DNA of 64,000 nucleotides from contig OZ246411.1 in NCBI GenBank assembly GCA_965231055.1, positions 665,875 through 729,874 on the forward strand. Direction: 5' to 3'. The DNA comes from an uncultured Candidatus Saccharibacteria bacterium (lineage in GTDB: Bacteria > Patescibacteriota > CALEFQ01 > G965231055). Shown piece by piece: positions 1-64,000 of this stretch (position 1 is the first letter of the stretch; each line of letters begins with the position of its first letter). Both the position numbers and the translations under genes were made by a program. Under the pieces are notes generated by a model. It searched no databases. It was not told where the DNA came from and saw only the letters and a list, made by a program, of their open reading frames with translations.

Positions 1-2
1 AA

Positions 3-1433
3 CTAGACGAAGAAGCACTAAAAGTATCAAAGGCGTATGCAAAATCTGAAAAGATTATAAAAAAATCAGAAAACAGGAAGGCCAATATAAACCAAGTTGA
101 GGATGGAAAAGAACAAGTAGCCAAGTATATTTCTGAATTCAAAAAACTTGAAACAGGGCTAGTGGTCCTCACGGGAGTTTTGCCAGAGATCGCAGGATAC
201 CCAGAAAAACAAAGGTTTTTGTTTTTATTTGAAAACAACATGGAGCTAAGAGCGGGCGGAGGGTTTATAGCTGCAATAGGATCCGCTGAAACTTCCAATG
301 GCGCAATCAAAAATTTGAGCGTGGGGGATTCATACAAAATAGAATCAATTCTTGCTAACTATACTGAGGCACCAGATTGGTTCAAGCAATACAATGCAGG
401 AACTAAATGGTATATACGAGATTCGAGCATTGCTTCATCTGATTTTCCCACTGTCGCCAAAAAAACCCTAGATACCTACAAACTCATTAAGGACAAAGAT
501 CCATTTGATGGTGTGGTAGCTATAACACCTACGCTACTTGAAAATCTCATCAGTGTAACTGGTGACATAACACTTGAAGATTATCCGTATCTATTTACAT
601 CAGAAAACACCGCTCAAATAATACAAGAACACACTCAATACAGATACAAGGATCTTGGAATTAGCGAAAATGAACGCAAAGATTTGCTTGCAGATCTCAG
701 CGCGGTGGTTTTGGCCAAGGTTTTTAGTATTAAATCAGATGATCTTGGTAAGCTCCTCTCTCAAATCCAAAAAAGCTTCGCTGAAAAACACATCATGATA
801 TTTCTTAAAAACGGTGAGGCAGAAAGTGTTTTAGAAACACTAGGATGGGCAGGAAAAGTGAACACGGAAAATGATCTAAATTATTTCTCTCAAGTAGATA
901 ATAACGTAGCTGCACTAAAAACAGATGGGGCAGTGGAAAGAAACTCTGATCTAACTATTTCCACAGACAAAGAAACAAAAAGAATAAGAATAAGAGCGGT
1001 TATTACATATAAAAACACCGCTAGATCATTTACGCCACTTTATACTCGTTATAGAACTTATGGATGGTTACTGGTTCCTTTTGGATCTGAAATATTGAGC
1101 TACCAAGATGCGGATAGCGGTGACAAAGACGAAGGAAACAACAACGGCGAAGTAAAAGTATTCAACGAAGACTCAATCAATAAAACTCGGTTTGAATATT
1201 TTAAATCAATTGAACCATCCACTAAAGAGAGTATTGTGATAGAATATTTATTACCCAAAACCATAAAATACGAAAATCTCAGAACACTTATCCAAAAACA
1301 ACCTGGTGTTACAGATGCCACAACCACAGTAAGATTCGAGGAGCTTTCAGATAGCATAACAACGAATTTGGAAAATAATGATGGAACTTTTACTAGCCAA
1401 TTAAACGAGGACAAATATATTTACTTTGATTAA
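3..1433 (+). CDS. DUF4012-domain protein, 5'-partial (frame open to window edge)
   Basis: The motif FLFLFENNMELRAGGGFIAAIG matches the DUF4012 signature NNAELRxxGGFIG. The reading frame upstream of the GTG at 162 stays open back to nt 3, so the true start lies before the window. Confidence 0.6.
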   Translation, partial: LDEEALKVSKAYAKSEKIIKKSENRKANINQVEDGKEQVAKYISEFKKLETGLVVLTGVLPEIAGYPEKQRFLFLFENNMELRAGGGFIAAIGSAETSNGAIKNLSVGDSYKIESILANYTEAPDWFKQYNAGTKWYIRDSSIASSDFPTVAKKTLDTYKLIKDKDPFDGVVAITPTLLENLISVTGDITLEDYPYLFTSENTAQIIQEHTQYRYKDLGISENERKDLLADLSAVVLAKVFSIKSDDLGKLLSQIQKSFAEKHIMIFLKNGEAESVLETLGWAGKVNTENDLNYFSQVDNNVAALKTDGAVERNSDLTISTDKETKRIRIRAVITYKNTARSFTPLYTRYRTYGWLLVPFGSEILSYQDADSGDKDEGNNNGEVKVFNEDSINKTRFEYFKSIEPSTKESIVIEYLLPKTIKYENLRTLIQKQPGVTDATTTVRFEELSDSITTNLENNDGTFTSQLNEDKYIYFD

Positions 1434-1450
1434 TAATAATTTCAATACAA

Positions 1451-2656
1451 ATGAAGAATAGTAAAATCACGATCCCAGTAATTGTTATAATCTGCTTACT
1501 CATTGGTTTTGGGGGAGGTATGTTTTTTCAGAGCCAAAACAGTAACTCAGAAATTAAATACGATATTTTCAACAAAACTACTAGCGAAGTAGATATAGAT
1601 TTCTCTTTGTTTTGGAATACTTGGGAGCTTTTAAATAAAAAATACATAAATCAGCCGATAGATCAGCAAAAGCTTTTTTACGGAGCTATAAAGGGGATGG
1701 TCGAGGCGATTGATGATCCTTATTCTTCTTTTATGGATCCAGAAGAAACCACCGAATTTCAAGACGAACTAAATGGTGAATTTGAGGGAATAGGAGCGGA
1801 GATAGGAATGAAAAATGATAAGATCGTGGTAATTGCACCCATAGAAAATTCTCCGGCAAGTAAGGCAGGGGTGCGCGCGGGGGATTGGATTATTTCAATC
1901 AACGACGAAACTACAACGGATCTTTCGCTATTGGAAGCAGTAAATAAGATAAGAGGTGAATCGGGAACAGAAGTTAAGCTATCTATAATACGAACTGAAA
2001 ATCAAACCGAACCCACAGAAATAACTATTAAAAGAGCGAAGATAGAGGTACCTTCCGTAAAATCAGAAGAACTAGATGGTGGAATAGTAAAAATCAATAT
2101 TAGTTCTTTTGGCACAGATACCGCTACGGAGTTTAGTAAAATAGCGAGATCACTTCAACAAAAAGAAACCAAAGGCATCATAATAGATTTACGCAATAAT
2201 TCAGGAGGTCTTCTGACGGCATCCATAGATATGCTCAGTGAATTCATAGAAACGGGTAAAGTAGTAGTCACAGAGGAATTTGGCGATGGCAAAAAACAAG
2301 AATTTAGAACTTCAGGTGCTGAGACCCTAAAAGACATACCCACGGTGGTCTTGGTCAATGAAGGCAGTGCCTCTGCCTCAGAAATCATGGCTGGTGCATT
2401 AAGCGAATTAAAGAAAATACCTTTAATAGGAAAAAATACCTACGGAAAAGGAACAGTCCAGGATCTCGAAAACTTGGCACAAAAAACTAGCATCAGAATT
2501 ACCGTGGCTAAGTGGCTTTTACCAAGTGGTGAGCAAATACCAGAAGATGGAATCAAGCCAGATCATGAAGTTGAGCTCACACTGGAAGATTACGAAAAAG
2601 ACAAAGATCCACAGCTTGATAAAGCGCTTGATATTCTAAATTCAAAGATCAAATAA
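1451..2656 (+). CDS. ctpA: Carboxyl-terminal processing protease, S41 family with PDZ domain
   Basis: N-terminal TM anchor. GAIKGMVEAIDDPYSSF and a PDZ-like segment SPASKAGVRAGDWIISING match the Ctp/Prc-type tail-specific protease architecture. LRNNSGG is also present. Confidence 0.7.
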   Translation: MKNSKITIPVIVIICLLIGFGGGMFFQSQNSNSEIKYDIFNKTTSEVDIDFSLFWNTWELLNKKYINQPIDQQKLFYGAIKGMVEAIDDPYSSFMDPEETTEFQDELNGEFEGIGAEIGMKNDKIVVIAPIENSPASKAGVRAGDWIISINDETTTDLSLLEAVNKIRGESGTEVKLSIIRTENQTEPTEITIKRAKIEVPSVKSEELDGGIVKINISSFGTDTATEFSKIARSLQQKETKGIIIDLRNNSGGLLTASIDMLSEFIETGKVVVTEEFGDGKKQEFRTSGAETLKDIPTVVLVNEGSASASEIMAGALSELKKIPLIGKNTYGKGTVQDLENLAQKTSIRITVAKWLLPSGEQIPEDGIKPDHEVELTLEDYEKDKDPQLDKALDILNSKIK

Positions 2657-2922
2657 TGACCGTACAGATAAAAATTTACGGCAAAGTTCAGGGAGTTAGC
2701 TTTAGATATTGCGCTAAACAAAATGCAATAAAACATAAAGTAAACGGCTATGCAAAGAATGAAGCTGACGGAAGTGTTCTGATTGAGGCACAGGGCGAAG
2801 AAAATGACTTGAAAAGATTTATTGAGTGGTGTAGAGTTGGTAGTCTAAATGCCACAGTTGATGGCATTGACGTAGTCATATCAGAAAACAAGACAATCTT
2901 TAATTCATTTGAAATAAGATAA
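2656..2922 (+). CDS. acyP: Acylphosphatase
   Basis: An 88-aa protein with VQGVSFRYCAK ... VNGYAKNEADGSVLIEAQG, matching the acylphosphatase signatures V.GVFFR and GWV.N..DGSVE. It overlaps the ctpA stop (ATGA). Confidence 0.7.
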   Translation: MTVQIKIYGKVQGVSFRYCAKQNAIKHKVNGYAKNEADGSVLIEAQGEENDLKRFIEWCRVGSLNATVDGIDVVISENKTIFNSFEIR

Positions 2923-2926
2923 TATT

Positions 2927-3376
2927 ATGAAAGTAATTTTGATCAAAAACGTAGACAAGCTGGGAAAAGTTGATGACATTGTGGATGTAGCAGATGGTTA
3001 TGCACGCAATTTTCTTTTCACCCAAAATCTTGCCATAGTAGCAAGCGAGGGATCACTACGAGTTCTAGATGAAAAGCGAAAGCAAAATGAAAAGAAAAAT
3101 ACTGAACTAGCTAAAAACGCAAAAGAAGTTTCAAAGAAACTAGGAACCGCAATAATAAAGCTAAATGCCAAATCTGGTGATGATGGAAAGCTTTTTGGTT
3201 CGATAACCGAAACCCAAATCAGCGAAGAGGTGGAAAGACTCTATGAATACAAAATAGATCCAAAAGATATAGAATTCAACGAGTCAATTAAAAAAATAGG
3301 CAACTATAGTGCCGTACTAAGACTAGCAAAAGGTGTAACCGCAACAGTTAAAATAATAGTATCAAAAGCTTCCTAA
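2927..3376 (+). CDS. rplI: Ribosomal protein L9
   Basis: MKVILIKNVDKLGKVDDIVDVADGYARNFL matches the L9 N-terminal domain consensus. Length is 149 aa. Confidence 0.85.
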   Translation: MKVILIKNVDKLGKVDDIVDVADGYARNFLFTQNLAIVASEGSLRVLDEKRKQNEKKNTELAKNAKEVSKKLGTAIIKLNAKSGDDGKLFGSITETQISEEVERLYEYKIDPKDIEFNESIKKIGNYSAVLRLAKGVTATVKIIVSKAS

Positions 3377-3393
3377 TATAATAGTAAAAAAAT

Positions 3394-3419
3394 AAATCCC
3401 CTCCAGAAAGAGGGGATTT
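3394..3419. terminator. Bidirectional rho-independent terminator between rplI (+) and rpmA (-)
   Basis: Perfect 10-bp stem AAATCCCCTC/GAGGGGATTT with a 6-nt loop, A/T runs on both sides. Confidence 0.7.
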
Positions 3420-3433
3420 ATAGTATAATTTTT

Positions 3434-3712
3434 TTACTTAGTCACTACCATTACAGTTGTTACAATGCTCTTGTTACCAGAAAACTTTGTGACTCTTTTC
3501 TTTTTAAACTTCACTACGCCTTCGGCTGTAGCAAATATACTAAAATCTTTAGCATATTTAGTGTTCACACCAGCTCGGTATTTCTTGCCTCGTTGTCGCA
3601 ATATAATAACTCCCGGAGTTATCTTTGCTCCACTGTTGCGTTTGATACCCAGTCTTTGTCCTGGTGAATCTTTTAAGTTTGATGCTGTACCGCCAGATTT
3701 TCTATGTGCCAT
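3434..3712 (-). CDS. rpmA: Ribosomal protein L27
   Basis: MAHRKSGG..SNLKDSPGQRLGIKR..G..ITPGVIILRQRG matches the L27 consensus (MAHKKGGGS.RNGRDS..KRLGVK). It has a C-terminal extension. Confidence 0.85.
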   Translation of the reverse strand: MAHRKSGGTASNLKDSPGQRLGIKRNSGAKITPGVIILRQRGKKYRAGVNTKYAKDFSIFATAEGVVKFKKKRVTKFSGNKSIVTTVMVVTK

Positions 3713-3811
3713 AATTTTATAATAAATACCTGCTGATTATATCAGATTTTCCATAAGTGTCAACACTAAATTAATATACGTATCATGAATTTATTAGTCT
3801 AATAACAACAA

Positions 3812-4177
3812 ATGTATCCCAAAAAATCACTTATTATAAGCATGGCTCTGGCTACTATTGCATTTATTGCGGGGCTCTCTATTGGATTGGTGTATAAAAC
3901 CAAGCCACAACAAGTAAGCAAATGCGAGCAAATCAGGGCTGATTTATCCAAAATACCACTTTTAGACGAGAAAAAACAGGAAAATCAAGGGAATTCAGAC
4001 GAAAAAGCCACTACACAGAAGGAAGGTGTGATGTTTGTAGCCTCCAAAAATGGAACCAAATATTACATAGATGGCAAGGGATACTCAAGCCGAATAAAAG
4101 AAGAAAATAAGGTTTTTTTTAAGACAAAAGAGGAGGCAGAAAAAGCAGGATATGAACCGGGAAGTGGGGTAGAGTAA
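3812..4177 (+). CDS. Hypothetical membrane-anchored protein; C-terminal ~45 aa resemble the Ada-type/competence-nuclease metal-binding motif but lack the Cys residues
   Basis: N-terminal TM helix. The C-terminal ASKNGTKYYIDGKGYSSRIKEENKVFFKTKEEAEKAGYEP parallels the K(Y/H)H..C....IK..N...F.S.EEA..AGY.PC motif with Cys replaced. Confidence 0.4.
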   Translation: MYPKKSLIISMALATIAFIAGLSIGLVYKTKPQQVSKCEQIRADLSKIPLLDEKKQENQGNSDEKATTQKEGVMFVASKNGTKYYIDGKGYSSRIKEENKVFFKTKEEAEKAGYEPGSGVE

Positions 4178-4241
4178 TTACGTTGAATTTTTCTGCGTTT
4201 TACGATATCATAACAGCGTAAACCAATTTAATTTTCAACAT

Positions 4242-5402
4242 ATGAATATATATTTTGATAACGCAGCCACCACACAAACAGACAAAAAAGTAGTGGAAAA
4301 AATGCTTCCCTTTTTTGGAGAAAAATATGGCAACACCTCGTCAATTCACGCTTTTGGCTCAGAAGCTCTTTTTGCAGTAGATAAAGCCCGCAAGCAAGTT
4401 GCTGACTTTTTAAACTGCAACCCCGAAGAAATAATCTTTACGAGTAGCGCCACTGAGTCAAACAATACCATCCTAAAAACAATTCCAAATATTATACGAG
4501 GCAAATATCCTAAGAAAAATAAAATAGTGATAAGCTCCGTGGAGCATCATTGCGTCCTTGATTCTGCAAAATCAATGAAAGACAATGGATTTGAAATAGT
4601 CATGCTCCCAATAGACAAAGAGGGGATTGTAGATATAAAAAAAGCTAAATCCTTGATAAATGACGAGGTCGCTCTCGTCTCAGTCATGTATGCAAATAAT
4701 GAAATCGGAACAATTATGCCCATAAGAGAACTAGCTGACTTGGCACATAAAAATGGTGCACTATTTCACACAGACGCAGTTCAGGCTATCAATTATCTTG
4801 ATTGTGATGTGAAAAAACTTGATGTGGATTTTCTTTCTTTGTCTGCACATAAGTTTTACGGACCAAAGGGTACCGGAGCCCTATACCACAGATCTGGTAT
4901 AAAAATCACTCCCTACTTGCATGGAGGAGCCCAAGAATTCAACTATAGGGCGGGTACGCTAAACACTCCTGGAATAGTTGGACTAGGTGAAGCTATAGCT
5001 ATGGCAAAAAAAGAAAGAAACAAAAGATATTCTCACGCGCAAGCGCTCAAAAATAAACTCTTTCAATCTCTAAAAAAGGAACTCGGGGATGACATAAGAT
5101 TAAACGGATCCAATGAAAAACGCCTACCAAACAATCTAAATATTTCATTCAGCAAAGTTGAAGGAGAAGGCATGCTTTTGGGTCTTGACCTAGAGGGTGT
5201 CGCGGCATCTACTGGATCTGCGTGCTCCTCAATGTCACTTGAGCCCTCTCATGTACTCATGGCACTTTACAATGATCCACTCAAAGCACATGGCTCAATA
5301 CGATTTTCATTCGGAAAATACAATACATTGGCGGAGGTAAAAAGAGCTTCAAAAATAATAGCAAAAGTATATAAAAGATTAAGAGCACTTTCACCCTTAT
5401 AA
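4242..5402 (+). CDS. iscS: Cysteine desulfurase (class I NifS/IscS)
   Basis: MNIYFDNAATT, SAHKFYGPKG (PLP-Lys) and GS.CSS active-site Cys region; 386 aa. Confidence 0.8.
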   Translation: MNIYFDNAATTQTDKKVVEKMLPFFGEKYGNTSSIHAFGSEALFAVDKARKQVADFLNCNPEEIIFTSSATESNNTILKTIPNIIRGKYPKKNKIVISSVEHHCVLDSAKSMKDNGFEIVMLPIDKEGIVDIKKAKSLINDEVALVSVMYANNEIGTIMPIRELADLAHKNGALFHTDAVQAINYLDCDVKKLDVDFLSLSAHKFYGPKGTGALYHRSGIKITPYLHGGAQEFNYRAGTLNTPGIVGLGEAIAMAKKERNKRYSHAQALKNKLFQSLKKELGDDIRLNGSNEKRLPNNLNISFSKVEGEGMLLGLDLEGVAASTGSACSSMSLEPSHVLMALYNDPLKAHGSIRFSFGKYNTLAEVKRASKIIAKVYKRLRALSPL

Positions 5403-5416
5403 TTAATCACAAATTT

Positions 5417-5803
5417 ATGTATACAAAGCAAATAATAAACGAGTTCAAAGATCCAAAAAACAGAGGAGTTATAAAAAATCCAGACGGGGTGGGGGAAATA
5501 GGAAATCCTACCTGTGGAGATATGATGACTCTATATATAAAAGTAGACAGTAAAAAGAAGCTTTCCGATGTTAAGTTTCAGACATATGGGTGTGGCGCAG
5601 CCATTGCCACTTCTTCCATGCTCACAAAAATGGCAAAAGGAAAAACAATAAGTACGGCTAGCAAGATTACCAAAGACGATATACTAAAAAAGCTTGGAGG
5701 CAAAGACAAAATACCTCTTCAAAAATTTCATTGTAGTGTACTTGCAGTGGACGCATTAAAAGAGGCCATAAAGGACTACGAGAAAAAAACAAAGACTAAA
5801 TGA
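5417..5803 (+). CDS. iscU: Fe-S cluster assembly scaffold IscU/NifU-like
   Basis: NPTCGDMMTLYIKVD, YGCGAAIATSS, FHCSVLAVDALK supply the three conserved Cys of IscU. It lies directly downstream of the cysteine desulfurase. Confidence 0.8.
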   Translation: MYTKQIINEFKDPKNRGVIKNPDGVGEIGNPTCGDMMTLYIKVDSKKKLSDVKFQTYGCGAAIATSSMLTKMAKGKTISTASKITKDDILKKLGGKDKIPLQKFHCSVLAVDALKEAIKDYEKKTKTK

Positions 5804-6705
5804 CAAGCACAACGAGTTCAATAATAATAGCGTTATACCTGGCTGCTATTCCTGTGGCGTTTTGGGTTTGGATGTTTTTCAGAAGCAAAAAAAGTGATTT
5901 TGAATCACCACGACTCTGGATTAAACTATTCTTTGGGGGAATCCTATCTACAATCCCCGCTGCGTTTATTGAGTTCGTTTATTCTGACATAGTGCTTTCT
6001 GATGTGGGGAAGCTATGCTTGCAAGGGGCATGCGACATAACACAGAAAGGCAATTTATCAATATTGCTGTTTTCACTTTTTATAATAGTTGCCCCCGCCG
6101 AAGAATTACTTAAGTATCTTTTTCTCAAACAAACAATATGGGGACACCCAAAATTTACCACAGTAGCTGATGGCATAAAATTTGGAGTTGTAGTGGCACT
6201 CGGATTCGCAGCTTTTGAAAACTTTTTGTATTTTGTAGAAATAATAAGAGAAGGGGAAGTGACAAGACTGGCGTCTACTTTCCTTATACGACTATTCCTA
6301 TCAACCCTTGCACACACCGTTTACACTGGAATCGTAGGATACTACATCGCCAAAGCAAGATTTTATGTTGGCAACACCAAGTTCACTATTTTCAAAGGAC
6401 TGCTTATCGCTATAATTATTCATGGCTTATTTAATTTCTTTCTATTCTCAAATTTAGGAATATATGCACTACTTATAATCGTAGTAACACTAGTATCTCT
6501 TATATTGGCTGCCAACGATATTAAAAACAGATCATCCATAGCACAGAATATAGATACAGTGGGGGACACAAAACAAGCTAAGCTAGTAACTTCAAACCAA
6601 AATATAGAGGAGCTCCTGGAATCACAACGAGCAAAAAGAAATCAAGATGTGATAAAAGAAATCTATCAAGGGGAAAGATTGAAAAAGCTAAAAAACAAAC
6701 AATAG
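5800..6705 (+). CDS. PrsW-like intramembrane metalloprotease (M82 family)
   Basis: Polytopic membrane protein with the EExxK (APAEELLKY), FxxxH (LAHTVYTG) and HxxxN (IIHGLFNF) motifs typical of PrsW. The ATGA overlap with iscU suggests co-transcription. Confidence 0.55.
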   Translation: MTSTTSSIIIALYLAAIPVAFWVWMFFRSKKSDFESPRLWIKLFFGGILSTIPAAFIEFVYSDIVLSDVGKLCLQGACDITQKGNLSILLFSLFIIVAPAEELLKYLFLKQTIWGHPKFTTVADGIKFGVVVALGFAAFENFLYFVEIIREGEVTRLASTFLIRLFLSTLAHTVYTGIVGYYIAKARFYVGNTKFTIFKGLLIAIIIHGLFNFFLFSNLGIYALLIIVVTLVSLILAANDIKNRSSIAQNIDTVGDTKQAKLVTSNQNIEELLESQRAKRNQDVIKEIYQGERLKKLKNKQ

Positions 6706-6711
6706 TCATAG

Positions 6712-6740
6712 AGGGGAGTAACCAGGCTCTCCTTTGTTTT
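6712..6740 (+). terminator. Rho-independent terminator after the prsW-like gene
   Basis: Stem AGGGGAG/CTCTCCT (one G-U pair), 8-nt loop, followed by TTGTTTT. Confidence 0.5.
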
Positions 6741-6953
6741 AGATGATATAGAGTCGCACAATGTACCTTATGCGACATGTATATAGTGATTTCTTGGCTC
6801 TATATAGAGATAAGCTGTTTTTCACAAAATCAAATTGATCACTCACTTCTCCATGTTTGATATAAAAAATATAAATTATTTTAATTCCCTCTCTAACCCT
6901 TTCTACATCGCTGACATAAAACTATTTATTTCCACTTTTATTTTGTATTTAAA

Positions 6954-6976
6954 AACGGCGTTTTAAAAACGCCGTT
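6954..6976 (-). terminator. Rho-independent terminator for the M23 peptidase gene
   Basis: Hairpin ACGGCGTT..AACGCCGT followed on the minus strand by a U-rich tract. Confidence 0.5.
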
Positions 6977-6991
6977 AATAAAAATTGGATT

Positions 6992-8251
6992 CTAGTATGG
7001 CGGATACCCCGTAGTCATATATGAGAAGCTTTTACCTCCGGAAGAGGTTCTTACTATATTTATATTTGTGTAGAATGAATAGTGAAGGTGTGATCCCGTA
7101 CTAAATCCAGTAGAACCAACTCCACCTATCCTCTGCCCCTTAACAACTGATTGACCTTCGCCAACAGCAAAACTAGAAAGGTGAGCATATGCAGTATAAC
7201 CACCAAGTCCATCATGCTGAAGCACTATCCAATTACCCCATCCTGACGAACCGGTTCCAGTTGCCAAAACCTTACCGTTGGCAGTTGCCAAAACTGGAGT
7301 TCCAGTAGGAGCACCGAAATCTATTCCGTTGTGAAAATAGCATCCATTTATAACTGGATACACAGCCCAATCAACGCAACCATATCCTTGAGTCACATAT
7401 CCAGCTCCTCCTAATGGATGAGTAAAATCACCCTTGGACACAGATCCCGAAACAGGACCAGCCTGCAACAATGTTATGGTATTTTGAAGGCTATAAAGCT
7501 CCTGCCATAGTTTTGCCTCTTTTTCCTCAGCGGCGCTCTTGTAGCTCTTGTAGAGCTCTTCTTGTCCTTGCGTAGCATCAAGTAGTTCCTTTTGCTCTTG
7601 TCGTTTGGAATCAATTTCATTTACTTGGTCTTGTTGAGAACTTTTGAGACTAGATAGCTCATCTTTTTTTTGACTCATTTCATCCTTCTTGTTCGTAGCT
7701 TCTTTTCTAAGAGTGCTCAATTCTTTGATTTGAGAGGTTATATCGGATTGAATGCTTTCGTGTGTGGATTTACTTCTAAGGTAATTTGAGAGTGAAGAAT
7801 ATTTTAAAAATATTTCTACAAGAGAAGTCTTGGAGGTGTGATACATGGACCTAATGAGTTCTCGTAAACTCGCCTTGCCCCTCGTAATTTTGGCATTAGC
7901 TTCCTCGATTTCTTTCTCGGCAAGAGAAATCTCTGATTGAACTAATGACATTTCCGAGCCAGTCTGTTCTAGGGCAGATTGTGCAACTGATATTTGAGCA
8001 TTTATAGCATCAATTTCTTGCTGAATTGTATTTGCTTCATTGCGTTTCTCTTGGGCTTGCTCTGAATACTGACTTATTTGTGAATTCAATCTATCTATCT
8101 CTGATTGTTTTTTTGAAATTTGATCCTTTAGCTCGGTCACAGTTACTGCATTTACATCAAAAACAAACACAGAAAAACAAAAACACACCATCAATGATAG
8201 TATAGATGCCTTAAACCAAAATGACTTTTTGTTTTTATTTAATTTCATCAT
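6992..8251 (-). CDS. M23 family metallopeptidase with N-terminal coiled-coil (EnvC-like murein hydrolase activator/endopeptidase)
   Basis: Signal peptide, long Q/E/K-rich coiled-coil region, and a C-terminal M23/LytM domain (HNGIDFGAPTGTPV ... GSTGFSTGSHLHY). Confidence 0.8.
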   Translation of the reverse strand: MMKLNKNKKSFWFKASILSLMVCFCFSVFVFDVNAVTVTELKDQISKKQSEIDRLNSQISQYSEQAQEKRNEANTIQQEIDAINAQISVAQSALEQTGSEMSLVQSEISLAEKEIEEANAKITRGKASLRELIRSMYHTSKTSLVEIFLKYSSLSNYLRSKSTHESIQSDITSQIKELSTLRKEATNKKDEMSQKKDELSSLKSSQQDQVNEIDSKRQEQKELLDATQGQEELYKSYKSAAEEKEAKLWQELYSLQNTITLLQAGPVSGSVSKGDFTHPLGGAGYVTQGYGCVDWAVYPVINGCYFHNGIDFGAPTGTPVLATANGKVLATGTGSSGWGNWIVLQHDGLGGYTAYAHLSSFAVGEGQSVVKGQRIGGVGSTGFSTGSHLHYSFYTNINIVRTSSGGKSFSYMTTGYPPY

Positions 8252-8292
8252 TATATTATTATACCATTTATAATGATTTTTAGCAATATATT

Positions 8293-9744
8293 CTAACTAA
8301 GCTTTTCAATAGCTAGTTTTACCCTAGAAATTGTCTTCTCTTTTCCTAATAATTCCATGATCTCAAAAACTCCTGGACTTTTATCTCTTCCACTTAGCGC
8401 TGCCCGTAGTGGCCAGAACATATTTCCTGGTTTTATATTTTTTGTCTCACATACTTTTCTTAACTTTTCTTCTAGAGAATCTCTTTTGAAATCTACGTCT
8501 TCAAATTTCTGAATATCTTCTAGCGAAGTTTTTAAAATAGAGAGTGTAGTAGACTTATCCATTTTCTTTCCGATCAATAATTCACCTTCGTATTTTGGTT
8601 CAATAAAGAAAAAGGCAATAGACTCCCCTATCTCATTTATTTTTTTAATTCTTTCTTGTTCTAGTAGCACTGCACTTTTTATATAATCATCTTTGAAAGA
8701 CGAAATATCTCCAACCACTTTTTGCAAATATGGTTTTGAGAGCTCAACGAGTTTGTTTATATTCATTTTTCTTATATACAAACCATTTATCCAATCAAGC
8801 TTCTTGATATCAAACACGGAGGGAGCTTTGTTTATATTTTTTGGATCAAATTCTGAAATCAATTCATCTCTGGTGAAAATTTCTTTTTCAGTTTTGGGAT
8901 TCCAACCAAGAAAAACCAAAAAATTCATAAGAGACTCTGCCAAATAACCCTGATCTCTATAATCCAAAAAAGCAGTTGAACCATCTCTTTTGCTAAGTTT
9001 TTTTCTTTGCTCGTTTACTATCATGGGAAGGTGACCTAACTCAGGCATTTGAAAACCAAATGCCTTGTAGAGCAATATGTGCTTGGGAGTTGAGGGGAGC
9101 CACTCCTCTGCCCTAAAAACATGAGTAATATTCATAAGATGATCATCTACCACAACTGCCAAGTGATAAGTGGGAAATCCATCAGACTTGATCAAAACTT
9201 GGTCGTCAATTTCTTTATTGTAAAATCTGACCTTGCCCCTAATCATATCCTTGAATTCAACAAAACCCTCATCAGGAACTTTCAGTCTTATGACAAATGG
9301 AGTTTGCGCGTCTTCCAATTTTTTTATTTCATCTTTGGACAAATTCAGGCAGTGTCTATCATATCTTGGGGGAAGTTTTTTTGATTGCTGAATTTCACGC
9401 ATCTTCGTAAGTCTCTCCGAGGTACAAAAGCATTTATAAGCCAATCCTTTTTTCAATAGCACATCGGCGTGTTCTTTGTAGAGAGACAATCGCTCCGACT
9501 GAATATAGCTTTGTGTCATTCCGGATTTGTTTGGACCTTCGTCAAAATCTATACCAAACCACTTAAATGCTTCCAGAATCTCTTCAAAAGCACCCTCCTG
9601 AAACCTAGTGCGATCAGTATCTTCTATTCTTAATATAAATTTGCCGTTATTGTGTTTAGCAAAAAGCCAATTGAAAAGGGCTGTTCTCATGCCTCCGATA
9701 TGAAGTCTCCCCGTAGGAGATGGTGCAAATCTCACTCTAACCAT
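8293..9744 (-). CDS. gltX: Glutamyl-tRNA synthetase
   Basis: VRVRFAPSPTGRLHIGGMRTALFNWLFA (HIGH motif) and KLSKRDG (KMSKS motif). Start chosen at the internal Met (MVRVRF); the longer ORF begins at 9777. Confidence 0.85.
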   Translation of the reverse strand: MVRVRFAPSPTGRLHIGGMRTALFNWLFAKHNNGKFILRIEDTDRTRFQEGAFEEILEAFKWFGIDFDEGPNKSGMTQSYIQSERLSLYKEHADVLLKKGLAYKCFCTSERLTKMREIQQSKKLPPRYDRHCLNLSKDEIKKLEDAQTPFVIRLKVPDEGFVEFKDMIRGKVRFYNKEIDDQVLIKSDGFPTYHLAVVVDDHLMNITHVFRAEEWLPSTPKHILLYKAFGFQMPELGHLPMIVNEQRKKLSKRDGSTAFLDYRDQGYLAESLMNFLVFLGWNPKTEKEIFTRDELISEFDPKNINKAPSVFDIKKLDWINGLYIRKMNINKLVELSKPYLQKVVGDISSFKDDYIKSAVLLEQERIKKINEIGESIAFFFIEPKYEGELLIGKKMDKSTTLSILKTSLEDIQKFEDVDFKRDSLEEKLRKVCETKNIKPGNMFWPLRAALSGRDKSPGVFEIMELLGKEKTISRVKLAIEKLS

Positions 9745-10477
9745 TTTGTTTATTCTTAAATTTACTAATAAATACAATCCATGGAAACTTAATAGTGGCA
9801 GTCAATATTCGCCTAAATCTCTTCGGACTTGGGTGCCTAATGACACGCCACAACCACTCCAATCTTAACGAAATAAAAAACTTGGGAGCTCTTTTTCTTT
9901 TTTCGGTTACAAAATCTAGCGCTCCACCAATTCCCATAGCAACTACGCCTTGGGGCAATCTATTTTTTATATCGAAAATAAGCTTTTCTTGTTTTATCAT
10001 TCCTATACCAACCAGCAATAATGTATTTGGTTTGATTTCATTTACGAAATCATGTCTACCATCAAAATTAGCTCCGCTTAGATTTAAATTTGGATACTTC
10101 TTTTTTAGGGCAGACTCTATTTCTTCAAAAGAAGATAATCCTTTCTCGGGAACAATAAGAAAAACATTTCCAGACTTAGTATTTAAAAATTCCATCACAT
10201 CAAGCATGAGATCACTTCCGGCAACTCTCTCCTTGAAAGGATTTCCAAGATAACTTCCCGCAAATAACAATCCAGCTCCATCAGGAATAAGCAAATCAGC
10301 TGAGTTAAGAATTTTGTGAAACTCTTTATTTTTTAAAGACTCAATAACAAATTCTGAGTTTGGGGTAGCAATGAAATACGATCCAACCCCCTTATTAAAA
10401 AAACCAGAAACCACACCAAGCGCTTCTTTTCTTGATATATTATCTACTTTTACGCCTAAAATATCTATTTTATTCAT
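9737..10477 (-). CDS. WecB/TagA/CpsF-family glycosyltransferase (GT26)
   Basis: KIDILGVKVDNISRKEAL... and a C-terminal RLEWLWRVIRHPSPKRFRR match TagA/WecG consensus. Start set at MNKIDILGV, where an AGGGA lies ~10 nt upstream; the upstream ATG at 10498 is an alternative. Confidence 0.7.
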   Translation of the reverse strand: MNKIDILGVKVDNISRKEALGVVSGFFNKGVGSYFIATPNSEFVIESLKNKEFHKILNSADLLIPDGAGLLFAGSYLGNPFKERVAGSDLMLDVMEFLNTKSGNVFLIVPEKGLSSFEEIESALKKKYPNLNLSGANFDGRHDFVNEIKPNTLLLVGIGMIKQEKLIFDIKNRLPQGVVAMGIGGALDFVTEKRKRAPKFFISLRLEWLWRVIRHPSPKRFRRILTATIKFPWIVFISKFKNKQNG

Positions 10478-11132
10478 TGAACCATCCCTTAGAAACATCG
10501 GGGGGCCTGAGTATCACCCCATAAATTGACTTATAAACCCTTCCATTGTTTTCAATTTGAATGCTCTCCATAACATCAACGCTATCAGGAACGAATACCA
10601 TTTTTTCGAAACCACCACGCATAAAAGATTTTATTTTTTTTATGCTTATGGAATCACTCGGCTTTATTCTACCAATAGTGACATGAGGTATGAATTGTCC
10701 CTTGGAAATAAATTTTACATTTGCTTCGATGAGCTTTTTGTTGATTTCGTTTCGCATACTCCTAAGCTCTCGCGTAGGAAAAGCTTCGAGCGCGAGAAGC
10801 ATGATTTCATTATCGTCACCCCTGAAAACTATTATTCGACTCAAGTCTATTTTGAAGTTATGCCGAAGTCTCACCACATCATAAACAACAGACTTGATTA
10901 TTTTAGTCTTTAAACCACTCTGATCACCTAAAAATGAAATTGTAATATGTAGATTTAGCCTAGGTACAAAATCCAACGATGTACAGCCCTTTCTAAGTAT
11001 CTTTTGCTGTAAATCAAAAACATCAGACATGATACCTCTCGGCAATTTTATAGCTACAAAAAGCCTCTTTTTTAAGCTATTTTTGGATTTTACCATGACT
11101 AGATTATAACACAATAAAATGATAAAATTCAA
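10470..11132 (-). CDS. thpR: RNA 2',3'-cyclic phosphodiesterase (2H phosphoesterase, ThpR/LigT family)
   Basis: Two H-x-T-x motifs (LHITISFLG and PHVTIGRI) plus the RLFVAIKLP N-terminal region. The true start may be the internal Met at ~11096. Confidence 0.65.
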   Translation of the reverse strand: MNFIILLCYNLVMVKSKNSLKKRLFVAIKLPRGIMSDVFDLQQKILRKGCTSLDFVPRLNLHITISFLGDQSGLKTKIIKSVVYDVVRLRHNFKIDLSRIIVFRGDDNEIMLLALEAFPTRELRSMRNEINKKLIEANVKFISKGQFIPHVTIGRIKPSDSISIKKIKSFMRGGFEKMVFVPDSVDVMESIQIENNGRVYKSIYGVILRPPDVSKGWFNE

Positions 11133-11150
11133 TAGCGTTAATTTTGAACC

Positions 11151-12191
11151 ATGGAAATATATGATGTTGTTATAATTGGGGCAGGCCCTGCTGGACTAAG
11201 AGCCTCACAGGTGCTTTCTAGAAATGGAAAGAAGGTTTTGGTTTTGGAAAAAAACACTGTCCCCTGTCAAAAAATTTGCGCGGAAGGAGTTACTTCAAAA
11301 ACATTAAAATTACATTATTTTCCAAGGGAATGCATAACCAAAAAGTTTTATAATATCGAAGCTATATTCTTTGGAAAACGGAAAATAAGCTTTAGTTCCA
11401 AAGAGCCACTTCTTTGCTCAATAAATAGAGTGAATATGGGCAAGACCATGTCTGAGGAAGCGATTAAACATGGCTCTACCATAAAGTACTGCGAAAAAGT
11501 ATTGAGTATCAAAAAAGAGACTGATGGTGCGCTAATAATTGAGACTGATAAAAACTCATATAAATCAAAGCAATTAATAGGCGCCGAGGGAATGCACTCG
11601 GTAACACGAAATTTTTTAAATATACCCGTCTCCAAGTGTGGCTTCGGAATACAGTATAAAATCAGGGGTTACTACAAAAACCTAGAACTCCACCTAAACA
11701 CAAAATTTTTCGGGCCATTGTATTGTTGGATTTTTCCAAATGACAACTTTTTTTACTTAGGAACTGGCTCAGAAAAAGAAATAATGACGCCCAATCAAAT
11801 CAAAACAAACCTATCAGAATTCTGTAAAAAACATAAAATAAATATTGATAATGCGGAAATTCAATCAGCAGGACTAAACATAGATTATCAAGGATTCAAA
11901 TTTGGAAATATTTTTCTTGCTGGAGAATCTGCTGGATTGGTTCAAAACCTCACTGGCGAAGGCATATACAATGCACTCGTCTCCGGAGATGAAATTGCAA
12001 ATCTCATACTTGATCCAAGCTTCGAGACAAAGGAAATAAATGAGATGATCGAATCAAAAAGGGATCAAGAAAGGTTAAAGCAAATTTATAATTTTTGTCC
12101 CACACTTATTTCTTTTATATTTTTCTTGGCTCCTTTTTTGGCAAAAATACCAATAATAAAAAGACGATTCGAGAAAGCAGCATTTCATTAG
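11151..12191 (+). CDS. FAD-dependent oxidoreductase, geranylgeranyl reductase family
   Basis: N-terminal Rossmann dinucleotide-binding motif YDVVIIGAGPAGLRAS...VLVLEK; 346 aa. Confidence 0.6.
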   Translation: MEIYDVVIIGAGPAGLRASQVLSRNGKKVLVLEKNTVPCQKICAEGVTSKTLKLHYFPRECITKKFYNIEAIFFGKRKISFSSKEPLLCSINRVNMGKTMSEEAIKHGSTIKYCEKVLSIKKETDGALIIETDKNSYKSKQLIGAEGMHSVTRNFLNIPVSKCGFGIQYKIRGYYKNLELHLNTKFFGPLYCWIFPNDNFFYLGTGSEKEIMTPNQIKTNLSEFCKKHKINIDNAEIQSAGLNIDYQGFKFGNIFLAGESAGLVQNLTGEGIYNALVSGDEIANLILDPSFETKEINEMIESKRDQERLKQIYNFCPTLISFIFFLAPFLAKIPIIKRRFEKAAFH

Positions 12192-12201
12192 ACCAGCTTA
12201 T

Positions 12202-14175
12202 ATGAAAATAGATGTCGTACAAATAGCTCCTCTTGAAAATACAGGACAAATGTCTTCAGAATTTTCATATCTTATTCCAGAAAATTTTGATTTAAAAATT
12301 GGAACTTTGGTAAAAGCACCTTTTGGGAGAAAAGACATAGAAGGAATAGTGATAAGAAAAGATTCAATAGAGCAACCCAAATTCAAACTCAAGCCAGTCA
12401 CAATGATTATAGAAAATGAGGCTCTTAGACCCTATCATATAGAGCTGGCTAAATGGATGAGCTTACGATACATAACACCTCTTGGCGTAGCACTAAAAAC
12501 AATGCTCCCCAAAAGACCCAAATACCTACCAAAGATCAATCCAACGCAAGAACAAAAAAAAGCAAAACACCAAAAATTAAAACTAACCGCAGAACAAGAA
12601 AAATCAATCAAAGAGATCAAGAATACAAAAGAAAGTACAACTCTTGTGTTTGGAGTGACTGGTTCTGGTAAAACAGAAATCTATCTAAGACTAATAGAAG
12701 AAACTATTAAAAATAACAAGCAAGCACTTTTTCTAATACCTGAAATCGCACTCACCCCACAAACAACTGAAAGGGTAAAAAGTTTTTTTGCAAATGAAGA
12801 AATAGCTATTATGCATAGCAAAATTTCCGAGAGCAAAAAATATGAGTACTGGCTAAAAATCAAAAGTGGGCAAATCAGGATAGTAGTGGGTGCTCGCTCT
12901 GCCATATTCGCACCTTTCAAAGACCTCGGAATAATAATCATGGACGAGGAGCAGGATCAAAGCTTTAAACAATGGGAGAAAAAACCCAAATATCATTCGA
13001 GAGAAGTTGCTAGGTGGATCGCTGAAAATCTGAAAATTAAACTAGTTATGGGCTCAGCAACCCCTTCTATAGAGAGCTATTACTACGCTAAAAAAGGAAT
13101 CTATCATCTAACCAGACTAACAAAAAGAATCAGAGCAACGTCGCTCTCGGAGGATTTACCAAAAGTTTCGATAATCGACACCAAAGACGAATATGAAAAA
13201 CGCAATTTTGATATATTGAGCGAAACACTAAAAGAGAAAATTCTGTTGGCCGTGAATTCAAAAAAACAAACACTAATACTGCTTAATAGAAAAGGATTTT
13301 CAACTACAACCTATTGCAAAGACTGCAATCATATTTTCAAATGCCCGCGTTGCGATCTACCGCTTGTTATGTACAAAAATAAATCTATTCTTAAATGCAA
13401 TCATTGCAGTTTCAAAACCAATAGCTTTGTATTTTGTCCCAAATGCAAATCCACAAATATCACCACAAAAGGAAAGGGCACAGAAAAACTCGAACGTGAA
13501 ATAAAAGACATGATTCCAAATGCAAAAATTCTGAGAGTCGATAGTGAAACGATGACAAAGAGCTCCGATATACAAAAAATAGATGATTTTAAAAAAGGAA
13601 AATACGACATAATGATAGGAACACAGATGATAGCTAGAGGATTAGATCTTCCACAAGTAGATCTCGTAGGAATAATCAACCCAGAAAGAGGACTCAATTT
13701 TCCAGATTTTAGAGCCAACGAAAATGTTTTCGAGTTGATAATGCAAGTTGCAGGTAGAGCAGGAAGAAAAGATTCTATTGGCGAAGTGATTCTCCAAACA
13801 TTTAGCCCAGAACATTTCACTATTAAATACGCATCACAACATGATTACGAGAGTTTCTATTCCAGTGAAATAGCACAAAGAAAAGCGCTTAAATATCCCC
13901 CATTCAAAGATACTGCACTAATAGCTTTTGGCTCAAAAACAGAAGACAAATGTAAATCAGAATTACTAAAGCTCGTAGGACTTATCCCAAAAAATATTTA
14001 CGAAAAAATTGAGATACTGGGACCAGCTCCAGCTTTTATATCAAAAGAAAAGAAATTGTACATATGGAAAATCGCGCTCAAATTTAGTTCTGAAAATTAC
14101 GAAGAAATCGCTGAGTTCTTAATGAAAATGAATTTGAAATTTAAAATAGACATAAACCCATCCTCCTTGCTATAG
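12202..14175 (+). CDS. priA: Primosomal protein N' (replication restart helicase PriA)
   Basis: Walker A GVTGSGKTEIY, DEEQD box, and zinc-binding CxxC pairs (CKDCNHIFKCPRCD...CNHCS...CPKCKS) typical of PriA; 657 aa. Confidence 0.85.
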   Translation: MKIDVVQIAPLENTGQMSSEFSYLIPENFDLKIGTLVKAPFGRKDIEGIVIRKDSIEQPKFKLKPVTMIIENEALRPYHIELAKWMSLRYITPLGVALKTMLPKRPKYLPKINPTQEQKKAKHQKLKLTAEQEKSIKEIKNTKESTTLVFGVTGSGKTEIYLRLIEETIKNNKQALFLIPEIALTPQTTERVKSFFANEEIAIMHSKISESKKYEYWLKIKSGQIRIVVGARSAIFAPFKDLGIIIMDEEQDQSFKQWEKKPKYHSREVARWIAENLKIKLVMGSATPSIESYYYAKKGIYHLTRLTKRIRATSLSEDLPKVSIIDTKDEYEKRNFDILSETLKEKILLAVNSKKQTLILLNRKGFSTTTYCKDCNHIFKCPRCDLPLVMYKNKSILKCNHCSFKTNSFVFCPKCKSTNITTKGKGTEKLEREIKDMIPNAKILRVDSETMTKSSDIQKIDDFKKGKYDIMIGTQMIARGLDLPQVDLVGIINPERGLNFPDFRANENVFELIMQVAGRAGRKDSIGEVILQTFSPEHFTIKYASQHDYESFYSSEIAQRKALKYPPFKDTALIAFGSKTEDKCKSELLKLVGLIPKNIYEKIEILGPAPAFISKEKKLYIWKIALKFSSENYEEIAEFLMKMNLKFKIDINPSSLL

Positions 14176-14200
14176 AGACATTACTGTTGTAAAATTACTA

Positions 14201-15010
14201 TTGAATATTATGCAAATTAAAAACACAAAAAACATAATAATATTTTACATAATGATCGCGCTTGCTAGTGCCGGTCTCGTGGTTTTTATCTGGAAATTCA
14301 CAGGAATAAATACACAGCTAACTGCCGAAACTGACAACTCCACAATAGTGGCCGAGATCACGCCGGAAGAGGTAAAAACTATGATTGATAAAAATGAAAA
14401 TTTCTTCCTAGTAGACGTACGAGACGCCACTGAATACAGCAAAAATGGTCATATCGAGGGTGCGCTCAATATACCACTTTCAGAACTTGAAGCTAAGCAA
14501 ATTGTACTACCAAAAGATAAACTAATAATAGTAATGTGCGATGGTAATAATTGCCGAAGAAGTTCCTATGGAGTAGCTGCACTATACAAGCTTGGGTTTA
14601 GAAATTTGAAAAACTTTAAATCAGGAACGGCTGGATGGAAAGAAGCGGGATACGATCTAGTCAACGGAGCTCCACCGGTACTACCAACAATAATTAGTGA
14701 AATTAGTTGCGAGGAGCTTAAAAATAAAATGAATTCGGAAAACAACTTATTTATTATAGACATTAGATCAAAAGAAGAATATAACGCTGGACACATAACA
14801 AACGCTCAACGATTCGATTACACAAGCATTAAACAATCTTTCAGAGATGGCAAAATCCCCTCAGACAAAGAGCTGATAATCTACGACTCAACCAATCTCC
14901 GAGCTAGAGTTGCAACAGAAGAACTAATGACAGTCAACGCTAGTAATATAAAAATGCTGACGGGTGGAATGGATGAGTGGATAGCCAAAGGATTCCAAAT
15001 CGAAGAATAA
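14201..15010 (+). CDS. Membrane-anchored tandem rhodanese-domain protein
   Basis: N-terminal TM helix. Rhodanese domain 1 (FLVDVRDATEYSKNGHIEGALNIP ... VMCDGNNCRRS) carries a Cys loop. Domain 2 (FIIDIRSKEEYNAGHITNA ... IIYDSTNLRA) has Asp in place of the catalytic Cys and is probably inactive. Confidence 0.65.
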   Translation: MNIMQIKNTKNIIIFYIMIALASAGLVVFIWKFTGINTQLTAETDNSTIVAEITPEEVKTMIDKNENFFLVDVRDATEYSKNGHIEGALNIPLSELEAKQIVLPKDKLIIVMCDGNNCRRSSYGVAALYKLGFRNLKNFKSGTAGWKEAGYDLVNGAPPVLPTIISEISCEELKNKMNSENNLFIIDIRSKEEYNAGHITNAQRFDYTSIKQSFRDGKIPSDKELIIYDSTNLRARVATEELMTVNASNIKMLTGGMDEWIAKGFQIEE

Positions 15011-15020
15011 TCTCAAATAA

Positions 15021-15056
15021 AAACCCGCCTTCGAAAAGATCTGGCGGGTTTTTTAT
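15021..15056. terminator. Bidirectional rho-independent terminator
   Basis: AAACCCGCC ... GGCGGGTTT stem followed by TTTTT; lies between convergent genes. Confidence 0.6.
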
Positions 15057-15063
15057 ATTCCAA

Positions 15064-15708
15064 TTATTTATCTGATTGCAGAATCTGATCAATTTTAGCA
15101 GAAACGGTTTCCAAGGAAAAACCGACGGTACTTATATCAAATTCTTCGTTATTGATAAAAATATACGGAGTATAATTTACCGAAGAATCATTTCCACTTT
15201 TCATATCATTCTTAACTCTTTCTTTTACTGCATTATTTGTTCTGTCGCTCTTGAACTGATCCATGTTTAATCCAAGAGAATTAGCTATCGCCAAAACATC
15301 CGCGTCCTCCAAGCTATTTGCCTCCATCAAAGCATCATGCATTTCCCAAAATTTACCCTGAAGTCCAGCAGCCTCAGCAGCGGAGGCCACATCAAAAGCA
15401 GTTGGGTGAAGAGATGCTATAGGATAGTGTCTATGAACAAATTTAATTTTACCAGCATATTTGTCTAGCAAAGTTTTCGAGATCTTGTGAAAAGTTCTGC
15501 ATCCAGGGCAAAAATAGTCACTATAAACAACGATTTCAATTGGAGCATCATCATCTCCCCTTTGCCAATCATCTTGGCTTATCGACACCTTTAAATCACT
15601 TTCACTTGTGGCGTCATCTTTTTCCTTGGTTGAGCCCAGGATAAACATAAGCGCTATAATAATAACTATAATAGCTACTACAATAATCACTATATGGGAT
15701 GTTTTCAT
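15064..15708 (-). CDS. DsbA-family thiol:disulfide oxidoreductase, membrane-anchored
   Basis: N-terminal TM helix plus a thioredoxin-fold CPGC active site (DYFCPGCRTFH) and a DsbA-like helical insert. Confidence 0.7.
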   Translation of the reverse strand: MKTSHIVIIVVAIIVIIIALMFILGSTKEKDDATSESDLKVSISQDDWQRGDDDAPIEIVVYSDYFCPGCRTFHKISKTLLDKYAGKIKFVHRHYPIASLHPTAFDVASAAEAAGLQGKFWEMHDALMEANSLEDADVLAIANSLGLNMDQFKSDRTNNAVKERVKNDMKSGNDSSVNYTPYIFINNEEFDISTVGFSLETVSAKIDQILQSDK

Positions 15709-15712
15709 ATAT

Positions 15713-16075
15713 TTATTTATTAAAATTATTTAAACCTCTTTTTAATGTAGCCATAGCGAAACTTGAGCAAGTCAGTTTCTCAGGAGGTAACCCCCCGAGA
15801 GCACTCACCACATCTGCATCATCAAGCTTCATTATTTCTGCAATTTTTTTACCCATAACCATCTCACTCATCATAGATGCGGAAGCCACGGCAGCAGCAC
15901 AACCCAAGACTTTGTATTTTATATCAGTAAGTATATCGTCATCGACTGTGCCCCAGATTTTTATCGTATCACCGCATGTTGGATTAATCACCTCACTCAC
16001 AAATGAGGGATTTTTTATTTCACCTACATTTTTAGGGTTTTTGAAATGCTCCTCTACTAGTTCGTTGTATTTCAT
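15713..16075 (-). CDS. Second IscU/NifU-like scaffold paralog
   Basis: NPTCGDTIKIW, LGCAAAVASAS and LTCSSFAMATLK conserve the three IscU Cys positions; 120 aa. It is distinct from the iscU at 5417. Confidence 0.65.
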   Translation of the reverse strand: MKYNELVEEHFKNPKNVGEIKNPSFVSEVINPTCGDTIKIWGTVDDDILTDIKYKVLGCAAAVASASMMSEMVMGKKIAEIMKLDDADVVSALGGLPPEKLTCSSFAMATLKRGLNNFNK

Positions 16076-16079
16076 AAAT

Positions 16080-17225
16080 TTAGAATAATAGAATCACACC
16101 GAGCATAACAAGAATTGCGCCCATTATCAATTTGAGCCAACGCTTGCCTCTGTGTTCAAATTCTTTCACGGCAACCATATTTGAAGTAACACCAATAATC
16201 ACAAGAACCACAATGAGAGGTACTACAAACATCAAATTGTAAATGGAAAGATATCCGGCAGTAGTAGCTAACGAGGATGCACTATCGGCAATTAGCTTAC
16301 TAGTACCCAAATACAAAGGAAGTGAGCAAGGAGCCTCAAACAAAGTCACCATAACAGCAAGTAGCGCCACCAATGGATAGCTTGCCACCATGGCAAGCTT
16401 TTGAATTTTGGGAAAAGCACCTTTGCTTATGCCCAAAAACAATCCTTTTCCAAACCAGAAAAAATCTTTGAGATTTATTATCCCAGCGAAAATCAAAATC
16501 ACACCCAATACAGTATTTAAAGTAAGTGAAATAACAGCATAGTATTGATTCCCCAGAAGTTGTTCTATGCTTTTTACAAAAACAAGTCCTATTACAAAAT
16601 AAACTACAAAAGTAGTTACTATATAAATAATTCCGGTGATCCAAAGTCGGCTTCTTTTTCCAGCAAATGTAATAAGATAACCAAGGAGAAAAACTATAAC
16701 TGCTATAGCGCATGGATTGATTCCGTCTATAAGCCCCAAAGTCAGCACAACTGACAGATTTTTTAGATCCATATTTGAAGTTGCCTCACTCGAGACCACG
16801 CAAAACTCGTCGCTCTCGCTAAGTGCTCCCTGATAACCCTCTATCCCATCAACCAAAACATATATTTCAACAAATCCGAGCTTGGAAAGCTTCATACCAG
16901 ATTCCTCAGCGAGACTACAAGTCGTAGTGGAACAATAAACTACAGTAGGCTTGGTTTTGTCAAAACGCGAAATCGTATCTTTGTTTATTTCGTTTATAGG
17001 ACAAGAAACTGCATCAGGAATATGCCCCAAAGAAAATTCTCTTTCACTTCTCACATCTATAAGCTGAACATCTTTTGATTCAGAAATTTCTCTAAATTCA
17101 CTGACTGTAATATTTTTTATAGATGATATGTCTCCGAGTGCCCATTTGCCATCCACAATAAATCCTGTGAAGCCAGCCACAATGGCGATAATGCCAAGTA
17201 TAAATATTTTTTGCCAAGTATTCAT
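16080..17225 (-). CDS. Rhodanese-domain / CcdA (DsbD transmembrane domain) fusion protein
   Basis: N-terminal TM, then a rhodanese fold (VQLIDVRSEREFSLGHIPDAVSCP ... VVYCSTTTCSLAEE) with an atypical CSTTTCS loop. A CcdA-like polytopic domain follows, with two TM Cys (GINPCAIAV and FEAPCSLPLYLG). Confidence 0.65.
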   Translation of the reverse strand: MNTWQKIFILGIIAIVAGFTGFIVDGKWALGDISSIKNITVSEFREISESKDVQLIDVRSEREFSLGHIPDAVSCPINEINKDTISRFDKTKPTVVYCSTTTCSLAEESGMKLSKLGFVEIYVLVDGIEGYQGALSESDEFCVVSSEATSNMDLKNLSVVLTLGLIDGINPCAIAVIVFLLGYLITFAGKRSRLWITGIIYIVTTFVVYFVIGLVFVKSIEQLLGNQYYAVISLTLNTVLGVILIFAGIINLKDFFWFGKGLFLGISKGAFPKIQKLAMVASYPLVALLAVMVTLFEAPCSLPLYLGTSKLIADSASSLATTAGYLSIYNLMFVVPLIVVLVIIGVTSNMVAVKEFEHRGKRWLKLIMGAILVMLGVILLF

Positions 17226-17233
17226 GCCCTAGC

Positions 17234-18454
17234 TTATTTAATAGATTTTTTAGTTGCCTCTATTACTCTTTTTACAGCTAACAAGTATCCTGCCTCTCTA
17301 AATGTATTTGAGTTATTTTTTGATGCAAAAACTTTTTCACAAGCTAAGTCTATATGCTTTTTAAGCTTAGCGTTGACATCAGACAAAGACCAATGCTCGT
17401 TTTGTTTGTTTTGCAACCATTCAAAATAGGACACTATAACTCCACCACTATTTACCAATATATCAGGAATCACTGGGATCTTTTTTTGTGATAAAACTTC
17501 GTCAGCTTCTGGGCTAACAGGACCATTGGCTATTTCCAAAACCATTTTAGCTCTAACTGCATTAACATTTGAATCTGTAATAACTCCATCAATAGCCGAA
17601 GGTGCCAAAACATCTAACTCAAGAGATAGCAATTCTTCGTTGGTAATATCCTTGGCAAATCCTTTTAGGTTTCTATTGGCTTTTTTGTATGCAATAGCTT
17701 TTTCTATGTCGATACCGTTTTCATCATAAGTTGCAGTTTTTGAATCCGAAATCGCAACTATTTTATACCCAGCTTGGCTTGCGAGTTTTGCAAACCATCC
17801 GCCAGCATTGCCTATTCCCTGAACCGCTATAGTAGAACCATTTTTTAATCCCAGTTTTTCTGCAAAAAATTGGAGTGTGTAAAGCGCACCTTGACCCGTA
17901 GCTGCATCTCTGCCCTCTGATCCACCTTCCTCCAAAGGCTTACCCGTAATTACTGCGGGAACTGATTCGCCTACCAATTTTTCGTACTCATCTCTCATCC
18001 ATTTCATAATTCTAGCATCTGTATTTACATCAGGAGCTGGAACATCCAAATCTGGGCCGATATTACGATATATACCCCTTATAAAGCCCCTAGAAAGCGA
18101 TTCTAGCTCTTTTACGCTTAATTCCGAGGGATCTACTGTGACACCACCTTTTCCACCACCCAGAGGAATCCCTGCGAGCGAGCACTTCCAAGTCATCCAC
18201 ATAGCAAGAGCTTTTACCTCGTCAGGATTTACGTTTTCGTGAAATCTGATACCTCCCTTATATGGACCAAGCGCACTTGAGTGTTGAGATCTGTAACCCT
18301 TAAAGATTTTGATATTTCCTGAATCCATTTTTACAGGAATAGAAATCTCTATAAATCTCTCGGGAGATTTCAAGATTTCAATAATCTCACCGTCCTCAGC
18401 AAAACTTGAGGAAACTTTATCTAATTGTTTTTTTGCGTTTTCGAATGCATTCAT
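17234..18454 (-). CDS. gdhA: Glutamate dehydrogenase (Glu/Leu/Phe/Val dehydrogenase family)
   Basis: KGGIRFHENVNPDEVKALAMWMTWKCSLAGIPLGGGKGG contains the catalytic Lys region. C-terminal NAD(P)-binding GIGNAGG. Confidence 0.8.
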   Translation of the reverse strand: MNAFENAKKQLDKVSSSFAEDGEIIEILKSPERFIEISIPVKMDSGNIKIFKGYRSQHSSALGPYKGGIRFHENVNPDEVKALAMWMTWKCSLAGIPLGGGKGGVTVDPSELSVKELESLSRGFIRGIYRNIGPDLDVPAPDVNTDARIMKWMRDEYEKLVGESVPAVITGKPLEEGGSEGRDAATGQGALYTLQFFAEKLGLKNGSTIAVQGIGNAGGWFAKLASQAGYKIVAISDSKTATYDENGIDIEKAIAYKKANRNLKGFAKDITNEELLSLELDVLAPSAIDGVITDSNVNAVRAKMVLEIANGPVSPEADEVLSQKKIPVIPDILVNSGGVIVSYFEWLQNKQNEHWSLSDVNAKLKKHIDLACEKVFASKNNSNTFREAGYLLAVKRVIEATKKSIK

Positions 18455-19065
18455 TAGAAAATATTAATATTTAAAAGTAATAACCCACCAAGTATTAAAA
18501 GAATTATTCCTGCGATAATATCTAGAGTCTTTGCATTTTTAATTCTACTACTTATAAATTTGGCTATTAGTATGGAGACAAGGGCACCCAAAAGAAAACC
18601 CACTCCAAATCCAAGTATCTCAGTAAGTGTTCTCGCCCTATCCCACATAACCACAGAAGCAACCACAAAATCATTTAATCCGCTAACCAAAATATAAATC
18701 AAAAATCCGATTAAAAAATTGTGTAGATATCCTTTGGAAAGTCCACCTCTCTCAACATGGCGATTTACATGAAATGGTATGCGTTCTGCGAAAGCATCCC
18801 AAAGTTCTTTGAGAGCTATAACTATAACTATGACGGCTGGAATTTTTATAGCAAAACCCGAGAGCTCATAATCTCCAAAAAGCCACGCAACTATCATAGC
18901 TAGTACCAATCCAACAATAGCACCCACAAAATTACCAAGCATCAGAAACCTTTTGCTTTTTCCCGAAGTCTTTTTGAGTGAGATAGCTACCAAAATCAAA
19001 TCATCTACCCCCGTAGCAAACCAAGCAAAAATTCCCAATAAAATTGCGCCAATCAGAGGCAACAT
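18454..19065 (-). CDS. CadD-family (cadmium-resistance-transporter-like) membrane protein
   Basis: Two internal repeats with intramembrane Asp (ATGVDDLILV and SGLNDFVVAS) parallel the TSIDYLVIL / GADNIGIFV repeats of CadD; ~200 aa, 5-6 TM. Confidence 0.45.
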   Translation of the reverse strand: MLPLIGAILLGIFAWFATGVDDLILVAISLKKTSGKSKRFLMLGNFVGAIVGLVLAMIVAWLFGDYELSGFAIKIPAVIVIVIALKELWDAFAERIPFHVNRHVERGGLSKGYLHNFLIGFLIYILVSGLNDFVVASVVMWDRARTLTEILGFGVGFLLGALVSILIAKFISSRIKNAKTLDIIAGIILLILGGLLLLNINIF

Positions 19066-19161
19066 GTTTTTTATTTATGTTGAATTGAAGTTTTAGTATA
19101 CCATAAAATAGTCTTCCCTAAAACTAAATTTCCACAAAAATTCATAGCACAAAAGAGATAA

Positions 19162-19191
19162 AAATAGCCCCGCAGAATTGCAGGGCTATTT
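19162..19191 (-). terminator. Terminator hairpin downstream of surface protein gene 19202-21214 (copy 1 of a repeated hairpin)
   Basis: AAATAGCCC [cGCAGAATTGCa] GGGCTATTT followed by a U-tract on the minus strand. Confidence 0.55.
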
Positions 19192-19201
19192 GATTATCAT
19201 T

Positions 19202-21214
19202 TTATCTAATTGGCGTATTATCTATATCTAGTGGTTTTTTCTTGTCATCATCTTTTCTTCTCTTTCCAAGTATCCACCATAGAAATAGGATAATAATTAT
19301 GAGTATTAGCCAGAACCACCATTTCGTGAGAAGCCATTTGAAACTATTCCAGAAACTAGATGCTTCCGCTTTTAGGTTTGGATCATCTTGATCATCCGCT
19401 CCCAAAACTGTACCATCTTTTTCTTCGTCTTTATTCTCATCTTCTTCTGTGGCTTCGTCATCCGCTCCTCCACCAGTTCCAAATGCGGTGGTGCCAGCAA
19501 CAGTTCCCGTAGTAGCGGTTGTCGTAGTAGAAGAAGTTGTCCCTCTATTTATAGTATTTTCTTCTGTGTTTTCATCTGTGACACCAGCGACAGTTCCTTG
19601 ATCATCGGCATCATCATCGTTGTCTTGGTCATCATCTTGTGGAACATCTTCAGTTGCCAAGGTGAGTCCCCAAACGGATGAATCAACACTCCATCTTCCA
19701 AAACTGTCTTTGGCTTTTACTTTCCAAGAATAATTTCCCTCTGGCAAATTCAATGTAAGATTTGTATCGGTTGTATAGTGAGTAGCTCCATTTACGGTAA
19801 GTTCATATTCGGTAGCATCATCAACTGCGGTCCATGTAAAAGCTACATCGGCTGGTTCGGTTTCAAATCCATTTGCAGGAGAGATAAGTGTAGGCGCATC
19901 TGGAGCAGTAGTATCAACTGTAAATTGCCATGTTTCACTCCAAGGACTTTCATTTCCCGCAGAATCCCTTGCAATCACCTTCCATGAGTGCAAGCCTTCT
20001 GAAAAAACCCATGGATACTGTTTCTCAGTTAAGTCAGAGACAAGAAGTGAATCATCAAGATACACATCGTAATACAATGAATCAACCACAACACCCTTTA
20101 TAGAAGGAATTGTTCCAAAATCTTCATAATCCCATTCCAAAGTAATATTTGGATCATTTGTTACAAAACTATTTACGGGAGCATAAAGTACTGGGGCGTT
20201 TGGACTTATCGTATCAATAGTAAAATTCCAAGTTTCGCTCCAGGGACCTTTTACACCATCAGAATCAATAACTCTCATTTTCCACTGCCAATCGCCATTT
20301 ATTCCCATCATAAAAGCACAAATATCATTACTGGTAGTTTGCGATGGATCAGTAATCTTAATCTGAACAGATAAAGGACCCCTTAAAGAAACTTCGAATC
20401 CAGATAAAAACGAGCTATCCTGATTCGGATTCCAAGAAAAAGAGGGGCAAGAATTCCCAACTAAAGAATTATTTGCTGGAGCAACTAGTATAGGAGTTTT
20501 TAGAGTGGGTTTTTCAATAATAAAATTCCATGTTTCACTCCAAGGACCTTTCATACCTCTATGATCAACAACTCTCATCTTCCACTGCCAGTTCCCAGTA
20601 GTTAAACGAATTCCAGCAAGATTTGTTTGATAAGCATCATTGATAGAAAACTGCATATAATCAGAACCGTTACGATAAAGTTTTAGTTCGTAACCCGACA
20701 ACCCAGAAATTTCTTGATTTGAATCCCAGATAAAATTAGGATAAAGTGAATTTATCGTTGAGTTATTGGCTGGAGAAATTAGTATTACTCGAGCCAGTTC
20801 CCTAGGAGCTACGCTGTAAATGCCAGAGGAATCAATTAGACCGCTAGCACCAAATGATTTTGTATTGGAATTAGTTTTTACTATAGCTTTGTCTTTTGCA
20901 ACTACTGAAAGTTCTTTTTCAACTACTTTGACTTCCGAGGTAGCTTCGTCAGCTTTTGATACAACCTCATCTACCACGACTTCTGGTTCAGTCACCTCTT
21001 CTGGCTCTTCTTGAGCTAGATCAGATAGTGGAGCTCCTGGGACTATTTCATCTTCCAAGACAACACTCTCTACTGGAGTAACTTCTTCTGTCGCAACTTC
21101 TTCAGGAGCATTTGCGTAAATAGCTGGAGCAGAATTCATAAAGAGCATAGAAAAGATAACACAAAAAGCAAAAAGCTTTAGTGCACTTTTCTTTGAACTG
21201 GAGGGGATTTTCAT
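19202..21214 (-). CDS. Large secreted surface protein with FN3-like repeats, acidic/Thr-rich stalk and a C-terminal KWWFWLIL membrane anchor
   Basis: Signal peptide. Four repeats carry W..K....D..G..(S/G)PWSETW(N/Q)FT(I/V)(D/E), resembling fibronectin-III. DDQDNDDDADD and T-rich low complexity follow. The C-terminus is FWNSFKWLLTKWWFWLILIIIILFLWWILGKRRKDDDKKK. Confidence 0.6.
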   Translation of the reverse strand: MKIPSSSKKSALKLFAFCVIFSMLFMNSAPAIYANAPEEVATEEVTPVESVVLEDEIVPGAPLSDLAQEEPEEVTEPEVVVDEVVSKADEATSEVKVVEKELSVVAKDKAIVKTNSNTKSFGASGLIDSSGIYSVAPRELARVILISPANNSTINSLYPNFIWDSNQEISGLSGYELKLYRNGSDYMQFSINDAYQTNLAGIRLTTGNWQWKMRVVDHRGMKGPWSETWNFIIEKPTLKTPILVAPANNSLVGNSCPSFSWNPNQDSSFLSGFEVSLRGPLSVQIKITDPSQTTSNDICAFMMGINGDWQWKMRVIDSDGVKGPWSETWNFTIDTISPNAPVLYAPVNSFVTNDPNITLEWDYEDFGTIPSIKGVVVDSLYYDVYLDDSLLVSDLTEKQYPWVFSEGLHSWKVIARDSAGNESPWSETWQFTVDTTAPDAPTLISPANGFETEPADVAFTWTAVDDATEYELTVNGATHYTTDTNLTLNLPEGNYSWKVKAKDSFGRWSVDSSVWGLTLATEDVPQDDDQDNDDDADDQGTVAGVTDENTEENTINRGTTSSTTTTATTGTVAGTTAFGTGGGADDEATEEDENKDEEKDGTVLGADDQDDPNLKAEASSFWNSFKWLLTKWWFWLILIIIILFLWWILGKRRKDDDKKKPLDIDNTPIR

Positions 21215-21309
21215 ATGATTTTTTTAGATAATATCTTAATATAATATCACATAAATATACAATAAAATACAAGCTAGGTCAAACTAAAAATACACTTTCA
21301 AAATGACAA

Positions 21310-21339
21310 AAATAGCCCCACGAAATTGCGGGGCTATTT
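21310..21339 (-). terminator. Terminator hairpin downstream of surface protein gene 21363-24317 (copy 2 of the repeated hairpin)
   Basis: Perfect 10-bp stem AAATAGCCCC/GGGGCTATTT with loop ACGAAATTGC, then a U-tract on the minus strand. The arms are identical to the 19162 hairpin apart from its terminal C. Confidence 0.55.
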
Positions 21340-21362
21340 ATAAAATTTGCTTCTATTTTGAA

Positions 21363-24317
21363 TTATGCGACATTATCTTTGGAGTTTTTTCTATTTTTAG
21401 CAAGAACTCTCCGTAGCACTACAAATACTATCACTAAAATCAACCAGAACCACCATTTAGTGAAAAGGTTTTTCATAATTTTTCCAAATGCTCCAGCTGT
21501 TGCTCTTAGATCAAAGCCATCATTGTCAGTATTAGCATCGTCTTTTACAGACTCATCGCTATTGGATTTTGCGATTTGTTCTAATTTGCTAGAAGTAGAT
21601 TCGCCTGCAACAATTCCTTCTGACTCGGTTGAGATTGAAGAGGTTGAGCCCTGAGTTGCTGCTGAAGCAGTGCTTGAACTCGTGCTAGCAGAAGTCGTAT
21701 CTGAATCATCTGAGGAAGATGACACCATCTCTTCTTTATTTGTAATAACTACCAATTCTTCTGCGAGAGGTGCGGATGCGTGACCATTTTTATCAAATGC
21801 CATCACAGCATAATAAAAAGTTTCACCATAATCATTGCCCTTTAGAGCATCTATGTATGTATATTTTGTATTTGCTTCAACATCCATAGCGCCAACATTT
21901 GTTTCATTATCCACTGCGAAGCTCTTGCTTTTTGATTTGTAAATCTTGACACTCTTTGTTTCTTCATCATTGGCAGTTTTGAAAACTATGTCATATCTAG
22001 CATCAGATTTCTGTATTTTTTCTATGCTAACTGGTTTGAGAGGATTGGTATTGTCAAATTCAGTTGTAACAACATCAGACTCCACAACATCAGATCCAGC
22101 AATTGCTTTGACCTGAAAATTGTATACACCATCTTGCGTAAGAACATCCTTGGTAACAGTACAATTATCAGTATTTCCGCCATTAGCCAATAGGACATCT
22201 TCTCCGAATTTCACAAAACTAGAATCTGAAGGTGATTTTTTGTAGCAAGAAATAGCAACTTCTCTACCCTGAGTATCCAATGCCACAAAATTTAAATCAA
22301 ATTCACTATCTATTAGCTCTTGTGGTTCTGCCAATCTGATTACTAAGGAAGATGAAGCCGAAGCAACACCTCCAAAAGCCAAAACTCCAAAGCCTACTGC
22401 AACGACTGCGAGAAGTTTTCTTGAGTCTATTTTTTTCTTAGGCATAATGGCAAAGAGCAATGCAAATGCCATTGAAATAACTGAAATCATAACAAATATA
22501 ATTCTATAGTCAGCTCCGGTCACGGGTAATGTTTCAGGGGTAGTGGCTCCGAGAACTTTCCCCGGAATAATATTGGTAATAGTATTTTCTGAAACAGCGA
22601 CTGGTACGCTATCATCATTCTCAACTTGCGCTAATATATTGACTTCGGTACCTACGAAATTTGTATCCACATATCCAGTAGCCTGCGCCAATGCCAAGAT
22701 TTCTCCAGGTTCTTGATTGTTCATGCCCCTAGCAAAAGCTACGTCCTTATAAATACCATCAGATATATCCGATGCGACATCTCCTATATATGAAAGTGTT
22801 ATAACTTCATCTTTTGCCATAGATCCTATCGTCCAATCTCCAGGCGAAGCATAAGTTGGTTCCAAAACCACTCCCAAGTCTTTGAGACTTCCTCTTTGGT
22901 TTGAAACTGCATTGAAACTGCCGGCTCTGTATTTTATTCCTTCTGGGAGAAGATCTGTCACCACGGCATTGTCCAATGAATTTCCGATCAAGCTTATATT
23001 GATAGAATATTTGATATCGCTTCCAGCGTCCAAAAATGCACTACCTGCATCATTGGATTTTGAAATATACAATACTGGAGCATCCTGCTCTGTTTCAATT
23101 TTGGTGTTTGTAAAAACACATCTGATCACTTCTTCTGCCCCGAGACTTACAAATTCTTGATTTGGATCAGGAAGTGCCGCCATGTTCACAGAATATTCAT
23201 CTGAAATATTTGGCATTTGTTGTTCGTCTTGTTCACAAGTCACAGATGTCTCATAACCTGGATAAGCCTCTTCTTCTATCACGTATCTTCCTACCGGCAA
23301 ATCTGCAATATATGGATTGTCTATTTCAGAAAGCTGAAAATCCACAGAGGTTTGATCTAACCTAGAAACAGAAAAATCAAATTTAGTTGGATCATTCTCT
23401 ATATTTGGCACATCTTTTTCTACGATTAGAGTACCGTAAGCTTGTGCTGAGATAGTTTGTCTATTCACTACATCAACATCCACAGACTTTCCTTCCCCTA
23501 CTGTAATTTGATATCCTGGTAATCCAGAATCATCATCTCGAGAAATACTATAAAGTTCATATCCACTAGGAATATTTGTTTCAGAAATTGTATATGTACC
23601 TGCTGATCTTATATATTCATGGGAACCGCCATCTGTGAGACTTGCCATATCTCCATCCAAATCTATACTAAAACTTTGAGCTACATCATAGATATCTTCA
23701 CCATTTGGACCTACCACATCTTTATGAACCGTTATGCTTGCTGGGTTTTCAATGTAAGGATCTGGACTAACTGGTATATCTCTACCACCAACGTCATTTA
23801 ATGAGATTTTAATTCTTGCCCCTGGCCAATCAGCGGCATCGTCACCTAAAAGACTATTCCAATAAATCGTAGCTGTGGTTTTTTTAGGGATAAAGGATAG
23901 ATTGTATTCTAAGCAAGTATCGGCACCACAATCAACTTCGCCAATTAAGCTCAATATCACATTATCAGCACCATCATCTGAAAAAATCAAAGCATCTCTA
24001 TTAAAATTAAGGATACCGACGGGGTCATTGCCAAATAATTTATAGCTATGTTTAATTTCTATCGAATGAGCTTCGTCAACTGTTAAATTTTCTATTTCTA
24101 GTCTGGTTGGAATATTTTGTCCTTCCTGGTAATGTTTTATATCTCCAGGTGTCCATGTCCCATCTGTTTCCATTGCCTCAAGAGAATACTTATAAACTTT
24201 CGCATTCACACCCGCCACATTATAAAAACCTGGATTCATTAAACTCAAAAACAACGCAAATAGCGCCATTGTAAGAAACGCTACTTTTACGTTTTTTCTA
24301 ATTCTTGCTTGGCTCAT
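21363..24317 (-). CDS. Composite surface protein: LPXTG-type adhesin with Cna-B/pilin-like domains, fused in frame to a second secreted module ending in the KWWFWLIL anchor
   Basis: N-terminal signal peptide. Cna-B-like motifs (GTYTISETNIPSGYEL, VGRYVIEEEAYPGYETS). LPVTG followed by a hydrophobic stretch and KKK at aa ~606-630. Then a signal-peptide-like segment (MPKKKIDSRKLLAVVAVGFGVLAFGGVASASS), FN3/Ig-like domains, a Ser/Thr-rich region, and the C-terminus LFTKWWFWLILVIVFVVLRRVLAKNRK. Confidence 0.6.
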   Translation of the reverse strand: MSQARIRKNVKVAFLTMALFALFLSLMNPGFYNVAGVNAKVYKYSLEAMETDGTWTPGDIKHYQEGQNIPTRLEIENLTVDEAHSIEIKHSYKLFGNDPVGILNFNRDALIFSDDGADNVILSLIGEVDCGADTCLEYNLSFIPKKTTATIYWNSLLGDDAADWPGARIKISLNDVGGRDIPVSPDPYIENPASITVHKDVVGPNGEDIYDVAQSFSIDLDGDMASLTDGGSHEYIRSAGTYTISETNIPSGYELYSISRDDDSGLPGYQITVGEGKSVDVDVVNRQTISAQAYGTLIVEKDVPNIENDPTKFDFSVSRLDQTSVDFQLSEIDNPYIADLPVGRYVIEEEAYPGYETSVTCEQDEQQMPNISDEYSVNMAALPDPNQEFVSLGAEEVIRCVFTNTKIETEQDAPVLYISKSNDAGSAFLDAGSDIKYSINISLIGNSLDNAVVTDLLPEGIKYRAGSFNAVSNQRGSLKDLGVVLEPTYASPGDWTIGSMAKDEVITLSYIGDVASDISDGIYKDVAFARGMNNQEPGEILALAQATGYVDTNFVGTEVNILAQVENDDSVPVAVSENTITNIIPGKVLGATTPETLPVTGADYRIIFVMISVISMAFALLFAIMPKKKIDSRKLLAVVAVGFGVLAFGGVASASSSLVIRLAEPQELIDSEFDLNFVALDTQGREVAISCYKKSPSDSSFVKFGEDVLLANGGNTDNCTVTKDVLTQDGVYNFQVKAIAGSDVVESDVVTTEFDNTNPLKPVSIEKIQKSDARYDIVFKTANDEETKSVKIYKSKSKSFAVDNETNVGAMDVEANTKYTYIDALKGNDYGETFYYAVMAFDKNGHASAPLAEELVVITNKEEMVSSSSDDSDTTSASTSSSTASAATQGSTSSISTESEGIVAGESTSSKLEQIAKSNSDESVKDDANTDNDGFDLRATAGAFGKIMKNLFTKWWFWLILVIVFVVLRRVLAKNRKNSKDNVA
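22515..22529 (-). other. Internal LPVTG sortase-recognition motif inside ORF 21363-24317
   Basis: ACA TTA CCC GTG ACC GGA on the minus strand encodes TLPVTG, followed by the hydrophobic IIFVMISVISMAFALLFAI and then MPKKK. The in-frame ATG is at 22445-22443. Confidence 0.6.
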
Positions 24318-24445
24318 TTAATTTTAGTTTAAATAGTAAATTCGATAATAAGTCGTGTAAAATATTTTTAGCGTAAATCTTAAAATACTACTAAAAACGA
24401 CATAAGTCAATGATAATTGGACTTGCGTATTTGACAATTTTGTTG

Positions 24446-24454
24446 TGATATAAT
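24446..24454 (+). promoter_or_regulatory. Extended -10 promoter element (TGaTATAAT) upstream of membrane-protein gene A
   Basis: TGATATAAT sits ~55 nt upstream of the ATG at 24510. A strong SD (GGGAGGAAGGG) precedes the ATG. Confidence 0.3.
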
Positions 24455-24509
24455 AGCTTGTAGTCAAATTGATTGTTCACTACATAAAACTTCAATAAGG
24501 GAGGAAGGG

Positions 24510-24914
24510 ATGAAAAACTTTAATGCTAAACTCTTATCGGTATTGCTTGGGATTTTTGTTCTTTTGGCAATTGCTATCCCCTGTTTTTACGCCGTAGATA
24601 TTGCTGAGATCAATGCCTTTCTGTATCCATTGGGATGCGAACCGGGTCAGATAATCCCAATTTCAATGGTCATGCTGGGAATCATATCGGGAATAATTTT
24701 TGAAAAGATACTAGGAACGCAGAAACTCTCGGGATTCGTACTTGGTTTTTTCTCAGCTAGCATGGTCGTCACCCTATGCATATCAATCAATAATAACTGC
24801 GAAAAAGCACTGAAATCCATGGTTTTCATTCTGGTGTTTGTGTTCATTTTCTACATTACCGCCCTAATAAACGGGATAATCTCAAAAGAAAGTTCGTCGG
24901 AACACAAAGAATAG
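24510..24914 (+). CDS. Small polytopic membrane protein A (4 TM), unknown function
   Basis: 134 aa, highly hydrophobic. Strong SD GGGAGG 7 nt upstream. Own terminator downstream. Confidence 0.5.
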   Translation: MKNFNAKLLSVLLGIFVLLAIAIPCFYAVDIAEINAFLYPLGCEPGQIIPISMVMLGIISGIIFEKILGTQKLSGFVLGFFSASMVVTLCISINNNCEKALKSMVFILVFVFIFYITALINGIISKESSSEHKE

Positions 24915-24946
24915 AAGCGCATCACGAGAAGATCATTACAAGAAAT

Positions 24947-24980
24947 AGCGACTGGAAAAAAACCGGTCGCTTTTTATTTT
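24947..24980 (+). terminator. Rho-independent terminator after gene A
   Basis: AGCGACTGG-AAAAAAA-CCGGTCGCT followed by TTTTTATTTT. Confidence 0.6.
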
Positions 24981-25067
24981 ATCCTAGCGATTGACAAAAA
25001 AGAGATTTCTGATAGTTTTGCAGCATATCTGCTCATTTAAAAACCTTATCCGTAAAGGAGAAATGTC

Positions 25068-25781
25068 GTGAAAAATTTTATAACTCATTTGTCTCGAGTG
25101 ATTTGTGTTTTGATTCATCTCACGCTTCTGTCACTGGTTGGATTCTTCTATTTCAATAATTTTTATGCAGAAATAGTGGGAATCCTGTTATTCAGCTCGC
25201 TGGTATCTGGAATAATTTTTGGAAAATGGAAAGTTGCCACCTCTAGGGCAGCAATTTACTGCCTTATCATTCCAAATACCCTGTTGATCATTGGATTCAT
25301 CACAGCCCGATTAATCACTATCGAAACATCATTACTGAAAGCACTACCCTGTTTGGTTTTCACAGTCGCGATCACCACAATTTTGAATGTTTTTGGAATT
25401 ATCTGCCAAGAAATCCTAGAAAGAACGGTGCTAAGAGTTCTCAAGGCGTTACTGGTGTTTTGGCAATCGGGAATGATAATGATGTTCACTGAAATCGACG
25501 CCATCTTTTCCGTAATCACGGTCAACATGGTGGCTGCAATGTGCCTGGGAATAATTCTCGGAAATGCCAGAATATCGGAGTATAAAGAATTCGGACACCA
25601 GTTGCATGTATGGTATTACCCAGCAATAGTATTGTCTTCAATGCTATTAATCACCATTTCATGTCATTTATTTGGCATAAAATACCACTTCCACTACGGA
25701 ACAAATTTGGGTGTTCTCAGTTCTTTCATTTCAGGACTAGTGGGTTTGCTAGTATACAAACTCGTATCTCAAAAAACCTGA
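25068..25781 (+). CDS. Polytopic membrane protein B (~7 TM), unknown function
   Basis: 237 aa. GTG start preceded by AAAGGAG. A TTGACA -35-like element lies at 24991. Own terminator. Confidence 0.5.
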   Translation: MKNFITHLSRVICVLIHLTLLSLVGFFYFNNFYAEIVGILLFSSLVSGIIFGKWKVATSRAAIYCLIIPNTLLIIGFITARLITIETSLLKALPCLVFTVAITTILNVFGIICQEILERTVLRVLKALLVFWQSGMIMMFTEIDAIFSVITVNMVAAMCLGIILGNARISEYKEFGHQLHVWYYPAIVLSSMLLITISCHLFGIKYHFHYGTNLGVLSSFISGLVGLLVYKLVSQKT

Positions 25782-25800
25782 TAACAATTTTATCAAAGCA

Positions 25801-25831
25801 AGGTCATGCAAATATGCGTGACCTTTTTTAA
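25801..25831 (+). terminator. Rho-independent terminator after gene B
   Basis: AGGTCA [12-nt loop] TGACCT followed by TTTTTTAATAAT. Confidence 0.5.
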
Positions 25832-25919
25832 TAATCCTAAAAACTAGACATACCAATCTAAATTTGTTAGTTTCTAACCATCTGTTCCTTTTATAACCAA
25901 AAACGAGAGGGGGTGCCAA

Positions 25920-26612
25920 GTGAAATGGACAAAAATCATCGCGCTTGAGAAGAAAATCGTATTCGGAATTCTTTTGGCAGAGATCGCGCTATTATCACTT
26001 TCTGCCTACGCATCGACATACCTGGGGTGGAACTGGTTTGCAAGATTAATGATTTCTGCAATCATCGGTTTCACTGCGGGAATGATTGTGTCAAAAAAGA
26101 CAGACCAAGCAGATGCAACTATCAAGATGTTGATTGCTACGTCAATTATTCAGTTCGCAACCGGAATAATTCTATTATCAATGAAGTTCTGGCTAACAGG
26201 ATTGATGCAAGCTATTCCGGGAACAATAGCCATGGTAGTATCTTTCGTGGTTGGCACTGATCCCCATGAGAAAAAATGGAGATTGATAAGCTTATCGATT
26301 TCAGCAACCACTCCAATACTATTGAAACTACTCCTTGCACATACATACCTCACAATTTTGACACTGGTATTTATCTTCGCCTTGCACGGTATTACATTTT
26401 TAGAAATCTGGCGCAAGCGTAAAGAACCCTCCGAAAGAATCTCGATGTGTTGGTACTTGTTTTGGGCCTTCATGTCGATCATCTCATCAACAACGGCATT
26501 ATCAGAAAGATATGGAAGTGGGATGTTAGACTTAACCACCCTAGCACTAGGAACCGTGATTATGGCTATCACAGTTCAAATTACGAGATCATTGCCTCAA
26601 CAAAAACGCTAA
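25920..26612 (+). CDS. Polytopic membrane protein C (~7 TM), unknown function
   Basis: 230 aa. GTG start with GAGAGGGGGTG SD. Contains a YLGWNW motif in TM2, shared loosely with B and E. Confidence 0.5.
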   Translation: MKWTKIIALEKKIVFGILLAEIALLSLSAYASTYLGWNWFARLMISAIIGFTAGMIVSKKTDQADATIKMLIATSIIQFATGIILLSMKFWLTGLMQAIPGTIAMVVSFVVGTDPHEKKWRLISLSISATTPILLKLLLAHTYLTILTLVFIFALHGITFLEIWRKRKEPSERISMCWYLFWAFMSIISSTTALSERYGSGMLDLTTLALGTVIMAITVQITRSLPQQKR

Positions 26613-26633
26613 GCCACAGCTCTCTCGAAAATA

Positions 26634-26663
26634 AAGGATCCAATTGCGGATCCTTTTCTTTTA
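26634..26663 (+). terminator. Rho-independent terminator after gene C
   Basis: AAGGATCC-AATTGC-GGATCCTT followed by TTCTTTTAT. Confidence 0.6.
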
Positions 26664-26802
26664 TCATAATCACTAATTTCGAAGACGAACCAATAATACT
26701 ATTCTAAACAACCTATCTCAAATATTCACAATTTTTTATCCACTGGACAGAAGTACTGATTAGTAATAGTCTGGATTCAAAGGTGATCTTTTCACACGAA
26801 AA

Positions 26803-26830
26803 CAGCGCGACAAATCGCGGTGTTTTTTTC
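26803..26830 (+). promoter_or_regulatory. Terminator-like hairpin plus U-tract inside the 5' leader of gene D (possible attenuator)
   Basis: CGCGA-CAAA-TCGCG then GTGTTTTTTTC immediately 5' of the SD AAAAGGAGGA and the ATG at 26849. Gene C already has its own terminator at 26634. Confidence 0.3.
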
Positions 26831-26848
26831 AAAAGGAGGAGTTTTGCA

Positions 26849-27568
26849 ATGAGAAGGTATCTGAGTTCGGTGAAAAAATGGGCAAAAGTATTTGCCAAAG
26901 CGGTGGTTAGCCTCTGTTTTGCAGCCACACTTCTGGGTGTTGGGTTTATTTCTACTCACAGCCTCATACCGGAAATGGCATTGCCAATCATATTGTTGGC
27001 ACTTGCTGTTGGGTTTTTGACCGGCGGAAGATGTGAAGATATTACAAACATGGACACTCGAATTCCATGCGTAACCTTCATAGTCTCTATTTGCAGCTAT
27101 GCGGCATTTCAAAAAACCACACCGATGAGCGTCGAAAACGGAATTTCAGGAATATGCATGAGCCTAGTACTGGGGATTACGACAATACTCGGCATATACT
27201 TCAACCGAAAAATCAAACCAATGTTCTGGATATCGGCTATATCAATCATGCTTTTCTGGCAAACCTCGACTTTGCTCTACGCAGTAGCCCCTCTCTGGAT
27301 ACTAGGAATTGATGGAATAATCGCAGCAACTCTCGGTATATTTTTCGGAATACAAATAAACAACTTTAAACCAAAATCTATCAGATTTCGAACCAACCGA
27401 ACCATCACTGTCATTGCTGCATGCATAGCTGTTTTTGCCTCAAACTGGATTATCGGATCAAGATCAGGAAATAGCGATGTAGTTATGTCGCTCATAACAA
27501 CTGCAAGCTCACTTTCCGCAGGGCTTCTCACCTATTTCTCCACACGAAGAAAAAACAATGCTCATTAA
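26849..27568 (+). CDS. Polytopic membrane protein D (~7 TM), unknown function
   Basis: Start set at MRRYLSS: AGGAGG lies 8 nt upstream, and the longer ORF from 26783 lacks an RBS. 240 aa. Confidence 0.5.
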   Translation: MRRYLSSVKKWAKVFAKAVVSLCFAATLLGVGFISTHSLIPEMALPIILLALAVGFLTGGRCEDITNMDTRIPCVTFIVSICSYAAFQKTTPMSVENGISGICMSLVLGITTILGIYFNRKIKPMFWISAISIMLFWQTSTLLYAVAPLWILGIDGIIAATLGIFFGIQINNFKPKSIRFRTNRTITVIAACIAVFASNWIIGSRSGNSDVVMSLITTASSLSAGLLTYFSTRRKNNAH

Positions 27569-27584
27569 CTCAACAAAAACATAC

Positions 27585-27616
27585 ATAGCCCATCTCCCGG
27601 TGGGCTATATTCTTTT
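27585..27616 (+). terminator. Rho-independent terminator after gene D
   Basis: ATAGCCCA-TCTCCCGG-TGGGCTAT followed by ATTCTTTT. Confidence 0.55.
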
Positions 27617-27697
27617 AGTGGACTTTTTTTATGTGTTTTGATAGGCTCAAATTGTTCTTTAATAATTTGTTTTCAACTATTGAAAGGGGGTTTTGCT

Positions 27698-28357
27698 ATG
27701 CAATGGAATTCTATAATATTGATCATCTCTGTGCTCGTGATTATGCTATCTTCTGGCTTCATCGCTAACTACGTAGGCTGGGTGTCCGGACTTATTTCTA
27801 TTTCACTAGCTGCGATAGTGCTAGGAACATGGGCATCACCAAGAAAAGAGGCAAAAGAAGCAGGAGAAATGGAAGCGATAGCTATTGTAATTTTTGGAAC
27901 GATATTTTTGTTCATATTCAATCTCGTAACTGCAGTCATTTTGTGGTCTTGGTCGCTAGTCCTCTTTGGAATAATAAATGCGATTCTGTTCTTAATGTTC
28001 GCGATGCAAGGACTGACCGGAAACGACGAGATTCCGAATCGGAAAAACTTCATCATCGCGCTTGGATTCATTGTCACAGGCATAGTATTCCACGGCGAAA
28101 TCGAGCCAATGCTAATTTCTCATTTTATCCTGACAGTTCTACAAGCAAGAGAAATGATCTGGGAAAAAACAGGTTGCAACAGAATGACTATAGCCATCAC
28201 GTTCGGGGCGATATTTATAGCGAGCCAAATATTCTGCCTATCAAGCAGTGATCCGTATCTTTGGGCAAAGATAAGTATCCCCGAATCAGTCTTGGCAGCT
28301 TTTATCGGAGCAGCTGCTATGATCATTTCAAGTGTGGGATCAGCAGATCTCGCATAA
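27698..28357 (+). CDS. Polytopic membrane protein E (~7 TM), unknown function
   Basis: Start set at MQWNS with AAAGGGGG SD. A TTGATA-17-TAATAAT promoter-like element lies at 27639-27667. 220 aa. Confidence 0.5.
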   Translation: MQWNSIILIISVLVIMLSSGFIANYVGWVSGLISISLAAIVLGTWASPRKEAKEAGEMEAIAIVIFGTIFLFIFNLVTAVILWSWSLVLFGIINAILFLMFAMQGLTGNDEIPNRKNFIIALGFIVTGIVFHGEIEPMLISHFILTVLQAREMIWEKTGCNRMTIAITFGAIFIASQIFCLSSSDPYLWAKISIPESVLAAFIGAAAMIISSVGSADLA

Positions 28358-28381
28358 ACATCTCGCATTGTTGAAAACAAA

Positions 28382-28417
28382 AACGGGATTCACCCTGTGT
28401 GACTCCCGTTTTTTTAT
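28382..28417. terminator. Bidirectional terminator between gene E (+) and the pseudouridine synthase gene (-)
   Basis: AACGGGATTCAC-CCTGT-GTGACTCCCGTT followed by TTTTTTTATTT. Confidence 0.6.
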
Positions 28418-29131
28418 TTAGCCTAATAGTTTTTGTTTTATTTCGTCTTCGCTCAGAATCCTGTATTGACCCGATGCGAGATTTCCAAGTTCAAGTTTGT
28501 TTAGTGACACTCTTACAAGTCGCCACACATGTAGTCCTAGATTTCTACACATTCCTCTGATCTGTCTCTTTCTCCCCTCTCCCAATTCAAATTTCAATAA
28601 AGTGTTGGTGCCCTTTGGAGCTATGAGCGTAACTTCTGCTGGTCTAGTTTTGTATCCGTCTATGTCAAAGCTTCCATTTAATTTTTCCAAAACCTCGTCG
28701 CTAAATTTTCCTGAAACCAAGACTTCGTAAACTTTTTTGTGCCCAAACGAAGGATGCGTCATTTTATTGATCAAGTCTCCGTCATTTGAAAATATCATAA
28801 GTCCTTCGCTATCTTTATCGAGGCGACCTGCGTATTCTAGTTTTTCATCAAAATCACCCAGAAGTTCATATATAGATTTTCCTTCTCTGATAAAACGAGA
28901 ACAGATGTATCCAGCTGGCTTGTTTAAAACTATTGTGATTTTTTTCTTTGAGACTGATATAATTTCATCTTTAAATTTTACTACATCCTTACTAGGATCC
29001 ACCTTGGTTCCAAGCTCTGTAACTTTTTCACCATTTACGAAAATATATCCGTGAGCAATCAAAACCTCCGCCTTTCTTCTTGAGGCGATTCCTGCATCTG
29101 CTATAAATTTTTGGAGTCTAACTAGTGCCAT
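28418..29131 (-). CDS. rRNA pseudouridine synthase, RsuA/RluB family (S4 domain + catalytic domain)
   Basis: N-terminal S4 RNA-binding motif (RLQKFIADAGIASRRKAEVLI), catalytic GRLDKDSEGL, and C-terminal GRKRQIRGMC. Confidence 0.7.
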   Translation of the reverse strand: MALVRLQKFIADAGIASRRKAEVLIAHGYIFVNGEKVTELGTKVDPSKDVVKFKDEIISVSKKKITIVLNKPAGYICSRFIREGKSIYELLGDFDEKLEYAGRLDKDSEGLMIFSNDGDLINKMTHPSFGHKKVYEVLVSGKFSDEVLEKLNGSFDIDGYKTRPAEVTLIAPKGTNTLLKFELGEGRKRQIRGMCRNLGLHVWRLVRVSLNKLELGNLASGQYRILSEDEIKQKLLG

Positions 29132-29170
29132 AAGTATTAATTAACTTTAGTTTACTATACCATTTAGCTA

Positions 29171-29207
29171 TAAAAAAACGAAGCTGATCACATGTACCAG
29201 CTCCGTT
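29171..29207 (-). terminator. Rho-independent terminator after surface protein gene 29228-30388
   Basis: AACGGAGCTG ... CAGCTTCGTT hairpin (minus strand) followed by UUUUUUUA. Confidence 0.55.
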
Positions 29208-29227
29208 TTCATATATTTAACTTACAA

Positions 29228-30388
29228 TTATTTTTTTAAACCGAGATTATTGAATGGCTCTTTGGTTTCATTTTTCTTCTCATCTTCATCGTCATCTTTC
29301 TTTTTGGTAAGTAACCAAATTATGAAAGCTACGATCAAAGCTATAATCAACCAGAACCACCATTGCTTCAAAAGCCATTTAAACCAATCACCAAGTTTTT
29401 GCATGAATGATTTGGCTTCAGCTTTTACTTCCGGAGCTTTGTCATCAGAAGTTCCAAGAATAATTCCGGAATTATCTGAATCATTATCATTGGTAGTGAT
29501 TTTGTCATTACTATCTTTGTCTGCGTCTGTTTTTGACGTGTCTTTATCATCATCTCCAGCAACAGTTCCTTTGGCAAGTGTAAATGCAATCATATCACTC
29601 CATTCGCTGTAATTTCCTGCTCTGTCTGCTGATCTTACTTTCGCGAAGTAATCTCCAGCTTCAAGATTTGAAATTACTATACTGTTATTGGCAATTACTT
29701 TTGAATCAAAAGCGTAAGTTTGAAAATTGGTATTTTTTGCAACAACCACATTGTAACCATAAACTCCACTAGATAGATTGCTTGGAGCAATTTGATCATC
29801 TGAGGTGGTCCAATTCAAGTTAACGCTATCTTTGAACTTGCTTGAATTTACAGTTGTGAAAGAAGGAGAATTTGGATTTCTGGTTTCAGTCCAGAATCTA
29901 GCATAAGAACTTTTCTCAACTTGACCTTTCATGTTTTCCACTTCCATTTGAACAACCCAAGATCCATCACCAAGCTGCTTGATTTGTTTTTCTATAATCT
30001 TGTTTGATATCACGGCTGATGTTCCAGAAATAGAAACCTCAAAGTGAGCATAGTTTATTCCTGCTGGTTTGCATTCTGATCCAGCGCTCTGACCGTAATC
30101 ACAATTTCCAGCTGTGTGCCAAACATTGAATCTGGCTACTTTGAGTCCAGCTTCATCAACCACACTTGCGTTTACAGTTACAAATTTCTCACTATGCGTG
30201 AAAAGATCTGAAACACTAGCGTTTCCATTGTAATTGATCTCACCGAGATGAAAATCTTTGATTATAGTAGAAGAAGCGCTAGTTTTGGATGGAATCACGA
30301 ATCCCATAGCCAAAATAGCAATCAAAGCTACTACCAAGATTTTGCCTGTTTTAAGCCAATTTTTCATAATTTTTAACTTATTTAACAA
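29228..30388 (-). CDS. Secreted surface protein with FN3-like domain, acidic stalk and C-terminal KWWFWLII membrane anchor
   Basis: Signal peptide. FN3-like VNLNWTTSDD...AGDYFAKVRSADRAGNYSEWSDMIAFTL. D/K/T/S-rich stalk. C-terminus AEAKSFMQKLGDWFKWLLKQWWFWLIIALIVAFIIWLLTKKKDDDEDEKK, homologous to the C-termini of 19202-21214 and 21363-24317. Confidence 0.6.
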   Translation of the reverse strand: MLNKLKIMKNWLKTGKILVVALIAILAMGFVIPSKTSASSTIIKDFHLGEINYNGNASVSDLFTHSEKFVTVNASVVDEAGLKVARFNVWHTAGNCDYGQSAGSECKPAGINYAHFEVSISGTSAVISNKIIEKQIKQLGDGSWVVQMEVENMKGQVEKSSYARFWTETRNPNSPSFTTVNSSKFKDSVNLNWTTSDDQIAPSNLSSGVYGYNVVVAKNTNFQTYAFDSKVIANNSIVISNLEAGDYFAKVRSADRAGNYSEWSDMIAFTLAKGTVAGDDDKDTSKTDADKDSNDKITTNDNDSDNSGIILGTSDDKAPEVKAEAKSFMQKLGDWFKWLLKQWWFWLIIALIVAFIIWLLTKKKDDDEDEKKNETKEPFNNLGLKK

Positions 30389-30467
30389 ATAAAAAATTAC
30401 TTTTACGCTTTACCCTAATACAAAGTACTAAATTAGTCAAGTTTATTCTTTATGAGATAATATTTTG

Positions 30468-30496
30468 ACTTGACAAAATGCTTTTAAAGTTGTAGT
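30468..30496 (+). promoter_or_regulatory. Candidate sigma70-type promoter (TTGACA-17-TAGTAA with upstream TG) for gene 30647-32563
   Basis: TTGACA at 30468 and TGTAGTAA at 30489-30496. Confidence 0.25.
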
Positions 30497-30646
30497 AAGG
30501 AGTGTCACGCTGTATAAGAATAATAATCAGTTTCAGTCAACGGAACTGTAAAAAACCCCATTTTATGTGTTTTTTCAGCTCTGTTCATTGAAAATTTGCG
30601 TGGAAACAATAACAACAATTTGCCTCAAAGAGGCAAGGAGGATGTC

Positions 30647-32563
30647 ATGGTAAAGCTTAATAACTTTTTTTTCGCTGTATTCACCGTTTGTTTGATTACA
30701 ACCCTTTTCCCCACAATTTCGTGGGCGACAAACTGCGACACACAAATCTCAATAAGTTTCGACCAGTGTCGCACAGGTTCAACAGCCGGCCTAAGTAATT
30801 ATCACGATTGCGGGGTTGGCCACGAAGGACCGGACCAGTGCTATAGGTTTACTATTTCGTCCACAACCACAATCAGATTTCGCGGAAAGGCTGATTTCGA
30901 TGCCGACTGGTCTATCGCAACTGAGTGTGGACCAGACATCGGCGATGTCCGATGCATCGATTTCACACAGGGCGGAAATCCGGACTTCAGCTGCGGAAGT
31001 TTCTCCGTGAATACTTACAGTATTATGGACGAGACAATTACACTGAATGCTGGATCATACAAGATTTGGGTCGACGGATACTATTCGTACTCGGATGGAA
31101 ATTATGCGCTCATGATTACAAACGAAAGCGCAACAAATACTCCAACCCGTACACCGACTCGAACTCCGACGAGAACGCCAACGCGTACTCCAACATCAGT
31201 TCCGCCAACCAATACCGCAACTCGGACACCGACACGGACACCCACAAGTGTACCTGCCACAAGCACGCCATTCCCAACAAACACTTCAGTTCCTCAGACA
31301 CACACACCCGCACCGACAAATACTCAAAGCCCCACAACACCCACACCATCCCCGATTCCAACGTGTTATAACAATGCATTGGAAAACCCGGGGTTTGAAA
31401 TGTGGGACGAGCCAGAACTTCCGCCAATGGAATGGATTCTTAGCAACCCTGAGGATTCATACGCAAGGATGGAGCCAGTCAATTATTATGACGGTGAATA
31501 TTCTTGCAGAATTGCTTGGTGGGATGCCACACATTCCATCTATCTTTCACAAGCTATGTCGATGATTCAGGGAACCGAATTGCATCTGCGGATAAAATAT
31601 CTCGATATGAATCCGCACGCCCACATTCAAATCAAGAATACATTTATCAACTCCGTGGGTGATAGTATCGGTGAATCCTGGAGCGAAGCATCTGCAACAA
31701 ATGCAGATTGGCAAACGCTCGAAATTTTCGTCATGGCTCCGCCGGGAACCGTGGCCTCTATCTTTTCGATCGAAGCCGAAGCAGATGTGCCGGAATATCA
31801 GGGTGAAACTTTCATAATCCTTGTGGACAATGCGGAAATTTGCAGTATATACCAGCACAGCCCGACACCAACACGAACCGCAACGCCCGTACCAACCAAT
31901 ACCGCTATACCGACAAACACTGCAACTCGGACACCGACACGTACACCAACGAGTGCATCCGCTACAAGCACACCGACAAGTACTCCGATTCCTGCAACTC
32001 GAACACCCACTCCGACAAATACACATAATCCTAACCCAACATCCACCCCAACAGTAATTCCTTCAACAAATACCCCGCACCACAATCCAACCTCAACACC
32101 CACTATCCAGCAACCTACGAATACCGCAATACCATACACACCGGAACCAACCCCGACAGCAGAATGCCCAGAGCTCGGAATCAGGATTCAAATGCCTGAT
32201 TTCACATCTCCCGGAGACCCGTTCTTTGTAACAGGTCACATCTGCAACACTGTCGGACACGAGTTTAAAGACATCATGGTGTTTTTTATCCTCGATGTTT
32301 ACGAGGATTACTGGTTTTGGCCAAGTTGGAGTCATTACGGTCTAAACGTAGGCGGAACGATCGACTACATTGTCCAAGATATCAATCAAGGACATGAGGA
32401 AGTTGACGTGATTCCAACCTTTTACTGGCCCGACACTGGTGACTTAGAAGCTCGTGGGTTGTCGATCTGGGGAGCACTTGTTGTTCAAGACGAAGATGGA
32501 GTATCACTCATCCTCGGAGAATTCGACAGACACAGCTTTGGCTTCGGACCCAATCCCAACTAA
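30647..32563 (+). CDS. Secreted multidomain protein: PPC (pre-peptidase C-terminal)-like domain, Thr-Pro linker, CBM4/9-like jelly-roll domain, second Thr-Pro linker, unknown C-terminal domain. Compositionally foreign (GC-rich).
   Basis: Start set at MVKLNNFFF with GGAGG 6 nt upstream. Signal peptide. PPC-like motifs [26 protein letters not shown] and [37 protein letters not shown] linkers. NPGFEMWDE...[12 protein letters not shown] resembles carbohydrate-binding-module family 4/9. GC content is visibly far above the flanking DNA. Confidence 0.6.
31141..31330 (+). repeat. Coding tandem/imperfect repeats encoding the first Thr-Pro-rich linker
   Basis: Iterated ACnCCnACnCGn units (TPTRTP). The segment GCAACTCGGACACCGACACGGACACCCAC recurs at 31918-31950. 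Confidence 0.7.
31861..32110 (+). repeat. Coding repeats encoding the second Thr-Pro-rich linker (internal duplication of linker 1)
   Basis: [15 protein letters not shown] is shared with linker 1, and the nucleotide identity is near-perfect over ~25 nt. Confidence 0.7.
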
Positions 32564-32665
32564 TCTCATCCACGCAAACGCTCTTGGGCCAACTGCTTTT
32601 TCAAAGTATGTTGGCCCTCGTTATTTTGAATGTCTCACTGTGAGATATTCAAAAATACGAGGAAA

Positions 32666-32698
32666 TAAAAAATACTCTGAAATTTACAGAGTATTTTT
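32666..32698. terminator. Strong bidirectional rho-independent terminator
   Basis: Perfect 12-bp stem AAAAATACTCTG/CAGAGTATTTTT with loop AAATTTA, between convergent genes. Confidence 0.7.
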
Positions 32699-32709
32699 TA
32701 AATTAGCGA

Positions 32710-33552
32710 TCAAGACATCGCTTTTAAAAATCTGTTAACATATTGAGATGGGATGGTTCTTCCCATAACTATATTCGGAGTAAAGTTTGGACCATGCCAG
32801 TCACTACCAGCTGTAATATATAGATCGAACATATTTGCGATAGACTTAATCATTTTTATCTCCTCATGAGTGTGTTTGGGAAAATACACTTCGATGCCTT
32901 TAAGACCAAGTTTAGCTAATTTTAGTATCATTTCTTTATAACTATCTAAACCCATATTTCTCAACTCCCTACCTGAATGAGCTAACACCGAAATACCCCC
33001 AGACTTACTAATCAAAGAGAAACTCTGTTCGGGCGTCATCATCCAAGAATCATCCTCAATAGTAAAAACATATCTTTTTAAGATTTCTTTAAGGGAAATA
33101 GATTGATTTAAGTGCTCTAAAACTAATCTAGCCAATGTATTCCTACTAACATATGCCTCATGATTTTTTTTGAGATTATTAAAATTCAAATTAATTCCTG
33201 GAAAAATCTTATTCAATTTTTTTATAATAGAGCGAGCCCTTTCGTTATACCCATTAATTGTACTAAACAAACCTTTGTTCAATAGTGACATATTAAGATT
33301 AGCACCGTAGCCCAACACATGCAAGGATTTTTTTATGCCAGATAATCTCAGGGTAGTAGAAATTTCAATACCGTTAATATATTTTATCCCACTATAACGC
33401 GCAAACTCTTTTGCTTCTTTGTTATTAGAAATAAAATTATGTTCAGTGATTGAAAAGACTGAAATATTTTGCTTCTTTGCTTCCTTAACCATTTGCAATG
33501 GCGACAATTCCCCATCAGAAAAATAAGAATGTGTATGTAGATCTATATACAT
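32710..33552 (-). CDS. PHP-domain metal-dependent phosphoesterase (TrpH/YciV-like)
   Basis: MYIDLHTHSYFSDGELSP...VFSITEHN matches the PHP motif DLHxHSxxSDGxxSP...TDH. VLAHSGR and DWHG are downstream His/Asp motifs. Confidence 0.65.
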   Translation of the reverse strand: MYIDLHTHSYFSDGELSPLQMVKEAKKQNISVFSITEHNFISNNKEAKEFARYSGIKYINGIEISTTLRLSGIKKSLHVLGYGANLNMSLLNKGLFSTINGYNERARSIIKKLNKIFPGINLNFNNLKKNHEAYVSRNTLARLVLEHLNQSISLKEILKRYVFTIEDDSWMMTPEQSFSLISKSGGISVLAHSGRELRNMGLDSYKEMILKLAKLGLKGIEVYFPKHTHEEIKMIKSIANMFDLYITAGSDWHGPNFTPNIVMGRTIPSQYVNRFLKAMS

Positions 33553-33609
33553 GTATTAATTATATCAAAAAAACTCTCGCTGTACTAATTAGTCCAACGA
33601 GAGTGTCAT

Positions 33610-34377
33610 TCAATAGCTTTTTAGTGAGCGACATATTGTCTGGTAGTTATTTTTAAATTGAACTCCGTGTAAAACCAGATTAAATAGGTTTTCATACCAA
33701 TTCATAAGAAGAACACCTCGCTCAAAGTCGATTGAACCCTTGCATGATATAAGAAACCCCATAGCTGAGGATGAATCTACGCCGTAAATTTCGTCAAATA
33801 GATTAAAGCACTTTTTGAGATTTGAAGGCGTAACCAAATAGGGGCTCTTGTGCTTACAAGCATAATAAGTAAGTGCATTACCAGGACCATGGAGCAGCTT
33901 ACTTACAAAAATTCTACCTTCTTCATTACTAAGTGACCTGATTAATTGTCTTCTGCATATTGTTCTATTGTCATGAAGTACATACGCGGTCAAGTCAGAA
34001 AAAGAAAACCAATGAGTTGAAGTACTTATTGAATTAATATTAAGATCCCCCTTAATATTAAATCCAAAGGTAAGCGATGGATTATACCTGGGATACCACA
34101 ATGGCGAATTAAGATCTACGAATTCGTCTTCCGTATGAACGACGAGATCTATATCTTGCTCTGTTTTTTTTGACAATATTTCTCGAGATCGTTTTAATGC
34201 AGAATAACAATCATGGCTTACAACACCGCAAGAACTAGACACGACCACGGCAATGTCCATGTCTACAGACGATTCATTATAGAGCCATGAACCATAAACT
34301 TTAGCACTTTGCAAGTATTTAATCTTACGCAATTCTATACCAACATCACGTAGAATATTCTTTTTCGTCTTATCCAT
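33610..34377 (-). CDS. Nucleotidyltransferase-fold protein (Pol-beta-like NTase domain + uncharacterised C-terminal domain)
   Basis: KVYGSWLYNESSVDMDIAVVV contains the GS...DxD motif. IDLVVHTEDEF supplies the third acidic residue. 255 aa, similar in size to KNTase/ANT enzymes but with unknown specificity. Confidence 0.5.
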   Translation of the reverse strand: MDKTKKNILRDVGIELRKIKYLQSAKVYGSWLYNESSVDMDIAVVVSSSCGVVSHDCYSALKRSREILSKKTEQDIDLVVHTEDEFVDLNSPLWYPRYNPSLTFGFNIKGDLNINSISTSTHWFSFSDLTAYVLHDNRTICRRQLIRSLSNEEGRIFVSKLLHGPGNALTYYACKHKSPYLVTPSNLKKCFNLFDEIYGVDSSSAMGFLISCKGSIDFERGVLLMNWYENLFNLVLHGVQFKNNYQTICRSLKSY

Positions 34378-34585
34378 AACATCCTCCTATGAAATAATTA
34401 TTAAAGAGCTGCTATTAGCGAAATTTATACACAAAAGCCACTAATAGCTTAATCATATAATACGATTAAACTACTTGATTTTAGGAAAAGAATCAAGTAT
34501 CATCTTTTAAGCAGTTTAATAACTCCCAATCCTTCTTTCACCACTATGTAGCTAATACTTCTCGCACTACTAGTTCATCTAATAA

Positions 34586-34708
34586 TCCGGGATCGTCTAA
34601 TGGCCTGCCTCGCATTGACGAGCAACGCGAGTCAAGGCGGGCCTGCCTCGCCTGAAGGATTTTGTGATATAGGGATGGTTTCTATTTTGCGAGTCAAGGC
34701 GGGTAGGA
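34586..34708 (+). pseudogene. tRNA-Gln 5' fragment (nt 1-19 and 20-27) split by a 97-bp GC-rich insertion; duplicate of the 5' end of the downstream intact tRNA-Gln
   Basis: AATAATCCGGGATCGTCTAATGG (34581-34603) matches AATAATCCGGGATCGTCTAACGG at 34755-34778. TAGGACAG (34701-34708) matches tRNA positions 20-27, after which the similarity ends. The insert carries the internal direct repeats CCTGCCTCGC and GCGAGTCAAGGCGGG. Confidence 0.45.
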
Positions 34709-34760
34709 CAGTTCGTTATAAATAACAATACTAGATAAATAGCATATATACATTGAATAA

Positions 34761-34834
34761 TCCGGGATCGTCTAACGGTAGGACAGTGGACTCTGGATCC
34801 ACTAATCTTGGTTCAAATCCAAGTCCCGGAGCCA
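34761..34834 (+). tRNA. tRNA-Gln (anticodon CUG), CCA encoded
   Basis: Manual fold: acceptor TCCGGGA/TCCCGGA, D-arm GTCT-AACGGTA-GGAC, anticodon arm GTGGA-CTCTGGA-TCCAC (CTG), variable TAAT, T-arm CTTGG-TTCAAAT-CCAAG, discriminator G, CCA. Confidence 0.85.
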
Positions 34835-34878
34835 GGGCTTCGCCTACGACTCTGTCGCGAGCTATGCCCTGTAAAAAA

Positions 34879-34900
34879 CCGCCCGTAAGGCGATTTTTTG
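34879..34900. terminator. Weak hairpin/U-tract terminator between tRNA-Gln (+) and ftsX (-)
   Basis: CGCC-CGTAA-GGCG followed by ATTTTTTG. Confidence 0.35.
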
Positions 34901-34906
34901 TTTGCG

Positions 34907-35818
34907 CTATTTGCTCAGATATCTACCTATCGCTATAGAACTGCTTATCACTCCGAACACAACTCCGCATCCGAGCAAGAACAAGAAAATCCAATGCAAA
35001 TTTGAAATGTAATAAGACATCAGATCGAGATTCCCGCTTCCAAAAAAGTTGGCAATTTTGGGAGTTGCAAAATGCAAAATTGGATAAAGAATTCCTGTGG
35101 TTATAATGCTCGCGAAAAATCCGTATAAAATTCCTTCAAATATAAATGGCCACCTGATAAACCAATTTGAAGCACCCACCAATCTCATAATACCTATTTC
35201 CTCTCTGTGAGAATAAATAGCAAGTCTCACAGTATTGAAAATAACTAGAATAGAAACTATCGCGAAAACACCGCTCACCACCAAAGCAATTTGCCTAGAA
35301 GTTCTAGTGATACGAGTAAGTCTCTCTATAATAGATTTATTGTCCGTGTAATCAACTTCACTTATCACGCCCTTGAAATCTTCTGGGTTTAGCTTCTGGT
35401 TTATTCCTTCGTAAGTATTTGGATTTTTTGCTTTGACCACCATAGAATTTTCTAGAGGATTTTCACCGAGCTCATCTATAGCTTCAAGTATTTCTTTTCT
35501 ACCTGCATTGTCTTTTCTAAATTCCTCTAGCCCCTCGTCTTTGGAAATAAAAATAGTAGAATCAACTTCACTAAAGCTTTCTACGTACTTTTGAACATTT
35601 TTCATTTGAGCGCTAGTGGCTTCGTCTTCAAAGTAAACTGTAATATCAACTTTCTTTTCTAGATCCTTGATAGTAAAATCACTGAGAAAGTTTAGAAGCC
35701 CCAGGCTACTTACTATAAATAGAGTAATCACCATGATTCCAGTGGTCGCCAAACTAACCAGAAGATTTCTCTTGAAGTTTTCAAATGCGAATTGAATGCC
35801 TCGTCCAAAATATCTCAC
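34907..35818 (-). CDS. ftsX: Cell division protein FtsX (ABC-transporter permease-like)
   Basis: Four-TM FtsX architecture with a large first extracellular loop. Conserved C-terminal region IGIMRLVGASNWFIRWPFIFEG. Immediately downstream of ftsE. Confidence 0.8.
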   Translation of the reverse strand: MRYFGRGIQFAFENFKRNLLVSLATTGIMVITLFIVSSLGLLNFLSDFTIKDLEKKVDITVYFEDEATSAQMKNVQKYVESFSEVDSTIFISKDEGLEEFRKDNAGRKEILEAIDELGENPLENSMVVKAKNPNTYEGINQKLNPEDFKGVISEVDYTDNKSIIERLTRITRTSRQIALVVSGVFAIVSILVIFNTVRLAIYSHREEIGIMRLVGASNWFIRWPFIFEGILYGFFASIITTGILYPILHFATPKIANFFGSGNLDLMSYYISNLHWIFLFLLGCGVVFGVISSSIAIGRYLSK

Positions 35819-35839
35819 TTTTTTGTATAATTTATATAA

Positions 35840-36532
35840 TTATAAAACGTATTTTCCTTCTTTTTGATCGCGTATCAATCTCCCCTTATCCATTGTGATA
35901 ACTCTTTTCTTTATCGTATTGATTATATCTTTGTTGTGAGTTACAAGTAGCGTAGTTGTGCCCATCTGATTGATCTTCATAATAAGCTCAATAATTTCCC
36001 AAGCATTGATAGAGTCTAGGTTACCAGTAGGCTCGTCCGCAATAAGAATTTTAGGTTCGTGAATCATGGCGCGCGCTATCGCAACTCTTTGCTTTTCTCC
36101 TCCGGAGAGTTGATTTGGAAAATGATCAGCTTCTTCCTTTAAACCTACCAAATCAAGCATCTTTGGTACTCTACTTTTTATTTCTTTATCAGTTAGTCCA
36201 CAAACTTGCATAGCGAAAGCGACATTTTCATAAGCTGTCTTTTTTTCTAGCAGTTTAAAATCCTGAAACACAACACCCACAGTTTTGCGAAGCTTTGGAA
36301 CTTGGCTTTTCTTTATACTGTCAATATTGAAATTATCAACCTTAACCGTTCCTTCATCTGGAAACTCCTCAGCTATCAAAAGTCTTACTAGAGTAGATTT
36401 GCCAGCGCCCGATTGACCCACCAAAGAAACAAACTCGCCTGATTCTATTTCAAAACTAACATCGTGGACAGATGGTCTCTTTGCCCCTTCATATTGTTTT
36501 GTTACATTTTCAAGTTTTATCATTGACATCAC
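35840..36532 (-). CDS. ftsE: Cell division ATP-binding protein FtsE
   Basis: Walker A GQSGAGKST, ABC signature LSGGEKQRVAIARA, Walker B ILIADEPTGNLD. Confidence 0.85.
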   Translation of the reverse strand: MMSMIKLENVTKQYEGAKRPSVHDVSFEIESGEFVSLVGQSGAGKSTLVRLLIAEEFPDEGTVKVDNFNIDSIKKSQVPKLRKTVGVVFQDFKLLEKKTAYENVAFAMQVCGLTDKEIKSRVPKMLDLVGLKEEADHFPNQLSGGEKQRVAIARAMIHEPKILIADEPTGNLDSINAWEIIELIMKINQMGTTTLLVTHNKDIINTIKKRVITMDKGRLIRDQKEGKYVL

Positions 36533-36545
36533 TTGTTATTTTATA

Positions 36546-37611
36546 CTAAAGCTGGTTTAATCGCAAAAAAGAATCCACAAATCCAGTTAGCTTACCTCCC
36601 AAAACCGCTTCAACATCCTTTTCTTCGTATTTTGTACGGTGATCTTTGACCAATTTATATGGATGGAGCACATAAGATCTGATTTGATTTCCCCATTCTA
36701 CAGAAATATGTTCCCCTTTCGCCTTTTTACGTTCTTTCTGAGCTAGCTCATACATACGCAGACCTATTTTTGAATACAATATCTTCATCGCCCTATCTTT
36801 GTTTTGAGCTTGAGATCTTTCAGACTGACAAGTAGCAACAAGCTTTGAGGGTAAATGAGTAATACGCACAGCCGAATCTGTCTTGTTTACATGCTGACCT
36901 CCGGCCCCTGAAGCTCTATAAGTATCTACTTTCAAATCCTTGGGATCTATTTCCACCTCAACCACATCTATCTCAGGAACTACTTCTACTAAAGCAAATG
37001 AAGTGTGTCTCGCCTTGTCTGCATCATAAGGTGAAATTCTAACAAGTCGGTGAACTCCTGATTCGGATTTGAGATATCCATACGCATTTACGCCAGTAAC
37101 CATAATTGAGGCGCTTTTGATTCCAGCTTCCATTCCCTTGTGTTCGTGTAAAACTGAAACGGAAAAACCTTTTTTGTCGGAATATCTCACGATCATCCTC
37201 ATAAGCATTTCGGCAAAATCCTGAGCATCTACTCCACCAGCTCCTGCAGAAAAAGATACTATCGCATTTCTTCGGTCATATTTCCCTGAAAAAAATGTTT
37301 CAATCTCTTTTTCATCAATTTTTTTTGCTAGTTCCGAAATTTCTTTTGAAGCATCCTCACCTGCTTTTTCAAATTCTTCGATAGCTTCAATTTCACCATC
37401 TAGCGTCTTCCAAAAACTCACCTGTTTTTTTAACGCTTCCAATTCCTGCATTTTCTTACTCGCCGAAGCATGATTATCCCAAAAACCAGGACTCACAGTT
37501 TCTTCTTCTATTTGTTTTATCTCTTTTTCTTTCTGATCAAGGTCAAAGACAGTCCTTAACCGAGAGCACTTTTTTCTTTATATCGTCTATCTGTTTGTTT
37601 GTATTTTCCAT
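36546..37611 (-). CDS. prfB: Peptide chain release factor 2, with programmed +1 ribosomal frameshift (ORF1 37611..37546, +1 shift at CUU UGA C, ORF2 37544..36546)
   Basis: Upstream frame reads MENTNKQIDDIKKKVLSVKDCL then UGA. The +1 frame continues DLDQKEKEIKQIEEETVSPGFWDN into the RF2 body, which has SPYDADKARHTSFA and GGQ (GAGGQHVNKTDSAVR). An SD-like AAGGA lies upstream of the CUU UGA C shift site. Confidence 0.8.
37542..37548 (-). promoter_or_regulatory. RF2 autoregulatory +1 frameshift site CTT TGA C
   Basis: Reverse complement of GTCAAAG at 37542-37548. In-frame UGA after codon 22 with an SD-like AAGGAC upstream, matching the classical prfB frameshift context. Confidence 0.75.
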
Positions 37612-37692
37612 ATTGAGTACTGAATAGCTATTATATCAAATAAACGACATCAATTCAATAAAAAACTCCCCGAAATCTCGGGGAGTCTATAA

Positions 37693-37896
37693 TTATCTTA
37701 CTTTTCTTTTGGTAGAAGCCTTTTTGTCTTGATATAGCGTATGAATCCCTTCGTTTCCAAACAACACTCCAATTCCCCACAAGATCAAGAATGCAGGCCA
37801 AATATAAGAAACACCCTCAACCACACCTGCGGTTTCCAAGAATAAAGCAAAACCAGCCAAAATGGCTATTATTGCTGTATAATTTTTTATGCCCAT
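37693..37896 (-). CDS. Small hypothetical membrane protein (2 TM)
   Basis: 67 aa with two hydrophobic helices and a basic C-terminal tail. No recognisable domain. Confidence 0.3.
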   Translation of the reverse strand: MGIKNYTAIIAILAGFALFLETAGVVEGVSYIWPAFLILWGIGVLFGNEGIHTLYQDKKASTKRKVR

Positions 37897-37967
37897 AAAA
37901 CACCTCCCTTCATTTTGTTTTTATTTTAGAAATTTATTATATCACTCGCAGTGAATCCGTAAAAGCC

Positions 37968-38597
37968 CTATTTTTGGTTTGCAAATTTACACATACTGTT
38001 TAATTTGCATCGAGCGCAATTGGGAGAGCGAGAAAAACAGACTTCTTTACCAAATCTCACAAAAATTCTATTTATATAAATCCAATCTTTCTCTTTGTAT
38101 ATTTGTTTTAGTGCCGATTCAGTACTTTCTGGCGTTTTGGTTTTTATTATACCGATGCGATTGAAAATTCTATGAACATGAACGTCGACTGCGATTGCTG
38201 GTTTTTTGAACGCATAATTGATTACGCAACTAGCGGTCTTTCGTCCTACTCCCGGTAACTGAATTAGCTCAGTCATCGATGAAGGAACTATGCCCCTATA
38301 TTTTTCTACAATAATTTTGGAAGTATTTATTAGATTTTTGGATTTACTTCCCGCAAGTCCAGAAGGCTTAACGATCTTTTCAACTTTATCCCTATCAGCA
38401 TCGGCTAGTTTTTTTACATTACCGTAAATCGCAAAAAGCTTTTTACTAACTTTTGCGGTAGTCTCATCTTTGGTGCGCTGTGAAATTATAGTAGAAACCA
38501 AAACCCTGAATGGATCACCAAACTCCACAACGCTCTTGTCCAAGAAATCTTGCTTAAGGATATTTAGTATTTTGTAAGCTTTGGTGTTTACGGTCAT
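37968..38597 (-). CDS. nth: Endonuclease III (HhH-GPD DNA glycosylase with 4Fe-4S cluster)
   Basis: HhH-GPD LPGVGRKTASCV, catalytic Lys/Asp region, and C-terminal C-x6-C-x2-C-x5-C (CFSRSPNCARCKLNSMC). Confidence 0.8.
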   Translation of the reverse strand: MTVNTKAYKILNILKQDFLDKSVVEFGDPFRVLVSTIISQRTKDETTAKVSKKLFAIYGNVKKLADADRDKVEKIVKPSGLAGSKSKNLINTSKIIVEKYRGIVPSSMTELIQLPGVGRKTASCVINYAFKKPAIAVDVHVHRIFNRIGIIKTKTPESTESALKQIYKEKDWIYINRIFVRFGKEVCFSRSPNCARCKLNSMCKFANQK

Positions 38598-38782
38598 TAT
38601 TTAGCTTTTGAAATTTTTAGTTTTGCGCTACTAAGTATCCCGGTTAGTTTTTTGTGGATTTCTTTTGACTCTTCAACTAGCTTCAATCCCTCATCAACAT
38701 CAATTTCAGCAGAATCTAAAATCCCAGAAATTTCTTCTAGTCTTTTGTATAGTTCTTGAAAATTGGCTTTTTTCTTTATCAT
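38597..38782 (-). CDS. xseB: Exodeoxyribonuclease VII small subunit
   Basis: 61 aa helical protein, FQELYKRLEEISGILDSAEIDVDEGLKLVEESKEIHKKL, consistent with XseB. Directly downstream of xseA. Confidence 0.7.
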   Translation of the reverse strand: MIKKKANFQELYKRLEEISGILDSAEIDVDEGLKLVEESKEIHKKLTGILSSAKLKISKAK

Positions 38783-38798
38783 TTGTAGAAATTATTTA

Positions 38799-39917
38799 TT
38801 ATTTTTTGATACGTTTAGCTTTTATTCTTCCGTCGTTGAATTGAAGATCAAATACACTGTTTGGCGCTACATCATGCTTTGATTTCATGATCTTTCCGTT
38901 TTGATGCGCTATGGCATAACCCCTAGTCAAAAGCTTTTGGGGACTCAGAGAGTTGATGATCGAAAAAAATCTATCTATATTGTTTTTCTTTAATTCTATG
39001 GAGTTTTTGAAATTGGCAATGATTCCTTCTAGCGTTTTATCGATATACTTTTGCATTTCGGAAGTTTTTTCTTGATACTTAAGTATTTTCGAAAGTATCA
39101 TGTCTATTGATTGCATTAGCTCTCTCATATCTGGAGCGACCTCTTCCGCAGCATTTGAGGGTGTAGAAGAGCGATGATCAGCCACAAGCTCGGCTATGGT
39201 CACGTCTTTTTCGTGTCCTATAGCTACGACCACTGGAATTTTTGAGCTGGCTATGGCCCTCGCGATTTCTTCAGAGTTATATCCCATCAAATCTTCGAGA
39301 GATCCTCCACCTCGTGTTACCACTAGAACATCAATATCTGTTTTTTGATTGAAATAATTGATAGCACTTACTACGCTCTTCGCGCACTTATCACCCTGAA
39401 CAAAAACATCATGCAAAATCACTTCCGCCAGAGGAAACCTAGCACCCAAAATTTTGATAAAATCTTTTGAGGCAGCACCATCTTTGGAAGTAACAAGTCC
39501 TATTTTTTGTGGAAACTCGGGAAGAGCTCTCTTTCTAGACTCATCAAATAATCCCTCTTTTTGAAGTTTGATTTTTAATTCCTCAATTTGTTTTTGAAGT
39601 TTGCCCTGACCAAGCTCCTCTATTTCAAGAATTTTGAGCTGAAAATCGCCTCTTTTGGCATAGAGTGTCGCTTGAGCAAAAACACAAATCTCTTTTCCAG
39701 CCTGAAGAACCACTCCGGATTTCTGAATCACCTCACTAGTCACCACACATTTGATCTGGGATTTTTCATCCTGCAAAACCAAATAGTTGTACCACCAATT
39801 TGGAGATGAATTGTATTCCTGCACTTCACCCTTGACCCAAACATTTAGATTTTCAAGGAGCCCCTTGGCTTCAAGGTTTATTTCGGTAACTGTAAAAATC
39901 TTTTTATCTTCACTCAT
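38799..39917 (-). CDS. xseA: Exodeoxyribonuclease VII large subunit
   Basis: N-terminal OB-fold (VWVKGEVQEYNSSPNWWYNYLVLQD) and catalytic core TRGGGSLEDL...VAIGHEKD. Confidence 0.8.
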   Translation of the reverse strand: MSEDKKIFTVTEINLEAKGLLENLNVWVKGEVQEYNSSPNWWYNYLVLQDEKSQIKCVVTSEVIQKSGVVLQAGKEICVFAQATLYAKRGDFQLKILEIEELGQGKLQKQIEELKIKLQKEGLFDESRKRALPEFPQKIGLVTSKDGAASKDFIKILGARFPLAEVILHDVFVQGDKCAKSVVSAINYFNQKTDIDVLVVTRGGGSLEDLMGYNSEEIARAIASSKIPVVVAIGHEKDVTIAELVADHRSSTPSNAAEEVAPDMRELMQSIDMILSKILKYQEKTSEMQKYIDKTLEGIIANFKNSIELKKNNIDRFFSIINSLSPQKLLTRGYAIAHQNGKIMKSKHDVAPNSVFDLQFNDGRIKAKRIKK

Positions 39918-40653
39918 CTTTTTTGTCTTTTATTTTATTTTTGGCGGGACAGATAGACAAGAAATCACAAAATTTACAATATTTATTTATCTTTGGTGAA
40001 AATTCTTTTTGAGATTTTATTTGATCCACTTTATATCCCACATTTTCGATAAGATCAGAATACATCTCATCGTCTATGTCTACTGTATGAAATGTATTGT
40101 CCAAAAGATACCAGTACGAAGCTTTGGCCACTGTTCGTTTTAGTCTGTTTTGGATGATAAACGCGTACATCAGCAACTGCAGATTGCTTTTTTCTGAATC
40201 TGGTTTACCAGTTTTATAATCTATCAAGTGCAATTCTTCATCTTCTACATCTGCTCTATCTATTCTTCCTGAAATTTTGAATTTGTTTTGTATGGGAAAA
40301 TCATAAAAATCTTCAAGAAGCGCTGGCTCTCTTTTTGAATAAGGTGAAGCGCAAAAAACTCTCATCATCTGCACGGCCTTTGTACCCCATTTGTTTTCAT
40401 CTACTCTATCCGTAAAACCTTTTCTATTTTCGGTCCATCTTTCTTTGAGACGCTTTTCCATTTCTTTTGCATTTCTTTGTTCTTTTTTCAAAAGATCATA
40501 ATAATCTTTGAGCGTATTGTGCACATGCGCTCCCATAGTGAGATATGGTTTTGGGGAGGCGTATTTTTCTGCAATTTTATCAATATAAACGCACTTGTAT
40601 TTGAAAGGACAAGTGTCGTAGGTTTCTATTTTGTGAGGGGAAATTGAAAACAA
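39910..40653 (-). CDS. PD-(D/E)xK nuclease, Cas4-like/RecB-family with Fe-S Cys cluster (standalone; no CRISPR array in window)
   Basis: N-terminal Cys (YDTCPFKYKC), PD-(D/E)xK core (GRIDRADVEDEELHLIDYKTGK), and C-terminal CKFCDFLSIC triad, as in Cas4/AddB nuclease domains. Confidence 0.6.
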   Translation of the reverse strand: MFSISPHKIETYDTCPFKYKCVYIDKIAEKYASPKPYLTMGAHVHNTLKDYYDLLKKEQRNAKEMEKRLKERWTENRKGFTDRVDENKWGTKAVQMMRVFCASPYSKREPALLEDFYDFPIQNKFKISGRIDRADVEDEELHLIDYKTGKPDSEKSNLQLLMYAFIIQNRLKRTVAKASYWYLLDNTFHTVDIDDEMYSDLIENVGYKVDQIKSQKEFSPKINKYCKFCDFLSICPAKNKIKDKKDE

Positions 40654-40686
40654 AAATAAAATTAGATCGCTTTCGACTAAACAAGA

Positions 40687-41205
40687 TTAGAATTCACTCA
40701 TCAAAACCAATGCGATTTTTTCTCCAAATTCTTCGGAAGCTTCTGGACCACTCGCTGTAATTATATTTCCTTGGGTTTCGGTAGATACTCCTGAAAAATT
40801 GGCTCCGGCTTTAAGCAAGGTGTCTTTTTCTGATTCAAACGCTGTGGCTCTTATGCCCTGTAAAATTCCAGCATTTGCAAATATCGTAGGAGCAATACAA
40901 ATAGCCCCCAAAACTTTTTTCATTTCATTGGCTTTTCTTACAAGCTCCAATACCTTTTCATCAGTGAAATACACAGAAGCTCCCGATCCACCTATAAACA
41001 CAAATGCGTCAAAGTCTTCTGCATTTACTTCACTAAGCGCAAAATCTGCGGAAACCTTAAAGCCATTGCTACTCACTGCTTCACCTTTTTCTTTGCTTGC
41101 GATTTGGGTTTGAAAGCCATAGTTTTCAATGGCTTCTTTGGTTTTGGTAAATTCTTGGTCATTGAAACCTTGATTTGCCACGATGATAAGTGCTTTTTTG
41201 TCCAT
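40687..41205 (-). CDS. DJ-1/PfpI family protein
   Basis: KKVLGAICIAPTIFANAGIL with nucleophilic Cys in the GAIC motif; 172 aa. Confidence 0.7.
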   Translation of the reverse strand: MDKKALIIVANQGFNDQEFTKTKEAIENYGFQTQIASKEKGEAVSSNGFKVSADFALSEVNAEDFDAFVFIGGSGASVYFTDEKVLELVRKANEMKKVLGAICIAPTIFANAGILQGIRATAFESEKDTLLKAGANFSGVSTETQGNIITASGPEASEEFGEKIALVLMSEF

Positions 41206-41246
41206 AATAAAAAATTTAATCTATATCTAATTATTCTATTCCAAAT

Positions 41247-42392
41247 TTATCTAGCTATCAAGTGCCATATTTCACTCACAGCACCCACAACAAGAATAGC
41301 TATTAAAACAAATATTAGTATCGGGTGAAAGTTAAATGCACATTCTGGCTTTTTCTCTCTCTTTTTCTTTAGCTTTGTGTATATTGTAAGCGAAATAATA
41401 CTAAGAGATCCCACAAAAATAGCTCCAATAAATCCAATCAACGTCGCAAATCCCACAAGATTTAAGGCATAAAGACCAAGTGGAATAGCCACCATCAAAA
41501 TCCATCCTGGGTTTTTGCCCATTTTATAGTCGTATCTATACACTTCCGAAAGAGTATATCCAGTAGTAAAAAATGCCGAGGTCACAGTACAAATTGTGAG
41601 AAATGTACCAGCGGCAAGAATGGGCCAGCCAAGTTTAGTAGCTAAGCTCGCAATAGAATCCTCAGAAACATTTTCAACCCCCACCACACCAATCACAACA
41701 GATACAAAAAGAATATAAATCACGAGAGCTATTGAAACTGCAGTGATCGCTGCGTATTTGAGTTTTTTCTTGTTTCTAGAAAGAATATCATCAGCCATAG
41801 TAAGAGCCACACTCCCCTCAAACGCAAAAAGCACTACTCCAAATGGAATAAAAAAGTTTTTTAGATTCATTCCACCAAAAGATCCAAGATCAATGCTGGG
41901 CGCTCCATATGCAAAGATAAGAATAACGATAATAGCCACTATGGTGACAATTGCGAATTGTATCTTTTTTATAGCCTTTACTCCAAAATAAATACCGATA
42001 CTACAAGCTAGAGTAAAAATAATACCGTAAATTTTTTCGCTCCCTCCAAAAATATTCCCAAACGCTAGATGCAAAACCTTTCCACTAATAATAATATAAG
42101 CAAGCAATACACCATACTGACTTATGACTTGAAGTATCGAAGTAAAAATTTTGGCAGTTTTTCCAAGATACTTTCCAGCATAATCAGGAAGCTGGTGATG
42201 AATACCCTTAGTAGAAAGTTCAATCTCAAGAAAACAAGACATTGTGAGCACAGAAAAACAAGCAAAAGCAAACATATACCCCATCCCAATCCAAAAACCA
42301 ACTTGAGCTATCACATACGGAAGTGCAAAAATACCAACACCCACTATGGTGCCGGTAATCGTAGTTACCGCAAAAAAGAAATTCTTGTTCAT
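41247..42392 (-). CDS. Amino-acid transporter (aromatic/Trp-Tyr permease-like, APC superfamily)
   Basis: 11-TM profile with the N-terminal TITGTIVGVGIFALPYV motif typical of amino-acid permeases. Confidence 0.6.
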   Translation of the reverse strand: MNKNFFFAVTTITGTIVGVGIFALPYVIAQVGFWIGMGYMFAFACFSVLTMSCFLEIELSTKGIHHQLPDYAGKYLGKTAKIFTSILQVISQYGVLLAYIIISGKVLHLAFGNIFGGSEKIYGIIFTLACSIGIYFGVKAIKKIQFAIVTIVAIIVILIFAYGAPSIDLGSFGGMNLKNFFIPFGVVLFAFEGSVALTMADDILSRNKKKLKYAAITAVSIALVIYILFVSVVIGVVGVENVSEDSIASLATKLGWPILAAGTFLTICTVTSAFFTTGYTLSEVYRYDYKMGKNPGWILMVAIPLGLYALNLVGFATLIGFIGAIFVGSLSIISLTIYTKLKKKREKKPECAFNFHPILIFVLIAILVVGAVSEIWHLIAR

Positions 42393-42715
42393 TATTTATT
42401 GGCGTCTTTTTTCTGCAATTTTTGAGAGATAAAAAATCCTAGAAATCCTCCGACTATAGCACCGATCCAAAATCCAGCAGAGCCACATGATTCATATCCA
42501 CCAGAATTAAACAGGTTATCAAGGAATTTATTGCATCCGTGGTTAGCTCCCCATATCATAGATGGGTACCAAGTAATAAGTCCCAAGATGATCGCACTAG
42601 CCAATGAAACGCAAGTAGAGACGACATAGCTTTTGATTTTCGATTCCATCTTTTGTTTATTTATTAATAAGTAAACTATTATACCACACAAAACAAGTGG
42701 CTTGAAATTTAGCAC
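42392..42715 (-). CDS. Small membrane protein with Gly-zipper (GlsB/YeaQ/YmgE-like?)
   Basis: GFWIGAIVGGFLGFFIS glycine-zipper TM helix. The start may be the internal Met (MESKIK). Confidence 0.3.
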   Translation of the reverse strand: MLNFKPLVLCGIIVYLLINKQKMESKIKSYVVSTCVSLASAIILGLITWYPSMIWGANHGCNKFLDNLFNSGGYESCGSAGFWIGAIVGGFLGFFISQKLQKKDANK

Positions 42716-42771
42716 CTCTGCATGTATATTATAAACTATCTATCCTAAATGAGACTACTTAAGAGCATTTT

Positions 42772-42845
42772 GCGGGATTGGTCTAGTGGTAGGACGTAAC
42801 CTTCCCAAGGTTGAGGCGCGAGTTCGATTCTCGTATCCCGCTCCA
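42772..42845 (+). tRNA. tRNA-Gly (anticodon CCC), CCA encoded
   Basis: Manual fold: acceptor GCGGGAT/ATCCCGC, D-arm GTCT-AGTGGTA-GGAC, anticodon arm TAACC-TTCCCAA-GGTTG (CCC), T-arm GCGAG-TTCGATT-CTCGT, discriminator T, CCA. Confidence 0.85.
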
Positions 42846-42892
42846 AGGCTTCATCTCGCAGACTAGCCATCTAAATAGCATATCGATAATTA

Positions 42893-42968
42893 GCCGGCAT
42901 AGCTCAGTTGGTAGAGCAACCCCTTCGTAAGGGGTAGGTCATCAGTTCAAGTCTGATTGCCGGCTCCA
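42893..42968 (+). tRNA. tRNA-Thr (anticodon CGU), CCA encoded
   Basis: Manual fold: acceptor GCCGGCA/TGCCGGC, D-arm GCTC-AGTTGGTA-GAGC, anticodon arm ACCCC-TTCGTAA-GGGGT (CGT), variable AGGTC, T-arm ATCAG-TTCAAGT-CTGAT, discriminator T, CCA. Confidence 0.85.
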
Positions 42969-42976
42969 GTTCTAGA

Positions 42977-42995
42977 GAGATTAGGTTATAGGTTT
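42977..42995 (+). repeat. 19-bp direct repeat copy 1 (GAGATTAGGTTATAGGTTT)
   Basis: Perfect copy at 43034-43052. The intervening DNA is rich in ATTAG(A/G)GG micro-repeats. Confidence 0.7.
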
Positions 42996-43033
42996 TAGAA
43001 GTATTAGTGGAACTAGAGGGATTAGAGGAATTA

Positions 43034-43052
43034 GAGATTAGGTTATAGGTTT
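43034..43052 (+). repeat. 19-bp direct repeat copy 2 (GAGATTAGGTTATAGGTTT)
   Basis: Identical to 42977-42995. Confidence 0.7.
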
Positions 43053-43091
43053 AAGCATCGTTTGAATCTTTTCACATTGAATTCACACTAT

Positions 43092-43175
43092 ACTGTCATG
43101 CTGAACTTGTTTCAGCATCCATATACGGCGTCGAAGACGCCGACTTAGACCCTGAAACAAGTTCAGGGTGACAGT
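43092..43175. other. 84-nt structured element: closing 7-bp stem enclosing three perfect hairpins (four-way junction); candidate small ncRNA or cis element
   Basis: P1 ACTGTCA/TGACAGT. H1 ATGCTGAA-CTTGT-TTCAGCAT. H2 GGCGTC-GAA-GACGCC. H3 CCCTGAA-ACAAG-TTCAGGG. The H1 and H3 cores are reverse complements of each other, with compensatory changes in their outer base pairs. Confidence 0.35.
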
Positions 43176-43268
43176 AAAAGAGGTTTGATCCTGTCTAACG
43201 AAGACTGGGATCCTTCGCATCCCGCTTTGCGGGATACTCAGGATGACCTAAAATATTTCCATAAAAAA

Positions 43269-43289
43269 GAAGCTGGGGTTACCAGCTTC
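43269..43289 (-). terminator. Rho-independent terminator after the PPIase gene
   Basis: GAAGCTGG-GGTTA-CCAGCTTC with UUUUUUAU downstream on the minus strand. Confidence 0.65.
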
Positions 43290-43305
43290 TTTGATTTTTA
43301 AATGT

Positions 43306-44307
43306 TTATTTTACCAGTTTCCAGATCTTTACATCAGACTTATTGGCTGAAAGCCAGTCTTGGAAAGTTTTGGTGACTATCAATATATGCGAAACATCTC
43401 TTTCTTCTCCGCTCTCACCATCTCTAATATCATTTACTCTAATGATATGAAATCCGAATTCAGTTTCCACCAAATCACTCATCGCACCTTTGTCCAAATC
43501 AAACGCAACACTTTCAAACTCGGCTACGGTCAAACCCTTGGTGACCCAGCCCAATTCCCCGCTAGCATCTGCGCTCGAGGGATCATTGCTATATTTCTTG
43601 GCTGCGTCCTCAAAGCTGATAGTTCCAGCCTTGATTTCATCTAGTATTTTTTGGGCATTGAACCTAGCTTCTTCCTTGTATCCATATTCGGTAAGCACTT
43701 TTTCAGAAAGCTTGTCCTGAAGCAGTGATTCTTTGAGAATCTTGTTTTTGAAAGTTCTGATTGAGATACCATATAGATCAGCAACTAGCATTCCTACATC
43801 CTCTCCATTGCTTTGATCTACTACTGACTGGTATTCATCATTTACTTCGGATCTACTCACATTTACATCGTGCTTATCTGCCAAAACATCTACTATTTTA
43901 TTGTCTATAACTCTATCAACTATATCTGCGTCAATTTGCTCCTTCAACTGCTTGCCTTCTTCGGAGTTGAAATCAATTCCGTACTGACTTTCATAAAAGT
44001 TCAAAACTGATTCTCTTGTGATTATATAATCAGAATAAGGAATCATTTCAAGATTCACAAACGCCACAGGATATGGCACATACTCCAAAGTCTTTTTCAC
44101 AAATTTGTTGGTTTCATATTTTGAGGCTAGATCAAATCCATACACACCCACACCAAAACCAATTATAAAAACAAAAAAACAACAAGTTAAAACAATTCCC
44201 ATTAATCCTGCGATTTTTTTGATTTTACTATTGCGAGTATCGCAATTTTTTTTCTCTGACTGATCTGTGATTTGTGGTTTTACCCCGGCTTTTTTAATGC
44301 TGTCCAT
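43306..44307 (-). CDS. Membrane-anchored parvulin-type peptidyl-prolyl isomerase (PrsA/PpiC-like foldase)
   Basis: N-terminal TM. PpiC-type domain ...FEDAAKKYSNDPSSADASGELGWVTKGLTVAEFESVAFDL...ETEFGFHIIRV. Confidence 0.7.
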   Translation of the reverse strand: MDSIKKAGVKPQITDQSEKKNCDTRNSKIKKIAGLMGIVLTCCFFVFIIGFGVGVYGFDLASKYETNKFVKKTLEYVPYPVAFVNLEMIPYSDYIITRESVLNFYESQYGIDFNSEEGKQLKEQIDADIVDRVIDNKIVDVLADKHDVNVSRSEVNDEYQSVVDQSNGEDVGMLVADLYGISIRTFKNKILKESLLQDKLSEKVLTEYGYKEEARFNAQKILDEIKAGTISFEDAAKKYSNDPSSADASGELGWVTKGLTVAEFESVAFDLDKGAMSDLVETEFGFHIIRVNDIRDGESGEERDVSHILIVTKTFQDWLSANKSDVKIWKLVK

Positions 44308-44338
44308 TTTTTATTTTAAAAAATTTATAATCTATTTT

Positions 44339-44767
44339 TTATGAACCTGAGAAATACTTCCACCACTTGTAAATATTTGATTTTGTAAATAAATTTTCTG
44401 TTTTGTTTTCTAGATCACTGTCCTTCTTTTCTACACCAAAATGCTCGACTCTGTCAATATCTCCAGGGATAGCCAAAACCTCTTCTCCTTCCTTTTGCAG
44501 TCCCAATTCCTCGCGTGCCATCTTCTCTCTATAATACTCTGTATTGTAATATTGTAAAAGCCTATCTAGCTGTCTGTTTTCCTCACTTAACATGAAAATC
44601 TGGTTTTCAAGGTCGGAAATCTCCTTGTTTATCTCGTATTTTCGCTTAGCTATGCGAATAAGTGCAAAAAGGATTCCTACCAGTATTATTATTCCAATAA
44701 CCAAAAAAACCTTGGATTGGAGGAATTTTTTGGCTATTGATTCGTTGTTTGAATATGATCGTCTCAA
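44339..44767 (-). CDS. Septum formation initiator family protein (FtsB/DivIC-like)
   Basis: Single N-terminal TM followed by a coiled coil (EINKEISDLENQIFMLSEENRQL) and the REELG motif. Size and architecture match DivIC/FtsB. Confidence 0.5.
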   Translation of the reverse strand: MRRSYSNNESIAKKFLQSKVFLVIGIIILVGILFALIRIAKRKYEINKEISDLENQIFMLSEENRQLDRLLQYYNTEYYREKMAREELGLQKEGEEVLAIPGDIDRVEHFGVEKKDSDLENKTENLFTKSNIYKWWKYFSGS

Positions 44768-44787
44768 TTTTTTTGTAAGTAGCTTAC

Positions 44788-45429
44788 TTATTCCTCGTCC
44801 ACAGAGTCATCCAAAATATCAAAATCATGGCTTACTTTTTTCTTTTCTGGTACTGCTCTGATTTTTTTAGTAAATCTGCCTACCTTTATCTTTTCTATGA
44901 ATTTAACCAAATCTTCGGCGGTAAGTCCTTCCCCACTTGCTTTTTGGATTTTTGCGCACACTTCAGAAATCTTTTCCTTAACTTCTTGAGGATTTGAAAC
45001 AGAAAACAAGATCAGGGGATCTTTGGATATTGTAGTAAAAATATTGACATGGCCGAAATTAAACAAAGTCGCGAGCATTCCCTCTACCTTGAAAGTGATA
45101 TCTATAATTTTATCATATGAAGTCTCTCTCACCTCTCTAGAAAAAAGTCCCTTCTGATGAATGCGTACAATTCTTTTATTGGTAATCAAGTATGAATCCA
45201 AATACCAAGTGAACCACTCGTATATCAATAATACTACGCCCACCACAATTAGTCCCACAAAAACTAGAGCGAGCCACTTATTGGCCAAAAGATATTTCAT
45301 CAGCAAAAAAGGTATCGCAATGATCAAGGCTGATTTGAGTAACGGCAAAAGAAAAGTGAGTGGGTGTTTGCGAAGAAACATCACCATATCTTCTCCGGGC
45401 TTTAGTGTGTGAGAAAAGTATTCAGACAT
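44788..45429 (-). CDS. Membrane protein with bacterial PH domain (bPH_2/YdbT-like)
   Basis: Two TM helices followed by YLITNKRIVRIHQKGLFSREVRETSYDKIIDI, characteristic of bPH_2 domains. Confidence 0.55.
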   Translation of the reverse strand: MSEYFSHTLKPGEDMVMFLRKHPLTFLLPLLKSALIIAIPFLLMKYLLANKWLALVFVGLIVVGVVLLIYEWFTWYLDSYLITNKRIVRIHQKGLFSREVRETSYDKIIDITFKVEGMLATLFNFGHVNIFTTISKDPLILFSVSNPQEVKEKISEVCAKIQKASGEGLTAEDLVKFIEKIKVGRFTKKIRAVPEKKKVSHDFDILDDSVDEE

Positions 45430-45581
45430 ATTAGTAAAATAATGGCGCGATTAATAATAAAACCATGCCAAAAACCACAGCGATAGTTAGAATCCACAAA
45501 ACAAATTTTTGACCTTTGTGTAGTGCCATATGAGTTATTATACAATATAATTTAGCTATTTTAAACCCTTTTTAGTGCAAA

Positions 45582-47360
45582 TTACTCTTCTTTCAAAACC
45601 TGCAGAAAAGTTTCTTGAGGAATATGGAGTTTTCCTGACTGCTTCATCCTCTTTTTTCCTTTTTTCTGTTTTTCCAAAAGCTTCATTTTTCGAGTCACAT
45701 CTCCACCATAAAGGTGCGCGATAACATCTTTTCTAAAAGATCCGATGTCTTCTCTCGCCACCACCCTGCCATCAACCAGTGCCTGAAGTGGGATTTTGAA
45801 CTGTTGCCGAGGAATCAGGTCTTTTAGTCTAGTTAGCAAAGTTTTGGCTTTTGCCACAGATCTGTCTCTATGTGTAATTTGGGAAAAGGCCTCGTAATTT
45901 TCACGATTTATCAAAACATCCAGTTTCACGAGATCTCCCTCTCTAAAATCTATCAACTCATAATTTAGTGAAGCGTAACCTTGGCTGACACTTTTTAATT
46001 TGTCATAAAATCCTATCACGAGTTCAGCCAAAGGAAGCTCAGCAGAAATTTCTATTTTGTCTCCGATATATTCCGTAGTTTTGTAAACACCTCGTTTTAT
46101 ATGAATAAGCTCCATCAATTCACCTATGTATTTTTGGGGACTGATTATTTCCACTTTGGTCCATGGCTCCAAAATAGCCAAAATTTCATCCTTAGGAGGT
46201 AAATCAGATGGTGAATGAATAACACTCTCCTCGCCCTTGGTTTTTATTTTGTAAGTAACTGTAGGCGAAGTCACTATGATATTTTGGTCATACTCTCTTT
46301 TTAGTCGTTCCTGAATTATTTCAAGGTGCAGTAATCCCAGACACCCCACTCTAAAACCAAATCCCAATGCTTTTGAGTTTTCCTGTTCAAATGAAAGCGC
46401 AGCATCGCTAAGCCTCAGTTTTTCTAGCGCTTCTTTGAGTGAAGGATAATCCTCCCCGCTTTCAGGATAAAATCCAGCAAACACCACAGGCAATGGCTCT
46501 TTGTATCCATCAAGAGGAATAATTTTCTGTTTTTCACTTTCACTAAGCAAAGCTACAGTATCACCCACTCGCACATCAGCAATCTCTTTGAGCCCCGTGG
46601 CTATGTATCCTACCTCATTTACCCCAAGTTTTTTTACAGCTTTTTGCTGTGGAGTAAAAATTCCCACCTCAACAACTTCAGAAACCTTGCCAGTTGCCAT
46701 CATCTTGATCGTATCACCGTTTTTAATCTCTCCATCCACCACTCTAATATACGCTTCCACTCCTTTATAGTTGCTAAATCTAGAATCAAAGATGAGCGCT
46801 CTCGTTGGAGATGCTTTGCCTTTTGGAGCGGGAACCTTTTCTATGATCGCTTTTATAAGCGCCACTACTCCCTCACCGGTTTTTCCTGAAACTCTATAAA
46901 CCTCTTCATCGCCTACTAGTTTTTTGATTTCTTTTTCTATCGCCTCTACATTTACATTGGGAAGGTCAATTTTGTTTATTACAGGAATAATAACAAGATT
47001 CTGGTCAATCGCCTGATAAAGATTTGAAAGAGTCTGCGCCTCTATACCTTGAGAAGCGTCAACCAAAAGCACAGCACCCTCGCATGCTGCTATAGACCTA
47101 GACACTTCATAAGTAAAATCCACATGCCCCGGAGTATCTATAAGATTGAGTTCATAATCAACTCCATCAAGTATGTAGTTCATCTTCACCGGCTGAAGCT
47201 TGATCGTAATTCCTTTTTCTCGTTCCAAATCCATCATATCAAGCAACTGCGCCTTCATCTTACGCTTAGATACTGCCCCCGTGGTTTCAATAAAACGATC
47301 CGCCAAGGTGGACTTGCCGTGATCTACGTGAGCTATTATGCAAAAATTTCTTATTTCCAT
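45582..47360 (-). CDS. lepA: Translation elongation factor 4 (LepA)
   Basis: IRNFCIIAHVDHGKSTLADR G1 motif, DTPGHVDF G3 motif, NKIDL G4 motif, and the LepA-specific C-terminal domain; 592 aa. Confidence 0.9.
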   Translation of the reverse strand: MEIRNFCIIAHVDHGKSTLADRFIETTGAVSKRKMKAQLLDMMDLEREKGITIKLQPVKMNYILDGVDYELNLIDTPGHVDFTYEVSRSIAACEGAVLLVDASQGIEAQTLSNLYQAIDQNLVIIPVINKIDLPNVNVEAIEKEIKKLVGDEEVYRVSGKTGEGVVALIKAIIEKVPAPKGKASPTRALIFDSRFSNYKGVEAYIRVVDGEIKNGDTIKMMATGKVSEVVEVGIFTPQQKAVKKLGVNEVGYIATGLKEIADVRVGDTVALLSESEKQKIIPLDGYKEPLPVVFAGFYPESGEDYPSLKEALEKLRLSDAALSFEQENSKALGFGFRVGCLGLLHLEIIQERLKREYDQNIIVTSPTVTYKIKTKGEESVIHSPSDLPPKDEILAILEPWTKVEIISPQKYIGELMELIHIKRGVYKTTEYIGDKIEISAELPLAELVIGFYDKLKSVSQGYASLNYELIDFREGDLVKLDVLINRENYEAFSQITHRDRSVAKAKTLLTRLKDLIPRQQFKIPLQALVDGRVVAREDIGSFRKDVIAHLYGGDVTRKMKLLEKQKKGKKRMKQSGKLHIPQETFLQVLKEE

Positions 47361-47414
47361 TTGATACTAAATTCAAACACCTATACTAATCTATTTGGTG
47401 CTTTTTTACAATCG

Positions 47415-48368
47415 CTAATCAAACTTACCTATAAACTGAATTTCTTTTTCAAGCTCCACCCCTAGCCTTTCTTTTACTTCTTTTTGGATCTTGGTGATAA
47501 GGGTAAAAATATCCTTTGCCGTGGCATCACCGTGATTTACTATGATATTGGCGTGTTCATCTGAAACTTTGGCTCCGCCTACTTCATATCCTTTTAACCC
47601 CAATGACTCAATAATAAACCCTGCGGGAAGTTTGCCTTTTGATTTTTCTATCACTTCATCGGTTTTGGGAGAAAGCTCGCGTAGCTTTCTTAGAACCTCT
47701 TCGCTATATTCTAAAGTTTCCAAGTTTTTGAAATCGCATCCACAGCTAGGAAGCTTGGGTAGTGAATTTTTACGCTTCGCCAAAATCTCATCACATCCTT
47801 TTTTGATCTCTTCTTCACTTCCCTTTTCCATATTTAAGCCAACTGAAACTATAAAATAGCCACCTTTTTTCTTAAACACACTTGCTCTATACGAAAACTC
47901 GCATTCCTCTTTGGTAAAAGTCTTTTCACTCCCATCCTTGAGACTTATCGCCACCACCTCACTCACAAAATCCCTAGTCGCCACCCCATACGCCCCAGCG
48001 TTTCCTGAAATAGCCCCTCCAAGAGTCCCCGGAATCCAGCCAAGTTTATAAAATTTATCAAAACAATTAGTAGTAGAAAAATCCACCACATCATTTAGTA
48101 TTTCTCCAGAAAAAGCCATCACCCGATCGCCACCCTCCTTGATCCCGCTAATTTTATTTATCATCACCATCCCATCAAACCCCGTATCACTAATCAGCAC
48201 ATTTGAACCCTTCCCGAGCACCAAAATAGGCAAATGCTTTTCATTGGCAAACTTGATAGCCTCTATGGCATCTTCCTTTGAATGAATTTTAGCAAAATAC
48301 TTCGCATTTCCACCTACTTTGAAGGTACTAAATTCTTTTAAGCTTATGTTTTGATCAATTTTTAGCAT
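47415..48368 (-). CDS. murB: UDP-N-acetylenolpyruvoylglucosamine reductase
   Basis: N-terminal FAD-binding domain (LKEFSTFKVGGNAKYF...ILVLGKGSNVLISD) and C-terminal MurB domain (ESLGLKGYEVGGAKVSDEHANIIVN). Confidence 0.8.
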   Translation of the reverse strand: MLKIDQNISLKEFSTFKVGGNAKYFAKIHSKEDAIEAIKFANEKHLPILVLGKGSNVLISDTGFDGMVMINKISGIKEGGDRVMAFSGEILNDVVDFSTTNCFDKFYKLGWIPGTLGGAISGNAGAYGVATRDFVSEVVAISLKDGSEKTFTKEECEFSYRASVFKKKGGYFIVSVGLNMEKGSEEEIKKGCDEILAKRKNSLPKLPSCGCDFKNLETLEYSEEVLRKLRELSPKTDEVIEKSKGKLPAGFIIESLGLKGYEVGGAKVSDEHANIIVNHGDATAKDIFTLITKIQKEVKERLGVELEKEIQFIGKFD

Positions 48369-48428
48369 AAAGTTTTGTTTATCAATAAAACAAATCTTGA
48401 ATTAAAAAGTTTTAAATCAAGAAGTGAT

Positions 48429-51134
48429 TTATTTATTCTCGATTATTTTTTTATTAAAAACTTCTTCAAATTTTTCAAACAAAGCGCTATTTATACGTCC
48501 TTCATTGAAAAATGGCAAGCCTATTAATTTGAATTGTTTGTTTTGAATTTTTAGATTTACTATGTGTTTTTTTTCAATATTTAATAGTAGTTTTTGCTTC
48601 CACCCCTCTTTTGACTTTTCAAAAGTCTTTTTATCATCCATAAACTGATCACCTTTCGGCTCAATGAATATCTGATATATATTTTCCTTTTTACTCTTTT
48701 TACTAGTTAAGAACATAACAAAATCGGGATAAAAAGGTTCTCCGTTTTCAAAACTATAAATTTTAAAATGGTGCTCATTTCTTATAAGCGCAACATTGTC
48801 GTATTTATTACTGAGTTTTTCCATTGATTTCTCCAAAAAACGCATCAACGCTTCTTCCTCGCTAGTTCCCCAGATTTCATTTTGGGCAAACCAGCTTTTA
48901 TCTGAAAAATTAAAATCGTGCATTTCTTTGGCGCGAGGGCTATCCTGATCTAATTGAAGAATTTTGGCGTTTTCAAACACTTTATTGATCAAAAATGCCT
49001 TGAATTCTGTTGTTCCGTAAAATTCTCTCTTTTCTTTTCCTAAACTATCCAGTATCTTATCAACAACAAATTTTGTTATGTTGAGTTTATTTATCTGGGT
49101 AAGATTTTGTAATGACTCTGCGGTTGCTTTTACATTTACAGAAACACCACCTAAATATTTTTTACTGGTAATAAATTCATCAATGGATTTAAGATTGGGA
49201 AGATGTTTTATGAGCGTGTTAAACCTACCCGATGGATTATGAGATAAAGCACTTCGTATTATATTGCAATCAAAGTCAGTTAAGCTAAATTCTTTTATTT
49301 GAACTTTGGTGTTTTGACCTACGCCAGTTTTTTTATTGAAAATTTCTGATTCCAAGGATTCATAAGTCGGCAATGTGTAAATATTGGCTTCCATGTCTTT
49401 ATTAAATTGCACGCCTATATCTTTTAACCCGAAAACGTTATCTCCCGTGTTGACGTGGCGAGAATTGAGAAATATATAACCTTTTTTCCACAAACCTGTT
49501 TTTTTGAAATCCTCTTTGATTTCTAATTTTCTTTGCACTGTGTGAGATGGAATTATACCTTCTTTAACCAAAGCACCCTCTAATTCCTGTATGTATCTTG
49601 AATTAGTTACGCTGTGATAATAAAGTTGTTCGAGTATTCTAAGTTCGTTAGAAATATCATCGTTAAATTTTCGCCTATATTTGTCGGCAAAATTCTTTAT
49701 AGTAAATGGGTAATACCTAGCGCCTCTCCCAATAAGTTGGGCCTCCTGCACAGTTGTCTTACCGGGTCTGTTGTTTTTTGCATCTCTACTGTTGTAAAGT
49801 CGCACAATATCAAAAAGATTTAAAACATCCCAACCTTCATTTAGTTTTTCTGTAGCAAATATTGCACGTATTTGATTATTGGAATCTTCCAATGAGTTTA
49901 ACAGTATTTGTTTTTGCTCTAAGTCTTTATCATCATCAACAGTAAGGCACTTATCCGGAGCAAAATCATTTTTTATCTCTCCAACCAAATTAGCCAACGT
50001 AATTTTATTTTGCTTGAAGAAAGAAAGAGCTTTTTTTACAACATTTGATTCACCGGATTCTGCCAACAGTTCCATCCTTAAAATATCTTTTACTTCTAGC
50101 GCAGTAATGAATTTATGAAAATTTTCTTTGAATTGACTAGATACCACTATTTGAGGATCAAAAGTGTTGTTATCCTGTTTCCGTGGACTTGTGACTCGAT
50201 TAGCCTTAAATAGCACTACTGGTTTGAGTGAGATTTTATTCTTCTCAGCTACTTTTAACCTATATTGAGATATTAAAATAGCTACAAGCACCCTATCCAT
50301 TAAAGGGGCATCTACTTGTTTTGTTGAAACTTCCTTTGAAAAACCATCAAGTCTGTATTGCTTTAAATCATAACGATAAATCGCCTTGTCTTTATATTTT
50401 TCCAAAATTTCGGGGTATTCTTGTTCAAGTCTTGCCGTAGCTGTAAACTCTAAAAGCACATTATCTTTTTGATCATTAGCGTTTAAAATTCGCATCACTG
50501 TTTTTTCCCAATTCTGTCTATCTTCAGCTTCAGCCTTACTGAGTTTACCATTAGTTTCTGCGGATAGATTGTGCGCCTCATCTGCTATTAAGACTATTTT
50601 TTTATCTTCGATACCTTCATAAGTGAGTGCGTTTTCTCCTGCAAAATTAAAGCGAGAATGCAAAAGAGCTGTTGTGGAAAAAATAATGTTTATATCGTCT
50701 TCATTTACCCCTTCAAAATTATCAACTTTTTTGATTTTTATTTCCTGTCCGCTAAACATGATTTTGTCGGCAAACAAATATTTTTTAGAACTTGGATCAA
50801 GAAAATTGGCTTTGGTTTTTTGGATAATGTTGCCAAGACGAGTAAAGAAAATGAAATTGCGATAACCTTTTTGGTAAAAATACAAAATATTAGCCGCCAT
50901 GATGAGCGTCTTGCCAGAGCCGGTCGCCATATTGAACATCAGATGAATAGGCTTTTGTTTTTGGTGATATTCTTCACAATAATAATAAAACCTCCCCAAT
51001 GCTTCTTTTTGATATTCACGCACAGAAAAATCTGGATTGAGATTCTTTAAAACATCGGCTTTTTCAGTCGCTTTGTTTTTAAAAACATCAGCACCGGCAA
51101 AGTTTTTGTATGAATTGAATTCATCGTAAAGCAT
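48429..51134 (-). CDS. res: Type III restriction enzyme, Res subunit (SF2 helicase-like + endonuclease)
   Basis: Helicase motif I MATGSGKTLIMA, motif II LIADEAHNL, and motif VI QLIGRGARY, with a C-terminal nuclease region. Start set at the internal Met (MLYDEF); the ORF is open from 51188. Confidence 0.8.
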   Translation of the reverse strand: MLYDEFNSYKNFAGADVFKNKATEKADVLKNLNPDFSVREYQKEALGRFYYYCEEYHQKQKPIHLMFNMATGSGKTLIMAANILYFYQKGYRNFIFFTRLGNIIQKTKANFLDPSSKKYLFADKIMFSGQEIKIKKVDNFEGVNEDDINIIFSTTALLHSRFNFAGENALTYEGIEDKKIVLIADEAHNLSAETNGKLSKAEAEDRQNWEKTVMRILNANDQKDNVLLEFTATARLEQEYPEILEKYKDKAIYRYDLKQYRLDGFSKEVSTKQVDAPLMDRVLVAILISQYRLKVAEKNKISLKPVVLFKANRVTSPRKQDNNTFDPQIVVSSQFKENFHKFITALEVKDILRMELLAESGESNVVKKALSFFKQNKITLANLVGEIKNDFAPDKCLTVDDDKDLEQKQILLNSLEDSNNQIRAIFATEKLNEGWDVLNLFDIVRLYNSRDAKNNRPGKTTVQEAQLIGRGARYYPFTIKNFADKYRRKFNDDISNELRILEQLYYHSVTNSRYIQELEGALVKEGIIPSHTVQRKLEIKEDFKKTGLWKKGYIFLNSRHVNTGDNVFGLKDIGVQFNKDMEANIYTLPTYESLESEIFNKKTGVGQNTKVQIKEFSLTDFDCNIIRSALSHNPSGRFNTLIKHLPNLKSIDEFITSKKYLGGVSVNVKATAESLQNLTQINKLNITKFVVDKILDSLGKEKREFYGTTEFKAFLINKVFENAKILQLDQDSPRAKEMHDFNFSDKSWFAQNEIWGTSEEEALMRFLEKSMEKLSNKYDNVALIRNEHHFKIYSFENGEPFYPDFVMFLTSKKSKKENIYQIFIEPKGDQFMDDKKTFEKSKEGWKQKLLLNIEKKHIVNLKIQNKQFKLIGLPFFNEGRINSALFEKFEEVFNKKIIENK

Positions 51135-51188
51135 AATATTTTTTACTCGCTTATGCAAAAACCATCTTATTATTATCCATAGTGGCAA

Positions 51189-51908
51189 CTACAATGCCCT
51201 CTTATCACGATCTGCATGATTAATACTAATATTTTTAAGCACTTTTGAAATAATGCCCGAAATTTTTGTTACAATTCCATCCTGCATTGTAAAGCAAAAC
51301 GTGGCAACAATTACCGCAAGTACAATAAAGATGTTGGCTTTAGGAAAAAAAACTGCAATAAACAATAAAATAACTCCGGTGGCAAATAAAAAAATTACAA
51401 CTTCGCCAAAAAAGTCCATGACTACAATCTTTTTGTTTTGCTCCAACATACGATCACGATCGTAATCGAGTTTTAACTTTTTATATAGCGGTAATTCTTG
51501 AGATTCTTTTATGTAAGATTGTTCGATCCCCTCAGTAAAAGGTTTTTCAAGATATTTTACAATGAGATCCATTTTTTCTTGCGAGATTTCTCGATATTTT
51601 TGTGCTAACTTTTCTAGCCCCATCTTATCGCTATCCAACACCTCTTTTAACCATATTAAAATTAAAAATACAGTTAAAAATAGTATTATTAAACCCAGTT
51701 TAAAATAAGTAGCATTATAGGTGTTTTCTATAAAGAAGCTTAAGCCTGCAAAACCCAGAATAATAATTGTTATATGCTGATAAAAGGATCGCCTTTGATT
51801 AATATTGGAAATAATCTGATTCAAAAAATCACGACCACTCTGAGAATGCACAGAATTCATCGTTTCATATTCTTTTTTTAGGAAATCTTTGAATTCTAAA
51901 CTATTCAT
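51189..51908 (-). CDS. Hypothetical polytopic membrane protein encoded between mod and res
   Basis: 239 aa with 2 TM + charged coiled-coil-like segment + 2-3 TM. Its start overlaps the mod stop and its stop abuts the res start, so it is translationally coupled inside the R-M operon. Confidence 0.4.
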   Translation of the reverse strand: MNSLEFKDFLKKEYETMNSVHSQSGRDFLNQIISNINQRRSFYQHITIIILGFAGLSFFIENTYNATYFKLGLIILFLTVFLILIWLKEVLDSDKMGLEKLAQKYREISQEKMDLIVKYLEKPFTEGIEQSYIKESQELPLYKKLKLDYDRDRMLEQNKKIVVMDFFGEVVIFLFATGVILLFIAVFFPKANIFIVLAVIVATFCFTMQDGIVTKISGIISKVLKNISINHADRDKRAL

Positions 51909-53781
51909 TATAAAATTTATTGTTTAACTTATTATCTTCTTTATTCACTCCGTATTCTTTATCATCAATCTCACTCAAATTTACATAAAGCTGATTTTTA
52001 TCTAAACACTCGATTAAAAACTTCTTTTGATTGGCAACAGATAACTCTGTAAAATCTTTTGCACTAGCGTCAATAGTTTTCGGATCTACTTTATAGCTCA
52101 AGAATGCTATTTCTTTCATCTCACCCCAAAGTTTGACAAGTTCTTTGCTTGTTTTGGCATCTCTAATTTCTCTAATCCATTTTTCATTCCATTCCGCCAG
52201 CTCCATATAAACAAAATCGCCACCGCCTTGCCAGTTTACCGCTTTAGAAATTCCGCCCTGTTCACCGGCAATAACTTTTTTCAATCTCGCTTCCGGCAAT
52301 TCATGGATATAATCCATCTGTTCAATGCCAATGTATTGTCGTCCGGTTTTATGTGCTACCGCCAAAGTTGTGCCACTTCCAGCAAAAAAATCTAAAACTA
52401 AATCATTTCCAACACTTCCTATTTGTAAAATTCTCTGTAATAATTTTTCAGGCTTTGGTGTGTCAAAAATATTTTTTCCTAATAATTTTTTTAGCTCTTC
52501 CTTTGCAGCTTGAGTAGATCCAGAATCTTCATTTGAAAAGATTGTATTGGGTACTATTCCTTGCTGCACCTCGCTCAAAAATATTTTTCTTCTAGGAACA
52601 TTTTTGTCATCTTTGCCAAACCATAATCTATTATCATAGTAGTACTCTAAAAGTTTTTCTTTTGAGTATGCTGGATATCTACCATCTGATGGCGCCCATT
52701 TAACTTTATTTGGGAAAATTATCTCATAATTATTTTTTTCTGAACCACTTTTTGCATCCATTTTTACAGAAACCCATGGGCCCCTTGGATCATTATCTGG
52801 ATTTTTGTAAGTTTTATTTAATTCGTCTGAGCGCTCAAGCAAATTGGGTCGCCAAACTTCTTTATTTCTTGCAAAAACTAAAACGTGATCATGATTTTGA
52901 TTAAAATATTTTGCATCATTTTGCACAACATTTTTCTTGTGCCAGATTATATTTGCTACAAAATTTTCTCTTCCCAAAATATCGTCGCAAAGCACTTTCA
53001 AATAGTGCGATTCGTTATCATCAATATTTATCCAAATACTTCCATCCTCACTCAATAATTGCTTTGCTATTTCCAGTCTATTTTTTATAAAAACCAGCCA
53101 AGAAGAATGATTAAAGCTGTCATTATAACCAAAAGAATCATTTCCAGTATTATACGGCGGGTCAATGTAAATCAATTTCACTTTTCCGGCAAATTCTTTT
53201 TTGAGCGAGGCGAGTGCGAGCAGGTTATTGCCTTTGATAATCAAATTGTCTTTAATTACGCCTTTTTCATCGCGCTTGAAGCCGTCCAGTTTGTGTTCAC
53301 CCTTTTTGTCTATCCGTTTGAAATTGGTAAACACCTTAGCGTCCAGCAAGCGATTGATGTCGTCCGGAGCCAGTGTTTCATTATAAAAAATCTCATCTCT
53401 TTTTTGGTCTTCTTTTGTCATTCCGCCTTCCAAAACACAATCCTTATAGGGCCACGCCAAAACCACTTCCTTGTTTTCGCTCACATATTTATCGCCTGCA
53501 GTTAAACCGATTTTATTTTTGAAAGCAGTATAAGAATCAGGCAAAAATTGTTTGTTGGATATAAAACGGATAAATTTTTCTTTATCAAAAATCAGCGTTT
53601 TTCCCACCTCAAAAAAGAAGTGTTGTTTTGTTGCCTTGTCGGAGAGTAAAAGTTTTATAAGCTCAGGATCATTTTTGCGTGCTAATTCCTGCGCTTGATT
53701 TTTCAATAACGCGCCATCTTGTGAAACAAGACGTTCATCTTTTTTTAATAAATCCACTATTTGTTCAAAAATATTTTTCAT
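51901..53781 (-). CDS. mod: Type III R-M N6-adenine DNA methyltransferase, Mod subunit (beta-class)
   Basis: Motif IV IYIDPPYNTG precedes motif I VLDFFAGSGTTLAVA. 626 aa with a central target-recognition region. Confidence 0.8.
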   Translation of the reverse strand: MKNIFEQIVDLLKKDERLVSQDGALLKNQAQELARKNDPELIKLLLSDKATKQHFFFEVGKTLIFDKEKFIRFISNKQFLPDSYTAFKNKIGLTAGDKYVSENKEVVLAWPYKDCVLEGGMTKEDQKRDEIFYNETLAPDDINRLLDAKVFTNFKRIDKKGEHKLDGFKRDEKGVIKDNLIIKGNNLLALASLKKEFAGKVKLIYIDPPYNTGNDSFGYNDSFNHSSWLVFIKNRLEIAKQLLSEDGSIWINIDDNESHYLKVLCDDILGRENFVANIIWHKKNVVQNDAKYFNQNHDHVLVFARNKEVWRPNLLERSDELNKTYKNPDNDPRGPWVSVKMDAKSGSEKNNYEIIFPNKVKWAPSDGRYPAYSKEKLLEYYYDNRLWFGKDDKNVPRRKIFLSEVQQGIVPNTIFSNEDSGSTQAAKEELKKLLGKNIFDTPKPEKLLQRILQIGSVGNDLVLDFFAGSGTTLAVAHKTGRQYIGIEQMDYIHELPEARLKKVIAGEQGGISKAVNWQGGGDFVYMELAEWNEKWIREIRDAKTSKELVKLWGEMKEIAFLSYKVDPKTIDASAKDFTELSVANQKKFLIECLDKNQLYVNLSEIDDKEYGVNKEDNKLNNKFYNE

Positions 53782-53860
53782 GGTTTTTACGTTTATGAAT
53801 GACTTTATACTATTGTATTCTATTTTTCATTATAAATGAAATGCCTTGAAAAAAATTAGC

Positions 53861-55516
53861 TTAAACCTTATCCTGCCCCTGGTTCCTTACCACAAAAGGC
53901 AAAAAGCCGAAGATCTTGAGGGTTTTGCGCCAGAAGCCCTTTACTATATCTATCTCCTCAAGCTTCATCACAAAGGACACTAGCACAAACACAGCAAGTC
54001 CTCCAATAGATGCGAGCAGGGTCTGGACGAATACTCCCCAGAACCTATGCATATCCACAAAATTGGCGATCAAGATTTTTAGCCCTGGGAAAATAGAAAT
54101 AACTACATCTCCCCTGTTTAGACTGAGTCCCTGAACCACCAAAATCATAACGATAGATGCCAAAACCATCTTTACTACGGATGAGATGATACGTCTGTCG
54201 TCTAGGTGTCCCATGCGCAAATGCAAGACGAAAATCAGCAACAGCATATTTACAAAACTGGCGATAGAAAACGCGAGGGCTAGTCCCGCTACTCCCATTA
54301 TTTTGGCTAGATAAATATTTAGCACTATGTTTACACCGACACTTATAAGACTAATGATCACGGGAGTTTTGGTGTCCTTTAGCGCATAAAAAGCTTTGGC
54401 GACTACGGGAATTATGGACTGGGCAAAAAGACTGATGGTAAAAAATCCTAGAGCCGAGGCAGTGAGCACCGTGTCTTCCCAGTCAAAATTTCCAGTACCA
54501 AGAATGAGCCGGACTACTTGAGCGCGAAGTAATATCAAAATGATGCTAAGTGGTATTACGAAAAACATAATCTGTCTGATGGTTTTTGAGAGAGTTTTGA
54601 TGAAATCTTTGTTGTCATTTTTGGCTGCGAGACTAGAGAGCATCGGGAAAACTGCCGTCGCCATAGATACTCCTACTGCGCCATAAAGCACACTCTGAAG
54701 ATTGTTGGCAAGTGAATACACGGCAATACTTCCAAGTGCAATGGTACTTGCTACTGAGTTACTGATAAACAAATTTATCTGATACCCAGCAAGGCCTAGA
54801 ACTCTGGGCCCCATGAGTTTCAATATTTTTTTCACTCCACTATCTAGACGAAATCTAAATTCAAATTTATATCCCACTTTAATGAGCGCTGGAATTTGTA
54901 CGATAAAATGTAAAAAAGCTCCTGCAACTACTCCATAAGCTACGCCATAAATTCCAAACTTGGGAACTAGAAAAATAATTCCCAAAATAATTCCTAGATT
55001 ATAGACAACGGGAGTTAGTGAGTATGACAAAAATCTATTAAACGAATTTAGTACCCCGCTTGCTATATTACTTAGACATAAAAACACAGGGCTAAGTAGC
55101 ATGATGCGAGAAAGCGAAACTACCAATGCCTTGCCCTCGGCATCAAATCCGGGAACTACAAGATTCGTGAACAATGGCATCAGGAAATACATCACTCCAC
55201 ATACGATCAAAACCCCCACAAACAAAATATTCATCAAGGAATTGGTGATGCCAAATGCTTCTTTGCTTTTCTTTTTTTCTAGATACTCTGTAAAAACTGG
55301 AATAAATGCAGAGGAAATCGCACCTACTACTATGATATTGAAAACGATATCGGGTATTCTAAATGCGGCAAAATAAGCAGAGAGGTCTAGCCCCGCTCCA
55401 AAAGACGAAGTAAGGAGTCTATCTCTATACAAACCAAGTATCCTACTCACTATAGAAAAAACCGCTACTAGTACAGCGGCCGACATTATAGAAATTTTGC
55501 CTCTAGGTGATTTCAT
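53861..55516 (-). CDS. murJ: Lipid II flippase MurJ (MviN)
   Basis: 14-TM MOP-superfamily protein with the N-terminal VSRILGLYRDRLLTSSFGAG...AFRIPD motifs of MurJ. Confidence 0.8.
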   Translation of the reverse strand: MKSPRGKISIMSAAVLVAVFSIVSRILGLYRDRLLTSSFGAGLDLSAYFAAFRIPDIVFNIIVVGAISSAFIPVFTEYLEKKKSKEAFGITNSLMNILFVGVLIVCGVMYFLMPLFTNLVVPGFDAEGKALVVSLSRIMLLSPVFLCLSNIASGVLNSFNRFLSYSLTPVVYNLGIILGIIFLVPKFGIYGVAYGVVAGAFLHFIVQIPALIKVGYKFEFRFRLDSGVKKILKLMGPRVLGLAGYQINLFISNSVASTIALGSIAVYSLANNLQSVLYGAVGVSMATAVFPMLSSLAAKNDNKDFIKTLSKTIRQIMFFVIPLSIILILLRAQVVRLILGTGNFDWEDTVLTASALGFFTISLFAQSIIPVVAKAFYALKDTKTPVIISLISVGVNIVLNIYLAKIMGVAGLALAFSIASFVNMLLLIFVLHLRMGHLDDRRIISSVVKMVLASIVMILVVQGLSLNRGDVVISIFPGLKILIANFVDMHRFWGVFVQTLLASIGGLAVFVLVSFVMKLEEIDIVKGFWRKTLKIFGFLPFVVRNQGQDKV

Positions 55517-55521
55517 GATAA

Positions 55522-57927
55522 TTATTTTGTGGAAAATTGGATCACAAACCTCGCATCAGGTTTTTCTAAGTATTCTAGTATTGCCTTGTTATCAACTATT
55601 TTTATGCTACCCAAAGACGAATTGTGCTTTTCGTATTTGAGATCATTAAATACCACTTCGCCCTTAAATCCCACATTGTCATTGCCTGATTGGTTTTGGA
55701 AAAGTAATTCATAATAATCATCTGGGGTAACTGTAAAAGGAAGCTTGTATTTGAGCTTCACTACTTTGGTTTCAGATGGCGCCACAAAAACCCAGTTTCC
55801 GAACACTGTTTTATCGTCCTCTTCTGAAACTGAGGTGGTACCTAGTATGTTTGATTTGAGCGTATTGTCTATTTCGATTTGCTCTGCCACTTTTTCAAAA
55901 TTGGAATAGTCTCTTGCTGGTAATGCAGTATTATCAAATCCTTCTGCCGAGATCAGCTCACTCCCCTTTGGAGTATAAATTCTCTGCCAGTTGGCATAAG
56001 TAACATCACCAAGAAGATCTCCGGAAAGTTTACCATTGTGACGATACACTATTTCAAGTTCTGCTACGGCACTTCCACTAGCATCTATATTTACTTTGTA
56101 AAAAGTATTGCGCTCTATCTCGTGATTGGTTTTTCCTCCGGCTATGTTGGTATCTACGACTGCCAAATAATCTTTATGGCTATCTCTGATTTTTCCTGAC
56201 CAGTTATTGTCATTGGCATATTTTTGGAGCTCAACTCTTGGTGAATAGAACATCAGATTTTTTTCTTGGAAAGATTTCAAAATGACGCTAGAAGAAGCGA
56301 TCCACGAACTAGAATCTGAAGAAAAGATTTTTTGAATTACCTCAGGAACGAGATATGACAAAATTCTTTTTGGATCATCTGATCCTTTGGCTTTGACTTC
56401 TATTTCTTCTTCAAGTTTCTGGTTTAGATTTTCTGAATTGAAAGTAGTTTTGTATTCGGGGACATACACATCACCAAGTGTCGCCAAAAGCTCACTCACC
56501 ACTTTATCATTCATAAGAACGATAGCATCGACCGATCCTCTTCCAGAATCTTCATAGAATTTTTTGGCGATTTTGGCAGAGCGCTCAAAATCAAAATAAT
56601 AATTTGAGTCCTGAAGTTTGAAATTTTCCGTGACTCTTTTTAGTGGCTCTGGTGGCTCTATGTTGTTTTGGCCTTGTCCACTCGGATCATAAATATCTAT
56701 GAACTCATAGTTTTTGAGTCTGCCGTCAGAAAACGAAAGCAAAACTGAACTTCCCATAAATCCTCCGGATGCTCTTAGCTCGTCTGTATTTCCATTTAGT
56801 ACGAGTAGTTTGAAATCGGCTTTGTCCACTGCGAAAATCTGCTCAAGAAAACTCATAGACGAATCTAGAAATGAAAGTGTTTCGTTTAGCTCGGGAACCT
56901 GAGTTTTGAACTCGTAGATTTTGTCTGAGAGATTTGCAGGCAAACTTTTTGGATTTACTTTGTCCAAAATCTTTTCTGCTTCTCTGGAATAACCAAGGGC
57001 TAATCTGATATGCTCATGGGCTATTTTTATGCTTGGTTCTGAGGCAAAATCCCCATTTCCTCTGGTCAAACTCGTGCTTAGTTCTGCCTTGGTGCCAAAT
57101 GCCAGCTGTTCAAAACCTAGACTAAATTCATTGCCAGCATTCGCGATAAGACTTCCCGCTTCTATGAGTTTTGAGCTATTTGAAGTAATAGGTATAACTT
57201 TCATCAAAGCATTGGCGACACTTCCAAGTGAAGCCAAGGAACTTTTGGCGCCATCTAGTTTTTGGATCGCAAGTGCAAATTGTCCGGAAGCTCCTTTGAA
57301 ATTCAAGCTTTTGAGCTGATCTACACCACTTGTGAGATAATTCACCGCTTCGTTCGCATCATCCTTTACCAATGCCTCTGTCGTCTTACTTTTTCCCAAA
57401 ATCCCTACCGAGCCGATAAGAAGTGCGATGATAGTACACGCGACCCCCACTCCAACAAGTTTTCTAGGAAAACCTTTTTCAAATCTAGGACCAAGAAAAT
57501 TGATATTTGCTATAGAATAAAAATGCGGAATGCTTTTTCTAGGACGAGACTTCAGGGCTATATTAAATATTTTGCCTTTTAGTCCCCTTGTAAATAGTTT
57601 TGCATAAAAACTAAAACTAAAACTTCTAGCTGGATGCAAAAAGTCTATGCTTTCAGTTTGTATCTCGCCAAGAGCGATGTAATAAGGAATTGGGGATGGC
57701 TTTGGCTCTTCCGCTACCTCTGTGATCACGCCTAGATCCATGGCTTTTGGATGTTTTGGTATGGATTTGGGTTTTTGGGAAGGAATAGAATTGAATTTGC
57801 GCATGGTGCTATAGTCATCTCTTTCGTGCTTCAAAACCAAAAGCTCTTCATCTTCATGAAAAATTCTTTTACGTTTAATATCAACACTCCTAAACCTTTT
57901 TTGTGTGTTTATTTTGCCTATATTCAT
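55522..57927 (-). CDS. DUF4012-domain membrane protein (paralog of the 5'-partial gene at 3-1433)
   Basis: Single TM near aa 160. LVLNGNTDELRASGGFMGSSVLLSF matches the DUF4012 signature NNAELRxTGGFIGS. 801 aa. Confidence 0.65.
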   Translation of the reverse strand: MNIGKINTQKRFRSVDIKRKRIFHEDEELLVLKHERDDYSTMRKFNSIPSQKPKSIPKHPKAMDLGVITEVAEEPKPSPIPYYIALGEIQTESIDFLHPARSFSFSFYAKLFTRGLKGKIFNIALKSRPRKSIPHFYSIANINFLGPRFEKGFPRKLVGVGVACTIIALLIGSVGILGKSKTTEALVKDDANEAVNYLTSGVDQLKSLNFKGASGQFALAIQKLDGAKSSLASLGSVANALMKVIPITSNSSKLIEAGSLIANAGNEFSLGFEQLAFGTKAELSTSLTRGNGDFASEPSIKIAHEHIRLALGYSREAEKILDKVNPKSLPANLSDKIYEFKTQVPELNETLSFLDSSMSFLEQIFAVDKADFKLLVLNGNTDELRASGGFMGSSVLLSFSDGRLKNYEFIDIYDPSGQGQNNIEPPEPLKRVTENFKLQDSNYYFDFERSAKIAKKFYEDSGRGSVDAIVLMNDKVVSELLATLGDVYVPEYKTTFNSENLNQKLEEEIEVKAKGSDDPKRILSYLVPEVIQKIFSSDSSSWIASSSVILKSFQEKNLMFYSPRVELQKYANDNNWSGKIRDSHKDYLAVVDTNIAGGKTNHEIERNTFYKVNIDASGSAVAELEIVYRHNGKLSGDLLGDVTYANWQRIYTPKGSELISAEGFDNTALPARDYSNFEKVAEQIEIDNTLKSNILGTTSVSEEDDKTVFGNWVFVAPSETKVVKLKYKLPFTVTPDDYYELLFQNQSGNDNVGFKGEVVFNDLKYEKHNSSLGSIKIVDNKAILEYLEKPDARFVIQFSTK

Positions 57928-58029
57928 ATTAAAATTTCACTTCTATTATGCCACGAGAGCCAAAGATTGTAAATATAAATAAAAACATGCTTTTACACAT
58001 GTTTTCACTTAGTTTAAACGTAAAATTAT

Positions 58030-59169
58030 CTATTTTTTATTGGCTATATTTGCATAGACTTCCTTGTAAACTTCATAGGTTTCGCGTCCCATTTTTTCCC
58101 AGCTAAATCTTTTGATATTTTCATATCCTTTTTGAATGATCTCTTGTCTTTTTGACTCATACGAAATTAGAATTTCTATTTTATTGGCCATGTCCTCAAT
58201 ATTTTTGGGATCGAAGTAAAGTCCGCCCTCACCCACTATCTCGGGAATACTCGCTACCTTTGAACATGCTACAGGCACTCCGCAAGCCTGCGCCTCTAGA
58301 GGTGGCAAACCAAATCCTTCATAAAAAGAGGGAAAGGCAAAGACACTGGCGCCGTTGTATAAACAAACCATATCTTCTTCAGCCACAAATCCTGTGCGTA
58401 TAATATTTTTTTCCAGATTAAGCTTTTGAATTTCTATATCAATCTCTGGATATCTCGGATCTTTTTTCCCAGTAAGTACGAGTTTTAGACTTGGATTTTT
58501 TTTGAGAAGCAAATCAAAGGCTCTAATTAGTCCAAGCAAATTTTTGTGACTCCTGCTAACTCCGGTATAAAGTATGTATTTGGAATCTACGGGAATTCCA
58601 TATTTACCAATAGCACTTTCTACCACTGCTCTGTCTTTAATTTTATAATAATTCTCTTTATCTACTGATTCATAAATCACAACCACTTTGGAAGGATCTA
58701 CATTGAAATTTTTTATTATATCGTTTTTGGTGGCTTCGGATACTGCTATGATTTTTTTTGAGCGCTTTACAGCTCTGCCTATTATTGCCTTGTATAAGCC
58801 AAGTTTAAGCTTTGAGCCATTGTTTCCAGGAAAAAACAGGTGTATGAGGTCATGAATGGTCACGATGAAATTACCAAAATATGAGATAGGCACATTGAAG
58901 TGAGGAAAATGAACAAAATCAAAACCTTTTCCATAAAAACGAAAAGGCAATAAAAATTGTTCGTAAAAAGAATAGTAACTTCCTTTTACTTCGTGTTTTT
59001 TTTGAAATCCTTGTTTGGGTTTGAAATTGTCATATTCCTCTCCCGCCAAAAAAATATCATAAGAGTCATCTGTTTTCTTTGCTAGTTCCCCTATGAGCAT
59101 CTGGGTGTATCTGCCTACACCTGTCCAACCCTTGGGGCCATAAGATCTCGCATCTATTCCTATTTTCAT
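58030..59169 (-). CDS. Glycosyltransferase family 4 (GT-B fold)
   Basis: C-terminal EGFGLPPLEAQACGVPVACSKVASIPEIV (EX7E motif region). Confidence 0.75.
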   Translation of the reverse strand: MKIGIDARSYGPKGWTGVGRYTQMLIGELAKKTDDSYDIFLAGEEYDNFKPKQGFQKKHEVKGSYYSFYEQFLLPFRFYGKGFDFVHFPHFNVPISYFGNFIVTIHDLIHLFFPGNNGSKLKLGLYKAIIGRAVKRSKKIIAVSEATKNDIIKNFNVDPSKVVVIYESVDKENYYKIKDRAVVESAIGKYGIPVDSKYILYTGVSRSHKNLLGLIRAFDLLLKKNPSLKLVLTGKKDPRYPEIDIEIQKLNLEKNIIRTGFVAEEDMVCLYNGASVFAFPSFYEGFGLPPLEAQACGVPVACSKVASIPEIVGEGGLYFDPKNIEDMANKIEILISYESKRQEIIQKGYENIKRFSWEKMGRETYEVYKEVYANIANKK

Positions 59170-60320
59170 TTGTTTACAATTTTATTAAACACTTCTAAAG
59201 TTGCTTTCGCTGTGCTTTCCCATGAAAAGTTTTTTGCGATTTCAAATCCTTTGGTGATAAGTCTTTGTCTTAGATCTTTGTTTTTCATGCACTCCTCTAT
59301 CGCTAAACTTATATCATTCACATTGTAAGGATCAACTGTAATGGCACCAGACTTCACTATTTCAGGTAGTGAAGAAACGTTTGAAGTAATCACAGGAACC
59401 CCCAAGCTCATCGCTTCAAGTGGAGGAAAACCGAATCCTTCGTAAAATGAGGGATAAACGAATACTGAAGCGCCCATGAATAAAGATTTTTTATCTTCGT
59501 CCTTTATAAATCCGGTAAAAATAATATCTTTTGAAAAACGTGATTTTTTTGCTACTCTCACAATTCTATCAAACAACCAACCTCTTATACCACACACTAC
59601 TAGTTTACAATCTGAATTTGTTTTTTGTTTGAAGGATTCAAATGCCTCAAGAATAGTCTCAACATTTTTTCTGGGCTCAATAGTGGCGAAATATAGTAGA
59701 TATCCTTTTTTTAGATTATACTCACTTATTTTTTTGTTTAGAGTAAAATCCTCTTCAAAAATCTGAACATTTTTATCTAGAAATATACCCGAGTGTACCA
59801 CTGAAATTTTGCGCTCAGGAATTTTGTATATATCAACTATATCGTTTTTGGTAGATTCAGAAACTGCGATTATAGCGTCTGCTTTTTTGGCATAGTACTT
59901 GGGACCGACCAATGAATGCCAGAGTCTTTGGATTTGCGTGAAAAATTCTGGATGAATTTTGTATGATAAATCGTGAAATGTCACCACGGTTTTGCAGTTT
60001 TCCGAAACTGATGAAAACAGAATATTGGGAGAAAACAGAATATCAAGTCCACCGACCATTTTGTCTATCTGTGGACGATGCAAAAATCTAAACGAAAAAT
60101 TAAGTAGCTTATTGGGATATGAAAACGCTTTGAGTTTGATATTTTTATTTTCACAAAGAGATTTTACGAATCCCGGCATGGCTCTGCGAGAATTGTAAAA
60201 TAGATAATATTCGTTGATTTTATCTATTTTAAAAAGCGCCTTTAAAAGTTTTATGGTATAAACTTCTATTCCTGTAAGTTTTCCTTCGGAAAGCGCTCTT
60301 ATATCAACACCTATTTTCAT
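59166..60320 (-). CDS. Glycosyltransferase family 4 (GT-B fold)
   Basis: [29 protein letters not shown]. Overlaps the upstream GT gene by 4 nt. Confidence 0.75.
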
Positions 60321-60322
60321 AT

Positions 60323-60943
60323 TTATGACTTCCTTGCTTTTTCTATGTACTCAAATAAAAAGGCGATGAGAATGCTCACAAAAAAGGAAACAACTAAGCT
60401 TATCAAAGCAACCATCCATATCTCCATTTTCTGAGATACTGTTATCGGATCTCTAATGATAACTGTAAATTTCGCATCTTCGCTGTTTGATTTGTTTAGT
60501 ATCTGAGTTCGTTCTGAAAGGATGGTTTTCATAGAGCTAACTACATGATTAGCCTCACTTACATCACCTGCGGTAAATTTCACCAAAACGTTTTGAGAAG
60601 CCATTTTTTCTGCATCAAACACTCTGGAAAGCTCTCTTAGAGTCTTGTCTCCTAGATCAATTCCTGCGCCATTATATATGCTATTAACGATTTCTGGGCT
60701 CAAAAACCAGCTCACAACTGTGTCAGCAAAGAGTTCGCTCGCCTGGAGTGAATAAAATCCATCGTATTTATAATCTTGAGTCTCTTGCTTGCCTTCTCTT
60801 GCTATCGCGATAGCTACAGATGTTTCGAGTTTTTCTGGCATAAAATAATACACCAAAACACTAGATGCAGTGATCACGATCATCAAAATTATGATGAGAA
60901 CTTTTTTTGCGCTGATAACTTTGAGATAATCTATTAATTCCAT
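60323..60943 (-). CDS. Wzz/CapA-like polysaccharide chain-length determinant (N- and C-terminal TM)
   Basis: Two TM helices at the extremes around a periplasmic domain (LIDYLKVISAKKVLIIILMIV ... MEIWMVALISLVVSFFVSILIAF). Lies inside the glycan locus. Confidence 0.45.
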   Translation of the reverse strand: MELIDYLKVISAKKVLIIILMIVITASSVLVYYFMPEKLETSVAIAIAREGKQETQDYKYDGFYSLQASELFADTVVSWFLSPEIVNSIYNGAGIDLGDKTLRELSRVFDAEKMASQNVLVKFTAGDVSEANHVVSSMKTILSERTQILNKSNSEDAKFTVIIRDPITVSQKMEIWMVALISLVVSFFVSILIAFLFEYIEKARKS

Positions 60944-60950
60944 TGTATTT

Positions 60951-62078
60951 TTAATTAATTGAAATATGTTTTACTTTTAGACCTTCTTGGTGCTTCGCCC
61001 ATTCTCTATCGACTAACTCCTTCATTTCGCGCTTGAATCTTTCTTTATCAAAATATTCTGCATGAGCCCTGATTACATTGGGATCATATTTTTCTGGATG
61101 AAATTTTTTCAAAACTTCCATCAAAGAAGCTTCGGTTTGAGTTGGAAATAGCTCTCCGGTAACCCCTGGTATCACATATTCCACGGCACCACCAAAACCA
61201 AAAGCCACCACAGGTCTTCCCGAAGCCATGGCTTCTATTGGGACTATTCCAAAATCTTCTTCAGCTGTAAATACAAAAGCTCGACAACCTTCAAAAAGCT
61301 TAGTGCGCTCTTCATCAGACACCCTGCCAAGAATTTCTACATTTGGGCCAGCGATCTTGCGCAAATAATTTATTTCAGGTCCATCCCCAGCAATCTTTAA
61401 CTGCCATCCAAGTTTATTGAACACTTTTATAGCGAGATCATATCTTTTGTAAGCCACGAGTCTTCCTAGCATGAAAAAATATTCTTGTGGCTGTTTTGTG
61501 TGATCAAATTTTTTGACTTCAACTGGAGGATAAATAACAGAGCAATCTTTTTTATAAAATTTCTTAATCTGCTGACCTATAAACTGAGAGATCCCTATAA
61601 AATGATCAACTCTGTCTGCGGCGACTTTATCCCAAACCCTAAGAGGAGTGAGTATAAAAGGGATCAACTTTCTGACAATTTTATTGTGTCTCAGCTCTCT
61701 ATGATACTGGTGAGTATAATTCCAGAGATATCTAGTTGGGCAATAGCAATAGCACACATGAAGCGTGCTTGAATGAGTAACTATTCCTTTTGCATAAGCT
61801 GAGCTACTCGAAATAACCACGTCAAAATCAGATAGATCGTATTTTTCAACTGCAGAGGGCATGAAAGGAAGATACCACTGATAGTGTTTTACTCCTCCCC
61901 ACATTTTCTGAATAAATGAAGTTTTTATTTCCATTTCACGAAATTTGGGATGAGCTCTTTCTCTATCATAAACCAAAGCAAAAATTGGCGCCTCAGGAAA
62001 AATTTCCTTGAGCGTTCTTACTACCAATTCCGCTCCTCCGTCCTGAGCTAAATGTTCGTGAACTATTGCTACTTTCAT
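60951..62078 (-). CDS. Glycosyltransferase family 4
   Basis: N-terminal VHEHLAQDGGAE and C-terminal EDFGIVPIEAMASGRPVVAF motifs. Confidence 0.7.
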   Translation of the reverse strand: MKVAIVHEHLAQDGGAELVVRTLKEIFPEAPIFALVYDRERAHPKFREMEIKTSFIQKMWGGVKHYQWYLPFMPSAVEKYDLSDFDVVISSSSAYAKGIVTHSSTLHVCYCYCPTRYLWNYTHQYHRELRHNKIVRKLIPFILTPLRVWDKVAADRVDHFIGISQFIGQQIKKFYKKDCSVIYPPVEVKKFDHTKQPQEYFFMLGRLVAYKRYDLAIKVFNKLGWQLKIAGDGPEINYLRKIAGPNVEILGRVSDEERTKLFEGCRAFVFTAEEDFGIVPIEAMASGRPVVAFGFGGAVEYVIPGVTGELFPTQTEASLMEVLKKFHPEKYDPNVIRAHAEYFDKERFKREMKELVDREWAKHQEGLKVKHISIN

Positions 62079-62087
62079 TTTGTTTGA

Positions 62088-63476
62088 TTAGGAAGCTTTT
62101 CTTCTTTTAAGTAATACAAATGGAGTTTTTATAAGTATTCTGATATCTTTGCGCAAACTCCAGTTTTCAATATAATAAGTTTCAAGTCTCACCTCTTCAG
62201 CGAAATCCAAATCAGAGCGCCCCGATATCTGAGCAAAACCAGTTAGCCCCGGTTTTATGGTCCAAAGTTTTTTGTCTTTCTTGCTGTACTCATTTAGAAA
62301 ATGAGGTCTTGGTCCTACCAAGCTCATCTCGCCTCGTAGCACATTAAAAAATTGTGGGGTCTCGTCTATGCTGGTTTTTCTTATAAACTCACCGTATCTC
62401 GTTACCCTTGGATCATTGCTAACTTTAAAAAGTCCCGATCTTTCACTTTTTATTTTCTTTTGATCCTTGTGTGCACCCACATACATTGACCTGAATTTGA
62501 GACAATTAAATGGTTTTCCGTGTAGTCCTGCCCTTGGAGGAAGATCAGCAAATACTGGGCCCCTTGAAGTAAGTTTTATAACAATCGCGGAAAATATCAT
62601 CAAAGGCGAAAAAACAATAATACCAAGGATACTCCCCACAATATCCAAAGTGCGTTTTAGTATTCTGCCCCATCCGTCTAGCGGTGTCATTTTTAATTCT
62701 ACAATGGGAATTCCTGCCACTGGTTTTACTTCTATGTTTGTGGCCTGAGTTTCAAACAAATCAGCAGCGTATTTGAAAGTTATTTTCTGTTCATCAGCGA
62801 AATCGATAATATTCACCATGTCTAGCTTGGGAACATTTGGATCGGCTACCAAGATCTGATCTACTTTTCTGTTCTTGTGCCATTCGCGCACTTTATCCAA
62901 AATATTTTCAACTGTCATTTCTCCATTTGGAGATGGCAAAACTTCCAAAATTTCGTAGCCAGTTTTTCCAGAAGTCATATCAGAAACTATAATTCCGCTT
63001 GTTCTATCTTTGCCTATTATTATAACTCTCTTTACACCTATTCCTTTTTTGTACAAAGAAACCTGAAACAATCCAGTCAAAACTCTGCCTAGCCATACCA
63101 AAAGCATGCTAAAAATCCAAACAGCCAAAACCATAAACCTAGAAGAAAAAAGTTCTTCCTGTCTTAGAAATATAACTAATATCAAAAGCACAATAGCCAA
63201 AGATGAACCAATCAATACATTGTAAAACTCATCTAGTACTCTTTTTGATTTTCTAAGACTATAAGATTTTGATATTGCAAAACAAAAAATCCAAAATATA
63301 GCTACGAAAAACAGCAAAACAAAATAGCTCTTGAATTCAAAAATAACCGGCTTTGAAGCACCTACCGATTCTGCACCATAGAATCTAAAAAGGTAGGCAA
63401 ACAATCCGGCTGATATAACCAAGATATAATCTATTGGTATTTGTACTATCGCAAAAAATAACTCTGATTTTTTCAT
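62088..63476 (-). CDS. Undecaprenyl-phosphate sugar-1-phosphate transferase (WbaP/CpsE-like initiating polyprenyl glycosylphosphotransferase)
   Basis: N-terminal 4-5 TM region. C-terminal bacterial sugar transferase domain KRTLDIVGS...GPVFADLPPRAGLHGKPFNCLKFRSM...LRGEMSLVGPRP. Confidence 0.8.
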   Translation of the reverse strand: MKKSELFFAIVQIPIDYILVISAGLFAYLFRFYGAESVGASKPVIFEFKSYFVLLFFVAIFWIFCFAISKSYSLRKSKRVLDEFYNVLIGSSLAIVLLILVIFLRQEELFSSRFMVLAVWIFSMLLVWLGRVLTGLFQVSLYKKGIGVKRVIIIGKDRTSGIIVSDMTSGKTGYEILEVLPSPNGEMTVENILDKVREWHKNRKVDQILVADPNVPKLDMVNIIDFADEQKITFKYAADLFETQATNIEVKPVAGIPIVELKMTPLDGWGRILKRTLDIVGSILGIIVFSPLMIFSAIVIKLTSRGPVFADLPPRAGLHGKPFNCLKFRSMYVGAHKDQKKIKSERSGLFKVSNDPRVTRYGEFIRKTSIDETPQFFNVLRGEMSLVGPRPHFLNEYSKKDKKLWTIKPGLTGFAQISGRSDLDFAEEVRLETYYIENWSLRKDIRILIKTPFVLLKRRKAS

Positions 63477-63518
63477 GGCAAATTATTGGTTTGCAAATAT
63501 CAAAACTAATTTTATTCA

Positions 63519-63935
63519 AAGACCCAGAAAACCTATAAGCCGGATTCTGTACGCACCTTTTGTGCGCGATAATCATCTATCTCGACTTTGCCTCGCGACA
63601 AAGTTCCTTGCGATTGGATCCCATACTAGATGGGCCCACCAATCTTGCACCAGGTAAAGTTTGCATCTCTCGCTAGTTACTTAGCGAGACTGTGAGCTCT
63701 TACCTCACTCTTTTCACCCTTACCAGTCATACAAAATGCATAACTGGCGGTATTGTCTCTGTTGCACTTGTTCTTAGCCATAAAATTCAAAAGCGAATTC
63801 GCCCCTTGAATAATTTAGCTAGCCACCCGTTAGGTGGTACCATGCCCACAGCAAAGCCGTGGCGGTGTCCGGACTTTCCTCTATTATTGGGCTTTGTAAG
63901 CCAAAATAACAGCGATTATCCAGCTTTCTGGGTCA
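63519..63935 (-). ncRNA. rnpB: RNase P RNA (bacterial type A)
   Basis: Minus-strand transcript contains GAGGAAAGUCCGGAC, AGUGCAACAGAGACAAUACCGCC, GGUAAGGGUGAAAAGAGUGAGGUAAGAGCUCAC and ACAGAAUCCGGCUUAU. All are close matches to the universally conserved M1 RNA regions. P1 pairs GACCCAGAAAGC with GGUUUUCUGGGUC. Confidence 0.85.
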
Positions 63936-63940
63936 CTGGA

Positions 63941-63968
63941 TAGTACTATAAAAAACACCAAAAGTCAA
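63941..63968 (-). promoter_or_regulatory. rnpB promoter (-35 TTGACT, 17-nt spacer, -10 TACTAT)
   Basis: Reverse complement of 63941-63968 reads TTGACT-N17-TACTAT, with the predicted TSS ~7 nt downstream at the start of P1. Confidence 0.5.
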
Positions 63969-64000
63969 TTTTGGCGCCTTGAATTTTAATACCTACAAAT

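Follow-up and report, generated by a model that had tools for sequence, protein, structure and literature searches.

Based on the analysis reported here, the gene at 30647-32563 (+) of the window (the whole stretch of 64 kb that was analysed) is probably a single-gene horizontal acquisition, encoding a predicted secreted three-module protein that would derive from the module pool of higher-GC uncultured lineages. The original prediction had described a foreign gene, probably gained by horizontal transfer, whose secreted product would be PPC/CBM-like and contain Thr-Pro linkers, and this reading stands: GC, GC3, codons, tetranucleotides and the Shine-Dalgarno sequence all deviate, and the best relatives, which do not exceed 49% identity and differ in architecture, belong to metagenome-assembled genomes (MAGs) of candidate phyla with a higher GC content. 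The features of the locus are as follows.

30389-30646, plus strand: upstream spacer, AT-rich (GC 0.31), in which 30434-30461 resembles a promoter
30595-30604, plus strand: left arm of a 10-nt inverted pair, TTTGCGTGGA; the exact pair encloses the Shine-Dalgarno sequence and the gene
30635-30641, plus strand: Shine-Dalgarno sequence AAGGAGG, atypical for the surroundings
30647-32563, plus strand: coding sequence, 638 aa plus stop, of foreign composition; identical protein on four contigs
30647-30727, plus strand: putative Sec-type signal peptide (aa 1-27), by inspection; K3, hydrophobic core, SWA then TN
30728-31132, plus strand: N domain (aa 28-162), predicted Cys-rich beta-sandwich of a distantly PPC-like family
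31133-31360, plus strand: Thr/Pro linker 1 (aa 163-238), containing (TPTR)n
31361-31861, plus strand: M domain (aa 239-405), predicted CBM4/9-like jelly roll with an NPGFE.W start
31862-32158, plus strand: Thr/Pro linker 2 (aa 406-504), with ~130 nt common to linker 1 at ~80% identity
32159-32560, plus strand: C domain (aa 505-638), uncharacterised Ig-like beta-sandwich with LG.R...P..PGD.F, FFILDVY..YWFWPSW, WPDTG and FG.GP
32569-32578, minus strand: right arm of the 10-nt inverted pair, TCCACGCAAA on the plus strand
~32588-32615, 32616-32662 and 32666-32700 (within 32588-32700), no strand: three strong hairpins between convergent genes

Borders, signals and composition of the gene

The open frame was verified from either TTG 30596 or ATG 30647 to the stop at 32563. 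The canonical GGAGG motif that had been predicted is present as AAGGAGG, 5 nt upstream of ATG 30647, which sets the start at this codon and the length of the protein at 638 aa; TTG 30596 was discarded as a start because the Shine-Dalgarno sequence precedes the ATG. As also anticipated, spurious frames overlap the gene, with ~11 of at least 60 aa in the other frames. The gene is a separate transcription unit, divergent from its neighbor at 29228-30388 (-), since it has a promoter-like spacer and terminator hairpins of its own. The hairpin region (32588-32700) reaches a minimum free energy of -57.7 kcal/mol, with a z of -10.2, and its hairpins are likely bidirectional terminators. The 10-nt inverted pair has just two exact copies in the 64-kb window, and ~0.04 such pairs between the two spacers are expected by chance; it may mark the boundary of a cassette, although it could also be a chance occurrence.

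The Shine-Dalgarno sequence is a foreign translation signal when compared with the housekeeping neighbors (RluB, PHP, FtsEX, RF, Nth, and XseAB), which are devoid of such a motif and have A/T-rich leaders. Also, AGGAGG is observed 12 times against 20 expected.

Regarding composition, for which the 64-kb window was the reference, the gene deviates most strongly of the 48 long ORFs under comparison. Its GC content of 0.481 against 0.371 ± 0.024 in the other 47 (z 4.5) bears out the predicted elevation above AT-rich surroundings, with sharp steps at both gene ends in 100-nt windows. The GC3 and tetranucleotide statistics, proposed as checks together with the original prediction, deviate as well: GC3 of the whole gene is 0.451 (z 2.9 against the same 47 ORFs), and the 2-kb interval 30501-32500 is the top outlier in tetranucleotide distance (z 5.55). 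Moreover, the synonymous-codon fit under the host model is the worst of the 48 ORFs (z -4.8). When the gene is divided into segments, GC3 is 0.48-0.49 in the three globular parts and 0.34-0.37 in the linkers, compared with 0.33 in the surroundings, and the codon z lies below -4 in all five segments. This means that the GC excess goes beyond what Thr/Pro codons contribute, because it persists in the globular GC3 and in the codon fit of every segment. Thus, the gene departs from the 64-kb reference in bases, codons and oligonucleotides alike, in the manner expected of an acquired gene.

Modules and linkers of the predicted secreted protein

The protein consists of a signal peptide, a PPC-like N domain, a Thr/Pro linker, a CBM4/9-like M domain, a second Thr/Pro linker and the C domain, with no catalytic domain in its 638 aa. 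The predicted signal peptide, a hydrophobic N-terminal leader recognised by eye, has a basic n-region, a hydrophobic h-region and small residues at positions -3 and -1, and agrees with a helix at residues 3-20 in the full-length single-sequence AF2 model, whose overall pLDDT is just 38.7. These features suggest that the protein would be exported by the Sec route. A lipoprotein signal was ruled out, given that the F-T-V ahead of Cys15 does not form a lipobox.

Both Thr-Pro linkers expected from the original prediction were found, and (TPTR)n is present in linker 1. The idea that they are typical of Actinobacteria or Chloroflexi glycoside hydrolases did not hold, the named genomes of the relatives being of CSSED10-310 type and a catalytic domain being absent. 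As for the duplication shared by the linkers, it is real at the DNA level (~130 nt, ~80% identity, including a stretch of 22 nt that matches exactly), but the claim that it is recent fails because the copies have diverged by ~20%. The sole PDB sequence match of the protein, 8zvk_A (AaBgIC), was rejected as an artefact of the (TP)n linker, with 45 bits of bias.

No Pfam match to the 638-aa protein was obtained even at E <= 10, and neither Pfam nor NCBIfam gave a usable match to the protein or to each single domain. The assignment of the N domain therefore comes through its relatives. The domain occurs in 1-5 copies in 42 of the best 150 relatives, and its family has four to six conserved cysteines and an EADFDADW motif. 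The PPC profile (PF04151) matches 3 of 35 N-domain relatives (best 1.1e-5), which places the relation to PPC at a distant, superfamily level; the same profile does not match the N domain of the target at E <= 10. Also, the final ~30 positions of the N-domain profile weakly match chains of collagenase collagen-binding domains (CBDs), at E 0.045-0.1. In common with PPC domains and collagenase CBDs, the N domain would be a beta-sandwich of ~100-130 aa in secreted proteins with a terminal G.Y.I.V.G...G.Y.L motif. However, unlike PPC, its family shows the cysteines and the EADFDADW motif, and it occurs as N-terminal or internal tandem copies rather than behind a peptidase.

A comparable situation is found for the M domain. 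CBM_4_9 (PF02018) matches 2 of 10 M-domain relatives (best 6.4e-7) and does not match the M domain of the target at E <= 10, while the M-domain profile matches the hyaluronate-lyase chain 4d0q_A over 125 positions (E 1.8e-4), which we take to be the CBM70 of Streptococcus pneumoniae hyaluronate lyase. The domain resembles CBM_4_9 in its size of ~165 aa, its N.GFE.W start and its beta-rich prediction, but differs from the contexts of CBM_4_9 and 4d0q_A in having no attached glycoside hydrolase or lyase. Hence, the PPC-like and CBM4/9-like assignments that had been proposed appear right in kind, although they are weak for the target itself.

Relatives, locus context and origin

An exhaustive HMMER search yielded 1502 relatives, with a best identity of 49%, among which the order N-M-C is absent, the combination in the target being unique. 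In word-indexed searches, none of the three domains yielded a homologue, and plasmid and phage collections gave no match. In the 64-kb window, no other ORF matches the N, M, or C profile or has a TP-rich stretch; further copies may lie elsewhere in the genome, the longest contig of which measures 844 kb. A genome scan recovered 61 loci in ~11 MAGs, 5 of these being CSSED10-310, with a locus GC of 0.43-0.62; this taxonomic distribution is a biased sample because the scan used a nine-sequence C-domain subset matched through one exact pattern, YWFWPSW (best identity 45%). The proteins P0016 and P0022 belong to CSSED10-310, a phylum with a GC content of 43-59% (PMC8248873). Relatives are present in CSSED10-310 and other MAGs, yet the best identity is just 47-49%, and among 11 candidate source MAGs there is none whose codon usage fits the gene better than uniform usage.

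With respect to the locus, hallmarks of mobility are absent: no integrase, transposase or flanking tRNA adjoins the gene (the nearest tRNA lies 2.2 kb away), and no direct or long repeats flank it, only the 10-nt inverted pair. Exact-protein look-ups of the gene and its flanks recovered the same context alone. A metagenome scan with the RluB-like flank gave seven loci at 47% identity or less, with no synteny and no close relatives of the host; among these flank-anchored loci, all distant, a variant of the locus devoid of the gene was not found.

Outside this gene, the modules appear to be common just in a few rare candidate phyla of higher GC content, CSSED10-310 being one of them, and for this reason the gene was probably acquired by transfer. 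An alternative, which we regard as improbable, is that the gene is native and owes its odd composition to Thr/Pro-rich sequence together with the selection acting on a gene for a surface protein that is highly expressed or encoded on the lagging strand. For example, its most deviant codon position is GC2 (0.52, z 4.4), as ACN and CCN codons predict, it lies on the plus strand amid mostly minus-strand genes, and mobility genes are absent. Five nearby membrane-protein genes also combine a raised GC3 with a Shine-Dalgarno sequence, making a native subclass conceivable. Nonetheless, the globular domains, of ordinary amino-acid content, keep their high GC3 and poor codon fit, and strand does not explain an 11-point difference in GC. 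A native origin is also at odds with the confinement of the domains and TP linkers to this one ORF of the window, with the clustering of the relatives in unrelated higher-GC lineages, and with the host-type surface proteins at 21363-24317 and 29228-30388, which have host-like codons and a different C-terminal anchor. On the other hand, the change of GC exactly at the gene borders and the metagenomic source of the DNA could be explained by an artefact of assembly or binning, in which DNA from a different organism was merged into the contig. Against this, the protein and both flanking proteins occur together on the same four contigs of different sizes (20-50 kb, two of 50-200 kb and one of 0.2-1 Mb), and no base differs between the window and the Logan contig of SRR10912417 along a shared 21,917 nt in which both junctions lie. 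Such a base-identical second assembly makes a chimera unlikely and largely refutes the artefact; moreover, the foreign piece amounts to an entire gene, flanked at either end by AT-rich spacers of host type, which leaves this explanation very improbable.

A further possibility accepts the transfer but takes the gene to be an inert, decaying passenger of recent arrival, its C-terminal tag having no cognate machinery in the recipient. The single copy, with no further family members in the window, a composition that has not drifted to host values, and a rather divergent C domain (47% identity to its nearest neighbor, compared with a family median of 57%) would fit a passenger of this kind. However, the ORF of 1,917 nt is intact, invariant and near-invariant residues of all three domain families are kept, the C domain is modelled by AF2 at a pLDDT of 95.8, a strong Shine-Dalgarno sequence and terminators are present, and the protein sequence is identical on four contigs, all of which gives inertness little probability.

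Returning to the main reading, one gene would have entered the chromosome of a bacterium with a small genome and a low GC content (37%), probably of the CPR/Patescibacteria type. The product of this gene would be Sec-exported and non-catalytic, with extended Thr/Pro linkers between its three beta-sandwich modules, namely a distantly PPC-like one rich in Cys, a CBM4/9-like jelly roll and a C-terminal Ig-like/CARDB-like sandwich of ~125 aa. Modules and linkers would have been drawn from a shuffled extracellular pool abundant in CSSED10-310 and a few other MAGs, lineages in which the C domain may act as a terminal, single-copy appendage for cell-surface anchoring or sorting. In the recipient, the most probable role of the protein would be binding, either in secreted form or in association with the surface, as an adhesin for glycans or cell surfaces.

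The C-terminal domain family

The original prediction had set aside ~130 aa at the C-terminus as a domain of no known type. It is true that Pfam, NCBIfam, and PDB sequence searches give no family match to the C domain, but the domain is not isolated, since it belongs to a large family with a terminal position. With a length of ~125 aa, it is found as a single copy in at least 107 of the top 150 representatives of clusters built at 50% identity, and in 97 of the 107 proteins it ends three residues or fewer from the C-terminus. A low-complexity linker precedes it, and the passengers ahead comprise 36 Pfam families among 70 proteins, including beta-helix proteins, peptidases, FG-GAP propellers, amidases, cohesins, and CBMs. 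The recovered genome loci hold 98 C-domain proteins, to which two MAGs contribute no fewer than 34 and 29, respectively. Relatives that share the N or M domain have one of three C-terminal ends, namely the C domain, dockerin-like repeats, or a TM helix plus basic tail, and on related proteins the C domain alternates with dockerin-like repeats and PEP-CTERM-like tails.

The AF2 model of the C domain is all-beta, and its closest folds are CARDB, cohesin, and macroglobulin (E 6e-4, TM 0.46-0.60). The domain shares an Ig-like sandwich with CARDB (PF1109 of Pyrococcus furiosus, PDB codes: 2kl6 and 3idu), macroglobulin and cohesin, but at sequence identities of 10-16% and rmsd values of 5-7 Å. A TM of ~0.5 suggests a general beta-sandwich fold in common rather than membership of these families. 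Only 1 of 47 C-domain family members matches Pfam A2M, and weakly. A search of a viral fold library and a literature search for the C-domain motifs gave no result. The conserved neighbors beside C-domain genes in the MAG loci appear by eye to be housekeeping or polysaccharide-synthesis-like genes, not sorting machinery.

The single copy, the terminal position, the diverse passengers and the many paralogous carriers per genome are the behaviour of an anchor or sorting tag, and by this analogy we infer that the C domain could be a surface-anchor or sorting module. A bolder reading, for which we claim rather little likelihood, is that it is an undescribed sorting or anchoring domain specific to CSSED10-310 and allied uncultured lineages, analogous to T9SS CTDs or dockerins, and that the lone copy found here, in a minimal genome resembling those of CPR, was captured from a neighboring bacterium, possibly a host, which would be the physical partner of an episymbiont-type organism.

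Taken alone, the gene would be a textbook example of how one gene for a surface or secreted protein is gained by horizontal transfer. Moreover, it reveals a large C-terminal domain family for which Pfam and NCBIfam have no model, but for which a confident structural model is now to hand. In a candidate phylum that has hardly been studied, this family behaves as a tag for sorting or anchoring would. Surface contacts are essential to small-genome, symbiont-type bacteria. If the recipient is of this type, a foreign adhesin-like gene would hint at the organisms with which it lives and trades DNA.

Finally, the C domain can be compared with known sorting modules. In sequence it stands apart from the curated ones, as none of 47 C-domain sequences matches the sorting domains of Pfam or NCBIfam, TIGR04183/PF18962 included, and its ~125 aa exceed the size of T9SS CTDs (75 positions in the Pfam model and 72 in TIGR04183). 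Nonetheless, like T9SS CTDs (TIGR04183/PF18962), dockerins, and PEP-CTERM, it is a single, terminal domain borne by many unrelated passengers, and, like known sorting modules, it is limited to certain lineages, in which a genome can hold tens of copies.

Composition and expression signals of the probably foreign gene

The features of the window to which the analysis refers are as follows.

Features of the window
30647-32563, + strand: gene of 638 aa (leader; N domain, aa 28-162; linker 1; M domain, aa 239-405; linker 2; C domain, aa 505-638)
30595-30604 and 32569-32578: exact 10-nt inverted pair, TTTGCGTGGA / TCCACGCAAA, flanking the Shine-Dalgarno motif and stop of this gene
32588-32700: three strong hairpins in a row, within the 146 nt that separate two convergent genes
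33610-34377, - strand: 255-aa protein with a weak Pol-beta nucleotidyltransferase match
37693-37896: 67-aa gene with a Shine-Dalgarno site
21363-24317 and 29228-30388, - strand: two large secreted host-type surface proteins
24510-28357, + strand: five tandem genes for small polytopic membrane proteins (134, 237, 230, 239 and 219 aa)
48429-53781, - strand: type III restriction-modification (Res helicase, 239-aa ORF, Mod methylase)
34761-34834, 42772-42845 and 42893-42968, + strand: tRNA-Gln(CTG), tRNA-Gly(CCC) and tRNA-Thr(CGT)
63520-63931, - strand: bacterial class A RNase P RNA (200.6 bits)

The open reading frame ends with the stop at 32563 and could begin at TTG 30596 or at ATG 30647; because AAGGAGG stands at 30635-30641, 5 nt before the ATG, the gene is taken as 30647-32563. 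This agrees with the canonical Shine-Dalgarno (SD) site of the original prediction, and its description of a GC-rich gene in AT-rich surroundings is borne out by GC, GC3, codon fit and tetranucleotide scores. Compared with the 47 other long ORFs of the 64-kb window, the gene has a GC content of 0.481 versus 0.371 ± 0.024 (z 4.5), with a GC2 of 0.52 (z 4.4) and a GC3 of 0.45 (z 2.9). The GC excess goes beyond the Thr/Pro codons, GC3 being 0.48-0.49 in the three globular parts and only 0.34-0.37 in the linkers. When synonymous codon choice is scored as a leave-one-out log-likelihood under a model of the host, the low-GC (~0.37) bacterium whose chromosome carries the gene, the gene has the poorest fit among the 48 ORFs (z -4.8), and all five segments, scored separately, fall below z -4. 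Moreover, 30501-32500 is the top tetranucleotide outlier among 2-kb windows (z 5.55; next unrelated region, z 2.0), and the GC per 100-nt window rises from 0.25-0.36 to 0.41-0.56 where the gene begins and is 0.29 directly past its stop.

For the comparison of leaders, gene starts were called on the public contig. The SD motif is absent from the A/T-rich leaders of the genes for an RluB-like pseudouridine synthase, PHP, FtsX, FtsE, release factor, Nth and XseA/B, and the 64 kb contain 12 instances of AGGAGG, versus 20 expected. The full AAGGAGG is a second foreign signal, independent of composition. The gene also has its own AT-rich 5' spacer with a promoter-like site, and the 146-nt spacer on its 3' side folds with an MFE of -57.7 kcal/mol (z -10.2); with its own SD site, it therefore looks like a self-contained cassette. 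The 10-nt inverted pair, present as two exact copies and no others in the whole window, may mark an inserted cassette or be due to chance, and as ~0.04 chance matches are expected it is taken as a hint only. The gene has no mobility genes beside it, and searches of plasmid and phage collections found no relatives.

Most genes checked at 21363-42392 have A/T-rich leaders without the SD motif, SD sites occurring only at the gene under study, the membrane-protein array, gene 33610-34377 and the 67-aa gene. The leader of 33610-34377, AGGAGGATGTT-ATG, is near-identical to that of the foreign gene, AGGAGGATGTC-ATG, despite a host-like composition.

An assembly artefact is very unlikely: the protein and both flanking proteins lie on the same four contigs, which differ in size (largest 0.2-1 Mb), and a 37.6-kb Logan contig (SRR10912417) shows no difference from the window across 21,917 nt, a stretch that takes in both junctions of the gene.

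Neighboring genes of the host

Exactly one ORF in the window carries an N, M or C module or a TP-rich stretch. The two surface proteins, one of them with a SpaA-like prealbumin fold, have host-like codon usage. Both end in a membrane anchor unlike the C domain, in which '..K.WWFWLI' leads into a hydrophobic helix and then a tail rich in Lys and Arg; this may be a host-specific surface-anchor motif. Two DUF4012 proteins are also encoded by the host, besides ordinary housekeeping genes, its longest contig measures 843,892 bp, and clustering at 90% identity leaves its proteins as singletons, all of which suggests an organism of the CPR/Patescibacteria type. No close relatives were found for a comparison of synteny.

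The five membrane proteins match no Pfam/NCBIfam family. All their genes have SD-like leaders, unlike housekeeping genes, and in the four measured (25068-28357) GC3 is elevated (0.41-0.44) and codon usage is atypical (z ~ -2.8). The array may be another block of foreign origin or a gene class of its own. The restriction-modification region has the lowest GC of the window (0.31-0.34) and is the second tetranucleotide outlier (z ~2).

Modules of the protein and their probable source

Residues 1-27 form, by inspection, a predicted Sec-type leader. Neither the whole protein nor its separate domains match Pfam or NCBIfam, its single PDB sequence match is a (TP)n linker artefact, and word-indexed searches, one per domain, gave no relatives. 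An exhaustive HMMER search over 1.84 billion cluster representatives yielded 1502 relatives at E <= 1e-3 (472 at E <= 1e-10). In a local mapping of the best 150 of these 1502, three modules occur independently of one another: 42 proteins have the N domain (often in 2-5 copies), 5 the M domain and 107 the C domain. The N-M-C order is absent from these 150. In the best match (P0001, 49% identity), for example, two N domains precede dockerin-like repeats.

PPC (PF04151) is matched by 3 of 35 N-domain relatives (best 1.1e-5) and CBM_4_9 by 2 of 10 M-domain relatives (6.4e-7). Also, the N-domain profile weakly matches collagenase collagen-binding domains, and the M-domain profile matches hyaluronate-lyase chain 4d0q_A (1.8e-4). 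The PPC-like and CBM4/9-like labels first proposed are thus right in kind at the superfamily level only, the protein itself failing both family profiles. Over ~130 nt the linkers are ~80% identical, and an exact core of 22 nt uses identical synonymous codons. As first suggested, this is a real internal duplication, not convergence, although the copies are too diverged for it to be recent.

The single pattern YWFWPSW, scanned against GTDB with one genome for each species, gave 61 loci, all in ~11 MAGs, five of them labelled candidate division CSSED10-310, a rare, Gram-negative, anoxic-sediment phylum of 43-59% GC (PMC8248873). The loci have a GC of 0.43-0.62, every one above the host's 0.37, and encode 98 C-domain proteins, of which one MAG accounts for at least 34 and another for at least 29; N domains are found in the same genomes. 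Two relatives (P0016 and P0022) are named at NCBI as CSSED10-310 proteins, and P0002 is the second-best match overall. Mid-GC CSSED10-310 MAGs fit the codon usage of the gene better than the host does, and none of the candidate source genomes fits it better than uniform usage. The nearest C domain has 47% identity, versus a family median nearest-neighbor identity of 57%.

Within these loci (L002-L062), C-domain genes are often adjacent, for example at 4463-4834 and 6733-7086 of L009. Among the related proteins listed as matches, cohesin- and dockerin-like modules and 'IPxTGP-TM-RRK' tails occur; source-type lineages therefore seem to run parallel surface-display systems.

A single-gene horizontal acquisition by a low-GC, small-genome bacterium, as originally predicted, is well supported and highly probable, and is in itself ordinary. 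The source would be a module pool typical of CSSED10-310-like lineages, and the acquired product would be a secreted, non-catalytic, three-module binding protein, for which an adhesin-like function has roughly an even chance.

The C-terminal domain

The C domain is the most informative part of the protein, and its always-terminal, undescribed family is the one element that deserves follow-up. It occurs once per protein, preceded by a Thr/Pro linker, and ends at most 3 residues from the C terminus in 97 of 107 carriers. At least 36 Pfam families precede it among 70 proteins, such passengers including right-handed beta-helix, peptidases M23/S8/M1/M28/S15, FG-GAP, amidase_3, FGE-sulfatase, cohesin and CBM_4_9. 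Pfam/NCBIfam models match none of 47 members except for one weak A2M, and the profile matches no solved structure by sequence.

AlphaFold2 on the 47-sequence alignment gives an all-beta domain (pLDDT 95.8, pTM 0.88). The viral fold library contains no match to this model, and a Foldseek search of the PDB retrieves no more than general Ig-like sandwiches (TM ~0.5), namely the CARDB domain of PF1109, Spo0M, cohesins and macroglobulin domains of C3.

Finally, three alternative C termini occur on proteins with N or M domains: the C domain, dockerin-like repeats and an 'IPxTGP - TM helix - RRK' tail. Given this choice of anchor, its strictly terminal place and its diverse passengers, the C domain behaves like a sorting/anchoring tag, and an anchor role has roughly an even chance; among the alternative endings, the 'IPxTGP - TM helix - RRK' tail resembles PEP-CTERM.

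Follow-up and report, generated by a model that had tools for sequence, protein, structure and literature searches.

A probable tRNA-Gln gene relic with tandem GC-rich palindromes beside the intact gene in a Candidatus Saccharibacteria genome

In a 64,000-nt stretch of genomic DNA from an uncultured Candidatus Saccharibacteria bacterium (the window), an intact tRNA-Gln gene is preceded by a truncated copy of its own 5' part, interrupted by a GC-rich insert. We suggest that this upstream region (34576-34712) is probably the non-functional remnant of a tRNA-Gln gene that was duplicated or replaced and was invaded by mobile mini-hairpins; that the stub itself is non-functional we consider almost certain. 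The insert belongs to a dispersed family of palindromic insertions, and the arrangement of a hairpin-laden tRNA relic beside an intact copy recurs at other loci. Both the element family and the layout of a stub next to an intact copy appear to be undescribed; literature on the arm sequence, on palindromic or in-frame elements and on tRNA relics in CPR/Patescibacteria yielded nothing relevant.

Results

A partial tRNA-Gln copy upstream of the intact gene

The locus is composed of the following features.

34576-34585, + strand: duplicated upstream flank, 10 nt (CATCTAATAA), matching CATTGAATAA at 34751-34760 in 8/10 positions (repeat family D1)
34586-34603, + strand: relic tRNA-Gln, linear positions 1-18, 17/18 identical to the intact gene
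34604-34641, + strand: mini-element unit 1, 38 nt, CCTGCCTCGC-ATTGACGAGCAAC-GCGAGTCAAGGCGGG (covariance model R1, 54.8 bits, E 1.3e-8)
34642-34703, + strand: mini-element unit 2, 62 nt, with the arms of unit 1 (R1, 42 bits, E 3.7e-6)
34704-34712, + strand: relic tRNA-Gln, linear positions 19-27 (TAGGACAGT; repeat family D4)
34713-34760, + strand: AT-rich spacer/leader, 48 nt, between relic and intact gene
34761-34834, + strand: intact tRNA-Gln, anticodon CTG, encoded CCA (ARAGORN; Rfam RF00005, 61.8 bits)
34876-34902, no strand assigned: GC hairpin with an A-run on one side and a T-run on the other (AAAAAACCGCCCGTAAGGCGATTTTTTG), recognised by eye

The 23-mer AATAATCCGGGATCGTCTAATGG at 34581-34603 recurs at 34756-34778 with a single mismatch (T/C), where shuffled sequences lead one to expect no match at all, bearing out the duplicated 5' fragment described in an earlier note on this DNA. 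In register, the repeat extends over 28 nt (34576-34603 versus 34751-34778; 89% identical). Relic positions 1-18 comprise the acceptor 5' strand, the D-stem 5' strand and the D-loop up to G18 G19; beyond the insert, the tRNA resumes with GGTAGGACAGT at 34702-34712, matching 34777-34787, and positions 19-27 supply the end of the D-loop, the D-stem 3' strand and the first bases towards the anticodon stem, after which similarity stops at 34712. The interruption and resumption noticed before are thus real, with the split lying between positions 1-18 and 19-27 rather than 1-19 and 20-27.

The functional gene follows the relic (34576-34712) after 48 nt. A simple tandem duplication, which would have a period of 75 nt when the insert is subtracted, was rejected: the 38 nt that come after the stub bear no relation to tRNA positions 28-65, and the 48 nt preceding it resemble the spacer in the last ~10 nt only. 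Promoter-like matches in the spacer (34713-34760) were no better than chance. Rfam searches of the whole window at the gathering threshold, and of 34400-34950 at E<=10, returned tRNA only. Downstream, the hairpin at 34876-34902 likely acts, to judge from its sequence, as a bidirectional terminator for tRNA-Gln and the convergent ftsX gene (34907-35818, - strand); it was not flagged in a terminator scan. An exact-protein match to the nucleotidyltransferase-like protein neighbouring FtsX led to a Logan assembly (SRR10912417; L035) that is 100% identical across window positions 30610-37377, a separate assembly that possibly derives from the same sample.

The insert consists of two palindromic units

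The insert spans 100 nt (34604-34703), not 97 bp as first estimated, and lies within the relic D-loop, with G19 on one side and U20 on the other. A GG at both ends leaves 2 nt of ambiguity in where the insert begins and stops; with the intact tRNA-Gln serving as an internal "empty site", the insert is defined exactly as CCTGCC...GGCGGG, twice. Comparison of the filled with the empty site revealed no target duplication beyond the ambiguous GG. The insert is made up of two tandem units of 38 and 62 nt, representing one GC-rich imperfect palindrome, CCTGCCTCGC-centre-GCGAGTCAAGGCGGG, with a variable centre. The left arm CCTGCCTCGC starts at 34604, as the earlier note had it, and again at 34642 instead of 34653; the right arm GCGAGTCAAGGCGGG starts at 34627 and 34689, rather than at 34628 and 34688. 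What had been taken for direct repeats and terminal inverted repeats are therefore the arms of two tandem hairpins (34604-34641 and 34642-34703).

Unit 1 folds as DNA with -8.4 (+ strand) and -10.3 kcal/mol (- strand). The centre of unit 2 is 37 nt long, AT-rich and carries a small hairpin of its own; the fold of unit 2 is no better than that of shuffled sequence. Both window copies are non-coding, and an R1 scan of the 64-kb window detected no element copies besides these two. Conserved RNAs (RNase P, SRP, rRNA, T-arm) were rejected as the source of the arms, there being no other copy in the window; a resemblance of the arms to SRP RNA is too weak to carry weight. For the 5-nt GTCAA bulge, a K-turn, an integron attC site and a bulge-helix-bulge were rejected on consensus, by eye alone.

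A family of palindromic insertions, many of them in coding genes

A pattern demanding exact arms matched 32 GTDB species-representative genomes, mostly Patescibacteria, so that the search for other copies of the insert repeats proposed in the earlier note gave a positive result. Units range from 24 to 62 nt, with ~0-3 copies detected per genome; nested and tandem arrangements occur, and minimal forms measure 22-27 nt. As the scan demanded exact arms, ascertainment accounts in part for the 25/25 identity of the arms between loci, and variant copies do show arm drift; for the same reason, arm-versus-flank identity in orthologous insertions is unusable as evidence of selection, the loci having been chosen for exact arms.

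About 19 copies lie inside open frames of >=150 aa, in both orientations, and every one of them is 3n long; copies of other lengths are intergenic or located in a 5' leader. The hosts are unrelated housekeeping genes, including those for GatB, TopA, RecR, UvrB, IF-2, GlyS, MurF and HisRS. In GatB (3al0_B) and RecR (3vdp_A), the element-encoded peptide falls exactly at a gap in the PDB homologues, and in UvrB the site is empty in 105/106 close homologues, a 20-aa insert being present in L034 only. One 54-nt copy recurs without change in a second gene of its MAG (L015, 2837-2890; L033, 1138-1191), and JAGMCI01, JAZDPK01 and CAZIZQ01 are MAGs in which two or three contigs carry copies. In-frame 3n copies in housekeeping genes, gapped in homologues, point to a small, rare palindromic insertion element, which by analogy would resemble the Rickettsia RPEs or cyanobacterial SDRs discussed below. 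In its behaviour, the family is akin to a selfish insertion element: it lands in unrelated sites, and in coding genes it behaves as if it survived only at multiple-of-three length, read through as additional residues.

No cognate transposase was found and no IS with the element's ends was seen, nor was transposition observed. There was no consistent flank repeat across 34 element loci, and no target consensus was found; scans of 553 kb of other tRNA-Gln loci detected no family member, and scans of viral contigs gave 0 matches. Five element-bearing contigs carry the label "Gammaproteobacteria"; in the one tested (L034), UvrB is 77-81% identical to Patescibacteria proteins and the label is wrong, so that the apparent cross-phylum spread of the element is not to be trusted. 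With the taxonomic labels of the host MAGs unreliable, the true host range is uncertain.

tRNA relics recur beside intact copies at other loci

Among 122 metagenomic tRNA-Gln genes, a 5' relic was present within 400 nt upstream of ten and a 3' relic downstream of seven. Control scans of downstream and reverse-complement sequence never exceeded 12/18 matches, and none of 109 phage-borne tRNA-Gln genes had a relic. At four loci (L080, L082, L099, L143), a complete tRNA-Gln gene is nested within a disrupted older copy; L143 and L099 share with the window two D-loop hairpins and a break at position 26-28. All mapped hairpin sites (9/9) fall in D, anticodon, variable or T loops (chance estimate ~3e-4). 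In tRNA genes, the element and similar hairpins were found confined to loops of copies that already were, or thereby became, redundant. The hairpin sequences of the relics at other loci are unrelated, and spacing and break point differ; Rfam searches of 16 relic-bearing loci returned tRNAs only. At L099 and L037, duplicates of the segment that bears the hairpins flank the new copy on either side, indicating that there the hairpins came first.

Comparison with a related tRNA-Gln locus, also proposed in the earlier note, was made for the one relative available, the closest (L001): its upstream neighbourhood differs from that of the window, and 41 nt upstream it bears a decayed relic (15/18) that has neither hairpins nor insert.

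Discussion

Comparison with known palindromic elements

The nearest of the earlier proposals was a miniature inverted-repeat element in a duplicated tRNA fragment; indeed, two copies of a dispersed palindromic family are present. However, they lie far below classical MITE size, and classical MITEs have TIRs matching a cognate IS and a target-site duplication; the window insert has neither, and no cognate transposase was found.

Closer parallels are the Rickettsia palindromic elements (RPEs), reportedly described by Ogata and colleagues in 2000. Like the present family, RPEs are palindromes inserted in-frame in protein genes and translated; they also occupy RNA genes and intergenic regions, belong to host-dependent bacteria whose genomes are small and AT-rich, and have no known transposase. 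The in-frame insertion absent from homologues that typifies RPEs is seen in the element family, although not in the non-coding window copies. Size and composition are very different: RPEs measure ~100-150 bp and amount to tens or hundreds of copies within one genus, whereas the present units are 24-62 nt, GC-rich and rare, with identical arms across many Patescibacteria lineages. RPEs are mentioned in a MITE review (PMC10969869).

Cyanobacterial small dispersed repeats (SDRs; Elhai et al. 2008, Genome Res 18:1484, cited in PMC3116915) are reported to be imperfect palindromes of 21-27 nt that nest in one another. Like the present family, SDRs reportedly insert without obvious target duplication, into genes among other sites, and have no known mobiliser; the minimal 22-27-nt and nested forms of our family may be likened to them in behaviour, a likeness that does not imply homology. 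SDRs are reportedly abundant in, and restricted to, heterocystous cyanobacteria, whereas the present family is rare and mostly found in Patescibacteria. We know of no description of loop-specific insertion into tRNA relics for SDRs. REP/REPIN sequences share short imperfect palindromes, a bulge giving strand asymmetry and tandem pairs, but are extragenic, high-copy and species-specific, with a GTAG or CGTC tag and a co-occurring RAYT gene (PMC3116915; PMC3733652); none of these traits was seen in the present family, whose arms start with CCTG and end with CGGG and many of whose copies are intragenic.

Possible replacement of tRNA genes in place

Our preferred reading, a relic of a duplicated or replaced gene, would involve in-place replacement: incoming DNA bearing either a new 5' part or an entire tRNA-Gln gene would have entered the resident copy or recombined with it. 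The relic would probably be co-transcribed as a leader and then discarded by RNase P. The duplication may stem from an att scar of a 5'-type integrase, from a cassette with a homing endonuclease or from break repair.

Going further, we tentatively propose that in Patescibacteria and in at least one GC-rich bacterium (L080) tRNA genes may be replaced in place again and again, with the window stub as one decayed layer, although we hold this broader scheme to be somewhat less probable than its negation. GC-rich mini-palindromes, often in two-hairpin modules, would insert specifically into loop-coding tRNA parts; a cassette with a complete new tRNA copy, sometimes accompanied by a small GIY-YIG nuclease gene, would then enter the damaged gene, giving rise to "Russian-doll" tRNA genes. 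The window insert would represent an undescribed lineage-wide family of 24-62 nt that is also tolerated as translated insertions in essential proteins. As nothing of an outer gene's 3' part is left downstream of the intact tRNA in the window, nested replacement is a model borrowed here by analogy from the other loci.

A possible integrase att scar

It is conceivable, if unlikely, that the stub is an att scar, left by an element whose attP carried the 5' part of tRNA-Gln (~ -10..+27), with the stub as attL and the rebuilt intact gene as attR; the element interior would later have been deleted to 38-48 nt, and the hairpins would have entered the stub afterwards. A direct repeat of part of a tRNA beside the intact gene is also what elements with tRNA-targeting tyrosine integrases leave. 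In the classical case, the duplication comprises the 3' part of the tRNA and flanks kilobases of element with an integrase; Williams is said to have reported in 2002 that the described tRNA-targeting integrases displace the 3', not the 5', tRNA part. In the window, by contrast, the 5' part is duplicated and 48 nt separate the copies, and at other loci whole tRNAs are nested.

The duplicated block of 10 nt of upstream flank plus tRNA 1-27 is what would be expected of an att core; the 8/10 match of the upstream flanks fits an att core and a local duplication equally well. Two viral, GC-richer contigs (L189, L270) carry only tRNA-Gln positions 1 to ~27-30, directly beside integrase genes (PHROG 1, E 9e-18 and 8e-37), the site being an attP or a junction, and similar 5' tRNA-Gln fragments are found in L238 and L269. 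These contigs may speak for the attL/attR-type duplication considered in the earlier note, as may the upstream gene neighbourhood, which differs between the window and L001. Against it stand the 48-nt gap and the absence of any integrase or phage gene between the repeats or within ~10 kb. Across 118 metagenomic loci, moreover, every relic lies <= ~400 nt from its tRNA and none farther within the loci, and the four nested cases, with a complete inner tRNA and an outer 3' part, cannot be products of att recombination. Nor can the block at 24.5-34.7 kb be upheld as an island tied to the fragment: it contains no integrase but a core rluB-like gene, and it sits upstream of the stub, not between the two repeats.

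A possible homing cassette

Improbable, and more so than an att scar, is a cassette in which a small GIY-YIG gene with its own tRNA-Gln copy cut the resident gene in a loop-coding region and was copied in, turning the resident gene into a relic; decay of the nuclease gene would leave a short spacer as in the window. As the incoming tRNA would restore the target, invasion could be repeated and produce nested genes. A precedent is SegB of phage T4, a free-standing GIY-YIG homing endonuclease in a tRNA cluster that promotes inheritance of its own tRNA region. To our knowledge, no tRNA relic or nesting has been described for SegB. The small GIY-YIG gene adjoining tRNA genes is shared with three of our loci, none in the window: in L057, a GIY-YIG ORF (Pfam PF01541, E 8.5e-10; 7451-7795) lies exactly between relic and intact tRNA-Gln, as does a C-terminal GIY-YIG remnant in L037, and in L079 a full copy lies downstream of tRNA-Gln. 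In addition, the tRNA-Thr gene of L057 shows multiple nested layers, and compensatory acceptor-stem differences between the inner and outer genes of L082 indicate that the inner copy came from another lineage.

The rRNA genes of CPR bacteria offer a further parallel, with many insertions that are short (<200 bp) and ORF-less or that encode GIY-YIG or LAGLIDADG proteins, the GIY-YIG-encoding ones being non-intron insertions, and for which a cycle of gain, decay and loss has been proposed (PMC11270868). There, the interrupted rRNA genes stay functional, whereas in the window the interrupted copy is a truncated pseudogene and the intact copy works; a text search of that paper for tRNA or hairpins gave no match. 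The association of nuclease and tRNA-Gln is weak, seen at only 3 of ~120 loci; the candidate proteins measure ~80-90 aa. The 64-kb window contains no GIY-YIG ORF, and the relic and intact copy there are alike at 27/28 positions, so that a foreign donor is not required.

Improbable alternatives: a functional leader or an unusual tRNA gene

We consider it very improbable that the stub and its hairpins form a functional leader, that is, a tRNA-like decoy or a processing/regulatory structure that is co-transcribed and under selection. On the + strand, the D-stem does close over both hairpins (-48.5 kcal/mol, z -2.1), and L001 too has an upstream near-copy of positions 1-18. But the fold z-score is modest, L001 lacks the insert, no Rfam family matches, and the hairpins are generic elements that also occur inside coding genes and in both orientations, with unrelated hairpins, other spacing and other break points in other relics.

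Hardly any weight can be given to an assembly artefact or to a tRNA gene that contains an intron, is split or is permuted: the insert does lie inside a tRNA loop, like non-canonical archaeal introns, yet the degenerate intron-containing tRNA suggested earlier founders on the missing 3' half (the stub continues into neither an anticodon arm nor a T arm nor a 3' acceptor strand), on ARAGORN models allowing introns up to 300 nt, which recovered the intact gene only, and on the lack of a bulge-helix-bulge motif, a group I/II signature or an Rfam intron or ribozyme match, and an artefact is countered by the identical sequence in an independent assembly and by a spacer of unique sequence with no graph loop.

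Implications

For the window alone, the consequence of a hairpin-invaded tRNA-Gln relic is modest. If correct, however, our interpretation would add a new family to the few selfish palindromes known from bacteria to be translated as part of essential proteins, one far smaller than RPEs and common to deeply diverged ultra-small bacteria, and would raise the question of what holds 25 nt of arm sequence constant. It would suggest hairpin loops as the insertion target, both in tRNA genes and in the elements themselves, which provides a concrete mechanistic clue. With the small GIY-YIG proteins as candidates for the nuclease, it would point to a way in which reduced genomes that have each tRNA gene only once withstand insertions there, or fall prey to them. 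It would also explain pseudo-tRNA stubs near tRNA genes, which annotation pipelines ignore or which are read as prophage att sites.

A split copy of the tRNA-Gln 5′ part precedes the intact gene

The duplicated tRNA-Gln 5′ fragment with an insertion that the earlier note had described is real, and the locus is laid out as follows:

34576–34603, first part of the stub
34604–34703, insert of exactly 100 nt
34702–34712, resumed part of the stub, GGTAGGACAGT
34713–34760, AT-rich spacer of 48 nt between stub and intact gene
34761–34834, + strand, the one intact tRNA-Gln placed by ARAGORN and Rfam, anticodon CTG

A 23-mer at 34581–34603 recurs once, at 34756–34778, with one T/C mismatch, while shuffling predicts 0 matches, and an independent Logan assembly is identical to the window over 30610–37377. 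In register, the repeat covers 28 nt (34576–34603 versus 34751–34778), made up of tRNA positions 1–18 and the 10 flanking nt upstream (8/10 identical). Past the insert, which lies in the D-loop between G19 and U20, tRNA sequence resumes, the 11 nt of the resumed part equalling 34777–34787 of the intact gene. As the intact copy acts as an "empty site", target duplication at the insert can be seen to be absent, bar an ambiguous GG.

Similarity to the tRNA ends at linear position 27, and because everything beyond is missing, the stub cannot encode a tRNA. The suggestion of an intron-containing tRNA copy is therefore wrong; the insert also failed the tests that define a tRNA intron. The window hairpins are confined to the stub, the intact copy being free of them. 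We infer that the stub is the remnant of a duplicated or replaced gene, tolerated with its function supplied by the intact copy; locally, stub and hairpins together are an inert relic. The stub is probably transcribed within the leader; promoter prediction at the locus was uninformative.

The insert is made of two tandem palindromes from a dispersed insertional family

The internal repeats of the earlier note are present at slightly different positions, with CCTGCCTCGC starting at 34604 and 34642 and GCGAGTCAAGGCGGG at 34627 and 34689. Read together, these positions resolve the insert into a 38-nt and a 62-nt unit in tandem. Both units are imperfect palindromes of CCTGCCTCGC, a centre and GCGAGTCAAGGCGGG, base-paired as CCTGCC/GGCGGG and TCGC/GCGA with GTCAA bulged out; unit 1 also has a second possible register, in which GTCAA is instead paired to TTGAC. 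Run without filters on the 64-kb window, a covariance model of the element (R1) found only the two insert copies, the sole other match being weak (13 bits). The latter, a GC hairpin at 15024–15048 (CCCGCC-N11-AAGGCGGG) with an A-run on one side and a T-run on the other, resembles an ordinary bidirectional terminator rather than a family member.

Further copies, for which the earlier note had proposed a search, were found at 32 loci by scanning one genome per GTDB species for CCTGCCTCGC-N8–38-GCGAGTCAAGGCGGG; perfect arm identity between loci is partly a product of this exact-arm search, and arm variants exist. Most loci bear Patescibacteria lineage labels (Saccharibacteria, Nomura-, Ryan-, Wildermuth-, Komeili-, Falkow-, Zambryski- and Moranii-bacteria, Paceibacterota, Minisyncoccia). 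Five element-bearing contigs are labelled Gammaproteobacteria; in the one tested, L034 (CAZFZQ010000050.1; L numbers denote compared loci or contigs), UvrB is 77–81% identical to Patescibacteria proteins, showing this label to be wrong. The "uncultured Gammaproteobacteria" label is probably wrong for the bin of L034 and, by extension, those of L013, L015, L023 and L033, and we consequently do not trust the WOR-3, Bacteroidia, Melioribacter and Pirellulales labels either.

Unit centres differ freely in sequence and length, down to minimal forms of 22–27 nt such as CCTGCCTCGCCGGCAAGGCGGG. Units can be nested, one within the centre of another (L006, L022, L025), or tandem (window, L003, L007). 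At L003 4533–4659, the 5′ end of tRNA-Cys is directly preceded by a tandem pair of mini-elements (24 + 31 nt); the terminal GG of the element forms tRNA-Cys positions 1–2, placing the insertion exactly at the RNase P cleavage site and leaving the tRNA apparently intact. The family is rare: other tRNA-Gln loci totalling 553 kb contained no R1 match, none of 2.9 million viral contigs carries the pattern, and Rfam has no family corresponding to it.

About 19 copies lie within long ORFs of unrelated housekeeping genes (GatB, TopA, the RecR zinc finger, UvrB, IF-2, GlyS, MurF, HisRS, an aminoacyl-tRNA synthetase N-terminus, a deoxyhypusine-synthase-like gene, YebC, RuvX, S16), in both orientations and several frames, encoding the peptides PASP..ASQGG, ARLDS..ARQV, NLPRV..SRVKAG and PALTR..STRGR. 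All have lengths divisible by three (19/19 by chance, ~1e-9); copies of other lengths are intergenic, beside tRNAs or in a metK leader. Solved structures of GatB and RecR show a gap exactly at the element-encoded peptide, a 24-residue UvrB segment is uninterrupted in 105/106 close homologues and carries 20 additional residues only in L034, and an identical 54-nt unit occurs in two different genes of one MAG. Together, these observations identify the elements as insertions that are tolerated in translated form and that, in at least some cases, are recent.

In behaviour, the family resembles the Rickettsia palindromic elements, which are translated in-frame palindromes in small AT-rich genomes, and the cyanobacterial small dispersed repeats, which are imperfect palindromes of 21–27 nt, nest within one another and have no target duplications. 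Of the readings first proposed, a MITE in a duplicated fragment comes nearest, but the elements are not classical MITEs, as they show no target-site duplication and no cognate IS was seen. REP/REPIN elements are likewise rejected, as GTAG or CGTC tags are missing and many of the copies are intragenic.

tRNA relics with loop hairpins recur in metagenomic loci

A D-arm 20-mer common to the window and L001, its closest relative, identified 120 tRNA-Gln loci in JGI metagenomes. In the 400 nt upstream, a second copy of tRNA positions 1–18 is present in L037, L057, L080, L082, L099, L110 and L143, with weaker cases in L074 and L084. As controls, the downstream sequence and the reverse complement were scanned too, and gave no match above 12/18. 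Combining ARAGORN and BLAST, we counted a 5′ relic upstream of 10/122 tRNA-Gln genes and a 3′ relic downstream of 7/122, with relics also at several other tRNAs (Thr, Trp, Asp, Phe, Lys) of the same loci. No relic accompanied complete tRNA-Gln genes on viral contigs (0/109), and a whole-locus search found none beyond ~400 nt from its tRNA. At L098 (oriented) 1310–1400, a T-arm/3′-acceptor-like segment is followed after ~10 nt or less by tRNA-Gln 1–27 and then non-tRNA sequence, which could be a permuted or rearranged relic.

In L080, L082, L099 and L143, what is left of the interrupted gene's 3′ part continues past the intact gene, so that a complete tRNA-Gln, with a 24–64 nt leader and a 15–40 nt trailer, is nested inside an older tRNA-Gln gene. 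The acceptor stems of the inner and outer genes of L082 differ by compensatory changes (TGTCGGA/TCCGGCA versus TGGGAGA/TCTCCCA), indicating that the inner copy came from another lineage, and L080, at 63% GC, extends the nesting beyond AT-rich CPR genomes. L037, L057 and L143 share the ftsX-tRNA-Gln neighbourhood, with FtsX proteins resembling that of the window.

The relics bear GC-rich hairpins, often two side by side. In gapped alignments, 9/9 independent insertion sites fall at loop-coding positions (chance estimate roughly 3e-4):

D-loop: window, L143, L099, L057
Anticodon loop: L037, L057, L143
Variable loop: L057 tRNA-Thr
T-loop: L021 tRNA-Thr

L143 and L099 are closely like the window, with two D-loop hairpins and a break at position 26–28. 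A stub with an intact copy, and hairpins in loops, is thus a repeated outcome in this organism group.

At L057 541–906, several tRNA-Thr relic layers lie up- and downstream of the intact gene (711–786), each split by GC-rich hairpins (one of them, CCTGCCCGCCAGTCGCCAGGCG, interrupts the anticodon loop); this contig also has relics at tRNA-Trp (1247–1320) and tRNA-Gln (7804–7878). A ~31–32-nt module of two hairpins (TCCGCCGAAGGACGGA + CTCGCCTCGGGCGAG and variants) recurs on unrelated contigs, where it interrupts tRNA-Gln relics in the anticodon loop and a tRNA-Thr relic in the T-loop; it is a second mini-palindrome family, separate from that of the window:

L037 (oriented) 2393–2423, two-hairpin module
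L057 7474–7539, two-hairpin module
L021 480–511, two-hairpin module

At L082 (oriented) 1121–1237, the complete inner tRNA-Gln lies between CCTGCCCGCC... and ...GCAGGCGGG, the ends of which resemble the outer arms of the window element (CCTGCC/GGCGGG); CCTGCCCGCC also edges the Gln, Thr and Trp relics of L057. This may be a palindrome with tRNA cargo, or an insertion in the centre of a palindrome.

Genomic setting of the tRNA-Gln locus

FtsX (34907–35818, − strand) has its best matches in Patescibacteria (CPR), to which the window organism belongs. Downstream of tRNA-Gln lie ftsX, ftsE, prfB and nth; upstream are nucleotidyltransferase-like, PHP-domain, secreted repeat protein and rluB-like genes and five paralogous-looking membrane-protein genes. 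The latter (24510–28357, + strand), consecutive and multi-pass (134–261 aa), lack Pfam matches, as does the 655-aa secreted protein (30596–32563, + strand), whose long Pro/Thr (PTRT/PTNT) repeat tracts cause a local peak (0.48) in an otherwise unremarkable GC content. The prfB gene has a classical CTTTGAC +1 frameshift site (37542–37548, − strand) upstream of ORF 36546–37496, which is why RF2 is listed as an N-terminally truncated, GTG-started ORF.

L001, the only moderately close relative found (FtsX 74% identical), retains prfB-ftsE-ftsX; an additional gene separates ftsX from tRNA-Gln, and the upstream neighbour is a different one. It lacks the hairpin insert and has a decayed copy of tRNA positions 1–18 (15/18) 41 nt upstream of tRNA-Gln. 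Gene order was also compared between window 34761–35818 and L037, L048, L057, L079, L084, L131, L143 and L145. In many related contigs, ftsX lies directly upstream of tRNA-Gln in the same orientation, whereas the two are convergent in the window and L001, suggesting that this lineage has seen an inversion or re-insertion of the tRNA-Gln gene.

Candidate origins of the duplication

One candidate origin is break repair or recombination with incoming DNA, by which a damaged resident gene received a fresh copy; the nested loci agree with this, as does the foreign L082 allele. The window hairpins would have arrived after the duplication, or could be the lesion that made the copy dispensable; in L099 and L037, a hairpin-bearing segment flanks the new copy on both sides, indicating that there the hairpins came first.

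A homing-endonuclease cassette is another candidate: in L057, a GIY-YIG ORF (PF01541) is located precisely in the interval from the relic to tRNA-Gln, a remnant occupies the corresponding place in L037, and a full copy sits beside tRNA-Gln in L079. GIY-YIG-encoding non-intron insertions are also reported for CPR rRNA genes (PMC11270868). However, the association is seen in just 3 of ~120 loci, and the window has no GIY-YIG gene.

An att-type duplication, also raised by the earlier note, is a live minority option, in which the stub is the scar of an integrative element with its att site in the tRNA 5′ part. The duplicated block includes upstream flank, like an att core, and viral contigs L189 (10491–11766) and L270 (4878–6064) carry just the first ~27–30 nt of a tRNA-Gln, immediately beside integrase genes (PHROG 1), which suggests integrative elements using the 5′, not the 3′, part of the tRNA. 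Yet the stub represents the "wrong" (5′) side, there is no element for it to flank, and no integrase or transposase was seen within ~10 kb of it. As no outer 3′ remainder survives, the window alone fits repair and an att scar alike. In L192, a 5′ tRNA-Gln fragment is followed 12 nt downstream by a very different complete tRNA-Gln(UUG).

Our search, of mainly open-access literature, found no description of the arm sequence, of tRNA genes enclosed by an earlier copy of themselves, or of hairpin insertions confined to the loops of tRNA relics. The value of the feature is as an entry point to a mini-palindrome family and to in-place tRNA replacement, both apparently undescribed so far.

What the first reader, a model, noticed from the sequence alone, without database searches (positions are those of the whole stretch)
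48429..53781. Type III R-M operon with an unknown 4-5-TM membrane protein inserted between mod and res
mod (51901-53781) and res (48429-51134/51188) are canonical. Between them, overlapping both, is a 239-aa protein (51189-51908) with two N-terminal TM helices, a charged helical segment and 2-3 C-terminal TM helices, and no recognisable domain. Type III systems are normally strictly mod-res. A translationally coupled membrane component could be an abortive-infection or phage-exclusion effector, or a membrane tether or regulator of the restriction complex.
Basis: partly seen in the sequence, partly recalled or inferred. Interest (0 to 1): 0.55.

Follow-up and report, generated by a model that had tools for sequence, protein, structure and literature searches.

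The report
Swappable defence-gene slot inside restriction operon
A real but uncharacterised four-helix membrane protein sits between the two genes of a type III restriction-modification system, in a position that related systems use as a swappable slot for many different antiviral genes, so it is a good candidate for a new membrane-acting phage-defence protein.

Summary
On the minus strand lie an intact type III mod (51901-53781), a 239-aa ORF (51189-51908) and an intact res (true start ATG 51134). The ORF overlaps mod by 8 nt but lies 54 nt from res.

The middle ORF is a real gene. An exhaustive HMMER search found 106 cluster representatives of the same length and architecture. AlphaFold gives pLDDT 93 for an all-helical 4-TM protein whose soluble parts are all cytoplasmic. 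It matches no Pfam, NCBIfam, PADLOC, PHROG, PDB or viral-structure entry.

It is not a dedicated R-M subunit. None of about 155 related Res loci carries it, and relatives sit beside an MmeI-type R-M enzyme, a small methylase, Fic, Rep/recombinase elements or housekeeping genes.

The main result is that about 73% of loci in this Res clade (74 of 102) carry same-strand cargo between mod and res. The 105 cargo proteins form 61 unrelated clusters, including Shedu, AIPR, OLD-like, PD-Lambda-5, Schlafen, RhuM-Fic, PIN, NYN and GIY-YIG. Borders are cassette-like, and res is 93-96% identical across loci with unrelated cargo.

Embedding is published for Hma, BREX, DISARM and type I R-M. I found no report for type III. 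The protein is most likely an independent membrane-acting defence candidate, but its function is untested.

The parts
51901..53781 (-). mod: type III DNA methyltransferase, 626 aa. Catalytic DPPY at 53152-53163; AdoMet motif FAGSG at 52372-52386.
   Evidence: Pfam TypeIII_RM_meth + N6_N4_Mtase; PADLOC MTase_III 2.9e-184; motifs
51901..51908 (-). 8-nt overlap ATGAATAG: the cargo start codon lies inside the last codons of mod (translational coupling).
   Evidence: Sequence. In related loci the cargo ATG is likewise built from Mod's terminal Phe-Tyr-Gly codons.
51189..51908 (-). Cargo gene: 239-aa, 4-TM, all-helical membrane protein of an uncharacterised family.
   Evidence: 106 homologous cluster representatives; alignment A2; AF2 pLDDT 93; no hits in Pfam, PADLOC, NCBIfam, PHROGs, PDB or BFVD
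51648..51776 (-). TM hairpin 1 (TM1 aa 45-62, TM2 aa 68-87, 5-residue outer loop), bracketed by conserved R39/R40 and K/R88-E89-x-x-D92-x-D94.
   Evidence: Family-average hydropathy and conservation; AF2 helices H3-62 and H66-121
51402..51647 (-). Central cytoplasmic helical domain, aa 88-169 (16 K/R, 17 D/E), ending in conserved D165 and E169.
51273..51401 (-). TM hairpin 2 (TM3 aa 170-188, TM4 aa 194-212), followed by a C-terminal amphipathic helix (aa 212-238).
51135..51188 (-). 54-nt spacer between the cargo stop (TAG 51189-51191) and the res start. This is unusually long, since most related loci have 1-7 nt.
48429..51134 (-). res: type III restriction subunit, 901 aa. Helicase motifs GSGKT 50907-50921, DEAH 50571-50582, QLIGRGAR 49716-49739. 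PD-(D/E)xK nuclease motif (PD...EPK) within 48627-48728.
   Evidence: PADLOC REase_III 1e-109; Pfam ResIII; HI_1054_N/HI_1054 domains; motifs; N-terminus fixed by homologues

Best explanation
The 239-aa ORF is a genuine gene for a 4-TM, N-in/C-in helical membrane protein of an uncharacterised family, found here only in small-genome Patescibacteria (CPR)-type contexts. It is not a subunit of the type III enzyme. It occupies a cassette-like cargo slot that one clade of type III R-M operons keeps between mod and res.

In related operons the slot holds one to six unrelated genes, many of them recognised antiviral or abortive-infection genes. These are co-oriented and translationally coupled to mod and res. 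Cargo most likely swaps between loci by homologous recombination in the conserved mod 3' end and the nearly invariant res 5' end.

By position and co-expression, the window's protein is most likely a second-layer defence effector acting at the cytoplasmic membrane. The proposed mechanism is that its cytoplasmic helical stalk senses an infection cue. The TM hairpins, ringed by conserved charged residues, would then permeabilise or depolarise the membrane (abortive infection) or block phage DNA entry.

Shown: the gene is real, the fold prediction is confident, the slot is variable and rich in defence genes, and the protein is independent of Mod/Res.
Inferred: the defence role, the membrane mechanism and the recombination route.
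For: Gene reality:
- 106 representatives at E<1e-3, 54 at E<1e-10, full-length and 220-260 aa.
- Conserved motifs QRR, (K/R)ExxDxD and LDYxGE.
- AF2 pLDDT 93, pTM 0.76.
- GC3 0.287, matching res (0.292) and mod (0.306), against 0.34-0.40 in the flanking genes.

Slot:
- 38 of 48 genome loci and 36 of 54 metagenome loci of the close Res clade carry same-strand ORFs between mod and res. None of 19 loci in the distant clade does.
- 105 cargo proteins form 61 clusters.
- Identified cargo: SduA_C (Shedu), AIPR, AAA_15 + OLD TOPRIM, AAA_14 + DUF4143, Schlafen AlbA_2, RhuM + Fic, GIY-YIG + RAMA, NYN, PIN, DUF3800, and PD-Lambda-5_A + D12 methylase.
- 17 clusters are membrane proteins.

Cassette borders:
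- Cargo ATG overlaps the mod stop by 8-20 nt, and the cargo stop lies 1-7 nt before the res ATG.
- Between loci with unrelated cargo, homology ends within 0-12 nt of the mod stop and resumes 5-15 nt before the res ATG. Res is 93-96% nt-identical.

Independence from the enzyme:
- No family member in 80 + 78 related loci.
- Family members sit directly after an MmeI-type R-M gene, two genes after an N6_N4 methylase, after Fic, and beside Rep + serine recombinase modules.

Precedent: PrrC in the type IC EcoprrI locus (PMC12707154), and guilt-by-embedding for Hma, BREX, DISARM and type I R-M, where 96.7% of embedded genes are co-oriented with the host system (10.1101/2024.01.29.577857).

Operon: no internal promoter or terminator signal above chance.
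Against: - There is no experimental or homology evidence for any function. PADLOC has no match.
- The family occupies this slot in only 1 of about 75 cargo-bearing loci, so recurrent embedding of the family itself is not shown.
- About half of the sampled family contexts are plain housekeeping neighbourhoods: between Mur ligases, after H+-PPase and NusA, and near infC.
- The enrichment near methylase genes (3 of 11 contexts) gives only a rough binomial p of 0.004-0.05, and that depends on an assumed base rate.
- No sensor or enzymatic domain is recognisable.
- Roughly half the cargo clusters are themselves unannotated, so the slot is not proven to be exclusively defensive.
Confidence: 0.45

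Rival explanations
1. Non-defence hitchhiker. The protein is a CPR-lineage membrane protein with a physiological role unrelated to phage, such as membrane homeostasis or stress. It landed in the mod-res slot by chance and persists because the addictive R-M operon is hard to lose.
For: - Many family members lie among housekeeping genes: Mur ligases, H+-PPase and NusA, infC, and translation genes.
- It is a singleton in the slot among about 75 cargo-bearing loci.
- It matches no defence model.
Against: - The distribution is patchy, with no fixed synteny across 11 contexts and high divergence (25-37% identity), which is atypical for a housekeeping gene.
- 6 of 11 contexts are within two genes of R-M or methylase, Fic or Rep/recombinase genes.
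- Known occupants of the slot are overwhelmingly defence genes.
Confidence: 0.3
2. Superinfection-exclusion type protein. The membrane protein blocks entry of phage or foreign DNA at the membrane rather than killing the cell, giving a pre-restriction layer. This is a variant of the defence reading with a different mechanism.
For: - It is a small polytopic inner-membrane protein with tiny outer loops and large cytoplasmic helices.
- It is co-transcribed with an enzyme that attacks incoming DNA.
- Two relatives sit on Rep/recombinase mobile elements, a typical home for exclusion genes.
Against: - No match in PHROGs or BFVD structures.
- No relatives in viral contigs.
- Outer loops of 4-5 residues offer little surface for contacting phage injection machinery.
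Confidence: 0.15
3. Dedicated accessory subunit of this type III enzyme: a membrane tether or regulator of the Mod2Res complex.
For: - Tight operon placement with an 8-nt overlap with mod.
- No internal promoter or terminator.
- The PrrC precedent, a protein that physically associates with its host R-M enzyme (PMC12707154).
Against: - Res homologues at 45-72% protein identity work with unrelated cargo or none, and none has this family.
- The family occurs mostly without type III R-M.
- There is no co-variation between the family and Mod/Res.
Confidence: 0.07
4. Spurious ORF: an overlapping-frame artefact in AT-rich DNA.
For: AT-rich region (GC 0.31), where long ORFs arise easily.
Against: - 106 full-length homologues.
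- Very confident structure prediction from their alignment.
- An independent gene caller annotates it.
- Without the ORF there would be a 766-nt untranslated gap, in a clade where mod and res otherwise abut.
Confidence: 0.01

Closest known systems
Defence genes embedded in multi-gene defence systems ('guilt-by-embedding'; Payne et al. 2024, bioRxiv 10.1101/2024.01.29.577857)
   Same: Extra genes are nested between the core genes of a known defence system in the same orientation. The embedded set is a mix of known defence systems and unknowns, and the cargo is highly diverse across related host systems.
   Different: That work covers Hma, BREX, DISARM and type I R-M; the only 'type III' in its text is DRT type III. 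Here the host is a type III R-M operon, mostly in uncultivated CPR/DPANN-type genomes. The borders are cassette-exact (cargo ATG built from Mod's last codons). The window's protein matches none of their PDC/HEC models in PADLOC v2.
PrrC anticodon nuclease embedded in the type IC R-M locus EcoprrI
   Same: A non-R-M gene lies inside an R-M operon and is co-expressed with it. It provides the conceptual model of a back-up abortive effector that fires when the R-M enzyme is inhibited (PMC12707154).
   Different: PrrC is a soluble ABC-ATPase/nuclease in a type I system and is almost exclusively R-M-embedded. The window's protein is a 4-TM membrane protein with no enzymatic domain, sits in a type III system, and is mostly found outside R-M operons. 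No interaction with Mod or Res is shown.
Small polytopic membrane effectors of abortive-infection systems (for example lambda RexB, Kiwa KwaA, CBASS/Pycsar TM effectors; named from my own knowledge)
   Same: Size (about 150-250 aa), 2-4 TM helices, and location in defence loci. Their presumed mode of action is loss of membrane integrity.
   Different: No sequence similarity to any PADLOC model and no structural match in PDB or BFVD. No cognate sensor partner gene is conserved next to the family.
Pfam DUF2207_C (predicted membrane protein, C-terminal domain)
   Same: 23 of 61 family members give weak hits (best E = 2e-5) to the profile region that describes a charged helix followed by a TM hairpin.
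   Different: All hits are below the gathering score (15-20 bits against 33). The same profile region matches the N-terminal half in some members and the C-terminal half in others, so this is architectural resemblance and not membership. DUF2207 itself has no known function.
Canonical type III R-M systems (EcoP15I / HI_1054-1056 type)
   Same: Mod carries TypeIII_RM_meth + N6_N4_Mtase. Res carries the ResIII helicase and a C-terminal PD-(D/E)xK nuclease. mod lies upstream of res in one operon.
   Different: The two genes are separated by a third, unrelated gene, which in this Res clade is the rule rather than the exception.

Membership tests
Type III restriction-modification system | Mod subunit with a type III N-terminal methylase domain and an N6/N4 methyltransferase core carrying DPPY and FxGxG motifs | tested here: met
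   Pfam PF12564 6e-24 and PF01555 9e-52; PADLOC MTase_III 2.9e-184; DPPY aa 207-210 and FAGSG aa 466-470
Type III restriction-modification system | Res subunit with SF2 helicase motifs and a C-terminal PD-(D/E)xK nuclease | tested here: met
   PADLOC REase_III 1e-109 over aa 49-899; GSGKT, DEAH, TATA, QLIGRGAR and PD(803-804)...E825-P-K827, all invariant in alignment A1
Type III restriction-modification system | mod and res adjacent and co-transcribed, mod first | tested here: met
   Same strand, mod upstream, no promoter or terminator above chance between them. They are separated by a 720-nt cargo gene, as in about 73% of loci of this clade.
Type III restriction-modification system | ATP-dependent cleavage of unmethylated DNA and hemimethylation of an asymmetric site | not testable with these tools
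   Needs biochemistry or methylome data
Embedded defence gene (guilt-by-embedding criteria) | Lies between core genes of a known defence system, in the same orientation | tested here: met
   Between mod and res on the minus strand, with an 8-nt overlap with mod
Embedded defence gene (guilt-by-embedding criteria) | The same slot in related systems holds known defence genes | tested here: met
   Shedu, AIPR, OLD-like, PD-Lambda-5, Schlafen, Fic/RhuM, PIN, NYN and GIY-YIG/RAMA
Embedded defence gene (guilt-by-embedding criteria) | The family itself is found embedded in several independent systems | tested here: not met
   Found only once in about 155 related type III loci. One relative abuts an MmeI-type R-M gene but is downstream of it, not embedded.
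Embedded defence gene (guilt-by-embedding criteria) | Not a mobilome or housekeeping function | tested here: inconclusive
   No family annotation at all. Contexts are mixed: defence and mobile-element neighbours alongside housekeeping ones.
Embedded defence gene (guilt-by-embedding criteria) | Measurable anti-phage activity | not testable with these tools
   Needs plaque or toxicity assays
PrrC-type R-M guard | ABC-ATPase N-domain plus an anticodon-nuclease C-domain | tested here: not met
   All-helical 4-TM protein with no ATPase or nuclease domain
PrrC-type R-M guard | Physical association with, and release from, the host R-M enzyme | not testable with these tools
   No multimer prediction or biochemistry was available
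Known membrane Abi effectors (families modelled in PADLOC-DB v2) | Significant match to a family model | tested here: not met
   0 PADLOC families for the window protein. For six relatives there were only E>0.007 noise hits.
Pfam DUF2207_C | Score at or above the gathering threshold (33 bits) with a consistent register | tested here: not met
   The listed hits score 15-20 bits, and the same profile region (about 106-195) aligns to either half of the protein. The window protein itself has no hit.
Phage holin or superinfection-exclusion families | Match to a phage protein family or structure, or presence on viral contigs | tested here: not met
   PHROGs best E = 0.14; BFVD best E = 0.3; four viral-contig scans were empty (sensitive to close relatives only)

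The most novel reading that the evidence does not exclude
One clade of type III R-M operons works as an integrase-free cassette platform. The junction between mod and res captures and exchanges translationally coupled second-line defence genes across CPR bacteria, other phyla and DPANN archaea. The window's 4-TM protein would then be the founding member of a new class of membrane abortive-infection effectors that fire when the surrounding type III enzyme is overwhelmed or inhibited, a PrrC-like guard logic with a membrane effector.
Probability: 0.2. Interest if true: 0.8.

Novelty: new variant of a known kind. Interest (0 to 1): 0.6.

Why it matters
First, it extends the observation that defence systems nest other defence genes to type III R-M systems, which are usually described as strict two-gene operons. 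It does so in CPR/DPANN-type organisms, whose antiviral repertoire is poorly known and which largely lack CRISPR.

Second, the slot gives a ready-made discovery list. Of 61 cargo clusters, roughly half are unannotated and 17 are membrane proteins. These are all candidates for new defence functions, and the window's confidently modelled 4-TM family is a concrete one.

Third, the exact, repeat-free cassette borders and near-identical res genes across distant hosts pose a mechanistic question. It is unclear how cargo is first captured, and that can be studied by comparative genomics.

If the membrane protein proves to be a guard effector, it would link restriction failure to membrane-level abortive infection.

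Tried and rejected
- The word-index homology search with the single protein, and later with the family profile, found almost nothing: self only, then 3 proteins. Only the exhaustive HMMER search revealed the family.
- The search for related loci with family alignments A2 and A3 failed because no conserved 7-10-column stretch exists. Family contexts therefore had to come from 11 exact-protein look-ups.
- Foldseek against PDB and BFVD returned only generic long-helix matches such as BAR domains, V-ATPase stalk and PspA-like proteins, with E >= 0.3. I rejected these as homology.
- A PDB sequence-profile search returned only a designed coiled coil.
- DUF2207_C and DUF3784 sub-threshold hits were rejected as membership.
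- I tested whether other unannotated membrane cargo proteins (L005, L006, L013, L043) are remote relatives of the window's family. They are not: hhalign probability <= 4%.
- I looked for a conserved partner gene next to family members and found none.
- Internal duplication of the family remains inconclusive, with hhalign probability 21%.
- I looked for repeats, att-like sites or phase-variation tracts around the cargo. Only AT-rich chance matches turned up.
- The single-sequence AF2 model of the 498-aa fusion relative was unusable at pLDDT 44, and its extra domain has no Pfam or PDB match.
- Viral-contig scans with four family members were empty.
- Cluster look-ups gave no organism names. Assigning the window to Patescibacteria therefore rests on contig size (0.84 Mb), the gene content of the flanks and the taxonomy of the closest Res homologues.

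Full report
**1. The observation**

Window 48429-53781 carries three consecutive minus-strand ORFs.

- **Mod (51901-53781, 626 aa).** It hits Pfam TypeIII_RM_meth and N6_N4_Mtase and PADLOC MTase_III at 2.9e-184. It keeps the DPPY and FAGSG motifs.
- **Res.** It hits PADLOC REase_III at 1e-109 over nearly its whole length. It keeps helicase motifs GSGKT, DEAH, TATA and QLIGRGAR, and a C-terminal PD...EPK nuclease motif. All of these are invariant among 12 aligned homologues. The nuclease is therefore intact, and the insert is not compensating for a defective Res.
- **Res start.** Homologues all begin MLYDEFN, which fixes the res start at ATG 51134. An independent gene call agrees.
- **Middle ORF (51189-51908, 239 aa).** It overlaps mod by 8 nt (ATGAATAG) and is followed by a 54-nt spacer before res. 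'Overlapping both' is therefore half right.

The three genes share a low-GC signature: GC3 0.29-0.31, against 0.34-0.40 in the flanking murJ, murB and lepA. The module looks like an acquired island set tightly between housekeeping genes. No recombinase, flanking repeats or phase-variation tract is present, and no internal promoter or terminator rises above chance.

**2. The middle ORF is a real gene of an uncharacterised family**

It has no significant hit in Pfam, NCBIfam, PADLOC or PHROGs. The word-index search found only itself. The exhaustive HMMER scan of 1.84 billion representatives found 106 proteins at E<1e-3, 54 of them at E<1e-10. Nearly all are 220-260 aa and align end to end at 22-40% identity.

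The alignment (A2) shows a fixed architecture and a few near-invariant positions:
- R39/R40
- K/R88-E89-x-x-D92-x-D94
- D165 and E169
- F175, G72 and Y68

AlphaFold2 with this alignment gives a very confident all-helical model (pLDDT 93, pTM 0.76). Two long helices (3-62 and 66-121) form TM hairpin 1 and continue as a cytoplasmic stalk. Two short helices follow, then TM hairpin 2 (167-187 and 193-208), then a C-terminal amphipathic helix.

Family-averaged hydropathy supports four TM segments with outer loops of only 4-5 residues. The N-terminus, the central domain (16 K/R, 17 D/E) and the C-terminus are therefore all cytoplasmic. The conserved charged residues all map to the cytoplasmic membrane face (topology is inferred).

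Searches for relatives of the fold found nothing meaningful:
- Foldseek against PDB and BFVD gave best E values of 0.5 and 0.3, on generic long-helix proteins.
- A PDB profile search found only a designed coiled coil.
- Sub-threshold DUF2207_C hits in 23 of 61 members match either half of the protein, so they reflect architecture rather than membership.
- An internal duplication is only weakly suggested.

**3. It is not a component of the type III enzyme**

I collected 80 genome loci and 78 metagenome loci encoding Res relatives. None encodes a member of the family.

Eleven family members with usable context sit in very different places:
- directly after an MmeI-type R-M gene
- two genes after a small N6_N4 methylase
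- after a Fic gene
- twice beside the same Rep (REP_ORF2-G2P) plus serine-recombinase module
- between Mur ligases
- after H+-PPase
- near infC
- as a 485-498-aa fusion behind an HTH_3 gene

There is no conserved partner gene. This distribution argues strongly against a tether or regulator dedicated to Mod/Res.

**4. What the position means**

In the close Res clade (roughly 45% protein identity or more, N-terminus MLY[DE]xF), most loci carry one to six same-strand ORFs between mod and res:
- 38 of 48 genome loci
- 36 of 54 metagenome loci
- 0 of 19 loci in the more distant clade (about 36% identity), where mod and res overlap directly

Some contigs occur in both collections, so the pooled 74 of 102 is approximate.

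Including the window's own copy, the 105 cargo proteins from 75 loci fall into 61 BLAST clusters, and 17 clusters have predicted TM segments. Identified cargo comprises:
- Shedu SduA_C (several loci)
- AIPR
- an OLD-type AAA_15 + TOPRIM protein
- AAA_14 + DUF4143
- Schlafen AlbA_2 (± HATPase_c_4)
- RhuM + Fic
- GIY-YIG + DUF4357/RAMA
- NYN, PIN and DUF3800
- a complete PD-Lambda-5 pair (A plus a D12 methylase)

The other unannotated membrane cargo proteins are unrelated to the window's family. A link to a shared cargo pool does exist: the ORF downstream of the family member in the MmeI locus is homologous to the mod-res insert of L049.

A Chryseobacterium plasmid also has a 145-aa hypothetical gene wedged between mod and res, so the slot is not confined to CPR. 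Bacillus and Streptococcus relatives are canonical.

**5. Cassette-like borders and turnover**

In most cargo-bearing loci the first cargo ATG is formed from the conserved Mod C-terminal Phe-Tyr-Gly codons (TTTT-ATG-G). This gives overlaps of 8, 11, 14, 17 or 20 nt. The last cargo stop lies 1-7 nt before the res ATG.

I compared pairs of loci with unrelated cargo by BLASTN. Homology ends within 0-12 nt of the mod stop and resumes 5-15 nt before the res ATG. Res is 93-96% identical over 2.5-2.7 kb.

Mod itself is mosaic. Its ends are conserved and the middle, presumably the target-recognition domain, is non-homologous. The record titles of these MAGs span several CPR lineages, Omnitrophota and DPANN archaea.

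Conserved flanks around non-homologous cargo are what cassette exchange by homologous recombination would produce. That is inferred, not shown. How a new gene is first captured with such exact borders, with no integrase or repeats, is unexplained.

**6. Mechanism proposed**

These points are shown:
- the gene is real and conserved
- the structure prediction is confident
- the gene is co-oriented and translationally coupled within an intact type III operon
- the position is a variable slot rich in defence genes
- the protein is independent of Mod/Res

I infer that the protein is an autonomous second-layer defence factor expressed together with the R-M enzyme. Its whole soluble mass is cytoplasmic, its outer loops are minimal, and a belt of conserved acidic and basic residues sits where the stalk meets the TM hairpins. 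The most economical model is therefore a membrane effector. Its cytoplasmic helices would sense an infection-associated cue, and its TM hairpins would then compromise the membrane barrier (abortive infection). Blocking of DNA entry is a less favoured variant.

A PrrC-like logic, with activation when the neighbouring R-M enzyme is inhibited, is possible but has no direct support. The main rival is a non-defence hitchhiker (0.3). It rests on the many housekeeping contexts and on the family occurring only once in this slot.

**7. Comparison with what is known**

Nesting of defence genes inside defence systems is established. PrrC lies in the type IC EcoprrI locus (PMC12707154). [quoted passage not shown]

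Type III R-M is not among the host systems treated there, and my literature searches found no description of a mod-res cargo slot. The library is incomplete, so this is absence of evidence only. A type III system that itself triggers cell death on Ocr (EcoR22I) is known (10.1101/2023.04.06.535777), but it uses only mod and res.

I therefore classify the finding as a new variant of a known kind. It has a new host system and lineage for embedding, unusually exact cassette borders, and a new membrane-protein family that has not been described as a candidate defence gene.

**8. Verdict**

The defence-effector idea is plausible, the idea that the insert is exceptional is wrong for this clade, and the tether/regulator idea is unlikely.
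- Interest is 0.6. The single gene is an untested candidate, but the slot it reveals is a broad, testable and apparently unreported feature of type III R-M systems in poorly studied lineages.

Noticed in passing
L002-L059 and L095-L170 (res genes): Res genes of this clade are 93-96% nt-identical over 2.5-2.7 kb between MAGs labelled as different CPR lineages. Relatives also occur in Omnitrophota and DPANN archaea (L021 Woesearchaeota, L048 Pacearchaeota, L063 Nanoarchaeia). This implies very recent and wide horizontal transfer, or possibly some binning cross-contamination.
   Followed up: partly
mod genes of L001-L041 (window 51901-53781): mod is mosaic between loci. The N-terminal ~850 nt (81-86%) and the last ~450-560 nt (73-82%) are conserved, and the middle is non-homologous, presumably through target-recognition-domain swapping. 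It is a second variable module in the same operon.
   Followed up: partly
L086:6705-7190 and L049:5285-5998: The 161-aa ORF downstream of a family member next to an MmeI-type R-M gene is homologous (E = 9e-14) to the 2-TM protein embedded between mod and res in L049. This hints at a shared pool of R-M-associated cargo genes.
   Followed up: partly
L085:286-2670 and L093:7732-10058: Two family members lie beside the same module of a REP_ORF2-G2P replication protein plus a large serine recombinase, probably a small integrative or plasmid-like element in CPR genomes.
   Followed up: no
L094:6001-7458 (P0232; also P0144, P0231): A 485-498-aa fusion carries the 4-TM family domain plus a ~260-aa C-terminal half with no Pfam or PDB match, preceded by an HTH_3 regulator gene. 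The single-sequence AF2 model was unusable (pLDDT 44).
   Followed up: partly
L173 (NZ_MN657149.1, Chryseobacterium plasmid pA2BH1) 4501-4938: A 145-aa hypothetical gene is wedged between mod and res, with its stop overlapping the res start, and is followed by a 1612-aa AAA protein and a helicase. The mod-res slot therefore also exists outside CPR, in a cultured organism.
   Followed up: no
L055:1422-4947: This is the largest slot seen: six ORFs over 3.5 kb between mod and res, including Shedu (SduA_C) and DUF3800 proteins plus four small unknowns.
   Followed up: no
window 51135-51188: The 54-nt spacer between the cargo stop and the res ATG is unusually long for this clade, where most loci have 1-7 nt. 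It may be a scar of an earlier cargo exchange or a ribosome-loading region.
   Followed up: no
L081:5929-8697: Res is split into two ORFs by a frameshift or pseudogenisation. It first looked like an embedded gene and was excluded.
   Followed up: yes
window 63520-63931 (-), 34761-34834, 42772-42845, 42893-42968: Bacterial RNase P RNA class A (200 bits) and three tRNAs: Gln-CTG, Gly-CCC and Thr-CGT. These are ordinary housekeeping RNAs.
   Followed up: no
alignment A2 (window protein aa 12-82 vs 137-208): There is a weak hint that the family arose by duplication of a unit made of a cytoplasmic helix, a basic motif and a TM hairpin (hhalign probability 21%, E = 0.001). This fits the DUF2207_C sub-threshold hits landing on either half.
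   Followed up: partly
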